A DNA stretch of 56,243 bases from a virus (taxonomy: Duplodnaviria > Caudoviricetes). The translations under genes and the position numbers were made by a program. How positions within the stretch are numbered: the stretch's first letter is position 1; the number at the start of each line of letters is the position of its first letter. The stretch is from positions 1 through 56,243 of IMG/VR virus record IMGVR_UViG_3300009184_000053. One strand, written 5' to 3'. Of the stretch, positions 1-56,243 are shown piece after piece. The notes below the pieces were generated by a model that worked only from the letters and a program-made list of their open reading frames with translations, did not search any database and was not told where the DNA came from.

Positions 1-29
1 ACTGAATTTGATATTTTTAATATAGATTA

Positions 30-57
30 GGAACAATTTAGAATACTTTAACTAGAA
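30..57 (+). promoter_or_regulatory. putative ECF-sigma-like (middle) promoter GGAAC-N16-ACTAGAA
   Basis: The same bipartite motif with an exact 16-nt spacer recurs upstream of six genes. Confidence 0.6.
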
Positions 58-73
58 AATAAAAAAGATAAAA

Positions 74-616
74 ATGGCAAGAAAATCAGAAAAACAAATC
101 GAAGTTATGGAGCCGGGTGCTTCTAATGAAGTTGAATTTAAAACTATGGAGGAAGCTACCATTCCTGGATTAGCTCATGAATCTAATTTAGACCATGAAT
201 TAATTTCTAAGCTAGAGAATGATATAGCTTCAAAAAAAGAGGAAATAAAGAATAAAGTTTATGCTGTTTCTATGACAGATGCTCTTTTCCAAAGATATGA
301 ATCATTCATTCAAAATGAAGCTGAATGGTCAGGAACAGAAGCTTTAGGAGTGAAGGAAATAAATAAACAAATCCAAAGAGTAAAGAAAGAAGGAGGAGTT
401 AAAAATTCGGTAATATTCTTAGGAGCTTTACCTTTAGAAGCTAGTCATTATTTCATAGCTAAATCGAAGGGGAAAGGATTAACAAGTGCTGAAGATTTTA
501 TTTCTTTATACAAGGCATTCGATCAGGCGATAGATGATGCTAAAGCAGATGCCAGAGAGATAAAAGGGTTAGAAAAAGAATTAACTGCAGCTATGCAGGG
601 AATAAATGCTGAATAA
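74..616 (+). CDS. hypothetical protein (acidic, helical)
   Basis: 180-aa ORF with an A-rich leader, followed by a terminator hairpin; no motif recognised. Confidence 0.75.
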   Translation: MARKSEKQIEVMEPGASNEVEFKTMEEATIPGLAHESNLDHELISKLENDIASKKEEIKNKVYAVSMTDALFQRYESFIQNEAEWSGTEALGVKEINKQIQRVKKEGGVKNSVIFLGALPLEASHYFIAKSKGKGLTSAEDFISLYKAFDQAIDDAKADAREIKGLEKELTAAMQGINAE

Positions 617-637
617 ATAATATAATTTTAATAAAAT

Positions 638-664
638 AAGCTGGATTCGTATCCAGCTTTTTTT
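638..664 (+). terminator. rho-independent terminator
   Basis: AAGCTGGAT-TCGT-ATCCAGCTT followed by a T run. Confidence 0.85.
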
Positions 665-680
665 GTTGAATAGGAATAAA

Positions 681-688
681 GATATATA
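681..688 (+). promoter_or_regulatory. putative late promoter GATATATA
   Basis: This motif recurs just upstream of many structural genes. Confidence 0.6.
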
Positions 689-703
689 AAAAAACAGAAA
701 ATT

Positions 704-994
704 ATGAATTTCATAGATAAAAATTTAACAAAAATCATTTTAGCCTTTTTGGTACTTGTTTCAATAGGCCAGTGTGGAAACTGCAGAAGATCAGCTTCTA
801 TAGAGAAAAAAATAAAGGACACTAACACTAGAATAGATTCTATTTGTACAAGGAAAGAGATTAAGAAAATAGTGGAAATTGAAGGACTTAAATCAGAGAA
901 AAGGATGATACAATCCACCGATAGAAAAATATTGGATGTTAATCGCCAATCTGAGATTGATGCACAATTGAAAAATTTAAACGAGAATGAATAA
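704..994 (+). CDS. small membrane-anchored or lipoprotein-like protein
   Basis: N-terminal hydrophobic stretch IILAFLVLVSIGQC/GNC, then a charged coiled region; overlaps the next gene by 8 nt. Confidence 0.65.
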   Translation: MNFIDKNLTKIILAFLVLVSIGQCGNCRRSASIEKKIKDTNTRIDSICTRKEIKKIVEIEGLKSEKRMIQSTDRKILDVNRQSEIDAQLKNLNENE

Positions 995-1673
995 AAAAGT
1001 AACAAGCTATTTTATCATAGGAACTTTCGTTGGCCTCTATTTAATTGTTTCTGCGATATCTACTGTACACGTTATAAATTTCTTTGAACTGTCTAATCCT
1101 AGATGGCTAGCTATATCATTAGCTCTTGCATTTGAGATCGGAGCAGCCGCTTCGTTATCATCACTTATTATACTGGATAAAACAAATAAGTTTTTAGTTT
1201 GGATGCTTTTCATAATACTAACCCTTATGCAAGCTATGGGTAATACTTATTATGCATACACTCATTTAAGTGATTTTAAATCATGGGTAGAATTATTTGG
1301 AATGGTTGACGAGGATTTAATTTATCAAAAGAGAATCCTTTCATTAATAAGTGGTGCTATACTTCCATTGGTTTCTTTAGGGTTTATAAAGTCTCTAGTT
1401 GATTACATTAAACCCACAGAGATTAATCAAGATGAAATTGGAACTGAAGCAGATCAAGAACCAATAATTCCTCAGGAAGAAACAACAACTGAGCCAGAGA
1501 TTAATCAAGATGAGCAATTGGAAGAAACTGATATCCCTCATGATGAATCTGTAATTTTGGAGGCAGGTGTAAATTCATGGGCACCTGAAAATCTAGAGCC
1601 CGTTAATAGTAACTCCGTTCCATTAAAGAGAGTTGAGGACCCTTCATTAAGGCATAAGATGGGATATAAATAA
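987..1673 (+). CDS. multi-pass membrane protein (about 4 TM helices) with acidic C-terminal tail
   Basis: Four hydrophobic segments in the first ~140 aa, then an E/D/P-rich tail. Confidence 0.75.
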   Translation: MNKKVTSYFIIGTFVGLYLIVSAISTVHVINFFELSNPRWLAISLALAFEIGAAASLSSLIILDKTNKFLVWMLFIILTLMQAMGNTYYAYTHLSDFKSWVELFGMVDEDLIYQKRILSLISGAILPLVSLGFIKSLVDYIKPTEINQDEIGTEADQEPIIPQEETTTEPEINQDEQLEETDIPHDESVILEAGVNSWAPENLEPVNSNSVPLKRVEDPSLRHKMGYK

Positions 1674-1688
1674 AATAATTTAAATAAA

Positions 1689-2375
1689 TTGGCAGACAAC
1701 GATACATCACAAGTACAAGATTATGACGGTGGAGACTCCGGGGGTGGAGGTATAAATTTACCTGGTGGTTCGTCTGCATATCCATCTTCACCTGTAGATG
1801 GAGAGCTTGGACCTACCGGAAATAATTTTTTTACTAATTATAGCAATATTGCTAAAATTAAGGATCAATTAAGTATAATTGATGCAACATTTAAAAGATT
1901 TAATACCCCTCCGGTTCTTAATTTTTCGGGAAATACCATAAACGTATCCAGAAAAGCTGAGACTCTTGACACGTTGAATATCTCTGAATTTTTTCACCCA
2001 TTATTAGATTTCTCAGAATATCAGAAACAGACATTTGTAATATCGCCAAGAACTACTGTTAATATAGATCCTTCAAGTTTGCAAACAACGAATGGTGAAG
2101 TTTCTATGATAGTTGCTAGAGCATATTATCTCCCTGAAGCAACCGATGGTGATAGATCTATATTCTGGGATTATAAAGGATCCCAAAGAAACCCTATGGG
2201 TCAATTTATGGTTTTAAGCGGAGCTGTTAAGAATGGCTCTTCTTGGTATGGTTGGGATCTTGATCCTTTTTCTACCTACGGTCACACGGGACCAGCTAAC
2301 ATAGCAAATGGAGGAATCTCTTTTACAAATCCTACCAATTTGAATGTTAAGCTTACAATAATAATATCAAGTTAA
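1689..2375 (+). CDS. hypothetical beta-rich protein, paralog of 2377..2862 (possible virion protein)
   Basis: Shares MGxxMVLSG, GW and NGGIxFxNP...xKLxI motifs with the next ORF; TTG start. Confidence 0.7.
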   Translation: MADNDTSQVQDYDGGDSGGGGINLPGGSSAYPSSPVDGELGPTGNNFFTNYSNIAKIKDQLSIIDATFKRFNTPPVLNFSGNTINVSRKAETLDTLNISEFFHPLLDFSEYQKQTFVISPRTTVNIDPSSLQTTNGEVSMIVARAYYLPEATDGDRSIFWDYKGSQRNPMGQFMVLSGAVKNGSSWYGWDLDPFSTYGHTGPANIANGGISFTNPTNLNVKLTIIISS

Positions 2376-2376
2376 A

Positions 2377-2862
2377 ATGGCTACACAACCGGTTATATGT
2401 CCAGTTCCAGAAGTTCCTGGATTCACTTTTTCGAGAGGTAGTTTAGTATTAGATGATGGAACAAAAACTACACCCCCGGTATATCTTGATCTGAAGGATA
2501 TGAAGGAAGAGCTTGTTTCTTTCTCAAAAAGTAGGGTTATCCTAAAGGCTGATAAATGCTTTCTCCTAAGTCAAACAGATATAGGTGATGATCTAGGATA
2601 CGTTTCCTTTATAGCTATTAAGGCAACATTTCCTGATTTAACTGTTGAATCTAAAAAATATCTTACGTGGACGTACGAAGGGGTTACTAATAATATGGGC
2701 ACCCTGATGGTGCTTAGCGGTAAAAGAATATCTTCAATTAGCTCTGTTTATGAGGGGTGGCTTCTTTCTAAACCTGGGGTATATTCACAGAATGGTGGTA
2801 TAGTATTTTGTAATCCACACCCTAACATTGACATAAAATTGGAAATATTGGTGGCTAGATGA
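2377..2862 (+). CDS. hypothetical beta-rich protein, paralog of 1689..2375
   Basis: MGTLMVLSG...YEGW...NGGIVFCNP...IKLEIL. Confidence 0.75.
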   Translation: MATQPVICPVPEVPGFTFSRGSLVLDDGTKTTPPVYLDLKDMKEELVSFSKSRVILKADKCFLLSQTDIGDDLGYVSFIAIKATFPDLTVESKKYLTWTYEGVTNNMGTLMVLSGKRISSISSVYEGWLLSKPGVYSQNGGIVFCNPHPNIDIKLEILVAR

Positions 2863-2913
2863 TAAAAATCCTAGCTTATTCAAATATATAGTAAAAAGTA
2901 TCATACCTTTTTG

Positions 2914-2921
2914 GATATATA
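2914..2921 (+). promoter_or_regulatory. putative late promoter GATATATA
   Basis: Recurrent motif, 23 nt upstream of the ATG at 2945. Confidence 0.6.
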
Positions 2922-2944
2922 ATCAGATAAAATAATTAAAAACT

Positions 2945-3709
2945 ATGGAATTTATAAACCAAGTTAAACAACTAAAGGAACAAACTAAATCACCTGAGGT
3001 TAGACAAATTTGCGAGGCATACCTAAGTGGTAAAGGTGGAATATCCCCTGAAGCTATAACTAATGTGTTAAATGAGAATTTTGTTACTCCTTTATCTAGC
3101 CCAAGTATATTAAACTACAGGGATGCAGTACAAAGGGAAGAAGCTGAAACCTCTAAAAGAGCAGCTGACTCATTAATGGCATCTTGGGATGGTGTAAAAT
3201 CAGCTCCTTTAAATAACTCAGGAACATACTTAATAAAAGAAAGTCAAAACAATGACAATTCTATAATTAGAGAAATAGCTAGTGCTGCTTCTGGAGATTC
3301 CTCTGCTAACTCTTTTGTCGAAGCTCAGGGATTAAAAAAATTAGGTGTTTTAGAATCTATCTCAAAGATAAAAAGCTCTTCGATTTATGAGCATCATCCA
3401 GTTAGAGTTTTATGTGAAAAATATTCAAATCTAATTGAAAATAAAAATATCCCAGAATTCGCTTTAATTCATAACTTTATAGCAGAAGCTTCTAATTTTA
3501 AATGGGATTTTACAGTAGGTGAAGTTTTAACTAAATTAAACAGAAGAGTTGATAAGTATTCTAGAGAAATAGAGGTTTCTAAAGTTTTAGAGAATGTTAA
3601 ATCAAGTGGAAGTTCTAGCTTTTATTCTGAATTAACTGAATCTTTAAATTCTTGGTTAATATCTGAAAGTAAATCTTCTTGTATATTATCTAAAAGTATT
3701 TCTAAATAG
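2945..3709 (+). CDS. N-terminal part of a large putative prohead core/internal protein (interrupted by TAG 3707-3709)
   Basis: In frame with 3734..5740; the intervening codons (AFNSVVRN) are open. Confidence 0.65.
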   Translation: MEFINQVKQLKEQTKSPEVRQICEAYLSGKGGISPEAITNVLNENFVTPLSSPSILNYRDAVQREEAETSKRAADSLMASWDGVKSAPLNNSGTYLIKESQNNDNSIIREIASAASGDSSANSFVEAQGLKKLGVLESISKIKSSSIYEHHPVRVLCEKYSNLIENKNIPEFALIHNFIAEASNFKWDFTVGEVLTKLNRRVDKYSREIEVSKVLENVKSSGSSSFYSELTESLNSWLISESKSSCILSKSISK

Positions 3710-3733
3710 GCTTTTAATTCAGTAGTTAGAAAC

Positions 3734-5740
3734 TTGATCAATTATCTTAATGTTAATGAATCAAGAAGTTCTAGAAATTTGGAAATACCTGTTTCACAAG
3801 GAGAATCTACTGTTAATAGAGTGCATTCACCAGTTTTAATAGAAGAAGGAAATACTATATTTGCTATAGGAAAAACACTTTTTGAAGCTTCAGAGAACGG
3901 GGTTAGTAAAATCGCTCAGGACAGAATACAATATATTTCTAATGACTATTTATCTCTTGTTTCTGCTTTAAATAACGAAGGCGTTAAAGTAAACGAAAAC
4001 GGTGTATTTGTAAGATTTGGTAAAAAGACTGTTAGATTGGTTGAAGAAAATTCTGATCTTTCTGTTTACTTAGATAAAACCAAATTAAATTTTAGAAGCT
4101 TAGGTGAACTTGGTAAACTTTTAGGTTTAGAGGCAGGTGCATACTTTGGTGTTAATGAGAATGAGACAATCACTAATGTTATTACCATATACAGAGGATT
4201 TAACGATATTGTTGAATTAGATTTTGCTAAATCTATAGTTTCTAATATCTACGAGGGTGTAACCGCAAATTTAATAAAATGGGAAGGTAAAATCTATCTA
4301 AACCGTGTTAATGAGGGTATGAGAGAAAATTCACTATTCCCGGTTAACGGAACACAAGCCGTTAATATGGTTAAAGAATTACTAAGATACGACATATCTG
4401 AAGGATTAACAGAATTCTTAGAGGGAGAACAAAAAGTTAAGTCTGTTATGATAAATGACAGAAATAAAGTTTTGGAAAATATCTCTAGAGTGGAGATTGA
4501 AATGTCTAAGATTGAAACCCTAATGGAAAGCAATCAACTTTATGCTAATTCTAAAGAAATCAAAGCTGCACATAATTTATTAAATAGAGAATTATCTCTA
4601 TTAAAAGAAAAGTGGAATCAAATAAACTTAGAGATAGCTAAAATAGAAATGACTCCAGAAATCGACGAGGTTTACATAACAGAAGATGAAAGATTTCATA
4701 TAGGTTCTTATATTAAAGTAAAAGAATCAGGAGAAAGCGGAAAAATAGTTTCTGTTGATGGAACATCTGGAAGATTTACAGTTCTTTTAGATAGCGGAAA
4801 AACGTCTGATTATTTGGTAAATGAAATAGTTGATTTAGACAGCGCATTAAATCAAGCTGCTAATGATAACGAGGAATCAAGATCAGATAGAAGCGATGAA
4901 GACGGAGAAGAGGAAATGAAAGAATCAATGACTCTTAATACCCTTAATAAATCTAAATTAAGCATCGGAGAGCAAAAGAAAATATTAAAGACTCTTGCTA
5001 CTAATCACTCATTTGCTAATGCCCCTAAAGGTGAACAAGACGAGATAGAGGTAGATATGGACGGATTTCATGGCTACAATTTAACAATGAATGAAGCCAT
5101 TAAGAAAATTCAATCCCAATATAAGAATGGCCAATTAGTTAAAGCTCCAGGTAATGATAAGATGACTAAAGGTAAGGACGCAAATAAGAAGAATTTAGCC
5201 GCTGCTCCAGGCAGTTCTAAAATGGTTAAAGGAAAGGAGCAAGGAAAAAATCTTTTAAGAGATGCTCCAGGTAAAGAAGGTGATGTAGATTTTGACGGTG
5301 TAGATGCTGCAGGAAATAAATATGAAATCGGGTACAATATAGCAGAGGGTAAAACGACAGCTACCAATTATGCTAAAACCCCAAACGGAGGTTCTAAAGT
5401 TAAATCTACTGGAGGAACTACGAAAAATAATACCACCGCTCACGCTCCAGAAAGTGGAAAACACGCTCCTCAAACTAAAGGAACAACTCCTAATAATTTA
5501 GCACATGCTCCAGAGAATGGAAAACATGCAGGAGAAACACATAAGCCTGCTTTAATGAATTCTTTAATTTCTGCTCCAGATCACGGAAGGAAAGCTAAAG
5601 AAACAAACAGCGTAGTTGCAGGAATTACTAAAAAACAAGGATTAGTATCTGCTCCAGGAAAGGAAGGAAATGTAAACTTTAAAGCAGCAAAAGATAGAGG
5701 TTACAATCTTTCGGAAGGGGAAGAATTAAAAAAAAAGTAA
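3734..5740 (+). CDS. C-terminal part of the same large protein: coiled coil, KOW/SH3-like segment, repetitive xxAPxxG tail
   Basis: Weak TTG start in frame with the upstream ORF; IGSYIKVKESGESGKIVSVD KOW-like segment; repeats LxxAPG and GYN(L/I)xE. Confidence 0.7.
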   Translation: MINYLNVNESRSSRNLEIPVSQGESTVNRVHSPVLIEEGNTIFAIGKTLFEASENGVSKIAQDRIQYISNDYLSLVSALNNEGVKVNENGVFVRFGKKTVRLVEENSDLSVYLDKTKLNFRSLGELGKLLGLEAGAYFGVNENETITNVITIYRGFNDIVELDFAKSIVSNIYEGVTANLIKWEGKIYLNRVNEGMRENSLFPVNGTQAVNMVKELLRYDISEGLTEFLEGEQKVKSVMINDRNKVLENISRVEIEMSKIETLMESNQLYANSKEIKAAHNLLNRELSLLKEKWNQINLEIAKIEMTPEIDEVYITEDERFHIGSYIKVKESGESGKIVSVDGTSGRFTVLLDSGKTSDYLVNEIVDLDSALNQAANDNEESRSDRSDEDGEEEMKESMTLNTLNKSKLSIGEQKKILKTLATNHSFANAPKGEQDEIEVDMDGFHGYNLTMNEAIKKIQSQYKNGQLVKAPGNDKMTKGKDANKKNLAAAPGSSKMVKGKEQGKNLLRDAPGKEGDVDFDGVDAAGNKYEIGYNIAEGKTTATNYAKTPNGGSKVKSTGGTTKNNTTAHAPESGKHAPQTKGTTPNNLAHAPENGKHAGETHKPALMNSLISAPDHGRKAKETNSVVAGITKKQGLVSAPGKEGNVNFKAAKDRGYNLSEGEELKKK

Positions 5741-5898
5741 CTAGGCACTTTTACTTTGCTCCTAAAGCTGAAGATCAGAATAAACCAGGGAAAAAATTCA
5801 TAGATCCATCTGCAGGAAAACTTAGTAAAGCACCAACAGGGAAGGACATCATACAAAATACAGACGATGATTCTTCGGAGCCTGAAGAATCTAAATAA
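5737..5898 (+). other. -1 frame extension (53 aa) reached through the slippery A_AAA_AAG site at 5731-5737
   Basis: Open frame VTRHFYFAPKAEDQNKPGKKFIDPSAGKLSKAPTGK...EESK* continues the AP repeat and ends just before a terminator. Confidence 0.6.
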
Positions 5899-5905
5899 AT
5901 ATTAG

Positions 5906-5933
5906 AAAGAGAATGCATCGCATTCTCTTTTTT
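5906..5933 (+). terminator. rho-independent terminator
   Basis: AAAGAGAATGC-ATC-GCATTCTCTTT plus a T run. Confidence 0.8.
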
Positions 5934-5936
5934 ATT

Positions 5937-5964
5937 GAAATATTATCATATTTATTAACTAGAA
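5937..5964 (+). promoter_or_regulatory. putative ECF-sigma-like promoter GAAAT-N16-ACTAGAA
   Basis: Variant of the GGAAC-N16-wCTA motif, upstream of the late sigma gene. Confidence 0.5.
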
Positions 5965-5998
5965 TATAATAGTTCTAATCCAAATAAACTCACACTTA

Positions 5999-6358
5999 AT
6001 GGCCAAAGATTATGTAAAAAATAGCGATCTAATGATAGCTGTTGTAGAATCAAAGAAAAACGGAAAGCTAACCCCTGAAACAATAGCTATGTTTACCCTA
6101 ATGATACAAGGGATATCTAAAAAAATGGCCTATAAAGATCCTGATGATAAGGACGATTGCATGGCATTTGCGATGGAAGATCTTTGCAAATATTGGGATA
6201 GGTTCAACCCAGAGAAATCGAATAATCCTTTTGCATATTTTACTCAGATAGCGAAGAATGGGTTTGCTAAAGGCTGGAAAAAACTCCATCCGCCTAAGAG
6301 TCCTAAAACTATACCCTTTAGCTATATCACAGGTGATGATAACACATATAACATTTAA
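5999..6358 (+). CDS. gp55: T4 gp55-like sigma factor for late transcription (short form)
   Basis: YVKNxDL...KYWDRFNPEKSNNPFAYFTQIAKNGF is the typical gp55 region-2 signature. Confidence 0.85.
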   Translation: MAKDYVKNSDLMIAVVESKKNGKLTPETIAMFTLMIQGISKKMAYKDPDDKDDCMAFAMEDLCKYWDRFNPEKSNNPFAYFTQIAKNGFAKGWKKLHPPKSPKTIPFSYITGDDNTYNI

Positions 6359-6363
6359 TTTAT

Positions 6364-6849
6364 ATGACTGATATTAAAAAGGTTAAGCCCAATGGTGAAT
6401 ATAAGTCTGGATTATATGCTCCTATTAATCAAGATAAGTATATTGGGGATATTCATAATATAATATACCGATCCTCGTGGGAATATAGATTTTGTACATA
6501 TTGTGATACTAATGAATCAATAATTAAATGGTCATCAGAGCCCATGGCTATAGATTATTATAATCCTTTAGATAAAAAAGAGCATAAATATAATGTTGAT
6601 TTTTATATAAAAGTTATAAGAGAGGATAACGAGATCCAAGAATGGATTATAGAGATTAAGCCAGAGAGACAAACGCAAAAGCCAATATATGAGGGTAATA
6701 TGACTCTTTCTAAATTAAAGTCATATAATAGAAATATGCAGATCTGGATAACAAATCAAGCTAAGTTTAAAGCAGCCAAAGACTGGGCTGAGAAAAGAGG
6801 ATTTAAGTTTGGTGTTGTTGATGAGAATTTTTTATTTAAAAGTAGATGA
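6364..6849 (+). CDS. gp4: head completion nuclease (T4 gp4-like, TnsA-type fold)
   Basis: KYIGD..NIIYRSSWE...WSSEP...YNVDFYIK...IEIKP..QT. Confidence 0.9.
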   Translation: MTDIKKVKPNGEYKSGLYAPINQDKYIGDIHNIIYRSSWEYRFCTYCDTNESIIKWSSEPMAIDYYNPLDKKEHKYNVDFYIKVIREDNEIQEWIIEIKPERQTQKPIYEGNMTLSKLKSYNRNMQIWITNQAKFKAAKDWAEKRGFKFGVVDENFLFKSR

Positions 6850-7454
6850 GAAAATATTCAGAATCAGTTTTAGAATATAAGAACAGTTTTAAAAATACAT
6901 CGGAATTAGTTTCTAATACTGATAATATTTTTGAAGCTAAATATTTTAGAAACGGTAAATCAGACAAAAAATTCTATCCCCCGTTTATACCTGGACAAAT
7001 ATACTCGTTCTATTACACAACAGATTCTAAGGTTAGCGAAAAAAGACCCTTTATAAACAGGAATCCTATAGTTTTATCTACTGGATATTATCTTGATAAT
7101 AAAATCGGTACAATATTAAAAGGAATAGATTTAATTACTGTCCCCCCTATTAAAAAAATAGAAATATTATCCAAAGTATTTGATAATTTTTCAGAGGTGC
7201 TAGAAAAAAACGAGGAGGCATATCCAAGAGGAGGGGCTATAACACCGATAGATTTAAATTCATCATTCTTAAATAAGGCATTAGCAGAAACCGGATATGA
7301 AAAATCTTTTTTTGGTTTTAAAGCTAAGTTTATGCAAGATATAAAAATATTAGATCTTGAAGATTGGTATAAAATTCCATATCTTCGTTTATCTATGATA
7401 GAGGGCTTGCAACCTCAGGGGATATATAAAGAATATGAGTCGAAATTAATTTAG
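6846..7454 (+). CDS. gp2: DNA end protector protein (T4 gp2-like)
   Basis: FIPGQIYSFYY...PFINRNPIV...GIDLITVPP; lies directly after gp4. Confidence 0.6.
   Translation: MRKYSESVLEYKNSFKNTSELVSNTDNIFEAKYFRNGKSDKKFYPPFIPGQIYSFYYTTDSKVSEKRPFINRNPIVLSTGYYLDNKIGTILKGIDLITVPPIKKIEILSKVFDNFSEVLEKNEEAYPRGGAITPIDLNSSFLNKALAETGYEKSFFGFKAKFMQDIKILDLEDWYKIPYLRLSMIEGLQPQGIYKEYESKLI
7421..7428 (+). promoter_or_regulatory. putative late promoter GATATATA (inside the gp2 3' end, upstream of the portals)
   Basis: Recurrent motif. Confidence 0.55.
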
Positions 7455-7487
7455 AAAGTAGACTAAAATAACTGAAATAAATTACAA

Positions 7488-9128
7488 ATGGCTGGTTTCG
7501 TAGATAATAATGGTCCTTCTCAATCCCCGGTTATACAAAGAATTAGGGATTCTCTTAAAAGGTTAAGTACCTTTGGGATGAAGTATGATGATATGGTTAT
7601 TAGGAATTCCCAAGCGGTAGGAGCTACAGAGGCTTCTTTTCTTAATAAAAATAAATCAAATGTCGAAGATGAAGGTATGTTATGGACCTTGGCTAAGCAA
7701 GATATAACAACCAAACAATTTGTATCATATTTCGATAAAGACTATAAGGGCAAAAGAGATTACCTCAGAAAATTTTCTTTAAACCCTGAGATTGAATGGG
7801 TCCTTGATATACTTTGCGATGAATCCATATCATATAATCCTTCCAACTATTTTGCCTATCCTGATATGATAGATCTTACCGATCTTAACGAAAAGCTTAA
7901 GGATGATCTGTATGAAACATATAAAAAGATATACGATGTATGGGGATTCAACGATGATATAACAGCTTGGCAATATTTTAGACAATTTTTAGTTGATGGG
8001 TTTTTAGCATTTGAAATAATATACGATAATTCAGGCAAAGAAATAATAGGATTTAAAGAGATAGATGCAGTAACAATAGTTCCTAGTGTAGAAAAGCAAC
8101 CAAATGGTTCTTTTTTAAGTACATGGACACAATTCCCTCAGGATCCTAGAAAAAGAAGAGTTCTTTACGATCCACAGATCATTTATATTTCTTATGCTAA
8201 AGGAAATTCTATATCAAGAATTAGTTACACAGAAAGACTGATTCGCCCTTATAATATTCTTAGAATTATAGAATACACCAGGGTAATTTGGTCTGTTATG
8301 AATGCTTCGTTTAAGCTAAAGATGACCGTTCCAATTGGAACAAAATCTCAGCAGAAAGGTATGCAAACATTGGGTGAATTAATGAGTATTTATAAAGAAG
8401 ACATCCAGTTAAATGATGATACAGGAGAGCTACTTGTTGATGGCAGACCTAAAATACAATTCTATAAGAATTATTTAATGCCACAAGGGGTAAACGGAAC
8501 TCCTACCATAGAGCCAATAACTACTGAAGGACCTAATTTAAACGACACGACACCTTTGAATTACTTTTATGATAAGTTTTCTCAGGAATCTAAAATCCCA
8601 GCATCTAGATTCCATGGTCCGGATGGAGGTAATACCTCAACTTATGTAAATGCTGCAGAAGGATTAGATAAGGAGGAAATTAGATTTTCTAAGTTTATAT
8701 CTAGATTAAGATCGACATTTCAAGAGATATTAACTAAGCCTTTATGGATTCAAATGGCAAAGAAACACCCTCAGCTAGAGCAGGATTTTACATTCAAAAG
8801 TCAACTAGGCCTTGAATATTTTTCGGATAATCCTTTTAAGATAAATCAGGAGATAGAAATGTTTAATAAAAGAAAGGAGTCGGTTACAGCTATGGCTGGA
8901 CTCCTTGAAGATGGAGAAAAGCCTTATTTTTCTGTTTCATTCTTGGTTGAAAACTTTTTAGGAATGTCACATCAGGATATAAAATCTAACCAGGAGGCGG
9001 TCGAAAGAAGGAAGAAAGAGAAAGAGGAAGAGGCTAAAAAGAAAAAGAAAGAAGAAGAGAAAAAAGCTAAAAAAGAAGGTGAGGAAGGTGGAGAAGAAGC
9101 AGGGGATGATGAAACGGCAACATTATAA
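7488..9128 (+). CDS. gp20: portal vertex protein, copy 1 (T4 gp20-like)
   Basis: NPEIE..LD...DESI, FRQFLVDG, SY.ERLIRPYN.LRIIE, IPASRF, EEIRFSKFISRLRS.F. Confidence 0.9.
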   Translation: MAGFVDNNGPSQSPVIQRIRDSLKRLSTFGMKYDDMVIRNSQAVGATEASFLNKNKSNVEDEGMLWTLAKQDITTKQFVSYFDKDYKGKRDYLRKFSLNPEIEWVLDILCDESISYNPSNYFAYPDMIDLTDLNEKLKDDLYETYKKIYDVWGFNDDITAWQYFRQFLVDGFLAFEIIYDNSGKEIIGFKEIDAVTIVPSVEKQPNGSFLSTWTQFPQDPRKRRVLYDPQIIYISYAKGNSISRISYTERLIRPYNILRIIEYTRVIWSVMNASFKLKMTVPIGTKSQQKGMQTLGELMSIYKEDIQLNDDTGELLVDGRPKIQFYKNYLMPQGVNGTPTIEPITTEGPNLNDTTPLNYFYDKFSQESKIPASRFHGPDGGNTSTYVNAAEGLDKEEIRFSKFISRLRSTFQEILTKPLWIQMAKKHPQLEQDFTFKSQLGLEYFSDNPFKINQEIEMFNKRKESVTAMAGLLEDGEKPYFSVSFLVENFLGMSHQDIKSNQEAVERRKKEKEEEAKKKKKEEEKKAKKEGEEGGEEAGDDETATL

Positions 9129-9137
9129 AAATAAAAA

Positions 9138-10757
9138 ATGGCAGGATTTACAGACGGGCTTAAACCCAATCAATCAGCTTTAGGTAATATAATAAGAAAT
9201 CTTGGAAGAATTTCTAAGCTTGGCATGGAGTATGATGACATGGTTGTAAGAAACTCTCAAGCAGTTGGTAAAACTGAATCTGCATTCTTTAATCAATCAA
9301 GTACAGGATTTACCGAAAATGATGCTTTTTATTGGACATTATCATATCAGGATACAAGGGTTAGGAAATACATAGCTTATTTTGATAAAGATTATATTGA
9401 GAAAAGAAATTTCTTAAGAAAGTTTTCTTTAAATGGCGAGATTGAATTTATATTAGATACTGTAACTGACGAGTGTATAAGTTATGATGACCGTAATTTC
9501 TTTGCAACACCATCTTTTGTAAATCTTCAGGATCTAAAAGATAAAACGAGAGAAGAGATCACTCATAATTATAATAGACTTTATAATGTTTTCGGATTTC
9601 AAAATACAATATTAGCTTGGCAATTTTTTAAACAATTTCTAGTTGATGGATTTTTAGCATTTGAAATAATATATGATAATGCAGGTAAGGAAATAATAGG
9701 ATTTAAGGAGCTTGATCCAACATCACTTCAACCTGCAGTTGAGAAGATTGGGGAGAATGAATATAAACAATTTTGGATTCAATATCCGAAGAATCCTCAA
9801 ATGACAAGAAAACTAACTAATGAGCAGATAATTTACATTTCCTATGCTAAAGGAAATTCTATATCAAGAGTTAGCTATTTAGAAAGACTTGTAAGATCAT
9901 ATAACATTTTAAGAATAATGGAAAATTCTAGGGTTATCTGGAATGTTATGAACGCTTCATTCAGACTTAAATTTATAATTCCAACTGGAACACAGTCTCC
10001 TCAGAAAGCAATGCAAACCCTGGGACAGTTAATGAGTAACTACAAGGAGGAGATATCTATAAATGATTCATCAGGTGAAATGACTGTTAACGGTAAACCA
10101 AAAATACAGTTCTATAAGAATTATCTTTTCCCTGAACAAAATGGCCAATCTCCAACAATTGAGTCTCTTAATGCATCAGGACCTGATTTTAATGTAATGG
10201 AAAATGTTCTCTATTTCTTTAACAAACTTAAAATGGATTCTAAGATTCCCTATGCTAGATTTGCTTCAAGAGGAGCAACACCAGTTAACTATTCAGTGAG
10301 CATAGATTCTTTAGAGAGAGATGAAATTAGATTTGAAAAATTCTTAACCAGATTAAGATCAATTTTCCAAGAGATCCTAGTAAAACCCCTTTACATACAA
10401 ATGTGTTTAAAACATCCAGAGCTTGCTAAAGACAGAAGTTTTAAAACTAATTTAGGTATAAATTTCCACAGGGAAAGTCCATTCAATGAGCAAGTTCAAA
10501 TTGCTTCCTATCAGAAAAGAACAGAGTTTATCACAGGTCTAGGAGAGCTTAAAACTAAAATGGGAGAAACAGAAGTTCCCTATTTTGATGCTGGATTTTT
10601 AATTCAAAGATTCTTAGGTCTTAACCCAGATCTAATTTCTCTTAATGAGAAATACAAAAAGAAAGATGATAAAGAAGCAGAAAAAGTTGCTAAGGCAGCT
10701 GCTGATGCGGAAGGAGCTGAAGGCGAAGCAGGGGCAGAAGATACAGCTACCCTATAA
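9138..10757 (+). CDS. gp20: portal vertex protein, copy 2 (T4 gp20-like)
   Basis: Full-length paralog of 7488..9128 with the same motifs (FKQFLVDG, IPYARF, RDEIRFEKFLTRLRS). Confidence 0.9.
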   Translation: MAGFTDGLKPNQSALGNIIRNLGRISKLGMEYDDMVVRNSQAVGKTESAFFNQSSTGFTENDAFYWTLSYQDTRVRKYIAYFDKDYIEKRNFLRKFSLNGEIEFILDTVTDECISYDDRNFFATPSFVNLQDLKDKTREEITHNYNRLYNVFGFQNTILAWQFFKQFLVDGFLAFEIIYDNAGKEIIGFKELDPTSLQPAVEKIGENEYKQFWIQYPKNPQMTRKLTNEQIIYISYAKGNSISRVSYLERLVRSYNILRIMENSRVIWNVMNASFRLKFIIPTGTQSPQKAMQTLGQLMSNYKEEISINDSSGEMTVNGKPKIQFYKNYLFPEQNGQSPTIESLNASGPDFNVMENVLYFFNKLKMDSKIPYARFASRGATPVNYSVSIDSLERDEIRFEKFLTRLRSIFQEILVKPLYIQMCLKHPELAKDRSFKTNLGINFHRESPFNEQVQIASYQKRTEFITGLGELKTKMGETEVPYFDAGFLIQRFLGLNPDLISLNEKYKKKDDKEAEKVAKAAADAEGAEGEAGAEDTATL

Positions 10758-10797
10758 AATACATCCCCCCTTATTTTTAATCCCCGAGACAATTATC

Positions 10798-10805
10798 TAT
10801 ATTTG
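10798..10805 (+). promoter_or_regulatory. Bacteroidota-type sigma70 -7 element TAnnTTTG
   Basis: TATATTTG 16 nt upstream of the ligase ATG. Confidence 0.55.
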
Positions 10806-10821
10806 TAAAAAATAAATATAG

Positions 10822-12153
10822 ATGATTAAATCAATTAAAACATTAAAAGATCTAGAAAGCTTAACTGGTGAGGGATCACAAAAAGCAAAACAAACTCTTA
10901 TTAAAGAATCTCTAAGTCCTGAAATGGAATACATCTTAGATGTTTGTTTTAATCCCTTCGTCACCACGAAACTACATAAGCTAAATTTACAAATTTTACC
11001 GGGAGAAAAAAATCCAAATCTTTGGGACGAGTTTAGATCTCTTATAGAGGATTTAAAAAAAGCTCCAGCTGCTAATGACCTTCTAAGAGGGCGTGCTCAG
11101 TCGATAATTTCTTGTAGATTATCAGATGATGATCATGAAGATATCGAGCTTAGAAAATATCTAATGAAAATTCTAACGAAAAGAATGAATATTGGAATAG
11201 GAGCTAAATTAATCAATAAAGCTGTCGGTAAGGAACTTATCCCTGATCCCTCATTAATGTTAGCTACTGACGATCATGAAACTATTGAGAGATGGGATAA
11301 AATTTACTGTGAGGAAAAATATGACGGTGTTAGAGTTATAGCCCTCTGTAAAAATGGTGAGATATCATATTTTACCAGGGCTTTTAATGAATTAGATTCT
11401 TCCTGCTTCCCTACCATTACTGCTGATTTAAAGAAGAGCTTAGACGATAGCGGATTAAGTGGTGATTGGTTTTTTGATGGCGAGTTAACGGATCTTAATA
11501 GAAAATCAGTTAGTGGGAAAGTTACCCAAATTTTAAAAGGAAAGGTGGATTCTAAAATAGAATCAGGAATGCTCTTTAATGTTTTTGATTTTGAGGAAGC
11601 ATCAACTTTAGAAAGAGGAGTGGGTGTTCTTGATTATATTACAAGAAGACATACTCTAGAAAACGTAGTAAAACATCTACCTGAAACATCCCCAGTTAAA
11701 CTTGCTAAACTATGGGAATTGAACGATGCTTCGGATGTTCCCTCTATTTATAAGGAAATAGTTAAACTTGGGGGAGAAGGAGTTATATGCAAAGATAATG
11801 GAGTTTATGAATGCAAAAGATCTAAGTCGTGGGTTAAATTTAAAGAGGTTAGTGATTGTGATTTAGAGATAACAGGCTGGTATCCAGGAGAAGGAAAAAG
11901 AGAAGGATTTATTGGCGGATTTTTCTGTACAGATTCTTCGAAAACCCTTAATGTTAAGGTTGGATCAGGATTTACAGATTCAGATTTAAAAGAACTTAGT
12001 GCTAATCCAGATTCTTTAATAGGAAAGATAGCAGCGGTTCAATATAATGTTGCAATAACGGATAAGCATGGCAATAGATCATTATTTTTACCTCGCTTTA
12101 TAGAGGTGAGAAGCGATAAAAATTCTGCTGATAATCTTTCTAAACTTTTTTAG
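10822..12153 (+). CDS. lig: ATP-dependent DNA ligase
   Basis: EEKYDGVR (KxDG), FFDGEL, FNVFD, GEGVICK, KRSKSWVKFK, VGSGF, LFLPRF...R.DK. Confidence 0.95.
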   Translation: MIKSIKTLKDLESLTGEGSQKAKQTLIKESLSPEMEYILDVCFNPFVTTKLHKLNLQILPGEKNPNLWDEFRSLIEDLKKAPAANDLLRGRAQSIISCRLSDDDHEDIELRKYLMKILTKRMNIGIGAKLINKAVGKELIPDPSLMLATDDHETIERWDKIYCEEKYDGVRVIALCKNGEISYFTRAFNELDSSCFPTITADLKKSLDDSGLSGDWFFDGELTDLNRKSVSGKVTQILKGKVDSKIESGMLFNVFDFEEASTLERGVGVLDYITRRHTLENVVKHLPETSPVKLAKLWELNDASDVPSIYKEIVKLGGEGVICKDNGVYECKRSKSWVKFKEVSDCDLEITGWYPGEGKREGFIGGFFCTDSSKTLNVKVGSGFTDSDLKELSANPDSLIGKIAAVQYNVAITDKHGNRSLFLPRFIEVRSDKNSADNLSKLF

Positions 12154-12180
12154 GAACAACTTTAAAAATATACTCTAAAA
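12153..12180 (+). promoter_or_regulatory. putative ECF-sigma-like promoter GGAAC-N16-TCTAAAA
   Basis: Recurrent bipartite motif. Confidence 0.6.
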
Positions 12181-12185
12181 AAAAT

Positions 12186-13130
12186 ATGATACAAGAACTT
12201 TTAACCGAAAAATTAAGACCAAAGGAGCTGAAGCATATGATATTGCCCTCCAGAATATCCAGACTATTTGAGAGCGGGTTAAATCATAATGTTTTATTAA
12301 GCGGATCCCCAGGATGTGGAAAAACAACTCTAGCTAAAATATTAGCTTCTCCATATCCGCACATATTCATAAATGTTTCTGATGAAAGCTCGGTTGAAAC
12401 CATCAGGGTTAAGATTAATGATTTCTGTTCTACCATATCTGTATTAGACGGGAAGTCATCTAAGAAGATTGTTATTTTAGACGAGTTTGACGGGGCCTCA
12501 GATCAATTCTATAAAGCACTAAGGGGTACAATAGAAAAGTTTGCTAGTAACGCTAGATTTATCGCTACGTGCAATTATATTAACAAGGTACCTGATGCTA
12601 TACAAAGTAGATTTGAAGTTGTTGACTTTAATCCAGTAAATTCAGAGGAGGAAGAGGCTTTAAAGAATGAGTGGAATAAAAGGGTTAAACTTATTTTAGG
12701 TAAACTTAATATCCAAATAGATGATGAATCATTAAATGAATTCCAGAAGGCTTATTATCCAGATTTCAGATCGGGATTAAATAAAATCCAAACCTGGATG
12801 ATAGAGGGAGTTAGCACAATAGATATAAATAAAATAAAGGAACTTGGGTGGACGTATGAATCCCTTTATAATTTAATAATAACTTCAAAAGATCCAATTA
12901 AGAACTATCAGGAAATAGCTGGAGAATATCAAGGTAAAGTTGATGAGGTAATGTCAGCATTAGGTGAGGAATTTATAAATTGGATCATTAACAATAAACC
13001 TGATTTAAAAAAGATTATACCTGGAGTGATAGTTTTAGTAGCTGAGCATCAGGCCCAAAGAACCCAGGTAATAGATCCTATGGTTTCTTTATTGTCTTTA
13101 GTTTTTCAAATTCAAAAAATGGTAGAATAA
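12186..13130 (+). CDS. gp44: sliding clamp loader ATPase subunit (T4 gp44/RFC-like)
   Basis: EKLRP, GSPGCGKTT Walker A, ILDEFD Walker B, IQSRF, YYPDFR. Confidence 0.92.
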   Translation: MIQELLTEKLRPKELKHMILPSRISRLFESGLNHNVLLSGSPGCGKTTLAKILASPYPHIFINVSDESSVETIRVKINDFCSTISVLDGKSSKKIVILDEFDGASDQFYKALRGTIEKFASNARFIATCNYINKVPDAIQSRFEVVDFNPVNSEEEEALKNEWNKRVKLILGKLNIQIDDESLNEFQKAYYPDFRSGLNKIQTWMIEGVSTIDINKIKELGWTYESLYNLIITSKDPIKNYQEIAGEYQGKVDEVMSALGEEFINWIINNKPDLKKIIPGVIVLVAEHQAQRTQVIDPMVSLLSLVFQIQKMVE

Positions 13131-13132
13131 GT

Positions 13133-13612
13133 ATGGCTTTTAAAGACAGCAAAATAATCCTAGTAGGAAAGGGTGGATCTGGTAAAGATTACATGAGAAA
13201 AAAATTTGAATCAAGAGGATTCAAATATTGTGTTTCGTACACGAGCAGGCCTAAGCGCCAGGGGGAGAAAGAGGGTAAAGACTATTATTTTGTTGATGAT
13301 TCTTTTTTTCAAAACAACGTTCATAAATTTTATGAAATCCATGATTTTAATGGATGGAAATACGGGAGAACGATAAATGACTTTGAAAAATCTAGTCTTC
13401 TTATAATGACACCAAGTGGAATAAGCTGTATTAAGCCAGAACACCGTAAAAGGTGTTTTATCATTTATATAGATCCGGATAATGAAATACTAAAGAAAAG
13501 ATTAGCTGAAAGAAAAGATGCAGATTCTGCGGAGAGAAGATTAATTGCTGACGATGAGGATTTTTTAAATTTTCACGACTATGATATCAGAATAAAAAAT
13601 GAAGACTTTTAA
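13133..13612 (+). CDS. gmk: guanylate kinase-like protein
   Basis: GKGGSGKD P-loop, SYTSRPKR.GE.EGKDYYFV, NGWKYG. Confidence 0.85.
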   Translation: MAFKDSKIILVGKGGSGKDYMRKKFESRGFKYCVSYTSRPKRQGEKEGKDYYFVDDSFFQNNVHKFYEIHDFNGWKYGRTINDFEKSSLLIMTPSGISCIKPEHRKRCFIIYIDPDNEILKKRLAERKDADSAERRLIADDEDFLNFHDYDIRIKNEDF

Positions 13613-13622
13613 AATATAAAAT

Positions 13623-14765
13623 ATGGTTAATATACTTATAGATGGAAATTATATAATGCATAAAACTTTTGGTATCTTTGCAGGATATGGGAAAAATATA
13701 GATCCCGGAAAAATATTAGCACGTAAAGAGGATCAATCTGCTTTCGTCAGAAAAATTGCCACTGATCTTTGTTCTTCTTTAAAAATGCTACCCGCTGGGG
13801 GGAGATTAATTTTTACATCCGATAGCAGAAGTTGGAGAAAAGAAGTTGAGATAGAAAACGGAGGTTATAAATCAGGTAGGATTAAGGATGAAAATGTTGA
13901 CTGGAGTATATTCTTCGAACTTTTACAATCATTTGGCCACCATTTAGAAAAAATGGGATTTATTTTTTCTAAGATAGAAGGTGCAGAGGGAGATGATTTA
14001 CTTTTATTCTGGTCTAGAAAATTCAATGAGCTTAATGAAAATTGTATAATCATAACAGGTGATAGAGATTTACATCAGCTGTCTAGAGTTGATAAGGGGG
14101 TATGGACAGCAGTATGGAACAACAATTCTAAAAATAATACATTTACAGTTCCTGATGGATGGACAGCAGATAACTCTGAAAAAATTGGAGAGATCAGCGT
14201 TTTTAATATGGGTTTTACCGTTTCACCAGAGATTGATAAATTAAAAGATTTTATTAAAAAAGTTAATGTTGAAAATATAGACAGCAAACCTTTTTTATTT
14301 AAAAAGATATTAATTGGGGATAGCGGGGATAGCGTGCCTAGCGTATGGGAATTTGAAGTAAATGGAAAGATTAATAGATTCACAGAAAAGAAAGCTGATA
14401 CCGTCTATGACTTATTTTTAAATAGCGAATGGAAAGATTTACCAGTTTCTGAACTTCTTAAAAATGAAGAATTTTTATCTTGGATAAGCAGCTTGATATT
14501 GAAAATTGCTAAAGGTGTTGACAGCAGTGAGAATAGAATAAAAGCTAAGAATAACTTTTTAAGAAACTATAAACTTATGTGGCTAGATCCTGAGGTTATC
14601 CCAGAGGGAATTAGAAATTCATGTTATCTAGAAATAGAAAGAGGCATAAAGCTAGAAAGAAAATCAGTAACTTTGGATAGAATAAAAATACTTGAGGGAA
14701 CAGAATGGATTACCCCTGGTTATCAACCAAAAGGATTTGATCCTTTTGAAAATATTTTAAAATAA
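13623..14765 (+). CDS. rnh: RNase H / 5'-3' exonuclease (T4 rnh, FEN family)
   Basis: ILIDGN, DSRSWRK..YK..R, EGDD, ITGDRDLHQL, KILIGDSGDSVP. Confidence 0.88.
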   Translation: MVNILIDGNYIMHKTFGIFAGYGKNIDPGKILARKEDQSAFVRKIATDLCSSLKMLPAGGRLIFTSDSRSWRKEVEIENGGYKSGRIKDENVDWSIFFELLQSFGHHLEKMGFIFSKIEGAEGDDLLLFWSRKFNELNENCIIITGDRDLHQLSRVDKGVWTAVWNNNSKNNTFTVPDGWTADNSEKIGEISVFNMGFTVSPEIDKLKDFIKKVNVENIDSKPFLFKKILIGDSGDSVPSVWEFEVNGKINRFTEKKADTVYDLFLNSEWKDLPVSELLKNEEFLSWISSLILKIAKGVDSSENRIKAKNNFLRNYKLMWLDPEVIPEGIRNSCYLEIERGIKLERKSVTLDRIKILEGTEWITPGYQPKGFDPFENILK

Positions 14766-14766
14766 T

Positions 14767-15189
14767 ATGCAACTTTTTGACATAGTAAAAGTAATGTTTT
14801 CCAGCAAACCTAAAGAATGGGAATCTGTTGGTAAAAATGACAAATCTAGAAATTTTTTCATGATTAATAGAATCATGGGAATTCAATTTCCAGTTCAGGC
14901 CAATCAGTTTAATAAACTAAAAGTTGTTCCGGGTCCTGTTGTTAATTGGTGGCACGATACCCTTTCCCATAGGTTTAAAAAACCTCCATCTGAGTGGATC
15001 TATGCTAAAACCAAGAAAAAAGAATCTGTAAAATCAGATAAGATAAAAGATTTTGATTTAATTGAAGATTTTATAAGGAATAAATATAGCGTTTCTAAAA
15101 GAGACTTAGAGGATATTAAAAAATTTTACCCACAAAGGTATTTCTCTTGGTTAGAGGACATCTCAGATCAAGTTGGCCTACAAAAATAA
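14767..15189 (+). CDS. probable clamp loader small subunit (T4 gp62-like)
   Basis: FMINRIM...ANQFN, W-I-Y-A-K-T-K, then FIRNKYSVSKR; lies in the replication operon. Confidence 0.5.
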   Translation: MQLFDIVKVMFSSKPKEWESVGKNDKSRNFFMINRIMGIQFPVQANQFNKLKVVPGPVVNWWHDTLSHRFKKPPSEWIYAKTKKKESVKSDKIKDFDLIEDFIRNKYSVSKRDLEDIKKFYPQRYFSWLEDISDQVGLQK

Positions 15190-15201
15190 GATATATAGGA
15201 T

Positions 15202-15750
15202 ATGGAGAAAAAAAATGCTAAAATAATAGATAAGGTTATCTCCAGTTTAGATTGGGATTCCATATATGAGGTTAATAAATGCTTCAAGATGGGGGTTGGA
15301 GAAGGAACTAATGCTATCCCCGGTATCAAAAGAAAAGTTTTTGGTGATGATTTAGTCAAGGCTGATCTTAAAGGTGAACTTAAATCTCTATTAAAATATG
15401 TGATAGAAAACGATTTAGCAGAGCTTAATTATGGAGCATGGATGATTTACTGGGTTAATTCAGACTGGAAGGGGGATAAGTATGGTGGTATTGAAATAGA
15501 GATTGAATTCGAAAATGACATACAAACTGGACTAGAAATAGATTCTACGCTAGAGGTAATATATTCCCCGCAAAGAATATGTGTCATATCAAGTGAGTCC
15601 AGAGAGGAGGAAGTTTCTAAAGAAGATTCAGATATGAAGAGACTTGAAGTTATGCTTAAAAAAGCACTTGACTCCGAAAAGTATGAGTTAGCTACAATGA
15701 TCAGAGATGTCATAAAGCTCCAAAAAGGAGAGTCCCTTGAAGATAAATAG
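15202..15750 (+). CDS. hypothetical protein with C-terminal UVR (UvrB/UvrC) motif
   Basis: LEVMLKKALDSEKYELATMIRDVIK. Confidence 0.7.
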   Translation: MEKKNAKIIDKVISSLDWDSIYEVNKCFKMGVGEGTNAIPGIKRKVFGDDLVKADLKGELKSLLKYVIENDLAELNYGAWMIYWVNSDWKGDKYGGIEIEIEFENDIQTGLEIDSTLEVIYSPQRICVISSESREEEVSKEDSDMKRLEVMLKKALDSEKYELATMIRDVIKLQKGESLEDK

Positions 15751-15754
15751 ATCT

Positions 15755-16237
15755 ATGAAGCATATTAAAACTATAAATGAATTCTTCGATGGTGGAGCTT
15801 TCGGAGATACCTACGGATATGGAGGAGCTAATGGCATATTAAAAATAAACTATAAGCCATTTAGTGATCTTTCAGTTTCTGTTGGCCAGGATCCGGATAT
15901 GGAAACCACTGTCAAAGGATCTGAATTCCAATTAGGTGATGTTGTTATAGCCCAACCGATAGATTCTAAGAAAAAAGTAATAGGGGTTATAGTTAGAGCT
16001 TTTAGAAATCCTGATGGGAAAGAATATAGATATTTTATACAGGTTTACAATAAAGGAAAGAAAACTGAAAGAGTTATAGAGGTTAAATCAGATGCCATTG
16101 AGTTTGCTCAGGGTGGGGATCACGGAAATATCGAATCTAAATCGAAAGCTAAATTTAACCAAATGCCTGACAGCTCATATAACTCAAAAACTGTTTATAA
16201 TGCTTCCGAATTGGGACTAGAAACTACTGGAGGATAA
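15755..16237 (+). CDS. KOW/SH3-like domain protein with capsid-targeting-like N-terminus
   Basis: Start reassigned to ATG 15755 (MKHIKTINEFF); FQLGDVVIA...GVIV; GATAAATA at 15742. Confidence 0.6.
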   Translation: MKHIKTINEFFDGGAFGDTYGYGGANGILKINYKPFSDLSVSVGQDPDMETTVKGSEFQLGDVVIAQPIDSKKKVIGVIVRAFRNPDGKEYRYFIQVYNKGKKTERVIEVKSDAIEFAQGGDHGNIESKSKAKFNQMPDSSYNSKTVYNASELGLETTGG

Positions 16238-16243
16238 TAAAAC

Positions 16244-16271
16244 GGAACCAATTAAATCCTTTGATCTAAGA
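16244..16271 (+). promoter_or_regulatory. putative ECF-sigma-like promoter GGAAC-N16-TCTAAGA
   Basis: Recurrent bipartite motif. Confidence 0.55.
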
Positions 16272-16285
16272 TATAAAAAGGAATA

Positions 16286-17188
16286 ATGTTATTTGGTAAA
16301 ACCCCACCGGAAATCTCATATCTTGGTTTATCCTCTGAATTTGGAAAGAATTCAATAGTTCTTAATTCATATCCAGATCTGATCTCAGTTATCATAAATT
16401 CCTGTAAATTTAATCTCTCGTTAGATATTAAAATTGTTTGCTTAGACGCTTCTGAGCTTATTTTTTCTCCTAGTTTTTTTAATACTGTAATAGAAGAGGA
16501 ATCTCCAGAGATTTCTAAAATTATTGATGAGGCAAATTCCATTATATCTAAGAATGGCATACGTATTTGCTTTTATATAGGTAAGGACTATTTTCTTGGT
16601 AGTCAATTGGAAGAGACTAAAAAATCTACAATTAAATTAATCAATTCACTCTCCGATTGTTTAGATATTATAGGTATAAATTATCCTTCCATTATGTTAA
16701 GGGTTGGATCTGCTTATGGTAATAGGAAAAAAACAATGGATGAATTTTGTAACAGACTGCAACTTCTTGATCAGTCGTCAATACGCAGAATATGTGTAAT
16801 GAATGATGATAAACCAAGTCTTTTTTCGGTAACAGATCTTCTTTCGGGGGTTTATTATAAATCTGGAATACCTTTATGTTTTAGAGTACTCCCCCATCAA
16901 TTTAATGATGGAGGTCTTTCTATTAGAGAAGCACTTTTTCTTTCTTGCTCAACATGGGAAATAGGAAAAAAACCAATATTTTTTTATTCAGAATCTGCCG
17001 AATTGGATGCCAACGGTACCCCACTAGTACCTAATCCAAATGACATTTTAACCAAGAGAATTCCAACTTTTGGATTGGACCTAGATATTATCATAGATTC
17101 CAAACTAAAAGAGGATGTTTGTCTTAAATACAGAATGGACTATAAGAAACTTCCCCCTATAATTATTAATAAATCAGTAAAAAAATAA
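16286..17188 (+). CDS. uvsE: UV damage endonuclease (UvsE/UVDE)-like TIM barrel, catalytic residues apparently substituted
   Basis: RVGSAYG..K, R..VMNDDK..FSV.DLL, IPLCF...HQFN, YSES, D.IID.K.KE align with the UvsE pattern. Confidence 0.7.
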   Translation: MLFGKTPPEISYLGLSSEFGKNSIVLNSYPDLISVIINSCKFNLSLDIKIVCLDASELIFSPSFFNTVIEEESPEISKIIDEANSIISKNGIRICFYIGKDYFLGSQLEETKKSTIKLINSLSDCLDIIGINYPSIMLRVGSAYGNRKKTMDEFCNRLQLLDQSSIRRICVMNDDKPSLFSVTDLLSGVYYKSGIPLCFRVLPHQFNDGGLSIREALFLSCSTWEIGKKPIFFYSESAELDANGTPLVPNPNDILTKRIPTFGLDLDIIIDSKLKEDVCLKYRMDYKKLPPIIINKSVKK

Positions 17189-17230
17189 TATTATTTCGGG
17201 ATATTTTATTAATTTTATAAAAATTTATTT

Positions 17231-17932
17231 ATGTTTAATTTAGATGCAATTCAGAAATATTTATATTTTGATGTTGAAACTGTTCCCATGTACGATTCAA
17301 TAGGATCAATGAGGTTACAGAATGAAAGATTATATCATCTTTGGAAAAAGAGGGAGCTTTATTATAAGAGTGTTTATGAGGAAATGAAAGAAGCATCAGA
17401 GAATGATATCTACTTAGCTAAAGGTGGGTTGGAGCCAGAATTTTCAAGAATAGTTTGCATTTCATTTGGGTCATTTACAGATTCAGGTGAAAAAAGGTTC
17501 GCCTCTTTTTACGGTGAAGATGAGATTGATATTTTGACCAAAGCATCAAAGGTTTTAAATAATGCTGCTTCTAAAAATTGGAAATTATGTGGACATAATA
17601 TAAAAGGTTTTGATATACCCTGTGTAGGAAAAAGAATGCTTTATAATGGAATAAACCCTCCATCCATTATAAAAGTATGGGATAAAAAACCATGGGATAT
17701 GCCTTTTATGGACACCTCTGAAATATTTGCTTTCGGTAGTTGGACCCATCAAAAATCAGTAAGTTTAGATCTTTTATCATGTTCTCTTAATCTATCATCC
17801 CCTAAGGAGGATATGGATGGATCGATGGTAAGCGATTATTTTTGGAACAAAGGTGATTATGATTCAATCAAAAGATATTGTGAGATGGACGTTGACACTG
17901 TTATGTCAATAATGAGTAAGATCTGTTTTTAA
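17231..17932 (+). CDS. DEDD 3'-5' exonuclease (PolB-related family)
   Basis: FDVET, GHNIKGFDIP, KKPWD...DT, YCEMDV. Confidence 0.88.
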   Translation: MFNLDAIQKYLYFDVETVPMYDSIGSMRLQNERLYHLWKKRELYYKSVYEEMKEASENDIYLAKGGLEPEFSRIVCISFGSFTDSGEKRFASFYGEDEIDILTKASKVLNNAASKNWKLCGHNIKGFDIPCVGKRMLYNGINPPSIIKVWDKKPWDMPFMDTSEIFAFGSWTHQKSVSLDLLSCSLNLSSPKEDMDGSMVSDYFWNKGDYDSIKRYCEMDVDTVMSIMSKICF

Positions 17933-17952
17933 ATAAATTTACTCAAACTAAC

Positions 17953-17990
17953 AAAGGCTTTCTTTGATATATAAAGAAAAGCCTTTTTTT
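17953..17990 (+). terminator. terminator hairpin whose loop is the late promoter motif GATATATA
   Basis: AAAGGCTTTCTTT-GATATAT-AAAGAAAAGCCTTT (one bulge) plus a T run. Confidence 0.65.
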
Positions 17991-18797
17991 GTGGGTCTAG
18001 TTTTATCCTATAATCAATACATAAATAACCAATTTATTTCAGAATCCCAAATAGGACCATTTTATAATGATGTTCTAAGTCCAGTTTTTTGGACTAAAAA
18101 AACAGACAAATCAGGAAAGATCTCATGGGAATTCGATCAGAGAGTAAGAAGAAAACTTCTTAGAATAGCTAATGAATTTTTTGAGAAGTTCGATGGAATA
18201 CTAAAGCAAAAGGATATTGTTGATGTTCAATTAACAGGTTCACTCTCAAATTATAATTACACCCCACTTTCAGATCTCGACGTCCACGTAATTGTTAATC
18301 TTGAAGGTATAGACGATGACAATCCAAAGATTCTAAAATCTGCTTTGGATGGAATAAGATTCGTTTGGAATCTTAGACATGATATAAAGATCAGAGGATA
18401 TGATGTAGAGCTATATGTTCAGGATGCTAAAGAACCCCATACTGCATCGGGTCTTTTTTCTTTACTTAATAATGAATGGATAAAAAATCCAATATTCGAT
18501 CCGCCAGAAATTGATGAAGCTGATGTGAATATGAAAGCTGATTCTTTAGCTTATGAGATAGATCAAATAGAAACAAAACTCCTTGTTACTACACTTCCAT
18601 CAAATGCTAAATCCCTTTATAAGAGAGGAATAAAATTGAAAGAGAAAATTCAGAAGATGAGGAAAGAATCATTAAGTAAAGACGGCGAATTTTCTATCGG
18701 TAATCTTGCCTTTAAGAAGCTTAGGAATGAAGGATATATAGAAAAACTTATAGATGCCATAGCAGAGGCTTATAATAAGATTTATACAGAAAAATAA
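17991..18797 (+). CDS. nucleotidyltransferase (Pol-beta superfamily)
   Basis: LTGSLSNYNY...SDLDVHV and DVELYVQ; start reassigned to GTG 17991, downstream of the hairpin. Confidence 0.8.
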   Translation: MGLVLSYNQYINNQFISESQIGPFYNDVLSPVFWTKKTDKSGKISWEFDQRVRRKLLRIANEFFEKFDGILKQKDIVDVQLTGSLSNYNYTPLSDLDVHVIVNLEGIDDDNPKILKSALDGIRFVWNLRHDIKIRGYDVELYVQDAKEPHTASGLFSLLNNEWIKNPIFDPPEIDEADVNMKADSLAYEIDQIETKLLVTTLPSNAKSLYKRGIKLKEKIQKMRKESLSKDGEFSIGNLAFKKLRNEGYIEKLIDAIAEAYNKIYTEK

Positions 18798-18805
18798 TAA
18801 TATAG

Positions 18806-21439
18806 ATGTTAGCACTTTACTCTTCAAAAGCAGTTTATAATAAAGGTGGGGATTTTCCATTAATATCAATATCCACTGATATGAAAGATGCCCAGGATAT
18901 GGATTTGACAGATTTCCAATGGTGGGCTTACTCTGAAGATTTTAAGGGATGGCTAAGTAAGCACCCTAGAGAATGGACAGCAGATTCTGTTGATACCTCT
19001 GTTTATTCTAAAACGTCATCACCAATAAACGAGAGTATCATAAAGGATAGGGCCTCTAATTTTTCAGATTTTATTTTAGAAAATGATCAAAGTTCGGATG
19101 ATGCATTGGCAAAAGATTCAATTAAATTTCATTATGCATATAACTCTTTGCTGGCTCAGAATAAAATCAAAGACAGTTTAAGTTTTTCTAACTCTGGAGG
19201 GGATTTGGCAGTTTTTATGATGATGAAAGACGATAATGGTCAACCATTAGATGAAACACTAAAGGCATTTAGAATGTCTCCTAGTGCTGGTGACACTAAC
19301 AAACTGGCTATTATGAATGTTAGTGAAACACTACCCGGTGGTAAATTACCAGACAATGCATCATCTGAGAGCATATTCCAAACAATAGCAGATAATAGTG
19401 GTAAGCTAGCTTTATGGGGTATTGGTGGACTAACCGTATTTGGTCTTTTAAAAGTTGCAGGTGGACTTGGTGGACTTTTTACTATAATAGGGCTTAGAAG
19501 AGTCACAAATGCTCTAAAGAATTTTGGAAAAGTTGTGCCTAAGGTTACTAAGCCTTCTAGAACAATAAAATACGTTAAAAGTTTATGGGGATTCGCTAGG
19601 GATCTAATAGTACTGAAAAGAACTAGACAAGCTGGTAAAATTATTAAGGATGCGACTTGGATAGCAAATGAGAGAGTTAGACTAGCAAGAGCTGCAGGGA
19701 AAACACGAAAACTTGTACTTGCAGGTAGATGGGCGGGCGGATTCGGGAAGGGATTACGTGCGGGTGAAAAAGTAGTAGCTCAAGCTGCTGGTAAGACTGG
19801 GGCAAAATTAGGATCTCGACTTATTCCCTATGTTGGTGAGGTTTTAATAGCTACTGATATAATCGCATCTTCTTGGAATTGGTGGAGCGGAAGACAAGCA
19901 CCAATGTATAGCGATCTTAAAAAAGAAAGCTGGATAAAAGATCACTTTAATCCAAAAGAAGTTGAAATTGGTAAAGCTATAACAGTTTGTTTTAGCCAGG
20001 GAAAGGGAGGAGCTAGCGGATTTTTATCGGGGTTATTTTTTAATGCAGATACAAGAACAACTATGGAGCTTGTAAAAATAGCAGAGAATGGGGGTTCATC
20101 TATTTTTATATTAGCCCAGATAAATTCTAAAGAAATGCAAAAAATGGTTGCTGAGAATGATATGACTCTTCTTAGTTTTAGCAACTCAAGGGATGTTAGA
20201 AGAGGGTATATCGATAATGATGACCTTAAATTCAAAATATCTTTTCAAAATGGTCTTTCCTCAGCTGAAAGTGTTCCCTCTATTTTTTCAGGATATTGTA
20301 GCTGGTCTGAGCTAATGTCAGCTTATGGTAATTCAGAAAGCCAGCTAATTACTGCTGATCCAAATGCTCCCGAGACATTTGATTTCAATTTTAAAGATTC
20401 TGAGAAAAATGTCATTAACGTTTCAGGAAAAAAAATAAGCTCAGATACATTAGCCAAACTAACAGACGATGAGTTAATGATCATATTCGGGGTAACCGAA
20501 ATTTCTAGCAGCGGGGTAAAGGAGCATAGAACTTTTAAAGAATTAAAAGACTCTGGGTATATTTTCGAAGGTGAAGTTATGAAATTTGGAGATTTTAATA
20601 ATAAAATTTCTGGAATTTTTGAAAATGATGACGAAAATACAGGAGACGTTGCTGTGTTAACACCCAAGCAAAAAAGCTCTCCTGCAGTAGTATCAGCATA
20701 CAATATAACTAAAAAAGAATACGCAAATCCTGAACTTATAGGTAAAGATGGATACGGAACTGGTAGTTTTATGAGTTTTCTTCTGGACGCAAAAGGATAT
20801 GGATCATCTGATGATGAGCAGATAGATGTTTTTATAAACACTGACGAGTTTTTAGATGATTGCAGAATGGGATTATATAAATATGATCCATCTGATAATG
20901 TAGCTTCAAATGATGATTCAGAGGATCAAACTGACGATCAAGTAGATAATCCTGATGATACTAAATTAAGCGATCTTGATGCTGATGGAAAAACTAAAAG
21001 AAAAACAGCTCCTTTAACTAGAGGTGGGGATGATGACGAAAGCAATGTTAGATATAGAGGTGGATCAGATGTCCCTGATTATGTTCCAGAACCGAAAAGC
21101 TCAGCAGATGATGTGAAGGCTAATCCGAGAGATGTTTCAGTTAGCTCCAATAGAAGATCAACTGAAATAGAGGACACTCCAATGCCAGGAGGGGTTAATA
21201 TCTTTGATAAGTTCTTGACATATAAAGAAAAAGAGATACTGAGTATATCAAATTGGAAGAACATTACCTTTGCAAAAGAAATACTTGATAGAGCAGGTAA
21301 TGTAATAGAAGTTAAGCTTAGCAACAAATATGCTTCATTTGGAGATAGAAAAAGAAGGTACAGTCCTCAGGACGGAGAATCATTTGAGATTGCCAGAAAT
21401 TTTGTAGAAGAGGTTAAAGATAGAATAAAATCCGAATAA
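18806..21439 (+). CDS. large putative internal virion/ejection protein with membrane-inserting segments
   Basis: Hydrophobic LALWGIGGLTVFGLLKVAGGLGGLFTIIGL, basic amphipathic region, RLIPYVG..LIATDI; several (I/L/F)xE sites; GATATATA at 18733. Confidence 0.6.
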   Translation: MLALYSSKAVYNKGGDFPLISISTDMKDAQDMDLTDFQWWAYSEDFKGWLSKHPREWTADSVDTSVYSKTSSPINESIIKDRASNFSDFILENDQSSDDALAKDSIKFHYAYNSLLAQNKIKDSLSFSNSGGDLAVFMMMKDDNGQPLDETLKAFRMSPSAGDTNKLAIMNVSETLPGGKLPDNASSESIFQTIADNSGKLALWGIGGLTVFGLLKVAGGLGGLFTIIGLRRVTNALKNFGKVVPKVTKPSRTIKYVKSLWGFARDLIVLKRTRQAGKIIKDATWIANERVRLARAAGKTRKLVLAGRWAGGFGKGLRAGEKVVAQAAGKTGAKLGSRLIPYVGEVLIATDIIASSWNWWSGRQAPMYSDLKKESWIKDHFNPKEVEIGKAITVCFSQGKGGASGFLSGLFFNADTRTTMELVKIAENGGSSIFILAQINSKEMQKMVAENDMTLLSFSNSRDVRRGYIDNDDLKFKISFQNGLSSAESVPSIFSGYCSWSELMSAYGNSESQLITADPNAPETFDFNFKDSEKNVINVSGKKISSDTLAKLTDDELMIIFGVTEISSSGVKEHRTFKELKDSGYIFEGEVMKFGDFNNKISGIFENDDENTGDVAVLTPKQKSSPAVVSAYNITKKEYANPELIGKDGYGTGSFMSFLLDAKGYGSSDDEQIDVFINTDEFLDDCRMGLYKYDPSDNVASNDDSEDQTDDQVDNPDDTKLSDLDADGKTKRKTAPLTRGGDDDESNVRYRGGSDVPDYVPEPKSSADDVKANPRDVSVSSNRRSTEIEDTPMPGGVNIFDKFLTYKEKEILSISNWKNITFAKEILDRAGNVIEVKLSNKYASFGDRKRRYSPQDGESFEIARNFVEEVKDRIKSE

Positions 21440-21465
21440 AATCACAAAAAATTAAATCGGACATT

Positions 21466-21473
21466 GATATATA
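21466..21473 (+). promoter_or_regulatory. putative late promoter GATATATA
   Basis: Recurrent motif, upstream of the protease gene. Confidence 0.6.
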
Positions 21474-21500
21474 AGTAATATAGAAAAAGTATAAAAAAGC

Positions 21501-23474
21501 ATGCCTAGAGTAAATGATAATATATTGAATGAACAAATGGTGTTCATCTTGGAGAAACAAGAGCATATACTTGAATCCAAAAAATCTGCAGGGAACGAAT
21601 ATGTTCTTGAAGGAATTGCAGCTGTATTTGGTAAAGAGAACAATAATCATAGAATCTATGAGGAGAAGGAATATCTTCCTCATTTAGATTATTTAAAGGA
21701 TAAGATATCTCAGAAAAGATTGGTTGGTGAATTGGATCATCCTGAAAAATTCGACGTTTCACTTAAGAACATTTCTCATTTAATAACAGATCTTACCCAT
21801 GATAAAGGTGATAGAACTCTAAAAATAAAGGTTAAGCTTTTGGATACTCCTGCTGGAGATATCGCAAAAAAACTTGTTGATGCTGGTGTTCCTTTATCTA
21901 TATCATCAAGAGCAGCAGGTTCTGTTGGTAACGATAAGAAGGTTCAGATTAAAAAAATCTTCACTTATGATTTAGTTGCTGATCCAGGATTTCAAAATGC
22001 ACAGCTTGAAAGAGTCTATGAAAGTGCAGGATTTAGCACAGAAGAATATGAAAACTACAGATCTAATAGCGTAATTAACAGCTTAATTTGCTTAAATGAG
22101 TCTTTAGGAATAGAAAATGAATCTTCTTTGAAGATATATAAAGTCGATAACAACGAAGAGTTTTACAATATTATAAATAAAACAGACAATAAAAATAAGA
22201 AAGCCCTTATGGAGAATAACGAATTTGTTACCGCGGACGAGCTTAATAAATATTCAGTTTTCTTGAAAAAAGAAATGGATGCTATGAAAGCTACTATCGT
22301 GGATTTAAAAGAACAAAAGGAAGCCCTTAGAGAATCAGTAGAATCTAGTAATGATACCTACGAATTAGAATCAAGGGTTGCTAAACTTGAAAAGTATTCT
22401 GAATACTTAGCAGAGAATTTGGAGAATGCTATTAAATATGGCGAATATCTATCAGAAAATCTAGATAACAGTATCACTTATAGCAAGTACTTAGCAGAGA
22501 ATCTTGATAAGACAATTTCTTATTCTAAATACTTAGCAGAGAATGTTGATAGATCAATATCTTATTCTGAGTATGTTGCTGAGAATGTTGATAATAACAT
22601 AGAATACTCTAAGTATATCGCGGAAAAATTAGATCAGAATATCCAATATTCTGAGTACTTAGCTGAGAATGTAGATAAGGGAATTTCTTATTCTGAATAC
22701 TTAGCAGAGAACTTGGATAAAGGTATTGCTTATAGCGAATATTTAGCTGAAAAAGTAAACAACGGTATTGAATATACTGAATATGTAGCAGAAAATCTAA
22801 ACAGAGGTATAGAGTATTCTGACTATTTAGCAGAAAATTTAAACAAAGGAATTGATTATTCTGAGTACTTAGCAGAAAAACTTAATAGATCAATCTCTTA
22901 TAGCGAGTATATCGCAGAATCAATGGAAAGAAACGCACCTTATAGCGACCAAACAAGCTTAAGAGAAAGTGCGGAATTCACAGCAGACTCTGATCTTAAC
23001 GAATCAGGATTTGCAGGAAGCTATGATGATCTTTCTTTTAAAATCGACTCTCTTATTGAATCAGTTCAAACCAAAAAAACTGAGGAGAATATAAACGAAG
23101 CTGCTAACAGATTTGCAGCGACAGCCAAAAAACAAAAGGCAGCAGAATCACTTAACGAATCAGAGAACATTAACGAAACGGGTATCAAGTTTATAGACGA
23201 AATCCCTGAAGAGTATGCTCAGGTTTGGGAATCTTTATCTGAAGGACACAAGCAATCAATTATTGCTCAATCAAGCTTCTACAGATTGGATACTCCATAC
23301 CAGATCAAAAACTTCTGGTCAACACGTCAACTTGGAACTAGCCCAGTTGGTCTTCAAAAACTTCATGAAAGTGAAGAGGTTTCAAACAACCCATCTCAAG
23401 CAACACAAGCTTATTCATCAGATTACATGAATTACATAGCTTCTGCTTTAGAGAAAAAGTTTACAAACAGATAA
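21501..23474 (+). CDS. gp21: prohead protease (T4 gp21-like) fused to scaffold/core protein (gp22-like)
   Basis: LEGI...N.NHRIY, GELDHP, ISHLI, LLDTPAG, ISSRAAGS, TYDLVADPGF; C-terminal coiled-coil repeats; lies directly before the MCP. Confidence 0.9.
   Translation: MPRVNDNILNEQMVFILEKQEHILESKKSAGNEYVLEGIAAVFGKENNNHRIYEEKEYLPHLDYLKDKISQKRLVGELDHPEKFDVSLKNISHLITDLTHDKGDRTLKIKVKLLDTPAGDIAKKLVDAGVPLSISSRAAGSVGNDKKVQIKKIFTYDLVADPGFQNAQLERVYESAGFSTEEYENYRSNSVINSLICLNESLGIENESSLKIYKVDNNEEFYNIINKTDNKNKKALMENNEFVTADELNKYSVFLKKEMDAMKATIVDLKEQKEALRESVESSNDTYELESRVAKLEKYSEYLAENLENAIKYGEYLSENLDNSITYSKYLAENLDKTISYSKYLAENVDRSISYSEYVAENVDNNIEYSKYIAEKLDQNIQYSEYLAENVDKGISYSEYLAENLDKGIAYSEYLAEKVNNGIEYTEYVAENLNRGIEYSDYLAENLNKGIDYSEYLAEKLNRSISYSEYIAESMERNAPYSDQTSLRESAEFTADSDLNESGFAGSYDDLSFKIDSLIESVQTKKTEENINEAANRFAATAKKQKAAESLNESENINETGIKFIDEIPEEYAQVWESLSEGHKQSIIAQSSFYRLDTPYQIKNFWSTRQLGTSPVGLQKLHESEEVSNNPSQATQAYSSDYMNYIASALEKKFTNR
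22209..23474 (+). CDS. putative nested in-frame scaffold protein (internal start MENNEFVTADELN)
   Basis: GATATATA at 22133 and an A-rich leader precede an in-frame ATG at the protease/scaffold boundary. Confidence 0.55.
   Translation: MENNEFVTADELNKYSVFLKKEMDAMKATIVDLKEQKEALRESVESSNDTYELESRVAKLEKYSEYLAENLENAIKYGEYLSENLDNSITYSKYLAENLDKTISYSKYLAENVDRSISYSEYVAENVDNNIEYSKYIAEKLDQNIQYSEYLAENVDKGISYSEYLAENLDKGIAYSEYLAEKVNNGIEYTEYVAENLNRGIEYSDYLAENLNKGIDYSEYLAEKLNRSISYSEYIAESMERNAPYSDQTSLRESAEFTADSDLNESGFAGSYDDLSFKIDSLIESVQTKKTEENINEAANRFAATAKKQKAAESLNESENINETGIKFIDEIPEEYAQVWESLSEGHKQSIIAQSSFYRLDTPYQIKNFWSTRQLGTSPVGLQKLHESEEVSNNPSQATQAYSSDYMNYIASALEKKFTNR
22395..22919 (+). repeat. coding tandem repeat, 13 x 42 bp (14 aa: YSEYLAENLDKGIx)
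   Basis: Counted directly; exact 42-nt period. Confidence 0.9.
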
Positions 23475-23500
23475 AAAACAAAAAAAAATAAACACAAATC

Positions 23501-25249
23501 ATGAAATTGATTAACGAACAAGAAATCTATAGTACTTGGGCGCCTCTAATCGAGAGCAAAGCAGGTATTACAGATGAAAGCAAAAAAGGATGGTTGACTA
23601 AATATTGTCACTACCATTCATTAAACGAATCTGCTGGTGCTTACAACACTTTAGGTGTAGTAAACGGTATGGGTGCTGTACAAGCTCCTTTATTCCCAGG
23701 CGCTAGCTACGGTATTGGTACTGCTTCTACAAGTGCTAATGCTAACTTCTACAACACTGGATATCAAGGTTCAGGCGATAAATTCCCTTCATTACTTCCG
23801 TTGGCTATTCAGGTAGCTGCGAAGACTGTTGGTTTTGATATCGTTCCTGTTATCCCAATGTCTGGTCCTACTGGTATCTTATCATACCTTGACTACGTAT
23901 ACGCTGGTGGTAAAATCGCTGGTGCTACTTCAGGTACTTCAGGTGCTGATTTAGCTGATTCTCCTACAATGATTAAGTTCTCTGCAGGTACAACTGCTGC
24001 TTCTTCAACTGCAGTAAGCACAGGTATCACTGGTTTCAATAGTGCTGCAGTAGGTACAACTTACTATATCGGTGCTACTGGTACTGTTACTTCTTATAGT
24101 CAACATATCACTGCTAAATTCGTAGGTTTATCAAGAATAGATGGTAGTCCAATTTACCAAATCACAAACATCGGTGACGGTTGGAACGTTGCTTCTGTAG
24201 TAGTTGCTGGATCTTTAGTATCTTCATCTACAACAGTTAGTACTGCAAACGCAGTTGGTGTTGTCACTTCAACAGCCTCTCTAGTTAAAGGTCTTGAAGA
24301 TCATATCCAAGGTTTCTCTGGTGCTGGTTTCAACAACGATCAAAACTGGCAAGGACCATACGTTGATGGTACTAAGACTTACAACCCAATGTTAAGAGCG
24401 GTTGGAGAATCTACATACTACAACTCAATGGGTCTTTCGACTTTCACTAAGTTCGTAGAAGCTGAGACTTTCCAAGTTGCTGCTTCTGTTACAACTGAGC
24501 AAATCCAAGATTTGAATAAGCAATTCGGTATCGATGTGATTTCAATGATTGAAAACGCTCTTGTTAACGAGGTTTCTCAAGCTATCAACAAGCACATCCT
24601 TGCTAGAGCATTCGCTTTAGGTTGGTCTAACCACATCACATTTAACAACGTTGATGGACAAAACTTGAACTTAAACTTGTCTACTTCAGCTGCTTCAGCT
24701 ACTGCTGCTTACGTAGGTAAAGAGGACACTGGAGTTTCTTTAGCAGTTCCTGGTCAAATCGCAACAAACAACTTTGAGAACCAATCAACTTTACAAAGAA
24801 GATTATTCTCTAGAATCCTTGCTGCTGCTAACGTAGTTGCTAACAGAGGTAGAAGAGGACCTGCTAACTTCATCGTTACTAACTCTCAAATCGCTTCTGC
24901 TTTACAAGACATTAGCCAGTTCACATTCGCTCCATTCTCTAACACTTTGACTCAAAATAACGGTACATTATACCCTGTAGGTTCACTTGCTGGTATGACT
25001 GTTTACGTAGATCAGAACATGAACTACGCTGATACTAGAATCTGTGTTGGTAGAAAAGGTGGTGATGACGAACCAGGTCTTAAGTTTATGCCTTACATGA
25101 TGGCTGAATCAATTCAGACTATCTCTGAAGGTACAATGTCTCCTAAGATTGCAGTTAAATCTAGATACGCTCTAGTTGAAGCTGGCTTCTTACCAGAAAC
25201 AATGTATCTTACGTTCTTCGTAAACATCCCATCAGGTGGTATAGTTTAA
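23501..25249 (+). CDS. gp23: major capsid protein (T4 gp23-like)
   Basis: DIVPVIPMSGPTG, T.EQIQDL..QFGID, NEVSQAINK.IL, RRGPANFIV, G.LAG..VYVD, FMPY, PKIAVKSRYAL; strong codon bias. Confidence 0.95.
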   Translation: MKLINEQEIYSTWAPLIESKAGITDESKKGWLTKYCHYHSLNESAGAYNTLGVVNGMGAVQAPLFPGASYGIGTASTSANANFYNTGYQGSGDKFPSLLPLAIQVAAKTVGFDIVPVIPMSGPTGILSYLDYVYAGGKIAGATSGTSGADLADSPTMIKFSAGTTAASSTAVSTGITGFNSAAVGTTYYIGATGTVTSYSQHITAKFVGLSRIDGSPIYQITNIGDGWNVASVVVAGSLVSSSTTVSTANAVGVVTSTASLVKGLEDHIQGFSGAGFNNDQNWQGPYVDGTKTYNPMLRAVGESTYYNSMGLSTFTKFVEAETFQVAASVTTEQIQDLNKQFGIDVISMIENALVNEVSQAINKHILARAFALGWSNHITFNNVDGQNLNLNLSTSAASATAAYVGKEDTGVSLAVPGQIATNNFENQSTLQRRLFSRILAAANVVANRGRRGPANFIVTNSQIASALQDISQFTFAPFSNTLTQNNGTLYPVGSLAGMTVYVDQNMNYADTRICVGRKGGDDEPGLKFMPYMMAESIQTISEGTMSPKIAVKSRYALVEAGFLPETMYLTFFVNIPSGGIV

Positions 25250-25267
25250 TCATTAAACTAAACATAC

Positions 25268-25297
25268 AAAAAACCCTAAGGCGACTTAGGGTTTTTT
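25268..25297 (+). terminator. rho-independent terminator
   Basis: AAAAAACCCTAAG-GCGA-CTTAGGGTTTTTT (GNRA loop). Confidence 0.9.
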
Positions 25298-25354
25298 ATT
25301 TGCCCTTTTTAAAAGGATTTTCTATTTTATTGCTTAGATAAAAAACTAGAAAAG

Positions 25355-25362
25355 GATATATA
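25355..25362 (+). promoter_or_regulatory. putative late promoter GATATATA
   Basis: Recurrent motif. Confidence 0.6.
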
Positions 25363-25390
25363 CAAGGTAAAATTAGAACAGAGCAGTAAT

Positions 25391-26533
25391 ATGAAAAATA
25401 TCCCCTCTTTTAACGAGTTTAAAAAATACGATCATCTTTTAGAATCTTCTGATGATTTATTAAGGAAAGAATTTAATGAATTAGAGAGATTAGAAATTTC
25501 TTATAACCTAAACGAGGGAAGTGCTTTAGATTCTATAAAAAGTTCTTTATCTAAATTCTTTTTGGGTCCTTTGTCTAAAACTGGTATGATAGACGAGACA
25601 AGAAAGATTATGATTGATCTAGAGATTGACCTAATAGAACAGAAGTACTCTATCGAGAAAGAAATAGAAAATATTAACGACCAAATAAGTGGTTTATCAA
25701 GATCATCAGAGAAAGAGAAATATACAGCTTTAGTTAAGGATAAGGAATCTAAAATTAAGCAGATTGAAACCTATATTAAATCGCAAAGATTAAAGATAAA
25801 AAAGTGTCAGGAACACATAAGAAATCTTATAGGTAAAAGTGAAAGAAGAAGAGAATATTACGAAACTGGCAGAGCGGAGGATGAAATAACAATAGCAGAA
25901 TTTGAATATCAATTAGCTAAATCAGAAGCAGATTCTTCTGAAATTAGAAAATATGAAGAAAAAATAGCTGCTGCTAGAAAAGAAGCTGCCGAGAAAGCTG
26001 AGAAATTTGAGGATGATTTAAAAGCAAGCTCTGAGATAGAATCTGAAGAGCCTGTCGAGCGAGTGGATGCGGAGAAGGAGAAGAAGAAAGTTTCTTCTAG
26101 AAAAGGATCTGATATTATAAAAAGAAAAAATGATTTGCAGAAAGAGATCATAGATTTGAAATCAGATCTTGAAAGGAAGCTTAAGACCCTACAAAAAAGA
26201 ATAGAAAAAGGAAACGGTAAAGCATCAGTTTCATACGTTAATAAGATGAGAATTCAACTTCTTGAATTAACATCTACACTTGATGCCAAAGTTAATCTTT
26301 TAAATGCTTTTAAGGAATTAGGGGGAAGCGAGAAAGAAATAACTTCTAAGGTTGCTAAAGAGACTGAGTTTTCTAAATTAGCAAGTAAGATTAATAGCGG
26401 AATAGTAGATGGCCAGGATGCTAATACAGGAACTAAAAAAATAATAGGATCTATTTTTTCAACGAATTCTAAAAATGGAACTGGTGAGGTAAAGATTGAA
26501 AAATTAAAAGATGCTATTAAGAAAATTCAATAG
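25391..26533 (+). CDS. coiled-coil putative internal head protein, paralog of 26561..27496
   Basis: N-terminus MKNIPSFNEF, LNE/G site; shares IG..R..YY/W....A....I.E..Y..AK...DSS with the next ORF. Confidence 0.7.
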   Translation: MKNIPSFNEFKKYDHLLESSDDLLRKEFNELERLEISYNLNEGSALDSIKSSLSKFFLGPLSKTGMIDETRKIMIDLEIDLIEQKYSIEKEIENINDQISGLSRSSEKEKYTALVKDKESKIKQIETYIKSQRLKIKKCQEHIRNLIGKSERRREYYETGRAEDEITIAEFEYQLAKSEADSSEIRKYEEKIAAARKEAAEKAEKFEDDLKASSEIESEEPVERVDAEKEKKKVSSRKGSDIIKRKNDLQKEIIDLKSDLERKLKTLQKRIEKGNGKASVSYVNKMRIQLLELTSTLDAKVNLLNAFKELGGSEKEITSKVAKETEFSKLASKINSGIVDGQDANTGTKKIIGSIFSTNSKNGTGEVKIEKLKDAIKKIQ

Positions 26534-26560
26534 AGTTATAAATTAAGTACCCAATATATA

Positions 26561-27496
26561 ATGACCTTATTAAAATTTAAAGAGTGGAATAGAGTAGATG
26601 AATCAAAGATTAGCGATAAGCTTAAGAATTGGTTTAGTGGAGCTTTCGGCGGGGCTATACATAAGCTTGATTCACTTCTATCAGAATATAAAACTTCAGA
26701 GCTAAGATTTGTTGACGAGTGGGATGAGGTTAAAACTGAGATTGATTCTTTATCTTTGGAAAGATCCCAAAAAAGAAGCGATCCTGCTGATGCTAAAAGA
26801 ATTGACAGAATGATTGATAGAAATCAAGCAATAATTCCGGCAGCAACTAAAGCTAAAGAGAAGAAGAGTGAGGAAGTTATGTTGAAAGCTAAAAATATTA
26901 TAGGAGATAATAAAAGACTTCAGAGCTATTGGGATACTAAAAAAGCTACGGTTGATTCTGAGATATCTGAAGAGATGTATAGAAGGGCTAAAAGATTAAC
27001 AGATTCAAGTTTAGCCGATGATCTTTATAGTAAGTATAAAAAAGCAGTAACTAAGGCAAAAGAAAAAGATGAAGCTTTTAAAGAGGAATATGGGGATTAT
27101 TCTTTTGGTAGAGTCCCTTCATATACTCCTGAAAGATCTTATGGATCTTATTTTGATATAGCTAAAAGATCAACTCCGGTTGATTCTGTCGGAGGTATGG
27201 AATCTAGTTTTGAGTTTCTTTCTAAATTATCAGTAGTCGAATTTGCAGAAGCAATTAAGGGATTCCCTAGGGATCAAGCTAAAAAACTTGCAATTTTTCT
27301 AATAAATGAAAGGAATGATAGATATGTTTCAATGGATATGGAAAGAGACCTTTTAAATACAGAGGTTGAAAAAAATCCAAATGATCATAAAACTAGAGAG
27401 TATGCCTCTAAAAAAATAAAAGAGATCAGAGAAAAATATATGGCTGAGATCAGAGATCTAAGATCCAAAATAACAATAATAAAAAGATATGCTTAA
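26561..27496 (+). CDS. coiled-coil putative internal head protein, paralog of 25391..26533
   Basis: N-terminus MTLLKFKEW..VDE/S, followed by an amphipathic helix. Confidence 0.7.
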   Translation: MTLLKFKEWNRVDESKISDKLKNWFSGAFGGAIHKLDSLLSEYKTSELRFVDEWDEVKTEIDSLSLERSQKRSDPADAKRIDRMIDRNQAIIPAATKAKEKKSEEVMLKAKNIIGDNKRLQSYWDTKKATVDSEISEEMYRRAKRLTDSSLADDLYSKYKKAVTKAKEKDEAFKEEYGDYSFGRVPSYTPERSYGSYFDIAKRSTPVDSVGGMESSFEFLSKLSVVEFAEAIKGFPRDQAKKLAIFLINERNDRYVSMDMERDLLNTEVEKNPNDHKTREYASKKIKEIREKYMAEIRDLRSKITIIKRYA

Positions 27497-27761
27497 ATTC
27501 GACGAATTTTTAATCAATGAAGCTGATGGCGTTCAAACTAAAATAGAGAAGCTTAAGGTTAAGCTTTCTGAAAATTTTGATGCCATAAAGGAAGCCAAGA
27601 AAATGAAGAAGCCAGGTGATCCTGCTAGTGAGATAACTAGTCTAACCAAACAGGCGGATTTGTATGCAGAGATTTCACCTGTCATGAAATCTCTTATTGC
27701 TGCACTAAAAGAAAAAGAAGCAGATAAAGCGGCAAACCCGGGAAAGCCTACATTATATTAA
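27489..27761 (+). CDS. small putative internal head protein
   Basis: MLKFDEFLINE/AD resembles the T4 IP capsid-targeting sequence. Confidence 0.65.
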   Translation: MLKFDEFLINEADGVQTKIEKLKVKLSENFDAIKEAKKMKKPGDPASEITSLTKQADLYAEISPVMKSLIAALKEKEADKAANPGKPTLY

Positions 27762-27775
27762 AAAATAAAGATAAG

Positions 27776-30280
27776 ATGAGTAAGAACCCCTATGTTCACA
27801 ATCCCATTGCGGAAAGACTTCTAGGAGATTATAATCAAAGACTTTTTGAAAACGAGAAGGTTGAACCTGTTATCTCTAAAATATGTGATCAGATTTTAAA
27901 TATCTTTAAGATTTTAAATTTCGATCTTGCTAAAAAGAGAGATAGAAATCCTGATGTTATGAGGGATAAACTATCGGATATCTCCACATCTAAAACGGTA
28001 AAATCATTAACTGGTAAAATTGTTGACTATGCAGACGATGCAGACGTAAGCGATTCAAGATTTGCTGAGGTTAAAAGGCTTTATATTGAAAGTTTAAAGA
28101 AATTTACAGAGGCATTAAATAGAGCATCTGAAATAAGTAAAGGAAAAAGTGATGGATTTATATTAAAGAAATTTAAGATTGATCCAACTAAAATTCAAAC
28201 AACTCTTGACTATGTTGCAAAACAAGCAGAGGAGGAAGAGGAGAAAATGTTAAAAGCTGAAGAGGAAGCTTTATCTGAATCATTATTTATTAGCGAGTCA
28301 ATTTTTACTGGACATCAGGGAAGGGTTAAGAATCTTAAAAAACTTTTAGCTAATCTTATAACTTCAGCGGAGGGAAAGGATCAGAAAGGTGGATATGGTA
28401 GAGATTGGAAGAGGGTGTTCATAGAACTAGATCAGAGAAGACAATCTTTAGATTACAATGGTGGGGGTGAGAAGAGCAAGAAGATCTTAGAGGATTTGGA
28501 AAAGCAGGTTGAAAAATTTCAGGATGAATTTAATAAAGCTTTGGTTAGCGCATCTAACAGATCACTTCAACAACTAGAAACAGACGAGGAAGTTTATACA
28601 TCATATGTTGACGTTGCTGATTTGAATCGTCAGGCTTTAGATGATTTAACTAGAGCACAAACCCAGTATTCTATTGCGGTAAAAGAAATTAAAGACGGAC
28701 ACGAATCAAGAGAAACCGAAATTAGCAAAAACCTATTCCCTTTAAAGAGAGGTGATTCTGATTCTGATAAAAAATTAAAAGACAGCGGTTTAATATATTC
28801 TATACAGACTGCAATCTGTAATGGCATTCCTTCTGTCGGTAGATTGCTCAAAGCAAAAAAAGGTTACAATGGAAAATTTGGACCTTCTACTCAGGCAGCG
28901 ATTATGACTATTCAGAAAGTTTCTGGCAATAAAAACACAAACGGTGAGATAGATAAATCCCTTTTGGATTCTATCCTTCTATCGGATTGGGTTTCATACA
29001 AAGACAAAGTTGCGATAAGAAATGCTATAGATAAAATAAAATCTCAAGTGAACGAAAGCTCTCGTTTTGGTAATCATCTAATAGGTACAAGAGAATTTAT
29101 ATTTAATTTGAACGAGGAAAAAATTTTTATAAACAACTCAGAGTTTGAAAAGGAATTAGAGACACAATACAAATCGATTGCGGGTAATGTTCAGATGCCA
29201 CAATTTGACGAATCTGATCCTATTGACAATAAACCTACAGGAGCTAGCAACTTATCTAAAAAACTAAGATCTGTATACAGTATAAAAATAGAGGCAGATG
29301 ATTTTATTAAATCCGACGGAAGCCTTAAATCTTCATATACCCAAGATTTTATATCTGCATGGAATAATGCAATTGACGAGGCTCAGCCTGTTGATGACTT
29401 TTCCTATTTTTATTCTATGGGTGGTGTATATAATATTAATCTTTCATCCACCTCTCTTAAAACACCTTGCAACTGGACAAAATGGGCTGAAGTGAGAAAG
29501 CTTAAAGATCTAAGCGATGAAGACTGTCTAGATTTTATTACAAACTATTTAAATGGATGGAAAACTTTCGGTCTGATTAGACCAGAATGGAGATATTCAG
29601 GAATAAAAGAATTGAATAAAAAAATAGGGGAAGACGCAAAAAACTCAAGAGCTTACGATAAGGTATATTCTGCTTGTAGTGACAATGGAACTGTTCCATA
29701 CATCGCTTATAATTTGCTAAGAGGTCCAGTTGCTCAATCGTTTAAATCTGTTTTGCAATTAAATGAAAAATCTCCAGATCTAGAAGATACTGATTTTTCT
29801 ATGCTAAACAATCTTATAGTTATGATTGCTAATACCGTAACTTTTGATGGAGATAAATTCGTTAGCTGTATTAAATGGATACATGATAATATTATGGGGG
29901 AGTCAACTTGTAATAGATTAGTTAAAGACTCGATAACATCTTCTATCGATGATGTTGATTCTGGCGAAATAATTCTTTTAGGATTCGAAAGTTCTAAAAT
30001 AATAGTTTCAACCAAAGAAGATCTTTTAGACAGATTGAATACTGAAGAGGTTAAAGATCCATCTAGAATGCTTTCTGGATTTTCCCCATTGATCAAAATT
30101 TCATCAGGAAAAGATCCTGAGGATGCTGGGGTTAAAGAGATTTTAGGTAAGAACCTATATTACATAGCTGCTGATATTTACCCTTCAATAGCAGCTCACG
30201 TTAAAAGAATAAACTCTACATCATTTTCGGAGATACCCCAGGTTTCTCCTTTTAAATGCGTAGATTCGGATAATCTATAA
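27776..30280 (+). CDS. large putative internal virion protein with peptidoglycan-binding (PG_binding_1-like) domain
   Basis: LKRGD...IQ.AI...NGKFGPSTQAAIMTIQK.SG...NGEID at about 28742-28975; LFE, ISE, VNE and LNE sites. Confidence 0.7.
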   Translation: MSKNPYVHNPIAERLLGDYNQRLFENEKVEPVISKICDQILNIFKILNFDLAKKRDRNPDVMRDKLSDISTSKTVKSLTGKIVDYADDADVSDSRFAEVKRLYIESLKKFTEALNRASEISKGKSDGFILKKFKIDPTKIQTTLDYVAKQAEEEEEKMLKAEEEALSESLFISESIFTGHQGRVKNLKKLLANLITSAEGKDQKGGYGRDWKRVFIELDQRRQSLDYNGGGEKSKKILEDLEKQVEKFQDEFNKALVSASNRSLQQLETDEEVYTSYVDVADLNRQALDDLTRAQTQYSIAVKEIKDGHESRETEISKNLFPLKRGDSDSDKKLKDSGLIYSIQTAICNGIPSVGRLLKAKKGYNGKFGPSTQAAIMTIQKVSGNKNTNGEIDKSLLDSILLSDWVSYKDKVAIRNAIDKIKSQVNESSRFGNHLIGTREFIFNLNEEKIFINNSEFEKELETQYKSIAGNVQMPQFDESDPIDNKPTGASNLSKKLRSVYSIKIEADDFIKSDGSLKSSYTQDFISAWNNAIDEAQPVDDFSYFYSMGGVYNINLSSTSLKTPCNWTKWAEVRKLKDLSDEDCLDFITNYLNGWKTFGLIRPEWRYSGIKELNKKIGEDAKNSRAYDKVYSACSDNGTVPYIAYNLLRGPVAQSFKSVLQLNEKSPDLEDTDFSMLNNLIVMIANTVTFDGDKFVSCIKWIHDNIMGESTCNRLVKDSITSSIDDVDSGEIILLGFESSKIIVSTKEDLLDRLNTEEVKDPSRMLSGFSPLIKISSGKDPEDAGVKEILGKNLYYIAADIYPSIAAHVKRINSTSFSEIPQVSPFKCVDSDNL

Positions 30281-30281
30281 G

Positions 30282-30289
30282 GATATATA
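30282..30289 (+). promoter_or_regulatory. putative late promoter GATATATA
   Basis: Recurrent motif. Confidence 0.6.
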
Positions 30290-30309
30290 AAAAACAAAAG
30301 AATTAAGAT

Positions 30310-31044
30310 ATGGGAAATCTTTTACCGTTTGATACTTATTCATCCATACAGAAAAACAGTCAGTCTATAAATGAAAGTTTAAGATCAGGTGACTTTTCTT
30401 TTGAATCTTTGAATGAGAAGGAGCTTTTAGAGTTAGACTACATGGCAGAGACATCAGGTCTTTGCACATTTGATTTGATCTGCATGCAAGAAGGCGTGGG
30501 ATATGATAAATTAGGACGTCCTATGCAATATCAGCCAGATTATGAAATTGAAGGCCATTTATATGAGGATGAAACTGGATGGCTAGCTAAGGAAGTAAAC
30601 AAGCAAACAGCTGAGATCAAACCTAAAGTAACTGAAGCTCTTAAAGGACTTCAATTGAAGCCGACACCTGCGGTAGATTCACTTATTGGTATGTATATTA
30701 CGGGCCTTAAAAAGGCTTTAGCTAAAAATCCAAAAACAACAGGAAAACTTTTTGATATAGCTAATACACTACCTGAGCATAAAAAGGTTGTTAAAATATT
30801 ATCTAATAGCTATTCTAAAATAATTAAGGATAATGATGCTAGATTGCAATCATCTTTGTTTAGTGAAGACAATAAGGCAACAGCGGGTAATTTAGCAACT
30901 GTTCAAAATGCTATAAAAGAAGTTGTTTTCAATCTTAAAGAAGAGGGAAATAAACATGGCGAGAAAAATAAAATATCTCAATCTGTGGTTAATCCTAAAC
31001 CTTGGACGGAAGCAGATTTAAAAGCAGCAGAAGCTAAAGCTTAA
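30310..31044 (+). CDS. paralog family member 1: acidic propeptide plus basic helical domain
   Basis: GLCTFDLICMQEGVGYD shared with the next ORF; C-terminal FSEDN motif. Confidence 0.75.
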   Translation: MGNLLPFDTYSSIQKNSQSINESLRSGDFSFESLNEKELLELDYMAETSGLCTFDLICMQEGVGYDKLGRPMQYQPDYEIEGHLYEDETGWLAKEVNKQTAEIKPKVTEALKGLQLKPTPAVDSLIGMYITGLKKALAKNPKTTGKLFDIANTLPEHKKVVKILSNSYSKIIKDNDARLQSSLFSEDNKATAGNLATVQNAIKEVVFNLKEEGNKHGEKNKISQSVVNPKPWTEADLKAAEAKA

Positions 31045-31076
31045 TAATTTAAATATAAAAATAAAATAAACGAACG

Positions 31077-31811
31077 ATGAAAAATCTTTTATCTTTTGGT
31101 AGTTATGAACCAGGAAAATCCAATTCACACAGTGGAGTGAATAGCAGGATTAACGAATCTAACCTTTTTGAAAGCGTAAAGAATATAGACTTTACAAATC
31201 TTAATGAACAAGAAAAAGCTGATCTTGATAGATTGGCGGAAGAGCATGGAATTTGCACATTTGATTTAATCTGCATGAGAGAAGGCATAGGTTATGATTC
31301 ATACGGTCAGCCTTTAAACGAGGAAGAGATTGATGCTGAATATGAGTCAATTGACGAGGGATTCCTTGGTGGGCTTCTTAAGGTAGTTAAAAATGTTATA
31401 CCTAAAGCTAAATCTATTATTGCTAAGGCTAAACCTCTATTCCAGAAGGGTGGAAAGATTAGCCAGGGACTTCAAGGTGCTTTTGGTAAAGTACAAGCTG
31501 GTATAGCTAAATTAGCAGGCAAATCAAAAACTTTACAGGGATTAATAAAAAATGCAGATTCTAATCCGGAATTAGCTCAATCCGCTGATGCTTCACAAGA
31601 AGGATTAGGTAAAGTTCTTGCAGATCTTAAAGCTAACGGAGCTAAAGCTTTCTTTAGTCCTGATAATGCTGCTACGGTTCAAAATGTTGCTAGCTTATTT
31701 AATAGCACTTCTCAAACAGCTAGTGAAGTTAAAAAAGCTGCTCCTAAATTAGCAGAACCTGAAGACGCTGACGATGATGACGATGATGACGATGATGAAT
31801 CTGGAATATAA
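31077..31811 (+). CDS. paralog family member 2: acidic propeptide plus cationic amphipathic domain, poly-Asp tail
   Basis: GICTFDLICMREGIGYD; IDE/GFLGGLLKVVKNVIPKAK; FSPDN. Confidence 0.75.
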   Translation: MKNLLSFGSYEPGKSNSHSGVNSRINESNLFESVKNIDFTNLNEQEKADLDRLAEEHGICTFDLICMREGIGYDSYGQPLNEEEIDAEYESIDEGFLGGLLKVVKNVIPKAKSIIAKAKPLFQKGGKISQGLQGAFGKVQAGIAKLAGKSKTLQGLIKNADSNPELAQSADASQEGLGKVLADLKANGAKAFFSPDNAATVQNVASLFNSTSQTASEVKKAAPKLAEPEDADDDDDDDDDESGI

Positions 31812-31833
31812 TAAAAATTAAAAATTCTAACAA

Positions 31834-32889
31834 ATGAGGAATATAGTATCCTATAGTAATATTTTTGAATCAAAAGAGGTTAAGAAAAAATCACCGCTTT
31901 TTGAAACCTGCTCATCTTTCAATTTGGACGAGGAGTTAACTGTTGAACAGCTTAGAATGATTGACGAGCTAGTTATTACAGAGGGCAGAGGATATTTAGA
32001 TCTAGTTGCAATAAAGGAAGGATGGGACGTAGAAGATATAAGCGAGGAGTATGATTATCCAGAAGACATGACTTTTGCAGAATTTATAGAGAAAGAATTT
32101 GAAGGATTAGACGAGGAGTCTTTTGCACAATGTCTTGTTGACGATCTTGGTCTAGATGATTTAAATGAGGATGAGCTAAAAGAGTTTTGCAGTTTATTAA
32201 ATGAATCTAACTTTTTTGAAGATCTCGATGAGTCTGAAATCTATGAGCTTAATGAGGGATTCTTTAAAAAAATAGGCCAAGCTTTTAAAAAAGTTGGACA
32301 GGGTATAGCTAAGGGTGTTAAATCTGTAGGACAAGGCATTAAAAAAGTAGCTCAGAATATCAAGAAGATAAGCTTAAAGGATATAGGTAAGGCTTTAAAG
32401 AAAGCTCTTCCCATTATAATAATGGTTGCTTCTATTGCTCTAACCTGTGTTGGTGTTCCTGCAGGTCTTGCTATAGCATCAAAATCTCTTGGCTTTTTAA
32501 GTAAAGGAATGAAGGTTTTACAAACTGCTCAAAAGGTTCAGAAAGCAGGAAAATTAGTATCCACGTTAAATAAAGCTAAAAAAGCTATTAAAGGACTAAA
32601 GATGGTTAAAAAGATATCATCTTTAGCTAATAAAACTAAAACGCTTAGAAAGACTTTAGATATAGTAGCTAAAGGAGCTAAAAAAATTAAACAGGATTTT
32701 GCAAAAAGAGGAGCAGAAGCTCTTGAAAGCCCGGACAATCAGCAAATAGCTGGAACCATGGCGGCAACATATCATGCTGCTACAGAAGGTGCAGATGCGA
32801 TGGCAAACGAAATGAAGGAGGTTCCTGATGATCCAGCAGTTGCAGCAAAAATGGATGCAGAGGCAGATCAAGCATCACAGCAAGCTTAA
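31834..32889 (+). CDS. paralog family member 3: acidic propeptide plus cationic amphipathic and hydrophobic domain
   Basis: LDLVAIKEGWD; LNE/GFFKKIGQAFKKVGQGIAKG; hydrophobic LPIIIMVASIALTCVGVPAGLAIA; ESPDN. Confidence 0.75.
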   Translation: MRNIVSYSNIFESKEVKKKSPLFETCSSFNLDEELTVEQLRMIDELVITEGRGYLDLVAIKEGWDVEDISEEYDYPEDMTFAEFIEKEFEGLDEESFAQCLVDDLGLDDLNEDELKEFCSLLNESNFFEDLDESEIYELNEGFFKKIGQAFKKVGQGIAKGVKSVGQGIKKVAQNIKKISLKDIGKALKKALPIIIMVASIALTCVGVPAGLAIASKSLGFLSKGMKVLQTAQKVQKAGKLVSTLNKAKKAIKGLKMVKKISSLANKTKTLRKTLDIVAKGAKKIKQDFAKRGAEALESPDNQQIAGTMAATYHAATEGADAMANEMKEVPDDPAVAAKMDAEADQASQQA

Positions 32890-32892
32890 TTG

Positions 32893-32900
32893 GATATATA
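32893..32900 (+). promoter_or_regulatory. putative late promoter GATATATA
   Basis: Recurrent motif. Confidence 0.6.
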
Positions 32901-32936
32901 AAAAAAATATATAAAACAAAATAAACAATTTTAAAA

Positions 32937-34088
32937 ATGAAAAGAATATTAACATTCTCAGGATTTGAAGACATGTACGAATCCTATGGATTTACCGATG
33001 ATATGTTAGAATACGATAGCGAAATATTCGGAGAAGATGACACTGTAGAAGATATTTTCGAATTTTGGGATAACATTGAAGCCAATCATATTAACGAAGA
33101 TACAAAAGCAGTTCCTGGCAAGAAAACACCTGGTGGTGTCCATATGGATGCTGAATATTATAAATTGTTTGAAAGCGTAAGTGTTGTTACTATTAATGGT
33201 CAAACATATATCATAGGTATACCTAAAAAAGGTGCTTCTGAAAGTGTTGATAAAATAAGCAAAAGACCTGCATTTGCAAAGAGCGGTTTATCTAAAGCTT
33301 TCTCTTGGATAAAAGATGTGGCAACTGCAGAGAAAGCTAAAAAAGCTCTTGTCTTCACAGCTAAAGCAGTAGTACTGGCACCTTTAGCTGTAGCATCTGG
33401 TATAATCGGAGCAGCATCTAGTTTGATTAAAAACGTTGCTAAGGGAGCTGTTAAAGTAACAATGAGTGCACTCCATGGTATGGGCCACATTACAAAATGG
33501 GCTGGCACTAAAGCATACAGTGCTGCAACAGCAGGATTTAATGCGATATACGATGGCTTTGTTCAAGCCGGTGCTAAAGCATGTAAAGCTATATCGGGAG
33601 CTATGAAGGGCGTTAAAAAGGGAGCAATTGCAATAGGTGGATTTGTTGCTGCATTAGGAAAAACTGCTGCCATGGTTACTGGGAGCGCAATGAAATTTGT
33701 TCTTGCTGTTGGTGTGGGTTTAGGTTTAGTAGCATGGAAGGGATTAAAATCTCTAGCTGGTGCTGCTTCTTCAGCTGCTAAATGGGTTTATGGAAAAAGT
33801 AAAGAAGCCGCACAATATATGGCAAATTCAATTAAATCAGGTCTTACGTCTGTTGTTAATGGAGCTAAAAGTGTTGCAGCAAGTGGATATAATCATGCTA
33901 AAAATGTAGCTTCTAAAGGATGGCAAGGAGCTAAAAATGTTGGATCTGCAATTTCTTCAGGAGTAGGATCTACTGTGAAATTTGCTCAAGAATACTATAA
34001 AAAAGGAAATGATGTAGTTAATAAATTATTTGGTAAATTATTTGAAAGTGATGGATATGAATTTGGTACTATAGAAATTTTCTCATAA
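32937..34088 (+). CDS. Ala/Gly/Lys-rich amphipathic putative membrane-inserting virion protein
   Basis: MKRILTFSGF N-terminus, acidic first 60 aa, then amphipathic helices and hydrophobic segments. Confidence 0.7.
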   Translation: MKRILTFSGFEDMYESYGFTDDMLEYDSEIFGEDDTVEDIFEFWDNIEANHINEDTKAVPGKKTPGGVHMDAEYYKLFESVSVVTINGQTYIIGIPKKGASESVDKISKRPAFAKSGLSKAFSWIKDVATAEKAKKALVFTAKAVVLAPLAVASGIIGAASSLIKNVAKGAVKVTMSALHGMGHITKWAGTKAYSAATAGFNAIYDGFVQAGAKACKAISGAMKGVKKGAIAIGGFVAALGKTAAMVTGSAMKFVLAVGVGLGLVAWKGLKSLAGAASSAAKWVYGKSKEAAQYMANSIKSGLTSVVNGAKSVAASGYNHAKNVASKGWQGAKNVGSAISSGVGSTVKFAQEYYKKGNDVVNKLFGKLFESDGYEFGTIEIFS

Positions 34089-34111
34089 TATAAATCTTTA
34101 ACTTTTACACC

Positions 34112-34140
34112 AAAAGACCAGGAACCCCTGGTCTTTTTTT
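34112..34140 (+). terminator. rho-independent terminator
   Basis: AAAAGACCAGG-AACC-CCTGGTCTTTT plus a T run. Confidence 0.88.
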
Positions 34141-34158
34141 ATTCTCGTGGAATTTTAT

Positions 34159-34166
34159 TATATTTG
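34159..34166 (+). promoter_or_regulatory. Bacteroidota-type sigma70 -7 element TAnnTTTG
   Basis: TATATTTG upstream of the kinase/amidotransferase operon. Confidence 0.55.
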
Positions 34167-34189
34167 TGTAATATAAAAAATAAAGATCT

Positions 34190-34753
34190 ATGGTATATGT
34201 TTTTGAGGGTGCTAGGAATTCGGGTAAAACCTATCTTTCTAAGCACATCTCCGATAAATTTAGAATCTCTAGGTTTCAATTTGATTTTGGCAATCATTTT
34301 AATTTATTAGATCTTAAAAGCAAGGACAATAAAGAGGCCCATTCATTCTCTATGGGTAAAGAGCTTATGCTAATGCAGCTTTCTAAAGATCTACTAAATG
34401 CTCCTGATTTTATACATGATAGAGGAATACTCACTGTTTTAGCTTGGGGGATTTCTGAGAATAGAATATCCAAGGATGATGTCGTTAAACAAATAGAATA
34501 TATTAGGGATAATCACCTTTTAGATAATCTCACTATAGTTTATGTGTATGGAGATAATCCTGATAAATCTGACAGAAATAAAGATCAATGGGATTATGCA
34601 GATGGAAATAACTTAGAAAGAGATGCTTTTGAATTTGTGATTTCAAAGTTCAAAGAGCTTGGAGCTAAAAAAATATACAGACTTAAAAATAACTTTGATC
34701 TTGGATCTATCTTATCACTTGAATCATTTTTTGAATATTTACTTTTTAACTAA
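34190..34753 (+). CDS. P-loop nucleoside monophosphate (thymidylate-kinase-like) kinase
   Basis: VFEGARNSGKT P-loop and IHDR motif. Confidence 0.75.
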   Translation: MVYVFEGARNSGKTYLSKHISDKFRISRFQFDFGNHFNLLDLKSKDNKEAHSFSMGKELMLMQLSKDLLNAPDFIHDRGILTVLAWGISENRISKDDVVKQIEYIRDNHLLDNLTIVYVYGDNPDKSDRNKDQWDYADGNNLERDAFEFVISKFKELGAKKIYRLKNNFDLGSILSLESFFEYLLFN

Positions 34754-36162
34754 TGTGTGGAATCCTACTTACAACTAGGGCTGAAAAGATGCCTGAACTT
34801 CTTGACTCTATAAGTCATAGAGGTATAGAAATGTCTTTTAAGAATTTAAATGATGTCACTCTCTGCCATCATAGGTTGCCAATTCAGACACTCGATGGAG
34901 ATGAGTGGGCACAGCCTATAGAAATATCAGATGGTGTATACCTTATGTTTAATGGTGAGATTTTTAATTACGACCAAGATAAATTCTCTTCTGACACTGA
35001 GTATCTTTGTAATTTATTTTCCAATTATAGAGGTGGGAATATAGAATTTTTTGCTGCTGTTTATACACCACATATTCAAACTTGGGACGGATTCTGGGCA
35101 ATTGTGATTTATGATTCCAAAACTGGAAATGTTATAGCTTTTACAGATCCGCTTGGTAAGAAGTGCCTTTATAAAAATGAGCTTGGAGAGATCTGTTCAG
35201 AGATGAAGGGCATAATGACAGCTCAGAGCAATATAGATCACTCGTATATCAGTTCTGTTAGAAAATGGGGATATAATAAAGACGAGAGAACACCGTACCT
35301 TAACATTAAAAGGCTCCTTCCGAATAACATATATTCGTATAATATTGGATCCCCTCTTTTTAATCAGATTTTTCCCAAGTATTATAGAGCATGGGAAACC
35401 CCCATTAAAGAGCTAATAGGAGCCGATTACGAGACTCATATGAATTGGCTTTGGGATAAAATGATTGAGAGCGTAAAACACCGTCTAGTGTCAAAAAACT
35501 ATCCTATATCGGTGTTAGTGTCTGGGGGATTAGATTCTTCTATCATAGCAGCTATTTTAAAAGAACTAAAAGCCAAGGTTACCTGGTTTTCTATAGAGAA
35601 TGGGGAAACCCCTTACGTTCAAGCTTTAAGTGATCATTTGAAAACCCCTATACACTTCCTAGAATATAATATGGATCCAAATAAATTGGCAGAGATTTAT
35701 TGTGATTGGAACGAAGGTCCAATTGATTTAGGATCGGTTATACCCCAATATCATCTTTTCGAAGCGGTTAAAAAAGAGTCAGGTTATAGAATAGTTGTTA
35801 GCGGAGATGGATCCGATGAGCTTTTTGGCGGATATTCGAGAATCCATGAATATGATTCTCAGCAATCTGATATATTCGAGGAACTTACATTTTATCATCT
35901 TCCGAGATTGGATAAGATGTCGATGGCTCACACATTGGAACTAAGAAATCCTTTCCTTAATTTAGAGATAGTTAGATTTGCGCTACATCTACCTATAGAG
36001 TGGAGAACTGATAAAAAAATACTTAAGGACACATTTGGACCTTTGCTTCCCTCGATAATTATAGATCGAAAAAAAGAAGCCCTTAAAAATCCAGAAATCA
36101 AGGAGGACAAGCTTAAATATAGACAAAAAGCGGTTAATCTTTTCCTAGATTTAATGAAGTAA
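34753..36162 (+). CDS. asnB: asparagine synthetase B-like glutamine amidotransferase
   Basis: MCGI, HRG, HHRL, QP, FNGEIFNY, SDTE, SGGLDSS, SGDGSDELFGGY, RLDKMSMAH.LE.R.PFL. Confidence 0.9.
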   Translation: MCGILLTTRAEKMPELLDSISHRGIEMSFKNLNDVTLCHHRLPIQTLDGDEWAQPIEISDGVYLMFNGEIFNYDQDKFSSDTEYLCNLFSNYRGGNIEFFAAVYTPHIQTWDGFWAIVIYDSKTGNVIAFTDPLGKKCLYKNELGEICSEMKGIMTAQSNIDHSYISSVRKWGYNKDERTPYLNIKRLLPNNIYSYNIGSPLFNQIFPKYYRAWETPIKELIGADYETHMNWLWDKMIESVKHRLVSKNYPISVLVSGGLDSSIIAAILKELKAKVTWFSIENGETPYVQALSDHLKTPIHFLEYNMDPNKLAEIYCDWNEGPIDLGSVIPQYHLFEAVKKESGYRIVVSGDGSDELFGGYSRIHEYDSQQSDIFEELTFYHLPRLDKMSMAHTLELRNPFLNLEIVRFALHLPIEWRTDKKILKDTFGPLLPSIIIDRKKEALKNPEIKEDKLKYRQKAVNLFLDLMK

Positions 36163-36184
36163 ATAAGAATCTAAATCATTAGTA

Positions 36185-36192
36185 GATATATA
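36185..36192 (+). promoter_or_regulatory. putative late promoter GATATATA
   Basis: Recurrent motif. Confidence 0.6.
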
Positions 36193-36209
36193 AAGAAAAA
36201 AAGTTTTTC

Positions 36210-36854
36210 ATGGCTAGAATAAAAAAACTTAAGGATTATAAAATAAATGAAGATTTTAATTGGAGCGGGGTTTTGAGTAGTGTATTCCCTATGTTGGGGG
36301 GCGCTTTCCAGGACACAATTAAAACAAAAATAACTGCTGCCTTAATGGAAAAGATCGGACTTTCCGAAGGATCTTTATTATCAGCATTTGTACAAGAGTT
36401 TGTTGCTGAAATTCCCATTGGCGATTACCCTTCAATACTTTCAGGTAATAATATGAATGGTGATTATTGGGCTCCTAAATTATCAGATTTTGCTCGTAGA
36501 TTTGTTGAGAGAAAGGGTATAGACACGATAGCAGAAAAAATGGGGATTAAACCTAATGGATTAGCTTCAACATACTTTAGAAATCTTTTATTAAGCAAAG
36601 AAGGACAAGATAAATTAACTAGCATGTTTGCTCAAATACTTGGATCTTCACATATAGGGAAAGAAGCTTTAAGCAATCTTAGCAGTTCTGATAAAACCAA
36701 ACTTTCCGATGTTCTTAGTCAAAGATTGGGACAAACCTATAGAAATACGGGGAGTACGTCAAATGCCAGCACTTCAAGCTCGAATTCTAACGATAAAGGG
36801 GTTTGGGGATTTCTTAAAACATTTATGGGAGCAGCAGAAAACCCAAATGCATAA
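36210..36854 (+). CDS. putative internal virion protein (amphipathic helices)
   Basis: MARIKKLKDYKINE/DFNWSGVLSSVF. Confidence 0.7.
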   Translation: MARIKKLKDYKINEDFNWSGVLSSVFPMLGGAFQDTIKTKITAALMEKIGLSEGSLLSAFVQEFVAEIPIGDYPSILSGNNMNGDYWAPKLSDFARRFVERKGIDTIAEKMGIKPNGLASTYFRNLLLSKEGQDKLTSMFAQILGSSHIGKEALSNLSSSDKTKLSDVLSQRLGQTYRNTGSTSNASTSSSNSNDKGVWGFLKTFMGAAENPNA

Positions 36855-36868
36855 ATAATTAATTCATA

Positions 36869-37213
36869 ATGAATATAAAAAATGTAGCTCAAAGAGAAAT
36901 CCTAGATTTTTCTCAATTTGTGAATAAGGTTCATGATAATAGATATAAGCCATTGGCTCCGTCTAATCAATCTCAGGGTGGATTAGATAAATCAGGTCTT
37001 TCAGTTATAAAAAGAGAGCCAGCATACGATCATGTTGGATACGGTGATGCAGTTTTTGGTAACACCTCTAAAATTGATGTTCCTGGAGTTAGAGTGGAGA
37101 GAAAGGAAGGAGAAATTTTTAAAGATGCCACATCTTTTGGTACAACTTCTATGATTCACGCTACTGAATCTCTACAGAATGACTTTTCTTTAACTAGACT
37201 AGAAGATTTTTAA
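36869..37213 (+). CDS. hypothetical protein
   Basis: 114-aa ORF in the operon; ILDFSQF motif near the N-terminus. Confidence 0.65.
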   Translation: MNIKNVAQREILDFSQFVNKVHDNRYKPLAPSNQSQGGLDKSGLSVIKREPAYDHVGYGDAVFGNTSKIDVPGVRVERKEGEIFKDATSFGTTSMIHATESLQNDFSLTRLEDF

Positions 37214-37229
37214 TATAAACTATCTTTTT

Positions 37230-37257
37230 AAAAAGGGCCTTAAAAAGGCCTTTTTTT
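37230..37257. terminator. bidirectional terminator between convergent genes
   Basis: AAAAAGGGCCTT...AAGGCCTTTTTTT. Confidence 0.8.
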
Positions 37258-37993
37258 ATGCTGGCCCATTTGAGATCACATCTATGAATCTTTCTTTTGC
37301 TAATTTATAAATCTCAGATTCTTCTTCGAAGTTTTCATTAATCTCTATTACGTACAAGTGGGGAAAATATCCGCTATTTAGACTAAATTCATTAAGGATC
37401 TCATGATAAATGTATTCGTAATTTAACGAGAAGAATGTATTTTTGATTGGAACTTTTTTAAGAATAAATACCTCTTTATCACCATCCTCAGTTTTCATAG
37501 TTACCTGAGCTCTAAAAAAATAATTTAATATTTTATCGGTAACCATATTTCTGATTATAAGTATACCTGAATCATTCTTTTTTATTGGGGGATCAAATTT
37601 TGACTGGATTTTAAAAATTTTTATCTTGGTCTCCTCTTCCTTTAGCATTTCCAGGCAAATCTCAGAATACTCGTACAAAGTATCTAAAGAGTTTTGCACA
37701 ATTTCTTCTAATATAGCGGAATCCTCTTTTAACAATTCTCTGGATAAAAAATCCTCCATAAATTTTTTATCCTCCTTTCTAAGAAGCTTTATGGTACGAT
37801 CCCCTATTTTTTTATTGGCTTTATAATCATTTAGAGCTTTTATTATTCTGGATATCTCCCTTATGACAGCAAAACAATTTTCATGACTTAGATCTTTACT
37901 TATTGTTTTTAAATAGTCAAGTAAAACATATTCCTTATGTTCAGAGTCTAATGGGGACTTTAAAAACCATATTGGACTTAAATTCTTTTTCAT
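37256..37993 (-). CDS. hypothetical protein (only credible minus-strand gene)
   Basis: 245-aa ORF filling a + strand gap; convergent terminator; AATATATA on the minus strand at 38014-38021. Confidence 0.8.
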   Translation of the reverse strand: MKKNLSPIWFLKSPLDSEHKEYVLLDYLKTISKDLSHENCFAVIREISRIIKALNDYKANKKIGDRTIKLLRKEDKKFMEDFLSRELLKEDSAILEEIVQNSLDTLYEYSEICLEMLKEEETKIKIFKIQSKFDPPIKKNDSGILIIRNMVTDKILNYFFRAQVTMKTEDGDKEVFILKKVPIKNTFFSLNYEYIYHEILNEFSLNSGYFPHLYVIEINENFEEESEIYKLAKERFIDVISNGPA

Positions 37994-38046
37994 TGCTTCA
38001 ATTTTAGCTATTCTATATATTTTAATCCCTTAGAGTTGTCTTTAAT

Positions 38047-38054
38047 GATATATA
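38047..38054 (+). promoter_or_regulatory. putative late promoter GATATATA
   Basis: Recurrent motif. Confidence 0.6.
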
Positions 38055-38072
38055 CAATAAAAATAAGTATCG

Positions 38073-38519
38073 ATGTCTAGAATTTACGATTACGGAGCTT
38101 TTACGTTCTCTAAAAAAGAGTCACCTAGGGGGGAATATAGTTTTGGTGTGGATATAAAGTACATAGATATTGACATTCATAATAGACCTAAAGAATATCA
38201 AGAAATAGAAGATGCCAAGGCATTTATAGAGTACTCCGTAAATCTAGAAATCAAGAAGAACGGGATAGCTGGATTAGATTTCTCTTTAAATGGGGTCGAG
38301 CTTGAATTTACTGTAGATGATTATCCCAATCCTACTAAGTCATTTGATATAGATTTAATCCCCGGAAGAACTATAGATATTGGCCAAGTTCATGCAGAAT
38401 CTAAAGATTATAAGATTCCAACATATCCGTCTAAATTGGAAATAAACATGAATGGATCAACAGATCCTAAGAAATTCGACGTTACCGTTCACTTCGGAAG
38501 CGACAGCTATAACTATTAA
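38073..38519 (+). CDS. hypothetical beta-rich protein
   Basis: 148-aa ORF after a late motif. Confidence 0.7.
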   Translation: MSRIYDYGAFTFSKKESPRGEYSFGVDIKYIDIDIHNRPKEYQEIEDAKAFIEYSVNLEIKKNGIAGLDFSLNGVELEFTVDDYPNPTKSFDIDLIPGRTIDIGQVHAESKDYKIPTYPSKLEINMNGSTDPKKFDVTVHFGSDSYNY

Positions 38520-38522
38520 TCA

Positions 38523-39464
38523 ATGATTATTGAAAATTTTTCAGACTTTATAAATTTAAAAGAATCCTTAAATTCAAGTATTAGAAGAATAGAGGACTCT
38601 GATGATTCCTGCACTATTGATGTTTTAGATATAACAGACAATAACGATCTAAAAAAACCAAGGGTCATATTATTTGATAGTGTGGATGACATCGCTCACA
38701 TTAGTTACATAAATAAGGCTGGAGAGGAATTGGGACTTTTAGAAATACCTATGAAATTCTTGAAATTTGATAAGAATAAAAATGGGAAAGTTTCAAGAGT
38801 AATCTTTGATAAGTATAAAGATAAGGATCTAAATTCTGATTCGATTGATGACTTTATAGAGGATTTCGCTAACTATCTTACTGTTAAAAACGGAAGAAAT
38901 ACAGAATGTGCTAAATCAGATATCGATCTTTTCTTGGATCTTCTTGGTATTCAAGGAGGTGTGGATGAGATAGAAAGAAAAGATAATCACAGTTGGAATG
39001 CAAAGTTGGATAATGATTTTTTCGTGGAAATGGGAAAAAGATCTAAGTATGATTTAATGGGATCCTTTAAGATCTACAAGGGTGAGGAGTCTTCAATCCC
39101 ATGTATTCATATTCAGCATAGAGACGATTCTAAAAACTGTATTTTTAGTTTAAATGATGAAGACCCCTCTTCAAAAATAGAAGAACCTATAGGATTTACA
39201 GAACTTAAAAGTAAAAATCCTTATTATTCATATCTTATAAATAGATCAATGGGCAAAGAAACTAAATCTCATCAGAGTGACTTTGTTGATCACTTTATAG
39301 ATTTTTTAAAGAACCATTCTAAAGATTACAAAAAATCTAGCGACTCCAATACACGTAAAGCTGGAGAACAGAAGGAAGAAAGTGTTAAAAGGATGATGAA
39401 GGCCCTTTCATTTTTTCTCCCCCCTCAGGAGATAGAAGACATTTATTTTAAAAACTTAAATTAA
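38523..39464 (+). CDS. hypothetical protein with capsid-targeting-like N-terminus
   Basis: MIIENFSDFINLKE/S. Confidence 0.7.
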   Translation: MIIENFSDFINLKESLNSSIRRIEDSDDSCTIDVLDITDNNDLKKPRVILFDSVDDIAHISYINKAGEELGLLEIPMKFLKFDKNKNGKVSRVIFDKYKDKDLNSDSIDDFIEDFANYLTVKNGRNTECAKSDIDLFLDLLGIQGGVDEIERKDNHSWNAKLDNDFFVEMGKRSKYDLMGSFKIYKGEESSIPCIHIQHRDDSKNCIFSLNDEDPSSKIEEPIGFTELKSKNPYYSYLINRSMGKETKSHQSDFVDHFIDFLKNHSKDYKKSSDSNTRKAGEQKEESVKRMMKALSFFLPPQEIEDIYFKNLN

Positions 39465-39471
39465 AATTTCC

Positions 39472-39499
39472 GAAACAATCATCTTTTTATTTGTTACAA
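39472..39499 (+). promoter_or_regulatory. possible ECF-sigma-like promoter GAAAC-N16-GTTACAA
   Basis: Degenerate copy of the bipartite motif. Confidence 0.4.
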
Positions 39500-39505
39500 T
39501 TAAAG

Positions 39506-39784
39506 ATGAAATTTGATCCAGATTTTATATTAGGATATAACGACAAAATTATCCTCCGAAAAAAATCGGGGAATAAGGTTGTCGAATTCTCAAGACACAA
39601 TGATAGAATTTTAGATAATATAGTTGAGCTTTGGGATTATGATTCAAAGAAAAAAAACAAGGGAAAGTCAGTCTGGTTAATATTAAAGGACCTTCCTGGT
39701 TTTTTGAATTCCTATATAAATTCAGGTAATTATGAGATAGTTAGCGAAGAAACAATTTTAAATAAGAATACTAAAAAACAATAA
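39506..39784 (+). CDS. hypothetical protein
   Basis: ATG 39506 is a more plausible start than TTG 39491; coupled to the next gene (TAATG). Confidence 0.6.
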   Translation: MKFDPDFILGYNDKIILRKKSGNKVVEFSRHNDRILDNIVELWDYDSKKKNKGKSVWLILKDLPGFLNSYINSGNYEIVSEETILNKNTKKQ

Positions 39785-40422
39785 TGGGGAATTTATTTAA
39801 GTCCCTATTTGGGACATCTAAAAAAAATAAAAAAATGGGGAATCCAGAAAAAACAATTGCAGAATATCAAAATCAATATTCAAACCTAGACTTCCAATGG
39901 TTAAAGGGCGATGACATGTCAGTTATTGAAAAATATAAGGGTATTTCAAATAATGAAGATTTCATATTTGTAGAATTTCAAAGTGGGAGAAGAATTAATG
40001 TTAATCTGATAGACGAGTATATGTTAACATTACCTTCACCGCCTGTCATTAAAGAACTCCCGCACAGTCAGGAAACATTTAAACCAAAGATAGATAAAGA
40101 TTCTGCAGTAACATCTATTGTTTATGAGGATTCTGAAAATCTTCAAAATGACTCTCCGATATATAAATTATTAAGAAAACAAAAAAAGAACATGGTCGAG
40201 GTTTCAATTAAGATAAAATTGAATCTTCCTCCTAAGGATTTATATAATGTTCTCTTAGGATCTTTTGATGAAGCTGAAAAAGAAATAATTGATTTCGTTT
40301 TAGATGGAATAGATATCAATAATATCAAAATTGCTTTAGCTGACTCTGTTAAAAAATCATACTACTCCGAAAAAACAGAATCTAAAAAATCGGAGAAAAT
40401 AGAAAAAGAAATAAAAGAGTAA
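39784..40422 (+). CDS. hypothetical protein
   Basis: 212-aa ORF in a tightly packed operon. Confidence 0.7.
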   Translation: MGNLFKSLFGTSKKNKKMGNPEKTIAEYQNQYSNLDFQWLKGDDMSVIEKYKGISNNEDFIFVEFQSGRRINVNLIDEYMLTLPSPPVIKELPHSQETFKPKIDKDSAVTSIVYEDSENLQNDSPIYKLLRKQKKNMVEVSIKIKLNLPPKDLYNVLLGSFDEAEKEIIDFVLDGIDINNIKIALADSVKKSYYSEKTESKKSEKIEKEIKE

Positions 40423-40423
40423 A

Positions 40424-41014
40424 ATGCCAGAAACTATAAAGGATAAAATTATTTCATCTTCTCCAAGATTTGATGTGATAGATAGAAATGGTCACATAGG
40501 GATAATTCCAAAATCTGATTCAGTTATTATACTTCCCTATATTTCAGATGATAGTGGACATCCACTTTCTATAGGGGTTCTTAAAGAAAGAAATCTATTT
40601 AGAGAAGGTGGATTTTCGACAACATTAATATCGGGAAGATGCGAGGATGAGGATCCTAATTTTTTAGAAACTGCAAAAAGAGAGCTTAAAGAGGAATCAG
40701 GATTTTCTGTTCCTGATAATAGCAAATGGTTTTTCCTCGGAACTGTTACTGCTTCCAAAATGGTTGACACAGAGCATCCTTGTTTTGCAGTAGATGTTAC
40801 AGGTATTAAAAGGGGAGAAGCTACAACTGATGGTTCTGAAAATGAAAAACAATCTGAATTTTTATTTATATCATCAAATGATGTAGTAAAGGTCAAAGAC
40901 GTTTTTGTTCCTGCTCTATTTTTAAAACTTTTTAAGTATGTTGTAGGAATGGATATGTACAATCGTGATGATTCTGTTTTTGGGAAACCTAAAGGATTTA
41001 CTGCTGAAATTTAA
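40424..41014 (+). CDS. NUDIX hydrolase
   Basis: Nudix box GRCEDEDPNFLETAKRELKEESGF. Confidence 0.88.
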   Translation: MPETIKDKIISSSPRFDVIDRNGHIGIIPKSDSVIILPYISDDSGHPLSIGVLKERNLFREGGFSTTLISGRCEDEDPNFLETAKRELKEESGFSVPDNSKWFFLGTVTASKMVDTEHPCFAVDVTGIKRGEATTDGSENEKQSEFLFISSNDVVKVKDVFVPALFLKLFKYVVGMDMYNRDDSVFGKPKGFTAEI

Positions 41015-41025
41015 ATTTTTTTAAT

Positions 41026-41328
41026 ATGGATCAAATATCTAGAAAAGAGCAAAGGAGAATATTAAAACAGCTTGGTCTAAAATTACCTGATAGAAAAAAA
41101 ACTCCTGAGGAGTTATCTCAAAGAATAGAAGAGGGAAAAAATAAACATCGGATGTTTGTTCAGGATGTTAAAAATAAAGAGATCATGGATAGTCTTTCTA
41201 AAAATCCAGCATCTGTAGAAAGAAATGATATATTCATTTACAGAGGACAAGAATCTCCAGACTACTCAAACTTCAATTCTTTACTTCTAAAAGCTGATTG
41301 GGATGAAATGAGTGAAAATGAAGAATAA
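41026..41328 (+). CDS. hypothetical protein
   Basis: 100-aa ORF with a basic N-terminus. Confidence 0.65.
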   Translation: MDQISRKEQRRILKQLGLKLPDRKKTPEELSQRIEEGKNKHRMFVQDVKNKEIMDSLSKNPASVERNDIFIYRGQESPDYSNFNSLLLKADWDEMSENEE

Positions 41329-41349
41329 AAAATTCCCAATAAACCTAAA

Positions 41350-41664
41350 GTGAATATTTACATATCCAAGAGTTCCTCAAAAGAGGCCAAAAAAAAATTA
41401 CACTTAAACGAGTGTGATTTTTACATAGTTGACATTTCTAAGATAATCAGAGATCTAGGATATGAAACAGATAAATTAACCACTGAATCGGAGTTTATAT
41501 TAAACTACACTATTCGCAAGAAAATTATTCATGGAATATATACTACAAAGTGCGATAGTATGCTAGTTTGCTATAGAAACTCTACCCCTGAATTTGTTGA
41601 TAATTTGGAAGATTTCTTTACCGAATTAACCGAAAACGTTGAGTATACTATCCATCACTTGTAA
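41350..41664 (+). CDS. hypothetical protein
   Basis: 104-aa ORF with a GTG start. Confidence 0.6.
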   Translation: MNIYISKSSSKEAKKKLHLNECDFYIVDISKIIRDLGYETDKLTTESEFILNYTIRKKIIHGIYTTKCDSMLVCYRNSTPEFVDNLEDFFTELTENVEYTIHHL

Positions 41665-41681
41665 AAATAGTGAAAGGATAA

Positions 41682-43511
41682 ATGGCTTTAAAAGATCTAT
41701 CGGAAGAGCAGATTCTCAAATCTGACTCGAATGCTCTCATTTCAAGATACAGTAATCTAGGATCTAATACTAACAGGGGTACTACTGCTAGATCTTTATT
41801 TTATGAAGCTGGAAAGAGAAATCCAGGAAAGTATGGTCAGTTCTTATTCTATTCCCTTGGCAGTTTTGATAATAATTATATAAATTCTTACTATAGATCA
41901 GAGTCTGTTTCTTATAACAAGACTATATCATCATTAGCATCAAAAAACCCTTCAGCAGGTATGCTTGTTAGGGAGACACAAAATAATGAGTTAATTTCAT
42001 CTAAAAATACAGGAACCTTATCTGGTCTTGTTTCTTCTACTTCATATACAGGTAATATAATTGGGGGTCTTTCCGCTCCCTATTACTGGAAGGATTTTTT
42101 ATATTGTAAATATTATGGGGCAATTCCTAATAATTACATGATAACTTTAAGAAGATTCCCTACACCAGTTTTAGATAACCTATCGGTTCCCGATGCAATA
42201 AAAAGTACTGATTCTTATCACGCGGAAGGTGCGGGCAGACCTGTAGCTCAAGCGGTTACTTGGTATGGAGGTAATACCGGAAATTCTTTATCATCTCTCT
42301 TATCATTCACATCAGGCCTTCAATGGCAAGACAAAGAGCAAGAACAGACTAGAAACCAACAAGCATTCTCAAAGGGTATATTCATGGATGGCGCTGGTCC
42401 CATGGCTTTTATTGGGGACTCACTTAAAAAGCTATCCCCTGTTCTTGGTAATGCTTTTGATCTAGGTAAAACCCTAGTTAATGGATTAACCATAGCTGCC
42501 GATCCAAGAGAAACAGTAACCGGTGCAATAAGAACAAATGCATTTAGAAATAGGTCAAAAGAGGAGTCCGGCGTAATGGGAGAATATATTTATGTCCCAG
42601 TAGACGTCGTAAAGAAAACATGGGTTAGAGGAATGGGTCTTACTTTCGCTTGGGGCGAGATTAATGTAGTTTTTGAATATGAATTGGCAACAGTTTCAGA
42701 GGTAAACTCTAAAGCTGCTATGCTTGATATACTGGGTAATCTTTTATCAATTGGAACAAATTATGGTAACTTCTTAACCCCCGATGTTAGATACGATGCA
42801 GCATTTCCACCTATAGGATTTCCTGGAGGAAATGCAGGTTTGGAAACTTATTACAAAGATCCTTTAAAATGGTTTAAGAATTTTGCAACTGATATAACCA
42901 AGTCAACAAAAGGTACAGGATCGACTCAGGATAGCGACCCTGCAGATACTTCTGCTGATTCTAAAATCCAAGATATTCGTAGTAAACTTTCTAGCATTTT
43001 GCAAGAAAGCGGAAATGATCCTTCTAAGATATCATCCCAAGTTGATAAGCTTGCAGAGGAGTTAGGAGCAGGAGCTGGTAGACTACTTAGATTTGCAGTT
43101 TCAAAAGAATTTACAGAAAATTATAAAGTTCCCGTTTCACTTTTAACGGGAGCACCTGTAGGCGAATGGCATTTAACTGTAGGCAATCCGACTAACCCTA
43201 TTGCAATGATAGGTAATCTTATTTGTAATGGCGTTAAAATAGAATTCTCTGAATCATTAGGCCCTGATGATTTTCCAACTGGGATAAAAGCAACATTTAC
43301 ATTAACTCACGGAAGGGATAGAGAAAGAGGCGAAATAGAAAGTATATTTAATAGAGGTGCGGGAAGACTTTATCAATCCACATTATCAACCTCTGCTAAC
43401 GCACAACCCTACGCTTCCTTCGGAGACGTCAATGGTAATGTTCTTTCTGAGAATTTTAAGAACGACTATTTAGACGGAACAACCTGGCAAAAAAATACAA
43501 CAGGTCTTTAA
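41682..43511 (+). CDS. putative baseplate tail-tube initiator (gp48/gp54-like)
   Basis: C-terminal WHLTVGNP...NLICNGVKIEF....PDDFPT.IKATFTL; lies before the gp53-like gene. Confidence 0.5.
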   Translation: MALKDLSEEQILKSDSNALISRYSNLGSNTNRGTTARSLFYEAGKRNPGKYGQFLFYSLGSFDNNYINSYYRSESVSYNKTISSLASKNPSAGMLVRETQNNELISSKNTGTLSGLVSSTSYTGNIIGGLSAPYYWKDFLYCKYYGAIPNNYMITLRRFPTPVLDNLSVPDAIKSTDSYHAEGAGRPVAQAVTWYGGNTGNSLSSLLSFTSGLQWQDKEQEQTRNQQAFSKGIFMDGAGPMAFIGDSLKKLSPVLGNAFDLGKTLVNGLTIAADPRETVTGAIRTNAFRNRSKEESGVMGEYIYVPVDVVKKTWVRGMGLTFAWGEINVVFEYELATVSEVNSKAAMLDILGNLLSIGTNYGNFLTPDVRYDAAFPPIGFPGGNAGLETYYKDPLKWFKNFATDITKSTKGTGSTQDSDPADTSADSKIQDIRSKLSSILQESGNDPSKISSQVDKLAEELGAGAGRLLRFAVSKEFTENYKVPVSLLTGAPVGEWHLTVGNPTNPIAMIGNLICNGVKIEFSESLGPDDFPTGIKATFTLTHGRDRERGEIESIFNRGAGRLYQSTLSTSANAQPYASFGDVNGNVLSENFKNDYLDGTTWQKNTTGL

Positions 43512-43525
43512 ACTAACTTTTAACA

Positions 43526-44116
43526 ATGGCTTTAGAAATAGATACGCTAGTTAGAAATAAATCGACGTTCAATCCGTCTGCCCAGTTAAATCTATCTAAC
43601 TATGGGGTTTGGGATCTAACAAAACCTTCTATATCTTATCAGGGGGTAGATCCTGCATATAAAACATTTATGATGATCCCTGATTATTTTCAAATGCGTC
43701 CAGACCTTGTAGCAGCTTTAAGAATGGGGGATCAAAAAAAGGTTGGAACGCTACTTAAATTTAATGGAATAAGTAATCCATTCGCATTAAAGGAAGGACA
43801 ACTGTTAGCTATTCCTGACGATAAAACCGCGGAGGATGTTTTTACTGCTAGACAAATACAGAATCAAAAATTATACTCATCTGACACAAATACGAATCCA
43901 AATCAGGAGTTTAGAAAAAATCAGGAGCAGAAAAAATTCGAGGTTAGTGACGGAAGGAAGAAATTTTTACAAGATAAAATAAAGAATAGTCCTGATATGA
44001 TTCTTCCTCCTAACGTAACACAGCCAGGAGAATCTTCAATAAATAAACAAAACGGGTACCTTGTTTTAGCTCCTTCCGCAGGCGGCGGAGGATTTAATTC
44101 ACCTTCGAATATTTAA
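43526..44116 (+). CDS. gp53: baseplate wedge protein (gp53/LysM-like)
   Basis: RPDLVA.....LLKFNGISNPF.LKEGQLLAIP. Confidence 0.75.
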   Translation: MALEIDTLVRNKSTFNPSAQLNLSNYGVWDLTKPSISYQGVDPAYKTFMMIPDYFQMRPDLVAALRMGDQKKVGTLLKFNGISNPFALKEGQLLAIPDDKTAEDVFTARQIQNQKLYSSDTNTNPNQEFRKNQEQKKFEVSDGRKKFLQDKIKNSPDMILPPNVTQPGESSINKQNGYLVLAPSAGGGGFNSPSNI

Positions 44117-44126
44117 ATTCATCAGT

Positions 44127-45689
44127 ATGACACTTCAGGATATACAGATAGTTAGCTTGGCTTTAAATAATATAAAGCTAGATGAGCAGGTTCAAATAGA
44201 TAAGAGTGGGGGATCTGATAGTCTTAGTGATGCTAGAAGGCAAGCAGATATAGCGATAAAAAATACAGGGTTATTTGCACCTTTTATTACCATAAATGGA
44301 TACAATGTTACCCAATACATGAGGAGATTTAATTTAAATCTTGATGGATTTCTCCCTATGGTAAGATTTACTTTTATTGCGGAGGAAGCAGTTTTCATAT
44401 CGGTAAACTATCCAAAAGACGGAGATATAGCATCGGTGTATATGAGATCGCCTGGTGATTTCTATAAACCTTTTAGAATGGATTTTAATATTCTAAACGT
44501 TTCAAGTGAGCCTTCAAGTAGAATGGATTCATCTGGAACAGATCCAGAGGGTAAAGGGAGAAATCTAAAATTTACAATACTTGGAGAATGTAGAATTCCT
44601 GGACTTTACACACAAAGAATTAAATCCTTCAGAGATGTTTCATCATTGGAATGTCTACTTAGTGTTTCCCAAGATTTAAATCTTGGATTTTCTACAAATG
44701 ATAAAACATTAAATGATAAAATGACATGGCTATGCCCAGCATATTCATATTATGATTTTATGCAGAGTGTTTCTATAAGAGCATACAAGGATGATGAAAC
44801 AAGTTTTTTTGATTGCTGGATAGATTCTTATTATAATCTTAATTTTGTCAATCTTGGCTCCCAATTTGCTTATTCAGCTCCGCCTGATCAGAAGGCTGTA
44901 TATCTCCCTGGCTATGTTGGTGGCGGATTTCAAGCAAGTAACCGTATACCGGGAACACCCGATCCCAAACCAGTAGAAGCTCCTCTTGTTCTTACAAATC
45001 TTATTGGCTATGGTGAGATCCCTTATTTTATAATAGGATATACACTAACTTCTAAAGCTGGTAATAATACTAATCAAATGGGTTATGTTAACGAAATAGG
45101 ATTTTATGATGAGAATGAAAAGATTTTAGATCCATCCAAAAAATACATTAAATATAATATAGAGTCTCAAACTCCAGAGAATGTTGGCGACGGAATGGTT
45201 CTACAAAAAGGTAGAGCTAGAGATAATTCATATCAGGATGAAAAAAGAATAGAATGGCTAGGAATTTTAAATACAAAAATCCCTGGAAGTGATGGTGGAG
45301 TACACCCTAATTTTCTTCATGCTAAATATCAGAATTTAGTGAACTTTAACGATGCTACTAAAATGACATTACAGGTTGAGCTTGAAAATTATTTTCCTGG
45401 CATTTATAGAGGTCAAGTTATTCCTGTTCAAATCTATGTGAGTGAGCATGGAATAAGACAACAGAATGTTGGTAACCAAGGTAATAGGGAGTCAAATGAC
45501 ACACAAACTCCTGTAATCGATACATTCCTTTCAGGCAACTACGTTGTCATGGGTATGAGCGTGTATTGGAGTGATTCAGGGGGTAGAATGAGACAATCAT
45601 TAACTTTAGCCAAAAGGGTTTGGAATCTTAATACGTCTGGTGCTATACCTAAGGCATTCCCAATATCGCCTACAAAAAGTATATTTTAA
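44127..45689 (+). CDS. putative baseplate hub protein (gp27-like)
   Basis: C-terminal GQVIPV...FLSGNYVVMG.....MRQSLTLAKR; lies between the gp53-like and gp5-like genes. Confidence 0.55.
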   Translation: MTLQDIQIVSLALNNIKLDEQVQIDKSGGSDSLSDARRQADIAIKNTGLFAPFITINGYNVTQYMRRFNLNLDGFLPMVRFTFIAEEAVFISVNYPKDGDIASVYMRSPGDFYKPFRMDFNILNVSSEPSSRMDSSGTDPEGKGRNLKFTILGECRIPGLYTQRIKSFRDVSSLECLLSVSQDLNLGFSTNDKTLNDKMTWLCPAYSYYDFMQSVSIRAYKDDETSFFDCWIDSYYNLNFVNLGSQFAYSAPPDQKAVYLPGYVGGGFQASNRIPGTPDPKPVEAPLVLTNLIGYGEIPYFIIGYTLTSKAGNNTNQMGYVNEIGFYDENEKILDPSKKYIKYNIESQTPENVGDGMVLQKGRARDNSYQDEKRIEWLGILNTKIPGSDGGVHPNFLHAKYQNLVNFNDATKMTLQVELENYFPGIYRGQVIPVQIYVSEHGIRQQNVGNQGNRESNDTQTPVIDTFLSGNYVVMGMSVYWSDSGGRMRQSLTLAKRVWNLNTSGAIPKAFPISPTKSIF

Positions 45690-45695
45690 AAGTGT

Positions 45696-45703
45696 GATAA
45701 ATA
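45696..45703 (+). promoter_or_regulatory. putative late promoter variant GATAAATA
   Basis: 22 nt upstream of the ATG at 45726. Confidence 0.5.
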
Positions 45704-45725
45704 TAGTAAATTTATTTAAAGTTAA

Positions 45726-48700
45726 ATGTTAGGAGCAACCGATCAATTAAGGAGTCTCTTTTTAAAGGGATTTAAACTTTCAAAACAAGGGAACTACGAG
45801 GATCCAACATATCTTGGATTTAAAATTGTTTTCGATTTTGGGGTTTTACCTGTTGGCGTTGAAGACGGTTTACCTCCTAGTCCAATACTTAAGAAAGACA
45901 ATTATCTAGCTGACACTGGTGTTAATAGTTTCGTAAGCAGAAATCCATTCGGCCAACCTCAATACGACTATAAGGAGCCTGGACCTGCTGGTGAAATAGC
46001 TTTTTATTCTGCAGTAACATATCTAAGCGAAAGGGAGGATGGGTTTATAAACGGTGGAAAAAGAGCAGATATGCTTGTTCAATTCCAAAACACTCTAAAA
46101 GATCTTGTTAATAATTATCCTTGGTTTTTTCAATCTATAAATGGACTAGATGCTTTAGCTAAAGTTTCTAGGACTGGATTTCCTGATGATAGCTCAGGTA
46201 CTTTTAACCCGCAGAGAACTGCAGGTAAGATTTTAGAATTTAAAACACTGGAGTCATTGAATCTAAGAATGACTGCTTTGGCAACACTTTATAATCAAGC
46301 AACTTTTGATTATGATAATATGAGAGAGGTTGTTCCTAGGAATCTTAGAAGGTTTACAATGTATATCTTTGTTTCTGAAATAAGAAATTTTTTCAAAACC
46401 TCTAGATTGATTGGATCTTCGTCTACTCTTAAAACCATAGATAATCTTTCCTCTTTATTAGGTAATGGAAATAATCCCGGGACAAATCTGGGAGTGACCC
46501 AAATTGCAGGAGAACAAAATCAACAATATTCTTCCGGTGGAGCAACCAACCCAACTAATGGGTTTACTTCTTTTATAGGAAACGTTCTTAATAATTCAGG
46601 CTTAGACAGTGATATATCTCTTCTTAGAAATCAACAAGATCAATCAGGAATTAAACCTGTTATAGTTTTTGAGTGCAGAAATTGCGAGTTTGATTTTGCA
46701 GAAAGCACACCTATAACTAGTTCAATTTCTCCAGGTACAAATCAACCCGATTTAACTACTCAGGGATTTAAAGTTCATGTGGGTAATGTTAGAATGAGAT
46801 CACAATTCCCTAACATTAGACAGGACGGAAATCCTTTAATCCTAGCTGATAGCTGGGATGGTGGAAGATCTTCAGTTCAAAAGAATCCAAAGGATCAAAG
46901 CCAAATACTTTCTATAGGCGAAGAACTTTTAACAAACTTTATAAGCAATTCTTTAAATGATCTAATCAATGAGGGAGCAGCTACTCTTACTGGTGCTTTA
47001 TCTGGAGTTGATAGAACAATTCTTGGTAACACCTACACTTTTAATACTGCTGCTCTCAATGGAACAAATCTTTCTTTCAATAACGCACAGAATTTTTTAC
47101 AAAGTTTAGGAGGAGTTAACGGACTTGGGAATAGACTTCCTAATCCACAAACTAATGGTCTCGGGGGTCCTCCTCAAAGAGCTTATGTAAAACCTACTGG
47201 CGATGAATATTTAGGAAATCCTGGACAAGATTTAGGAAGCCCTGGTAGGGTGTATCCAAAAGTCAGTGATGATGCTTATCCAACATCACCAGGTAAGGAT
47301 TTGGGACTGCCTTTAAGAGCATACTCTTCACCAGGCGGAGACGAGTATCCAAACAATCCTGGACAGGATCTAGGAGTTCCCCAGAGAATTTATCCTGTTC
47401 CTTCCGGTGATCAGTATATAAATTCACCAGGAACTGATCTTGGACTTCCAAGAAGAGCTTACAGCTCCCCAGGTGGAGACGAATATCCTGAAAATCCTGG
47501 AAATGATTTAGGAGTTCCTCAGAGAATTTACCCAAAACCATCGGGAGATGTTTATCCAAATTCACCAGGTAGTGATCTTGGTGTTCCCCCTAGAGCTTAC
47601 CAACAGCCTTCAGGAGATGCATACCCTAATAATCCAGGAAGTCTTAACTCAACAAATATAAATGGAGGGGATCTCGGGGTTCCTCAAAGGGTTTATCAAA
47701 AACCATCCGGAGATGTTTATCCAACTTCACCTGGACAGGATCTAGGTCTTCCAAGAAGAGCTTATCAATCAGTTTCCGGTGATTCTTATCCGACTAATCC
47801 TGGATCAGCAAATGCATCAGATCCTAACTCATTAGGAGGAGATCTTGGTGTACCCCAAAGAATTTATCCAAAACCTTCAGGAGATGTTTATACAACATCC
47901 CCAGGTCAAGATCTAGGTTTACCCCAAAGAGCTTATCCCTTAACATCGGGCGACGCATATCCAACTAATCCAGGAAATCCAAGTTCTCAAGGAGGTAGCA
48001 ATGCTGCAGGAGGAGATCTTGGCGTACCTCAAAGGATTTATCCAAAACCATCTGGAGATGCTTATGTAGATTCTCCAGGCAAAGATCTTGGACTTCCTTT
48101 AAGAAGTTATAACCAACCAACAGGTGACGGGTATCCAAATAATCCTGGTGGAGATTTGGGTGTTCCCCAAAGGGTTTACACCAATCCTACAGGTGATTCC
48201 TATGCTGATGTACCAGGAAGAGATCTGGGTTTACCACAAAGAGCTTACGGCAAACCAACAGGTGACGAATATCCAAGTAACCCTGGGGATCTTAATTCGA
48301 CAGGGGGAGATCTTGGAGTACCACAAAGAATTTATCCAAAGCCTGATGGCGATGTATATCCAAATAGTCCAGGAATTGATGCAGGACTTCCTTTAAGAGC
48401 TTATCCAAAAACTGATGGTGATACTTATCCAGGGGTTCCTGGTCCTGAACTAGGAGCACCTGATAGGGTATACAATAAACCTTCAGGTGACGTTTATTCT
48501 AAAGTACCCGGGTCTTCTTTAGGTGTTCCTGATAGAGCTTATCAACCTGCTTCTGGTGACGAATACACTGGAGTTCCTGGTCCAGATTTGGGAGTAGCAG
48601 AAAGAATTTATACAAAGCCATCCGGTGATTCTTATCCGAATTCTCCAGGTAGTGATCTTGGACTCCCACAAAGAATTTATAGCAAACCATTTGGTGATGA

Positions 48701-50654
48701 ATATAGCGGGGTTCCAGGTAAAGAATTAGGCAAGCCTGAAAGAGTTTATCAAAATCCCGAGGGCGATGTTTACCCAGATTCACCAGGTAGATCCCTTGGA
48801 TTACCTGGAAGAGTATATGAGGGAATCGCTGCTGATCAATATTTAGATGTTCCAGGAAAAGAATTAGGAGTTCCTCAAAGGGTTTACCCTGCTCCAGGTG
48901 GAGATGTCTATGATAAATCGCCAGGTGAAGATTTAGGATTGCCAGGAAGAACGTACGGTACACTTTCAGACGATGAGTACATAGGTTCACCTGGAAAGGA
49001 TTTGGGTGTTCCGCAAAGGGTTTATCCGAACGTGAATAGTGACGTTTACCCCGATTCACCAGGTAAGCAATTAGGGGTTCCTGATAGAATTTACAATTCA
49101 CCAGATGGTGATGTGTATCAGGAGGTTCCTGGTCCCGAATTGGGCGGACAAACCCGAATTTATCCAAAACCAGATGGAGATGTTTATTCTAAATCACCAG
49201 GGGAAGATTTAGGACTTCCCCTTAGAAATTATAAAAAACCAGAGGGTAATGCATATCCTAATCTTGATGATAGCTATAAAGGTGGCAGTCCAGAAATAGA
49301 TATTAATAGAATTTATCCAGACCCAGGTGGCGATGCATACACTGGAGTTCCCGGACCAGATTTAGGATTATCTGTTGGTGGATATGAGAGAGCTTATAAA
49401 TCTCCAGAGGGAGATGCATATTCAAACGTACCTGGTAAAGATTTGGGTGTTCCTGAAAGAGTTTATAAAGAAACCGGTGATGATGTATATCCTAGCGTAC
49501 CTGGACCTGATTTAGGTTTAAATAGTAGCTCTAGAGATTACCAGAGAAATTATAGAGCTCCGTCGGGAGACGAGTATCCAAGAAACCCTGGTCCTGATTT
49601 GGGGGTTAAAGGTGATGTTGGATCCCCGCAGAGGGTTTATCCAAAACCTAATGGAGATGCTTATCCGACCTCTCCTGGCCCAGATTTAGGACTTCTTAGG
49701 GAAGGATCCTCAGCTTCCAGAGTTTATGTTCCGCCTTATGGAGATTCATATCCTGGAAATCCTGGTACAGACCTTGGTGTTAGAAAAGACAGCGGATCTA
49801 TTCAAAGGGTTTATCCGAACCCTGGTGGTGATGTTTATCAGGGGGTTCCTGGGGTTGATCTTGGTGTTAAATTAGGAACTGACCAGAGAGCTTATAAAGT
49901 TCCAGATCCTTCTGATTCATATTCAAATAACCCAGGAACGGATCTTGGGGTTAGAAAAGAAGTAGGAACACCTCAGAGGATCTACCCGAAACCAGGTGGT
50001 GACGTATACCCAAATAATCCAGGTAAAGATCTTGGTGCTCCTGATAGAATTTACAATAATCCAGGAATTGATGATGAATATCCACACGTTCCAGGAAAAG
50101 ATCTGCTAAACAATCCTAGTGTTTATAATAAAGTTTCTGGAGATGTTTATCCAAATTCCCCAGTAAATGATTTGGAAGCACAGAATAGTTCTTACGTAAG
50201 AAGTTTAGAAAATAATCCTTCTAACCAAATCTCAGGAGATAGAGTTTACGGTAATCAATCAAATATCCCAGCATCTAATTTATCCGCAGATCAGGTTTAT
50301 TCCGCTCCTGGTATGACTAATTCTTTTGGATCTGCTGAAAGAGTTTACGGAAATCAAATTTCAACTAATTCTCCTAATCAGATAGAGCAAACCTCAATAT
50401 ATCCAAAACAAGACTCAACTATCTCTAACTCTGATGTTCTAAGTAATTTCAAAGGTGAAATGCCGGAGCCTGTATATCCTCAGGTCCAATCATTTGCATC
50501 TTCCAGAATGAGAGGCGATCTTGGAAGGGATTATCCTCCCGTTTCCGGAGATTTTTTAATCGATAAACCTATAAATTTGGGAAATCTAAAACCCCCTGAT
50601 AAATATAATATTAGTACAGGAGGATATAATTCACCTAAATCAGAATTTGAATAA
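45726..50654 (+). CDS. baseplate-region structural protein: N-terminal globular (possibly tube-like) domain plus ~40 Pro/Gly-rich 23-aa repeats
   Basis: 1642-aa ORF between the hub and spike genes; repeats counted by eye. Confidence 0.8.
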   Translation: MLGATDQLRSLFLKGFKLSKQGNYEDPTYLGFKIVFDFGVLPVGVEDGLPPSPILKKDNYLADTGVNSFVSRNPFGQPQYDYKEPGPAGEIAFYSAVTYLSEREDGFINGGKRADMLVQFQNTLKDLVNNYPWFFQSINGLDALAKVSRTGFPDDSSGTFNPQRTAGKILEFKTLESLNLRMTALATLYNQATFDYDNMREVVPRNLRRFTMYIFVSEIRNFFKTSRLIGSSSTLKTIDNLSSLLGNGNNPGTNLGVTQIAGEQNQQYSSGGATNPTNGFTSFIGNVLNNSGLDSDISLLRNQQDQSGIKPVIVFECRNCEFDFAESTPITSSISPGTNQPDLTTQGFKVHVGNVRMRSQFPNIRQDGNPLILADSWDGGRSSVQKNPKDQSQILSIGEELLTNFISNSLNDLINEGAATLTGALSGVDRTILGNTYTFNTAALNGTNLSFNNAQNFLQSLGGVNGLGNRLPNPQTNGLGGPPQRAYVKPTGDEYLGNPGQDLGSPGRVYPKVSDDAYPTSPGKDLGLPLRAYSSPGGDEYPNNPGQDLGVPQRIYPVPSGDQYINSPGTDLGLPRRAYSSPGGDEYPENPGNDLGVPQRIYPKPSGDVYPNSPGSDLGVPPRAYQQPSGDAYPNNPGSLNSTNINGGDLGVPQRVYQKPSGDVYPTSPGQDLGLPRRAYQSVSGDSYPTNPGSANASDPNSLGGDLGVPQRIYPKPSGDVYTTSPGQDLGLPQRAYPLTSGDAYPTNPGNPSSQGGSNAAGGDLGVPQRIYPKPSGDAYVDSPGKDLGLPLRSYNQPTGDGYPNNPGGDLGVPQRVYTNPTGDSYADVPGRDLGLPQRAYGKPTGDEYPSNPGDLNSTGGDLGVPQRIYPKPDGDVYPNSPGIDAGLPLRAYPKTDGDTYPGVPGPELGAPDRVYNKPSGDVYSKVPGSSLGVPDRAYQPASGDEYTGVPGPDLGVAERIYTKPSGDSYPNSPGSDLGLPQRIYSKPFGDEYSGVPGKELGKPERVYQNPEGDVYPDSPGRSLGLPGRVYEGIAADQYLDVPGKELGVPQRVYPAPGGDVYDKSPGEDLGLPGRTYGTLSDDEYIGSPGKDLGVPQRVYPNVNSDVYPDSPGKQLGVPDRIYNSPDGDVYQEVPGPELGGQTRIYPKPDGDVYSKSPGEDLGLPLRNYKKPEGNAYPNLDDSYKGGSPEIDINRIYPDPGGDAYTGVPGPDLGLSVGGYERAYKSPEGDAYSNVPGKDLGVPERVYKETGDDVYPSVPGPDLGLNSSSRDYQRNYRAPSGDEYPRNPGPDLGVKGDVGSPQRVYPKPNGDAYPTSPGPDLGLLREGSSASRVYVPPYGDSYPGNPGTDLGVRKDSGSIQRVYPNPGGDVYQGVPGVDLGVKLGTDQRAYKVPDPSDSYSNNPGTDLGVRKEVGTPQRIYPKPGGDVYPNNPGKDLGAPDRIYNNPGIDDEYPHVPGKDLLNNPSVYNKVSGDVYPNSPVNDLEAQNSSYVRSLENNPSNQISGDRVYGNQSNIPASNLSADQVYSAPGMTNSFGSAERVYGNQISTNSPNQIEQTSIYPKQDSTISNSDVLSNFKGEMPEPVYPQVQSFASSRMRGDLGRDYPPVSGDFLIDKPINLGNLKPPDKYNISTGGYNSPKSEFE
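47157..50161 (+). repeat. coding tandem repeat, ~40 x 69 bp (DLG(V/L)PxRxYxxPxGDxYxxxPGx)
   Basis: Direct reading; diverged at DNA level, with occasional insertions. Confidence 0.92.
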
Positions 50655-50656
50655 TT

Positions 50657-51358
50657 ATGCCAAGTGAAAAAACATACCTTGGTAAAGTTGTAGATAATAA
50701 AGATCCACTTTATCAGGGAAGAGCAAAAGTACAAGTATTTGGAATTTTTGATGGAATACCGGTAGATGATTTGCCATGGGCTGAACAGATCTCAGGTCTA
50801 TCCTTTGGCGGATACTACGGGGGTGGTAATACATCCATTCCCAGAATAGGGACTGTTGTTTCTGTTCATTTTGAGGATGATAATTATTACAAAATGAATT
50901 TTCACTACGTAAAAGAACTTTCAGATGATTTACTTCAGGAGCTTAGAGATGAAAATTCATATGACGGAACACAATCACTAGTATATGATTCGGAGGCTCA
51001 ACCAGGGGCTCTTAAAATTATCTATACCCGGAAGAAGGGATTAGTTTTTCAGCTGGGTGATGCGATAATTCAATTAGATACACAGAATGCCGGAACAGAT
51101 AAGGAAAAGCTTAGAATAGTTCTAAAAATGAACGACGACGAGATTAGAATGGAGAAGAAGAACGGTAAACAAACTGTTATAATTAACAGTGGTAATATAG
51201 AATTAGGTGAAGACGCTGCTGAAAGACTTATTCTTGGTGATTCATTTAAATCCCTCTATAATTCACACACCCACTCCACACCATCAGGGGAGTCTTCTAT
51301 GCCAACCCAATTAATTCAGGATAATATCCATCTTAGTCAGATTTCTAAAACTAAATAA
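50657..51358 (+). CDS. gp5: baseplate central spike (gp5 N-terminal OB fold, gpV-type HxH apex, no lysozyme domain)
   Basis: GKVVDNKDP...GRAKVQVFG...LPWA, IPRIG.VV.V.F; C-terminal NSHTH. Confidence 0.85.
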   Translation: MPSEKTYLGKVVDNKDPLYQGRAKVQVFGIFDGIPVDDLPWAEQISGLSFGGYYGGGNTSIPRIGTVVSVHFEDDNYYKMNFHYVKELSDDLLQELRDENSYDGTQSLVYDSEAQPGALKIIYTRKKGLVFQLGDAIIQLDTQNAGTDKEKLRIVLKMNDDEIRMEKKNGKQTVIINSGNIELGEDAAERLILGDSFKSLYNSHTHSTPSGESSMPTQLIQDNIHLSQISKTK

Positions 51359-51375
51359 TCACTTATTTAATTCAA

Positions 51376-51403
51376 GGAACTTAAGATTTGATATATACTA
51401 TAA
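51376..51403 (+). promoter_or_regulatory. overlapping ECF-like (GGAAC-N16-ACTATAA) and late (GATATATA 51390-51397) promoters
   Basis: Both recurrent motifs are present upstream of the S1 homolog. Confidence 0.6.
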
Positions 51404-51445
51404 CTAAATAACTTTTAATCACTAAACCTTTTAAAAACAAAAAGA

Positions 51446-52606
51446 ATGAGTTTTAATTCACCAGAAAATTTTGATTGGACATTACCAAACAAAAGAGCGG
51501 TTAACCCAAAAATTAAATCCCCAGAGGGAGCTAGAGTCTATTCACATGAATCTTATGCACAGGAGCTAAGTAATCTTTATTTTAACTATGAATCAGACTT
51601 TATGGATTCTATAGGGAAAGATCTTAAGGACGGTGAGGTTTACAACTGTGTAATAACTAATATGAGCGAAACTGAAGCTTTAGCACAAACTGCAGCGGGA
51701 CAAACAATTTATATAGATCTTAGGAAAGAATTGAGAGATTCTGTAAAACTTAATATTGAAACTATTGTATTTAATATAGGATCAGAATTTAAGGCTGCTG
51801 TTAAAAAAATAGGGGGTAGCTATACAGGATCGGTTGTAGATTATTATGCTCAAAGTATAAGAATGGAATTCTTTGAACAAATAAAGAAGGCTTCTCATGC
51901 TTATAGAGCTAAAGTAGAGAGTATTAACAAAGGTGGATACATCGCAAGCATCTCTGGTATAAAATGTTTTTTACCTGGATCTCTAGCTGCTGCTAATAGA
52001 ATTACTGATTTTGAATCTTATATAGGAAAAGAGATTCCTGTTATGATTGAAGGATATGTGGAAGGCAAGGATATTTTTATAATATCTTACAAGAAGTACC
52101 TTAATAAAATAATGGATTCTAAAATCCAAGAACTCGATCTTACTAAGAAATATAAGGGATCAGTTACAGGAACTAGCCAGTTTGGTGTTTTCGTTGAGTG
52201 GGAAGAAGTTTACACTGGATTAATTCATAAAACTGAATTCGAAAACGATTCCACTATATCATCATTCTCTCCTGGGGACGAGATAGAATTTTACGTTAAA
52301 GAAATAAAGGACAATAACAGATTAACTTTAACTTTAGAAAAGCCCCTAGAAAGAAATGTTATTCTTCAGGATCTTGATAATCAAATAAAAGATGGTACTT
52401 TAGAACAAGTTGAAGCAAGAATTAAGCACAAAAGAAAAAATGGAACACTTATAGAATTAATTCCATTCGGTCTTATGGCACTTATCCCTCATGATAAATC
52501 TGGAAAGAACATGGCTAACTTAAAAATGGGTGATTCTTTAACTGTTTCGATATATGAGGTTGAACCTAATACAGGAAAAATATTTGCAGAACCAGTAAAT
52601 GAATAA
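51446..52606 (+). CDS. rpsA: ribosomal protein S1 (bS1) homolog, about 4 S1/OB domains
   Basis: KVESINKGGY...CFLPGSL, GSVTGTSQFGVFVE....GLIH.TE, GDEIEFYVKEI....RLTLT; N-terminal NFDW...EL..LY. Confidence 0.82.
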   Translation: MSFNSPENFDWTLPNKRAVNPKIKSPEGARVYSHESYAQELSNLYFNYESDFMDSIGKDLKDGEVYNCVITNMSETEALAQTAAGQTIYIDLRKELRDSVKLNIETIVFNIGSEFKAAVKKIGGSYTGSVVDYYAQSIRMEFFEQIKKASHAYRAKVESINKGGYIASISGIKCFLPGSLAAANRITDFESYIGKEIPVMIEGYVEGKDIFIISYKKYLNKIMDSKIQELDLTKKYKGSVTGTSQFGVFVEWEEVYTGLIHKTEFENDSTISSFSPGDEIEFYVKEIKDNNRLTLTLEKPLERNVILQDLDNQIKDGTLEQVEARIKHKRKNGTLIELIPFGLMALIPHDKSGKNMANLKMGDSLTVSIYEVEPNTGKIFAEPVNE

Positions 52607-54005
52607 CGAAAGAACCCACTTTGATCAACTGTATGCTCTTAGCTCTTCTGAAATTGGATTTGAGTTTGAGTTCTATACAAATATGCTTAAGGGCAAAGCT
52701 GCGGATGCATTGGGTAAGGTTCTTAATAAAAAAGTGATAGTTTCAGAAAAGTATCACTCTAAAGTTCCGGTAAATGCGAATACTTTTAAGTTAGAGCCTG
52801 ATTATTCAGGAGGAGGTAAAATGGTAGAATTCATAACCGGACCCCTTCCTTATAATGAGGCTATACCTATTATGATCAAAACCCTAAAATGGATAGACGA
52901 GAATGGGTGGACTAATGATAGATGTGCTTTTCAATTTTCAGTAAGCTTTGATAAATCTAGAAAGGATATAAAAGATAATATTGAAAATTTAGATAGACTT
53001 AAATTTATATTAGGATTGGATGAGGGTAAGATATACGATAAGTTTGGAAATAGGATTAAGAATGTTTATGCTAAATCTGTAAAAAGAGTGGTTCCTAGAA
53101 ATAGATTTTCACTTCTTGATAATATAACATCTATTGATCCTAAGATGTATAAAATTCCTGATGACAAATATTACGGTGTGAATTTTACAAAAATATCTAA
53201 GGGATATCTTGAATTCAGATATTTAGGAAACAGAGATTATCAGAAAAAGATAAAGGAGATAAGAGAGGTTGTTGACTATGTTATATTATATCTTTATGAC
53301 ATATTAAGTAGAAGAATAGGCGGATACACTAAAGATGATCTTGCTAAGCTACAGAATATGATGAAGGATTATGTTAAGGTTGTTAAATCTTTTAACAATC
53401 CTGAATTTTTCTTTAGAAATTATCCGGATTTTCATTTATTCGTAGATCTTAAAGGATGGGAAGAAAATATAAAAACATATTTTCCAGTAATCAGAGATAA
53501 ACTTTTTGAAATTATAGTTGAAGGAAATGTTACATCAGGCTATTTCAACTATGATACAGCTACAGGTAAATATCAACTTAAGGAAGCTAGAAGTAGGGAA
53601 GCAGTTTCGATAAATGGTGTAGATCTAATTCTTTGTGATATCAAGAACGGTGTTCTGACTAATTGTAATATTTATAGCAGTGAGATAAAAAAGTCATCTT
53701 TAGAGGATTGTAATATTGTTAGTGATTCTAAATTATTTTCATGTAAAGTTAAGTCAACTATAGTTGAATTCACTAACGAGCTAAATGACTGTTTTATTGA
53801 TTGTGAGGGAAAGAATGTTAACTGTAAAATAGAAGGCGGTGTTTTTAGAGCAGGAAATCTTGGTGAAGCTTCAAATGTAAGTAAAGACACATATAAAGTA
53901 AAAGGATGGGACGAGCTTAGAAACAAAAGGTTTGTTACTGACAGTAGGCTAAAGGATCTTAATGATAAATACAATATATCAAGGTTCGGTAATATGAACT
54001 ATTAA
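52599..54005 (+). CDS. putative amidoligase (COOH-NH2 ligase) with C-terminal beta-helix-like repeats
   Basis: IGFEFEF, LEPDYS, EFITGPL, RCAFQFSVS, KYYGVNF, YLEFRY. Confidence 0.75.
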   Translation: MNNERTHFDQLYALSSSEIGFEFEFYTNMLKGKAADALGKVLNKKVIVSEKYHSKVPVNANTFKLEPDYSGGGKMVEFITGPLPYNEAIPIMIKTLKWIDENGWTNDRCAFQFSVSFDKSRKDIKDNIENLDRLKFILGLDEGKIYDKFGNRIKNVYAKSVKRVVPRNRFSLLDNITSIDPKMYKIPDDKYYGVNFTKISKGYLEFRYLGNRDYQKKIKEIREVVDYVILYLYDILSRRIGGYTKDDLAKLQNMMKDYVKVVKSFNNPEFFFRNYPDFHLFVDLKGWEENIKTYFPVIRDKLFEIIVEGNVTSGYFNYDTATGKYQLKEARSREAVSINGVDLILCDIKNGVLTNCNIYSSEIKKSSLEDCNIVSDSKLFSCKVKSTIVEFTNELNDCFIDCEGKNVNCKIEGGVFRAGNLGEASNVSKDTYKVKGWDELRNKRFVTDSRLKDLNDKYNISRFGNMNY

Positions 54006-54020
54006 AATAACCCCTAGAAA

Positions 54021-54815
54021 ATGATATTAGATGGATTGGTACAAGAAATAGAGGATGCACTATCTTTTAGTTGCGCTCTCCCGTACAACCTAAATCGTCA
54101 GGAGGTTGAAAGAATTATAAATAGAGCTAAATCTTGGTTTAGAGATAATTATCAATACGCTGTAGAGGATAGGGTTTTTATCCTTGCTAATTCCATATTT
54201 CAACATAAAGAATTTAGATCAACTAGACAATTAAGACTCCCTGATTCTATAGTTACCGTATATGATGTAAGAGAAGTTGGGGGATCTGGGATTTCTGGTA
54301 ATCCTGATAGAGATTTCAGTGATTCTAAACTTTTAGGATCTGAGTTATTGCTTTCACCATTTGTTGGAGATAATCTTGTTTATAGAACTGTAATGTATTC
54401 TTACTTTGATTTATCTAGAGCATATCTTTTAAACAGTTTTGCATTCAAGTGGAATAAGAATAGTAAAAATTTAACTATATTAGGTAGGGACCCTTCAAGA
54501 TCAGGAAAGAACGGGGGATCTGCAAATTCCCAAATGGCACAAGGATTTGGTGTTGGTGGTGTGGATGTTGCAGTTAGATGTTATGTTGCTATTAATGACG
54601 AGGATCTTTTCAGTGATGAGCTTTTTGTTAGATATTGTATAGCCAAATCTAAAATAGCTTTAGCTAATATGCTTTCAGTTTTTAATTACAATTTACCCGG
54701 GGGTATTCAAGTAAATTCGGGGGATATTAAAGCGACAGGGGAAGCAGAGCTTCAGGAGGTTATGGAAATGATAAATGGTGAGAACACTCCTAGCTACTTT
54801 CTCCAATGGAATTAA
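54021..54815 (+). CDS. gp13: neck protein (T4 gp13-like head-tail adaptor)
   Basis: I.RA..WF.D; C-terminal NLPGGIQVN..DI...GEAEL.EV; GATAAATA at 53964. Confidence 0.75.
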   Translation: MILDGLVQEIEDALSFSCALPYNLNRQEVERIINRAKSWFRDNYQYAVEDRVFILANSIFQHKEFRSTRQLRLPDSIVTVYDVREVGGSGISGNPDRDFSDSKLLGSELLLSPFVGDNLVYRTVMYSYFDLSRAYLLNSFAFKWNKNSKNLTILGRDPSRSGKNGGSANSQMAQGFGVGGVDVAVRCYVAINDEDLFSDELFVRYCIAKSKIALANMLSVFNYNLPGGIQVNSGDIKATGEAELQEVMEMINGENTPSYFLQWN

Positions 54816-54834
54816 AATATTATTAATTAATTTT

Positions 54835-54868
54835 AAACCCCAAATTCTTATAGATTTTGGGGTTTTTT
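54835..54868 (+). terminator. rho-independent terminator
   Basis: AAACCCCAAA...TTTGGGGTTT plus a T run. Confidence 0.75.
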
Positions 54869-54894
54869 GTAGATTATGTGACTTAGAAATTAGT

Positions 54895-54902
54895 GATATA
54901 TA
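54895..54902 (+). promoter_or_regulatory. putative late promoter GATATATA
   Basis: Recurrent motif. Confidence 0.6.
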
Positions 54903-54917
54903 ATACGAATTTTAAGC

Positions 54918-55289
54918 ATGAGAGAGATTTATAACAGAGATCCTAAGGATCCAAAATACAATCCTTACCAGATAGAAACAACAGATCCTATAGAAATTTG
55001 TATAGGACAGCTAAAAATGTTGCTTTTAACTAACAAAGGAGAAGTTTTAGGTGATCCTAAATTTGGACTAAATCTGGAGGATTTACTTTTTAATTTAAAT
55101 CTCTCAGAGACGAGTCTTAAAAATGAGATTGATATTTTTATAGGTACGTATATTCCTCTTTTTAGAACATTAGGTGGAACTTATGAACTCAAATTTTATC
55201 AGGGAACACAAAGAGATATAGTAACGCTAGATTTCATGATACCTTCTGATGGTGGATTAAGTCCGGTTGTAACTTTAAGAGTAACATAA
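54918..55289 (+). CDS. gp25: baseplate wedge subunit (gp25-like)
   Basis: LLLTNKGEVLGDPKFGLNLEDLLF. Confidence 0.85.
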   Translation: MREIYNRDPKDPKYNPYQIETTDPIEICIGQLKMLLLTNKGEVLGDPKFGLNLEDLLFNLNLSETSLKNEIDIFIGTYIPLFRTLGGTYELKFYQGTQRDIVTLDFMIPSDGGLSPVVTLRVT

Positions 55290-55297
55290 TTTATAAG

Positions 55298-56243
55298 ATG
55301 AATATTTTTAAGAAAAATAACATACTGATCAATGGGCTTCTGAATGACACATTTAACTTTCTTCAGGACACCTATAATCAAACTGTTAATCTATTCACAG
55401 TTTCCTCTGCATGGGGCCAGATTCTATTTGTTCTTCAGAATCTTTCCCAGATGATTCTTTATTTTATAGAAGATTCCATAACAGAATTAAATATAGAAAA
55501 TGCTACCAGAGATTATTCGGTTAGAAGCTTAGCTAGAATATCAGGATATGATCCTGGTAGATCCAATTCATCTCAGGGTGAGGTCTATGTAGCGTGGAAT
55601 ACAAGAGAATCTGATGTAGATGGTGGGGCAGTCATAATAAACAATCACACACAGATAAGATGCCAAGAGAACGGAAAGGTTTATTCTCTTATATTAGGCT
55701 CTCAGAAGGTGACAATCCCTCTTAAAGGAGGAACTAATCCTATAAGATGCAAAATAGTCCAGGGTAATTTTAATTCTTTTCTAGTTACCGGAACAGGTCT
55801 TGCTTTACAAAGTTATAATATACCCTCACAAGCTGCTTCTTATATAGATCAATTTTATGTTGATGTTTATGTTAATGAGGAGAAGTGGAAAAAATACGAT
55901 TCGCTATATGACATACCTTTGAATAAAAAGGGCTATATTGTCAAGGGTGGAATACAGGAAGGTCTTGATGTTTATTTTGGTAATTCTAATTTTGGAATGG
56001 TTCCTCAGGGTGGTTCTAGGATAAGAATAGAATACCTTCAGAATATTGGATCTGGTGGTAATGTTTCTTCAACGAAGGAGAACCCAATAAGTTATAAATT
56101 CAATCAAACCGGGACAGATTTATTCGGCAAAGAAGCTGATCTTGGAAACTACTTAGAGATTAGACCTAGCATAGATCCTATGTTTGGTACAAACCCAGAT
56201 TCTACTAATTTAATAAGATTGGTAGCTCCCAAAACAAGCAGAT
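55298..56243 (+). CDS. gp6: baseplate wedge subunit (gp6-like), partial; runs off the window
   Basis: Not on the ORF track. My translation MNIFKKNN...ELNIENATRDYSVRSLARISGYDP matches the gp6 N-terminal A..r.SV..lA...GY.P pattern; also has VYFGN..FG..P..G..I.IEYL. Confidence 0.8.
   Translation, partial: MNIFKKNNILINGLLNDTFNFLQDTYNQTVNLFTVSSAWGQILFVLQNLSQMILYFIEDSITELNIENATRDYSVRSLARISGYDPGRSNSSQGEVYVAWNTRESDVDGGAVIINNHTQIRCQENGKVYSLILGSQKVTIPLKGGTNPIRCKIVQGNFNSFLVTGTGLALQSYNIPSQAASYIDQFYVDVYVNEEKWKKYDSLYDIPLNKKGYIVKGGIQEGLDVYFGNSNFGMVPQGGSRIRIEYLQNIGSGGNVSSTKENPISYKFNQTGTDLFGKEADLGNYLEIRPSIDPMFGTNPDSTNLIRLVAPKTSR

Follow-up and report, generated by a model that had tools for sequence, protein, structure and literature searches.

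The locus and its gene

We analysed one strand of a 56,243-nt stretch of viral DNA (hereafter the window), which comprises positions 1 to 56,243 of the IMG/VR record IMGVR_UViG_3300009184_000053. The gene studied here has about 930 codons and is carried by a giant phage from freshwater, whose lineage consists of uncultured giant T4-like phages. On inspection of the sequence, its 0 frame ends in TTA AAA AAA AAG TAA, and a second, -1 frame remains open beyond this stop. The features of the locus are as follows:

2945–3706, + strand: first 254 codons (N-terminal part) of the large gene; in all relatives they run on into the body without a break
3707–3709, + strand: in-frame TAG; relatives have TGG (8) or TAT/TAC (5)
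3710–5737, + strand: gene body in the 0 frame (a 668-aa ORF is listed from TTG 3734)
5713–5720, + strand: GGAAGGGG, SD-like block 10 nt upstream of the heptamer, not conserved in relatives
5728–5736, + strand: A9 run, the candidate slip site, invariant in 32/32 distinct main-type junctions; A9 or A10 in 60/60 loci
5731–5737, + strand: heptamer A_AAA_AAG, in phase with the 0 frame; candidate site for a -1 shift by the ribosome
5737–5898, + strand: -1 frame extension, 53 codons plus TAA (5896–5898), first codon GTA, without a start codon of its own
5738–5740, + strand: 0-frame TAA, which abuts the A9 run and closes the predicted short isoform
5905–5933, + strand: hairpin plus T tract, intrinsic terminator-like, 3' of the extension stop

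An earlier, sequence-only reading of this DNA had described the A9 run, the stop behind it, the open -1 frame with further copies of the protein's repeat, and a terminator placed after the second stop, and all of these are there as claimed. The junction of the A9 run with the -1 extension is confirmed as a real observation: an independent DNA run yielded a 973-nt contig spanning 5416–6388, with 0 other letters and 0 gaps relative to the window. This contig confirms the A9 against the suspicion that the true run has ten A's, and the frame break is not an assembly error. Contigs from RNA runs, sought on 2900–6500, cover parts of 3304–5545, and none of them spans 5562–6166, where the A run lies, or 3626–3746, where the TAG lies.

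Besides beta-rich domains, the body of the protein has a long helical hairpin, an SH3-like domain and an acidic linker, together with a tail rich in AP-x-G/K repeats that is probably disordered. When deposited phage genomes were searched with the DNA of the gene, no match was returned; at the protein level there was one weak partial match, in an uncultured huge phage, with 30% identity across 19% of the query. PHROGs holds no family for either part of the gene. In Pfam nothing scored above cut-off for the window protein (SH3-like MSSS reached 17 bits, below the 26.8 cut-off), and the L039-type relative was the only one with PG_binding_1. No credible match came from a profile-based search of PDB sequences (best E-value 0.024), and matches in the ESM Atlas were limited to the protein's own cluster of hypothetical viral proteins. 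For an AlphaFold model of the central 390 residues (pLDDT 74.8), Foldseek found no convincing fold in the PDB, where full-length hits had TM-scores of 0.2 or less; against viral models it found only uncharacterized myovirus proteins, including one of Tenacibaculum phage PTm1.

The gene is adjoined by a gene for a gp55-like late sigma factor (5999–6358), implying that it is probably the core RNA polymerase of the host that transcribes it. The nearest relatives of the capsid protein are found in phages of Bacteroidota and of Sphingomonas, and the hosts of the lineage are probably Bacteroidota. SD-like 4-mers lie upstream of 4 of the 51 genes of the window, against a background of 20%.

The in-frame TAG at 3707 had led to the suggestion that one gene carries two recoding events. 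All 13 relatives compared have Trp or Tyr at that position, so a second recoding event is not supported, and the comparison points to a premature stop in this gene copy, or to an error. Nor did we find support for a reassignment of TAG as in Lak-type phages: there is one in-frame TAG only, the one at 3707, and TAG is still used as a stop. No tRNA gene was found within the window, which makes up about 20% of the genome, so that one may lie elsewhere. A second case of read-through, at the ORF pair 25391–26533 and 26561–27496, which is split by an in-frame TAG, was ruled out because relatives have two genes there in different frames; the TAG at 26531–26533 truly ends a gene, its counterpart in relatives being a TAA with a change of frame.

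Conservation of the A run

For comparison we used the window and 59 viral contigs, 60 loci that carry 52 dataset numbers by hand count. At the junction, for which there are 37 distinct sequences, the run is A9 in 58 loci and A10 in the other two, and the -1 shift organisation is present in 52 of the 60, so that the frame break and the extension recur in orthologues. The presence of such a run is not in itself telling, as a lone A9 is not unusual given the composition of the window; at the same time, A9/T9 runs are depleted there (3 observed, against 13.4 ± 5.0 expected from 100 dinucleotide-preserving shuffles of the window), and the chance of a 53-codon open frame after a stop in DNA of 33% G+C is about 1%, a rough figure from base frequencies. 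What decides the matter is conservation, with an A9 or A10 at the same junction in 60/60 loci.

Most informative are the main-type loci, in which the 0-frame stop lies directly 3' of the run, an arrangement retained in all 32 distinct junctions of this type. All nine A's are invariant across these 32 junctions, including those at three 0-frame third-codon positions, while the third positions immediately 5' of the run have entropies of 1.3–1.85 bits, neighbouring synonymous sites are saturated and the residue preceding the run alternates between Leu and Val. Codon bias fails to explain this invariance, since the Lys codons of the window number 1095 AAA and 433 AAG. The base 3' of the run is C in 26 and G in 6 of the 32 junctions; the length of the run is kept, then, whichever codon stands in the A site.

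One tight clade (100/100 support) contains four other arrangements, namely an in-frame fusion, a shift with a later stop, an A10 and a separate small ORF, and the run is kept in all of them. Fusion of the extension peptide in frame to the body is seen in 5 loci; in this form the -1 frame stops after 3 codons, and therefore the same two products would be available with the default reversed. In L060, L062 and L064 the homologous peptide is a separate small ORF whose own ATG lies about 55 nt upstream of the run. Wherever the arrangement requires a shift, the heptamer is in phase for tandem tRNA slippage, and in two of the non-main arrangements it reads A_AAA_AAA.

Runs of A9 or A10 are also seen at the other end of the gene, where they follow a TATATAAT-like element just 5' of the start codon in 29 of the 59 relatives.

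The -1 frame extension

Pairwise differences between the extensions, counted by codon position 1, 2 and 3 of the -1 frame, number 480, 344 and 931; this substitution pattern shows, within the sequences compared, that the extension evolves as a protein in the -1 frame under purifying selection. Eighteen of its columns are invariant in an alignment of 8 sequences, and its conservation exceeds that of the repeat region preceding it. The peptide consists of a conserved aromatic/basic core with two AP motifs, followed by an acidic tail, and would add two copies of the AP-x-G/K motif to the approximately ten in the C-terminal third of the 0-frame protein. Upstream, the -1 frame is closed within 4–5 codons in 23 of 33 distinct sequences; downstream, a terminator-like hairpin lies 3' of the extension stop in 33 of 34 distinct main-type relatives. 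Conservation of the site and selection on the -1 frame together support the earlier proposal that the gene would give rise to two C-terminal isoforms by recoding.

Stimulatory elements

The E. coli dnaX -1 frameshift site combines A_AAA_AAG with an upstream SD and a downstream stem-loop, and the phage site had at first been labelled dnaX-type. The two are alike in the A_AAA_AAG heptamer, which is present in 0-frame phase in the window, and in having two C-terminal isoforms per gene (predicted ones, in the case of the phage). Unlike E. coli dnaX, however, the phage site has no conserved SD or structure, its shifted product would be the longer one, and most relatives have AAC in place of AAG. 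No conserved structure was found downstream: the consensus fold of 9 sequences has an energy of -1.48 kcal/mol with almost no covariation, and the window's own downstream 103 nt fold with a z of 0.18 relative to shuffles. The GGAAGGGG stretch, proposed earlier as an SD stimulator, is not conserved in the 9-sequence alignment, in a genome where SD-like 4-mers precede so few genes, and the block is probably irrelevant to the site. With the SD-like block confined to the window, no conserved structure downstream, and A_AAA_AAC in 26 of the 32 distinct main-type junctions against only 6 with the G form, the dnaX-type label is not supported. A slip at this site would probably need no help from an SD or an RNA structure.

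Proposed mechanism of the slip

We favour, with moderate confidence, the reading that the A9 at 5728–5736 is a conserved programmed recoding site at which the host RNA polymerase is the most likely agent of the slip, perhaps with some addition from ribosomal slippage. Transcriptional slippage, which had been mentioned in the sequence-only reading as an option, has thus become the leading mechanism. Standard decoding would stop at the TAA right after the run and give the short isoform, while a one-base slip on the run would put part of the product in the -1 frame, where the conserved tail of 53 residues is appended and the long isoform results. The slip would come about when the multi-subunit polymerase of the host adds one extra A to some transcripts, the homopolymer having the length of the RNA–DNA hybrid, and ribosomal -1 slippage on A_AAA_AAG may contribute. 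The tail could be a conserved module for binding or anchoring, with a dose that depends on how often the slip takes place. We infer that the slip occurs, at which level it does so, in what ratio the isoforms are made and what the tail does.

Efficient slippage of bacterial RNA polymerase in vivo on 9 A or T is described in a part of PMC5009743. In the section of PMC1088944 that deals with the recognition of functional slippage, the criterion is a conserved ORF organisation together with a conserved 9-A pattern; at the phage junction, both the run and the overlapping-ORF organisation are conserved in non-identical homologues.

Some observations count against polymerase slippage. No bacterial -1 shift motif is better known than A_AAA_AAG, the heptamer of the window. 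Shifting by the ribosome can be stimulated by a stop next to the site, whereas polymerase slippage has no need of one, and the 0-frame stop is retained in 32/32 main-type junctions with the heptamer in the required phase. In E. coli reporters, as portions of PMC6260861 report them, the host polymerase slips little on A runs, not detectably on fewer than 8 A, and prefers T runs, which also weighs against polymerase slippage here.

The main rival is that the ribosome shifts to the -1 frame on A_AAA_AAG (in relatives, on A_AAA_AAC or A_AAA_AAA), without SD or hairpin and perhaps aided by the stop, and that this is the main source of the long isoform. We consider this a serious possibility, although clearly a less probable one than the polymerase. 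The heptamer is correctly phased in the window as in every other arrangement that requires a shift, and the stop never leaves its 3' side in the main type. What this explanation does not account for is that the three A's 5' of the heptamer vary no more than the heptamer does across the 32 distinct main-type junctions, although E-site re-pairing could be an alternative cause of selection on them. It is also at odds with the variation of the A-site codon (AAC in 26, AAG in 6, AAA in others), as AAG is the shifty one in bacteria and AAC is a poor A-site shift codon in E. coli, and with a genome that does not use SD sites and conserves neither SD nor downstream structure at this one. Precedents do exist: in the relevant part of PMC4066793, A_AAA_AAC of IS1 is a proven frameshift site without an established stimulator, and passages of PMC5009743 mention bacteria that frameshift to the long dnaX product with a 0-frame stop directly after the site, as well as tailed-phage shifts that work at low efficiency without stimulators.

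Far less probable is phase variation at the level of DNA, in which A9 and A10 would interconvert during replication and subpopulations of phage would encode either the short or the long form. Homopolymers are prone to indels, and several frame arrangements occur at short distances within one clade, but all 48 main-type loci have exactly A9, with no A10 in that context, and the independent DNA run also has A9 with no inserted or omitted letters, though contigs drop rare variants. We give almost no credence to an artefact or decay, that is, an assembly error in the homopolymer, or else a pseudogene-like state in which a frameshift mutation has recently truncated the true C-terminus: the premature TAG may mark this gene copy as partly degraded, but the same frame break recurs in 52 of 60 loci, in many datasets and at 48–85% protein identity, with an invariant run, a downstream frame under purifying selection and the A9 in the independent contig. 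Equally hard to credit is translation of the extension alone, by independent initiation or by termination-reinitiation, as a separate small protein; the small ORFs of L060, L062 and L064 would fit this, but no ATG, GTG or TTG precedes the conserved motif in any of the 33 distinct main-type -1 ORFs (0/33), and 5 loci have the peptide fused in frame to the body.

Discussion

Minor isoforms with a C-terminal extension, which arise through a -1 shift close to where the gene ends, are familiar from the T7 capsid protein (10A/10B) and the lambda tail chaperone (G/GT). These shifts take place on ribosomal heptamers and not on hybrid-length homopolymers, and the proteins are unrelated to that of the phage gene described here.

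Slippage by the polymerase, our preferred reading, has a parallel in Thermus thermophilus dnaX (tau/gamma), where transcriptional slippage occurs on a 9-base run. As far as the dnaX account in PMC5009743 goes, the likeness consists of a hybrid-length homopolymer within the gene, extra A's in some of the mRNA, two products sharing an N-terminus, and stops close by in the short-form frames. In Thermus, however, the long form is the standard one and the slip leads to the short form, whereas in the main type of the phage the short form is standard and the slip would lead to the long one; moreover, the two genes are not homologous, and the polymerase would be that of the phage's host. In tssM1 of Citrobacter rodentium and tssM3 of Yersinia pseudotuberculosis there is likewise a poly-A right before a stop, where added A's fuse a C-terminal part, and both length variants and their ratio are needed, according to portions of PMC4256274. 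The tssM runs have 11 A and rescue an interrupted gene in a few strains, whereas the phage A9 is kept across a deep family; the added part in the phage would be a 53-residue peptide and not a folded domain.

A-rich sites without a known stimulator are also found in IS1 insA-insB' (A_AAA_AAC) and in the 9-A fusions of IS orfA-orfB, the latter with an ORF overlap conserved along with the 9-A pattern, to go by parts of PMC4066793 and PMC1088944. Those are transposase genes of mobile elements, while here the site lies in a phage gene and the extension is short. Among the papers listed in literature searches on phage transcriptional slippage and jumbo phage frameshifting, none dealt with this site or gene family, although the supplementary tables of PMC4066793 and PMC1088944 could list related clusters. 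What we describe would be a known recoding trick in a protein family apparently without previous description.

A broader reading, which we offer as speculative and rather unlikely, is that in this SD-poor giant-phage lineage hybrid-length A runs are a general, frame-agnostic isoform switch on which the RNA polymerase of the host acts with high efficiency (tens of percent), that the tail is a self-contained binding module, and that the A9/A10 before the start codon is a second use of slippage. Such a switch would explain how one small clade could move among out-of-frame, in-frame, A10 and split forms with the run always kept, because either default would still yield both products. The dose of the 53-residue tail per virion or per cell would then be set by the slip rate, and the A9/A10 after the TATATAAT-like element would reflect reiterative initiation.

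The junction adds a deeply conserved and clean example of what appears to be programmed recoding at a poly-A run in DNA phages. Gene callers truncate this family, so giant-phage annotation omits the predicted long isoform and with it the most conserved C-terminal module. Where relatives have C 3' of the run, polymerase slippage and ribosomal slippage could be told apart at the level of the protein. Because it probably needs neither SD nor RNA-structure stimulators, the site also bears on how recoding may work in hosts without SD pairing.

The junction at the end of the 0-frame ORF

Re-reading of the window confirmed the earlier description of the 3' end of the large gene, including the junction, the -1 ORF, the additional motif copies and the position of the hairpin. 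The 0-frame ORF ends TCG GAA GGG GAA GAA TTA AAA AAA AAG TAA, with the following elements around it (the first four read from the sequence, the fifth by translation).

5713-5720, + strand: GGAAGGGG, an SD-like block
5728-5736, + strand: run of nine A's (A9)
5731-5737, + strand: heptamer A_AAA_AAG
5738-5740, + strand: 0-frame stop TAA
From 5737, + strand: -1 frame of 53 codons (the extension, or tail), closed by TAA at 5896-5898
5905-5933, + strand: hairpin with a T tract, 3' of the extension

About ten AP-x-G/K motifs lie in the C-terminal third of the 0-frame protein, and two more are found in the -1 peptide. The length of the A run was checked against X2, an independent DNA sequencing run whose sample code differs from that of the possible source of the window. 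A 973-nt X2 contig covers 5416-6388 with no other letters, no gaps and no inserted or omitted letters listed, supporting nine A's rather than ten and excluding an assembly artefact.

Conservation of the junction in relatives

A first scan, with the 668-aa part as query, returned 16 viral loci, 12 of which span the 3' end of the gene. Each of the 12 has a homologous extension in the -1 frame relative to the body, with a junction of the form [T/G]T-A9-[G/C]-TAA, followed by a -1 frame of 52-54 codons; orthologues thus keep both the shift and the extension. Two of the other four loci stop at a contig edge; in the remaining two, L015 and L016, the gene is shorter, with neither repeat region nor extension, and its end is marked by a terminator. 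A second scan, with a profile of the extension, found 59 viral contigs (52 different dataset numbers, counted from the table). Together with the window these make 60 loci, every one of which has A9 (58) or A10 (2) at the junction, in five arrangements.

Arrangements of the junction in the window and 59 related contigs
Type I, 48 loci: A9 followed by G or C and next by TAA or TAG; extension in the -1 frame
Type II, 5 loci: in-frame fusion through A9-CCCC; -1 frame open for only three codons
Type III, 2 loci: -1 shift needed; 0-frame stop 12 codons further on
Type IV, 2 loci: A10-GCT-TAA; -1 shift needed
Type V, 3 loci: end of the body some 70 nt upstream; peptide in a separate small ORF that has an ATG and contains A9 in frame

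The 129-nt junction comes in 37 distinct sequences. Type I accounts for 32 of these, in which the base after the run is C (26) or G (6) and the 0-frame stop is TAA (31) or TAG (1). A maximum-likelihood tree was built from the conserved 390 residues (55 sequences, giving 38 distinct rows; loci with matches of less than 330 residues, six in all, were left out). Types II-V group in a single tight clade with 100/100 support, which lies among type I clades, and for this reason type I is probably the ancestral arrangement, as read from a midpoint-rooted tree in which the extension-less L016 sits on a long branch.

Coding character of the extension and its dependence on the body

Pairwise differences among nine distinct extension sequences number 480, 344 and 931 at the first, second and third codon positions of the -1 frame, and the remaining two frames contain 2-4 and 4-9 stops. 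Eighteen columns are invariant among eight sequences. The first 35-40 residues of the extension are 55-81% identical to the window, and the repeat region just 5' of it is about 24-31% identical or unalignable in more distant relatives. Among 33 distinct -1 ORFs of type I, no ATG, GTG or TTG precedes the conserved aromatic motif. Going upstream from the junction, the -1 frame meets a stop after 4-5 codons in 23 of the 33 and after at most 15, which confines the shift to the run or a position beside it. In 33 of 34 distinct sequences of type I, the stop of the extension is followed within 90 nt by a hairpin with a T tract. On this comparative evidence, the extension is coding and dependent on the body.

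Selection on the A run

The nine A's and the preceding T are invariant across the 32 type I junction sequences. Of these A's, three occupy third-codon positions and three fall beyond the heptamer; T and G alternate as first base of the codon ahead of the run, giving Leu or Val. The 0-frame third-codon positions of the ten upstream codons have entropies of 0.86-1.85 bits (1.3-1.85 in eight of the ten). Codon bias was ruled out as the cause of the invariant run, because Lys codons in the window are AAA 1095 times and AAG 433 times. DNA-level phase variation of run length is argued against by the absence of A10 from all 48 type I loci.

In the window as a whole A9/T9 runs are depleted, with three found against 13.4 +/- 5.0 expected from 100 dinucleotide-preserving shuffles, which is consistent with selection against slippage-prone runs. 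Two of the three are within ORFs; the only other in-ORF A9, at 41389-41397, is in frame, 13 codons from the GTG start of a 104-aa ORF (41350-41664). The third, at 23480-23488, is intergenic, in the short gap that separates the prohead protease gene from the major capsid protein gene, and is 12 nt 5' of the capsid ATG. Two relatives have an in-frame A9 within the body (L069:2984-2992 and L073:3213-3221) that is not conserved, the window having mixed AAA/AAG codons there. Separately, 29 of the 59 loci (range L021-L076; for example L021:1293-1301) carry an A9/A10 run 7-8 nt 5' of the large gene's ATG, after a TATATAAT-like element; no such run lies upstream of 2945 in the window. This arrangement may be a late promoter with its start site within the run, perhaps with reiterative initiation.

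Polymerase slippage and ribosomal shifting

Two routes would lead to the same extension: RNA polymerase could add one A to the mRNA, so that translation enters the extension, or tRNAs could slip by -1 on A_AAA_AAN into the same frame. We lean towards polymerase slippage as the main source of the long form, since selection covers the whole nine-base length and extends past the heptamer, different A-site codons occur (AAC, AAG or AAA), the run is kept even in arrangements that need no shift, and ribosomal stimulators are absent. In E. coli, AAC has poor shiftiness. Published cases point the same way. The Atkins et al. review describes high-efficiency in vivo slippage by bacterial RNA polymerase on nine A's or T's, and about 50% of each product from the nine-base run of Thermus dnaX (PMC5009743); for Baranov et al., functional slippage is indicated by conserved ORF organisation together with a conserved nine-A pattern (PMC1088944); and in C. 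rodentium tssM1 a poly-A tract lies just 5' of the stop and both forms are needed (PMC4256274).

Ribosomal -1 shifting as the main source is a possible but less probable reading. The window heptamer is the classic bacterial one, its phase is preserved in every type that requires a shift, and the adjoining stop is invariant in type I. A stop adjoining the slip site can stimulate ribosomal shifting. IS1 A_AAA_AAC functions without a known stimulator (PMC4066793), and one reporter study found weak slippage of E. coli polymerase on runs of A and none detectable below eight A's (PMC6260861). Both kinds of slip may contribute. Contigs from three RNA libraries cover only parts of 3304-5545.

The site had been called dnaX-type. 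It does share the heptamer A_AAA_AAG with E. coli dnaX, but two of the three defining features of that signal fail: relatives have no conserved SD-like block upstream of the run and no conserved downstream structure (consensus fold over 100 nt past the run, -1.48 kcal/mol, negligible covariation). The window's own downstream fold is no better than shuffles (z = 0.18). SD-like 4-mers at -20 to -5 were found in 4 of 51 window genes versus 20% of random positions, and in so SD-poor a genome the SD-like block is unlikely to matter. Besides the run and, for type I, the adjoining stop, no cis element is conserved.

The amber codon

3707-3709, + strand: in-frame TAG splitting the large gene

The sequence-only reading raised the possibility that this codon is a second recoding event, which the comparison does not support. 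In 13 relatives the same codon is TGG (8) or TAT/TAC (5), all reading straight into the body, and no tRNA gene was found in the window. Just one other TAG, at 26531, is followed by a long open stretch in frame; it is a real gene end, because relatives end the gene there with TAA and carry the following gene in a different frame. On the evidence of the window, TAG is thus a stop in this phage. The window copy therefore probably has either a premature stop or a base error at 3707-3709. X2 contigs break with loose ends at 3572-3750, around the TAG. The two proposed isoforms, of about 931 and 985 residues, stand for intact relatives such as L002 but are not demonstrable for the window copy.

Genome setting

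The window is a linear 56-kb viral contig with an estimated completeness of 20% and all genes on the + strand; its + strand ORFs of at least 100 aa end in TAA (43), TAG (5) or TGA (2). Related contigs reach 434 kb, and the runs with matching DNA are freshwater metagenomes. T4-like neighbours include a DNA ligase, a clamp loader, a head-closure protein, a prohead protease, the major capsid protein, two tandem portal paralogues and a late sigma factor.

5999-6358, + strand: gp55-type late sigma factor

The portal paralogues stand side by side (7488-9128 and 9138-10757), an unusual arrangement, and both match nearly the full phrog_213 profile (E-values 4e-57 and 4e-63). The capsid protein is nearest to that of an uncultured huge phage (44% identity), with 38-41% identity to Lak phages of Prevotella; other close relatives are from phages of Tenacibaculum, Chryseobacterium, Flavobacterium and Sphingomonas. 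SD-independent translation is a trait of Bacteroidota. Gene start regions in the window are A-rich as well as SD-poor, features that point to initiation without SD pairing and to a Bacteroidota-like host.

The protein family and its tail

The large gene's protein had no match among Pfam and PHROG families. In one clade of relatives (the L039 clade; orthologue at L039:1002-3644) a PG_binding_1 (peptidoglycan-binding) domain (E-value 3.9e-13) is inserted after the first ~110 residues, and the protein bearing it is 53% identical to that of L002 over 617 residues. In L068 (1127-3504) the body is broken near 2503-2554 by a deletion with a frame change, at a place other than an A run. The model of the central 390 residues (pLDDT 74.8) predicts beta-rich domains, a long helical hairpin and a small SH3-like barrel, and resembles only uncharacterized myovirus proteins; for these residues, neither profile search nor model comparison found anything convincing in the PDB.

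The five type II in-frame fusions show body and tail as one ordinary predicted protein. The core of the tail is aromatic/basic and its end acidic, and the tail's occurrence as a separate ORF in type V suggests a self-contained binding module. T7 10A/10B and lambda G/GT are cases for comparison. Literature searches on slippage in phages and on jumbo-phage frameshifts listed no paper on this site. Thermus dnaX, the IS-element fusions at A9 runs and tssM1 represent the same kind of working device; it is a known device, here within an undescribed phage protein family.

What the first reader, a model, noticed from the sequence alone, without database searches (positions are those of the whole stretch)
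30310..34088. Zymogen-like membrane-active proteins: acidic propeptide, protease site, then an antimicrobial-peptide-like cationic helix
Seen: three paralogs share (C/Y)x(F/L)DL(I/V)xxxEGxxxD in the N-terminal part and S(P/E)DN near the C-terminus, and a fourth protein has the same charge layout. Each has a strongly acidic N-terminal part, a (I/L)xE site, and then an abrupt switch to Lys-rich amphipathic sequence. Examples: IDE/GFLGGLLKVVKNVIPKAKSIIAKAKPLF (from 31359) and LNE/GFFKKIGQAFKKVGQGIAKGVKSVGQGIKKVAQNIKK followed by a 24-aa hydrophobic helix (from 32257). Established: cecropin/magainin/dermaseptin-type peptides have this composition, and several such peptides are made with neutralising acidic propieces; T4 gp21 cuts after (L/I)xE. 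Inference: the phage makes charge-masked membrane-disrupting proteins, arms them only inside the prohead, and ejects them to breach the envelope or kill/depolarise the host. I know of no described system like this. It is the best candidate for a novel system in the window.
Basis: partly seen in the sequence, partly recalled or inferred. Interest (0 to 1): 0.85.

Follow-up and report, generated by a model that had tools for sequence, protein, structure and literature searches.

The report
Protease-processed cationic phage head proteins
Next to the capsid genes of an uncultured giant phage lie genes for proteins whose acidic front half is probably cut off by the head protease, leaving lysine-rich, partly membrane-seeking proteins in the capsid; this is a new sequence family of a kind of phage head cargo that is already known.

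Summary
ORFs 30310-31044, 31077-31811 and 31834-32889 are paralogs. Together with the unrelated ORF 32937-34088 they have an acidic N-terminal part that switches to a Lys-rich part. In 23 of 26 sequences examined the switch falls exactly after an [L/I/M]xE triplet, and within 2 residues in the other 3. The genes end an 8-gene unit just downstream of a gp21-type protease and a gp23-type capsid gene. [LI]xE is enriched beyond composition in the P2 and P3 pro-regions and in the protease's own repeat tail.

My best reading: these are prohead-protease-processed internal head or ejection proteins. The front part combines a targeting leader with an acidic, scaffold-like propeptide. The mature part is cationic, amphipathic in P2 and P3, and carries hydrophobic segments in P3 and P4.

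This is not unprecedented. By my calculation the experimentally processed SPN3US proteins gp53 and gp54 show the same acidic-pro/basic-mature layout. SPN3US gp47 is a processed ejection protein with an N-terminal transmembrane helix (PMC5694885).

No homology to PF12699 or any other library family was found. Membrane activity remains untested, and DNA binding is an equally simple rival. Killing the host like an antimicrobial peptide is unlikely. The scan has noted similar leader or propeptide systems on other DNA.

The parts
21501..23474 (+). Prohead protease (657 aa): gp21/S77-type N-domain plus a C-terminal tail of about 17 tandem 14-residue units, each holding a (L/V/I)AE triplet
   Evidence: phrog_207 E 1.1e-37; PF03420 32.6 bits against a cut-off of 27. 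Sequence. [LI]xE count in residues 251-657: 23 against 7.9 expected, reached by 0 of 5000 shuffles.
23501..25249 (+). gp23-type major capsid protein
   Evidence: PF07068 E 1.6e-39. Best phage-record match is LR756500 at 44.1% identity; other matches are Lak, Tenacibaculum, Flavobacterium, Chryseobacterium and Sphingomonas phages.
25266..25299 (.). Terminator-like hairpin after the capsid gene; marks the start of the 8-gene unit 25391-34088
   Evidence: 15-pair stem; pattern match only
25391..26533 (+). 380-aa Lys/Glu-rich helical protein with the same type of N-terminal leader (MKNIPSFNEF...LLE); scaffold-like
   Evidence: Only a sub-threshold SMC-like coiled-coil hit.
30310..31044 (+). P1: leader 1-22 (ends INE), acidic pro-region to LYE86 (nt 30310-30567), mildly basic body 87-204 containing FSEDN
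   Evidence: This is the weakest member: amphipathicity is not significant.
31077..31358 (+). P2 leader (1-27, ends INE) plus acidic pro-region to IDE94 (net -14, pI 4.25, 6 [LI]xE against 2.2 expected)
   Evidence: AF2 folds residues 31-80 at pLDDT 70-76.
31359..31757 (+). P2 predicted mature protein 95-227 (net +11, pI 10.05, K19 R0). Cationic amphipathic helix 95-125; conserved C-domain with FSPDN.
31758..31811 (+). P2 acidic tail after LAE227 (net -12); a possible C-terminal propeptide
   Evidence: Precedent: T4 Alt is cut at both ends by gp21 (PMC9026906, passage).
31834..32256 (+). P3 leader plus acidic pro-region 1-141 (net -33; 14 [LI]xE against 4.9 expected)
32257..32403 (+). P3 cationic amphipathic helix 142-190, directly after LNE141
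   Evidence: Hydrophobic moment 0.55 over 45 aa, reached by 0 of 10000 shuffles. 33 cationic-amphipathic 18-mers; the next-best ORF in the window has 14.
32404..32481 (+). P3 uncharged hydrophobic segment 191-216 with a central G-(V/I)-P-x-G kink, conserved in all 7 sequences of the P3 clade
   Evidence: Kyte-Doolittle 19-mer maximum 2.32
32482..32889 (+). P3 Lys-rich helical region, conserved C-domain (ESPDN) and an acidic tail after MKE329
32937..34088 (+). P4: an unrelated ORFan with the same leader type (MKRILTFSGF...MYE), an acidic 1-54 (net -15), an Ala/Gly/Lys-rich body 80-370 (net +30) with hydrophobic segments at 137-164 and 229-267, and LFE370 before a short acidic tail
   Evidence: (1 hit only, 99% identical). 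Weak phrog_1272 tape-measure hit, E 9.6e-5. Absent from the syntenic relative L005.
34112..34137 (+). Terminator-like hairpin (11-pair stem plus T run) closing the unit
   Evidence: pattern match only

Best explanation
P1-P3 form a new paralog family, and the unrelated P4 shares their layout. All four are internal head (ejection) proteins of a T4-like giant phage, made as precursors.

Inferred pathway:
1. A short N-terminal leader (M-K/R-N-I/L-...-F/Y..F/Y, ending in (L/I/V)xE) and the acidic, helical pro-region load the protein into the prohead core. They also keep the cationic and hydrophobic part soluble and neutral.
2. The gp21-type protease cuts after (L/I/M)xE at several places in the pro-region. 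The last cut falls exactly at the acid-to-base switch. In P2, P3 and P4 a further cut may come before an acidic C-terminal tail.
3. The small acidic fragments leave the head.
4. The Lys-rich mature proteins (about 118-291 aa, pI about 9.5-10.4) stay with the DNA and leave with it at infection.

I think it most likely that the mature forms with hydrophobic segments (P3, P4) and exposed amphipathic helices (P2, P3) bind or insert into the host envelope to help genome delivery. Their lysines would also offset DNA charge inside the head.

Shown here: the anatomy, its conservation, the motif enrichment and the gene context. Inferred, not shown: packaging, cleavage, ejection and any membrane or DNA activity.
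For: Context: the genes end an 8-gene unit directly after an S77/gp21-type protease and a gp23-type capsid gene, bracketed by terminator-like hairpins. The order is kept in a relative (L005).

Site at the switch: the cumulative-charge minimum falls exactly after [LIM]xE in 23 of 26 sequences and within 2 residues in the other 3. The site varies (IDE, INE, LNE, MNE, IYE, LYE) while the flanks diverge to about 25% identity.

Motif enrichment beyond composition:
- P3 pro-region: 14 against 4.9 expected, 0 of 5000 shuffles.
- P2 pro-region: 6 against 2.2, P 0.008.
- Protease tail: 23 against 7.9.
- Controls (ligase, asparagine synthase, both portals, the 877-aa ORF): not enriched.
- P3 mature region: 0 sites in 188 aa.

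Family: the most conserved N-domain motif, C(M/L/I)xEG, is itself a site consensus. 23 proteins match at E<=1e-3 in 1.84 billion representatives, and the true members all keep the layout.

Leader: the same leader type occurs on the unrelated P4 and on the 380-aa ORF.

Amphipathic and hydrophobic features.

Precedent: SPN3US gp53 and gp54, processed at AQE-125 and AQE-124 and present at more than 600 copies per virion (PMC5694885, passages), have pro/mature net charges of -15/+7 and -30/+14 by my calculation. SPN3US gp47 is a processed ejection protein with an N-terminal TM helix. T4 internal proteins are basic, carry a cleaved targeting sequence and bind DNA at low salt (PMC9026906).
Against: - There are no protein data. 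No cultured phage carries the family: tblastn with P2 and with P3 found nothing in 50,697 phage records.
- The protease's cutting rule is inferred from T4 and from the repeats in its own tail, not measured.
- AF2 models are weak (mean pLDDT 47 and 57), and the cut site and cationic helix are the least confident parts. No masking contact is shown.
- P1 has no significant amphipathic helix, and its motif enrichment is marginal (P 0.067). P4 is also marginal (P 0.074).
- In the distant clade the gene is not next to capsid or protease genes within the contigs held.
- A 26-residue hydrophobic segment could send P3 to the host membrane during synthesis instead of into the capsid.
Confidence: 0.5

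Rival explanations
1. Pure DNA-side role. The mature Lys-rich proteins are T4-IP-like or phiKZ-inner-body-like proteins that neutralise and organise the packaged DNA. They have no function at the membrane, and the acidic pro-region is simply a scaffold or targeting part.
For: T4 internal proteins are basic, present at about 300 copies each, and bind DNA at low salt (PMC9026906). Only lysines of internal proteins were seen to contact DNA phosphates (PMC3012670, section 6). The mature parts are almost all Lys with few Arg (K36/R2, K19/R0, K38/R1). SPN3US gp53 and gp54 share the charge layout. P1 and P2 have no hydrophobic segment.
Against: DNA binding does not call for a hydrophobic face with exact 100-degree periodicity. 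Nor does it call for the conserved uncharged 26-residue segment of the P3 clade, the Gly/Pro-rich hydrophobic stretches of the distant clade, or the two hydrophobic segments of P4.
Confidence: 0.28
2. One reading: the mature products act like antimicrobial peptides that breach the envelope or kill or depolarise the host.
For: The composition and hydrophobic moment of P3 142-190 and P2 95-125 fit cationic helical peptides. An acidic pro-piece is present. A phage-encoded cationic peptide that disrupts the outer membrane is known, though in lysis (bioRxiv 10.1101/515445, abstract). The HMM search also pulled out a non-phage protein with a signal peptide and five acidic-spacer/FFKK-type repeats (P0021).
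Against: The predicted products are 118-291 aa with no further sites. Killing or lasting depolarisation of the host at entry would block the phage's own replication (reasoning). P1 is not amphipathic. Nothing shows activity.
Confidence: 0.07
3. Assembly-only role. The acidic parts build the prohead core, and the hydrophobic or cationic parts tether the prohead to the inner membrane. Cleavage at the switch releases the prohead, and the mature parts stay behind in the cell.
For: In SPN3US protease mutants, proheads stay bound to the inner membrane, and cleavage is thought to be needed for release (PMC10052503, introduction). Both flanks of the P3 hydrophobic segment are strongly positive, and the segment has a central Gly-Pro kink. 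This fits a one-sided, re-entrant anchor.
Against: P1 and P2 have no anchor. Conserved C-terminal domains and possible C-terminal cuts suggest a retained, functional product. In T4 the membrane link is the portal (background knowledge, recalled).
Confidence: 0.12
4. Lysis accessory, acting like the phiKT gp28 outer-membrane disruptor.
For: Cationic amphipathic sequence. In one distant-clade contig an endolysin-like gene lies about 5 kb upstream.
Against: The genes sit in the head unit. The leader and pro-region carry protease sites, and that protease is active inside proheads. No holin or endolysin lies next to them in the window.
Confidence: 0.03

Closest known systems
Salmonella phage SPN3US gp53/gp54 ('paralog family A', phiKZ_IP PF12699; phiKZ inner-body proteins)
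   Same: Tandem paralogs with conserved N-termini. Long N-terminal propeptides with extra internal sites, removed by a T4-related prohead protease after Glu; high-copy head or ejection proteins (PMC5694885, passages). By my calculation the propeptide is acidic, the mature part basic, and the cut lies at the switch.
   Different: No detectable homology: PF12699 finds nothing in the window, and hhalign against gp53 gives probability 2.3%. The site is (L/I/M)xE here and AxE there. The proteins here are smaller and have a Lys-rich amphipathic new N-terminus.
SPN3US gp47
   Same: [quoted passage not shown] This parallels P3 and P4.
   Different: Unrelated sequence. Its propeptide is not acidic by my calculation (+1).
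Phage T4 internal proteins IPI-III and Alt, with their capsid targeting sequence
   Same: A short N-terminal leader ending in the gp21 site, basic mature proteins packed with the DNA and injected, and cuts at both ends in Alt (PMC9026906, PMC3012670, passages).
   Different: The T4 leader is only 10-20 residues (PMC5694885, passage). Here a 55-140-residue acidic pro-region follows the leader. No T4 sequence was compared here.
Adenovirus protein VI (functional analogue only)
   Same: A capsid-internal protein with a membrane-disrupting peptide that stays inactive until it is released during entry (bioRxiv 10.1101/857581 and PMC8310329, abstracts and listing only). That the viral protease cuts the precursor so that the amphipathic helix lies at the new N-terminus is recalled background, not read in these abstracts.
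   Different: Eukaryotic virus with no homology. Its activity is shown there and only guessed here.
Podophage ejection proteins (T7 gp14-16, P22 gp7/16/20)
   Same: Head-internal proteins that leave first and build a trans-envelope conduit (PMC8954989, PMC8402733, PMC8605104, abstracts).
   Different: They are not described there as protease-armed. The phage here has a contractile-tail baseplate.
phiKT gp28 cationic peptide
   Same: A phage-encoded cationic peptide that acts on a membrane (bioRxiv 10.1101/515445, abstract).
   Different: It acts in lysis and is not described as virion cargo or as protease-processed.

Membership tests
phiKZ_IP (PF12699; SPN3US gp53/gp54) | Match to the Pfam model | tested here: not met
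   No Pfam hit at E<=0.01 for P1-P4. The PF12699 six-frame search of the window found nothing at E<=1.
phiKZ_IP (PF12699; SPN3US gp53/gp54) | Profile similarity to a family member | tested here: not met
   hhalign of A4 against SPN3US gp53: probability 2.3%, 22 columns.
phiKZ_IP (PF12699; SPN3US gp53/gp54) | Long acidic propeptide, basic mature part, protease site at the switch, conserved N-termini among tandem paralogs (working likeness, not membership) | tested here: met
   for the window family; for gp53 and gp54
T4-type CTS-bearing internal head proteins | Short shared N-terminal leader ending in the protease motif | tested here: met
   Leaders of P1-P4 and ORF 25391 end in INE, IFE, MYE or LLE (read by eye). 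hhalign aligns P4 to the family only over residues 1-11.
T4-type CTS-bearing internal head proteins | The phage encodes a gp21/S77-type prohead protease | tested here: met
   PF03420 32.6 bits (cut-off 27); phrog_207 E 1.1e-37
T4-type CTS-bearing internal head proteins | Protein present in virions with the leader removed | not testable with these tools
   No proteomic data. No cultured carrier was found.
T4-type CTS-bearing internal head proteins | Sequence homology to T4 IPI-III or Alt | not tested
   No T4 sequence was fetched. The PHROG scan gave no family for P1-P3.
Cationic alpha-helical antimicrobial peptides (cecropin/magainin/dermaseptin type) | Net positive, amphipathic helix | tested here: met
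   Met for P3 142-186 (moment 0.55, 0 of 10000 shuffles) and P2 95-125 (0.45, 23 of 10000). Not met for P1 (1085 of 10000).
Cationic alpha-helical antimicrobial peptides (cecropin/magainin/dermaseptin type) | Released as a short peptide (tens of residues) | tested here: not met
   There are 0-2 further [LI]xE sites in the mature regions. The predicted products are 118, 133, 188 and 291 aa.
Cationic alpha-helical antimicrobial peptides (cecropin/magainin/dermaseptin type) | Permeabilises membranes | not testable with these tools
   Needs liposome or cell assays.
Tape measure protein (phrog_1272), for P4 only | Significant match over the family's length | tested here: inconclusive
   E 9.6e-5 and 21 bits, to positions 623-865 of a 1606-position profile. 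This is an Ala/Gly-rich hydrophobic part, so the likeness may be compositional.
Any solved fold | Structural match of the AF2 models | tested here: inconclusive
   Foldseek against BFVD: 0 hits at E<=1e-3. VIA-align wide search: best Z 7.3, generic helical bundles. The models have low confidence.

The most novel reading that the evidence does not exclude
A tailed phage uses capsid maturation to arm membrane-penetrating proteins. The head protease removes an acidic masking propeptide and exposes a cationic amphipathic helix (plus a hydrophobic hairpin in P3). After ejection this opens or crosses the host envelope. That would make it a bacterial-virus counterpart of adenovirus protein VI and of the lytic peptides of other non-enveloped viruses.
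Probability: 0.2. Interest if true: 0.7.

Novelty: new variant of a known kind. Interest (0 to 1): 0.4.

Why it matters
Giant phages carry large amounts of head cargo whose functions are mostly unknown. This family offers a compact test case with predicted exact cut sites: G95 in P2 and G142 in P3. It has a clear acid/base split and a graded series from no hydrophobic segment (P1, P2) to one (P3) or two (P4).

If the mature forms act on membranes, protease-gated arming of entry proteins would be shown to be shared between tailed phages and non-enveloped animal viruses. If they only bind DNA, the family still shows that the acidic-propeptide/basic-body layout of phiKZ-like head proteins arose independently in a Bacteroidota-type T4-like lineage that uses a T4-type cutting rule.

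Tried and rejected
Library and database searches that gave nothing usable:
- Pfam, PHROGs and NCBIfam scans of P1-P4: no usable family.
- tblastn of P2 and P3 against 50,697 phage records: no match.
- PDB sequence search with the family profile: best E 0.047, a basic calmodulin-binding helix, at chance level.
- ESM Atlas: best score 0.84, below the level that means anything.
- Foldseek (BFVD) and VIA-align wide searches on the AF2 models: nothing above noise.
- LR756500, the closest capsid relative among phage records, has a different gene order after the capsid gene.
- Pfam hits on the repeat protein P0021 are repeat artefacts.

Distant clade: contigs L007-L012 and L014 hold no capsid or protease gene within reach. 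Searches of the 65-kb record with the window's capsid protein and protease domain found nothing. Head linkage is therefore not shown for that clade. Its two upstream neighbours do carry leaders ending in LNE or ILE.

Tools not available: complex prediction, so propeptide-to-mature docking and oligomerisation were not tested; the listing of cluster members, so the source names of P0021 and others are unknown.

Literature: the search for protease-armed, antimicrobial-peptide-like phage head proteins returned 17 papers with 5 or more of the 6 terms. The 10 listed deal with endolysins and phage genomics, not this. Searches found the T4, SPN3US and ejection-protein literature used above. Supplements of PMC5694885 and PMC10052503 were not opened; they may list further processed proteins.

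Full report
WHAT THE WINDOW IS. The window is a 56-kb IMG/VR viral record, estimated at about 20% complete, with 31-44% G+C. It carries T4-like head and baseplate genes:
- two portal-type genes, a head-closure gene, a late sigma factor and baseplate hub and wedge genes;
- a gp21/S77-type prohead protease at 21501-23474 and a gp23-type capsid gene at 23501-25249.

The capsid protein's nearest relatives among 50,697 phage records are an uncultured 462-kb phage (44.1% identity), the Lak megaphages, and phages of Tenacibaculum, Flavobacterium, Chryseobacterium and Sphingomonas. In all, 31 records match, every one below 60% identity. A Bacteroidota-type host is therefore an inference.

THE OBSERVATION. 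P1 (30310-31044), P2 (31077-31811) and P3 (31834-32889) are paralogs: P2 vs P1 E 9.7e-25, P2 vs P3 E 3.3e-4 (alignments). P4 (32937-34088) is not detectably related. hhalign aligns only its first 11 residues to the family, E 0.13.

Charge layouts:
- P3: -33 over residues 1-141, then +28 over 142-329.
- P2: -14 (1-94), +11 (95-227), then -12 (228-244).
- P4: -15 (1-54), +30 (80-370).
- P1: -11 (1-86), +6 (87-204).

Of 52 ORFs in the window, none besides P3 (+34) and P4 (+32) rises more than +16 after its charge minimum.

The helical hydrophobic moment peaks at exactly 100 degrees for P3 142-186 (0.55; reached by 0 of 10000 shuffles) and for P2 95-125 (0.45; 23 of 10000). P1 89-120 is not significant (1085 of 10000). 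P3 has an uncharged segment at 191-216, and P4 has two, at 137-164 and 229-267. P1 and P2 have none.

THE FAMILY. A word-indexed search with the paralog alignment found 11 proteins at E<=0.01 among the 8000 candidates scored. An exhaustive HMM search of 1.84 billion representatives found 23 at E<=1e-3, of which 11 were at E<=1e-10. The weaker hits are long, low-complexity or repeat proteins that I do not count as members.

Members of 183-388 aa fall into four groups: a P1 clade, a P2 clade, a P3 clade and a distant short clade. All share:
- the leader;
- a small acidic N-domain with C(M/L/I)xEG;
- a site of the type (L/I/M)xE;
- a Lys-rich amphipathic stretch;
- a variable hydrophobic or Gly/Pro-rich middle (absent in P1 and P2);
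- a conserved C-terminal helical domain with (F/E)S(P/E)DN or a variant.

I took 26 sequences: 25 family members, which include two near-identical pairs, plus P4. In 23 of them the cumulative-charge minimum falls exactly after [LIM]xE. In the other three (P1, P0015, P4) such a triplet ends one or two residues upstream.

In 12 of 13 pairs within the P2 and P3 clades, the 40 residues after the site are the least conserved of three segments (pro-region, first 40, rest). Examples are 96/70/94, 91/57/80 and 75/30/85 % identity. The same holds in only 1 of 5 pairs from the P1 and distant clades. So in two clades the sequence of the cationic helix drifts while its character is kept. This fits binding to a generic surface, whether membrane or DNA, better than binding to a specific protein partner.

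WHY A PROTEASE SUBSTRATE.
- The protease itself carries about 17 tandem 14-residue units, each with (L/V/I)AE. The same holds in the relative L005.
- [LI]xE exceeds composition-matched shuffles in that tail (23 against 7.9), in the P3 pro-region (14 against 4.9) and in the P2 pro-region (6 against 2.2, P 0.008). It is marginal in P1 (P 0.067) and P4 (P 0.074).
- It is not enriched in the ligase, the asparagine synthase, both portals or the 877-aa ORF.
- The P3 mature region has 0 sites in 188 residues.
- The capsid protein keeps (L/I)xE triplets at matching N-terminal places in the window and in LR756500.

T4 gp21 and the giant-phage proteases cut after Glu (PMC5694885, passage). That T4's rule is (L/I)xE is background knowledge. 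The passage in PMC9026906 mentions a 'LIE-9' site that fits gp21's cleavage logo.

CONTEXT. Terminator-like hairpins at 25266-25299 and 34112-34137 bracket eight genes, 25391-34088, which end with P1-P4 (pattern matches only). A syntenic relative (L004/L005) keeps protease, capsid, four unknown genes, and P1-, P2- and P3-like genes, but it has no P4. P4 has a single, 99%-identical database hit. P4 therefore looks like a recent, unrelated cargo gene that carries the same kind of leader.

In the distant clade the family gene always follows two larger genes whose products start with leaders ending in ILE or LNE. No capsid or protease gene lies within the contigs held.

STRUCTURE. AF2 gives all-helical, low-confidence models: P3 mean pLDDT 47.4, pTM 0.40; P2 mean pLDDT 57.3, pTM 0.51. 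Only the acidic N-domain (P3 21-60, P2 31-80) and the C-domain (P3 281-310, P2 161-210) reach about 65-86. The cut site and the cationic helix are the least confident parts. No fold or sequence match to known structures stands above noise. Whether the pro-region docks on the mature part could not be tested.

COMPARISON WITH WHAT IS KNOWN.
- T4. Internal proteins are basic, present at about 300 copies each, bind DNA at low salt, and are loaded by a 10-residue targeting sequence that gp21 removes. Alt is cut at both ends (PMC9026906, passages). Lysines of internal proteins contact DNA phosphates (PMC3012670, section 6).
- SPN3US paralogs gp53 and gp54. They share identical 15-residue N-termini with extra sites, lose propeptides of 125 and 124 residues at AxE, and are present at more than 600 copies per virion (PMC5694885, passages). 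From the GenBank record I computed net charges of -15/+7 (gp53) and -30/+14 (gp54) for propeptide/mature part, with AQE at the switch. The word 'acidic' does not occur in that paper's main text. The layout is thus present there but not discussed in that paper.
- SPN3US gp47. [quoted passage not shown]

The family here is nonetheless not homologous to PF12699 and uses a T4-type site.

The outside analogues are known to me here only from abstracts:
- adenovirus protein VI, a capsid-internal protein whose membrane-disrupting peptide is released during entry;
- podophage ejection proteins;
- the phiKT gp28 lysis peptide.

MECHANISM AND ODDS. I put about 0.7 on these being protease-processed head cargo. 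Within that, I put roughly one half on a membrane-side role for at least P3 and P4, and the rest on a DNA-side or assembly-only role. A host-killing, peptide-like action is unlikely.

The scan has noted leader or propeptide systems of this general kind in other phage genomes. One of them is a Goslar-like jumbo phage whose pro-regions were compared with SPN3US gp53/gp54. I reached the SPN3US comparison before reading those notes.

VERDICT. This is a new, non-homologous family of a known kind. Interest is moderate.

Noticed in passing
window 7488-9128 and 9138-10757: Two tandem portal-type genes (546 and 539 aa), both matching phrog_213 at E 4e-57 and 4e-63. Both products start MAGF(V/T)D. Tandem portal paralogs are unusual.
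   Followed up: no
window about 22380-23000 (protease residues about 295-500): The protease's C-terminal part is a run of about 17 tandem 14-residue units (type YSEYLAENLDKGIx), each with a (L/V/I)AE triplet. It looks like a built-in, self-destructing scaffold. The same run is present in L005 259-2253.
   Followed up: partly
window 25391, 30310, 31077, 31834, 32937 (N-termini); also 26561, 27489, 36210, 38523: A shared leader of the type M-K/R/G-N/R-I/L-x-x-F/Y-x-x-F/Y, followed by (L/I/V/M)xE, occurs on unrelated proteins of the head unit. Looser versions occur on other ORFs. I read this by eye; no formal motif test was made.
   Followed up: partly
window 2945-3709: A 254-aa unknown protein with 12 [LI]xE triplets against 4.0 expected (0 of 5000 shuffles). 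It may be another heavily processed core or scaffold protein, placed far from the head unit.
   Followed up: no
window 32937-34088: P4 has one database hit only (99% identical) and is missing from the otherwise syntenic relative L005. It appears to be a recently gained cargo gene.
   Followed up: partly
window 34190-36162; L005 11532-13504: A thymidylate-kinase-like gene and an asparagine-synthase-like gene (PF00733, E 1.9e-40) directly follow the head cargo unit. Both are conserved in the relative.
   Followed up: no
window 45726-50654: A 1642-aa protein of no known family with net charge -51, just upstream of the baseplate hub gene.
   Followed up: no
protein P0021 (from; not in the window): A 324-aa protein with a signal-peptide-like start and five repeats of an acidic spacer followed by an FFKKAFKKIKKIA-type stretch. 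It matched the family profile at E 5.5e-10 over 5 stretches. It looks like a secreted multi-copy cationic-peptide precursor, so the likeness is probably convergent. Its source could not be looked up.
   Followed up: partly
window 27776-30280: An 834-aa protein of the head unit with a sub-threshold peptidoglycan-binding hit (PF01471, E 0.0027, 18.3 bits against a cut-off of 23).
   Followed up: no
L008 360-4026; L014 140-4165: In the distant-clade contigs, a cluster of small membrane proteins and an endolysin-like gene (phrog_21890, E 1.3e-12) lies about 5 kb upstream of the family gene.
   Followed up: no
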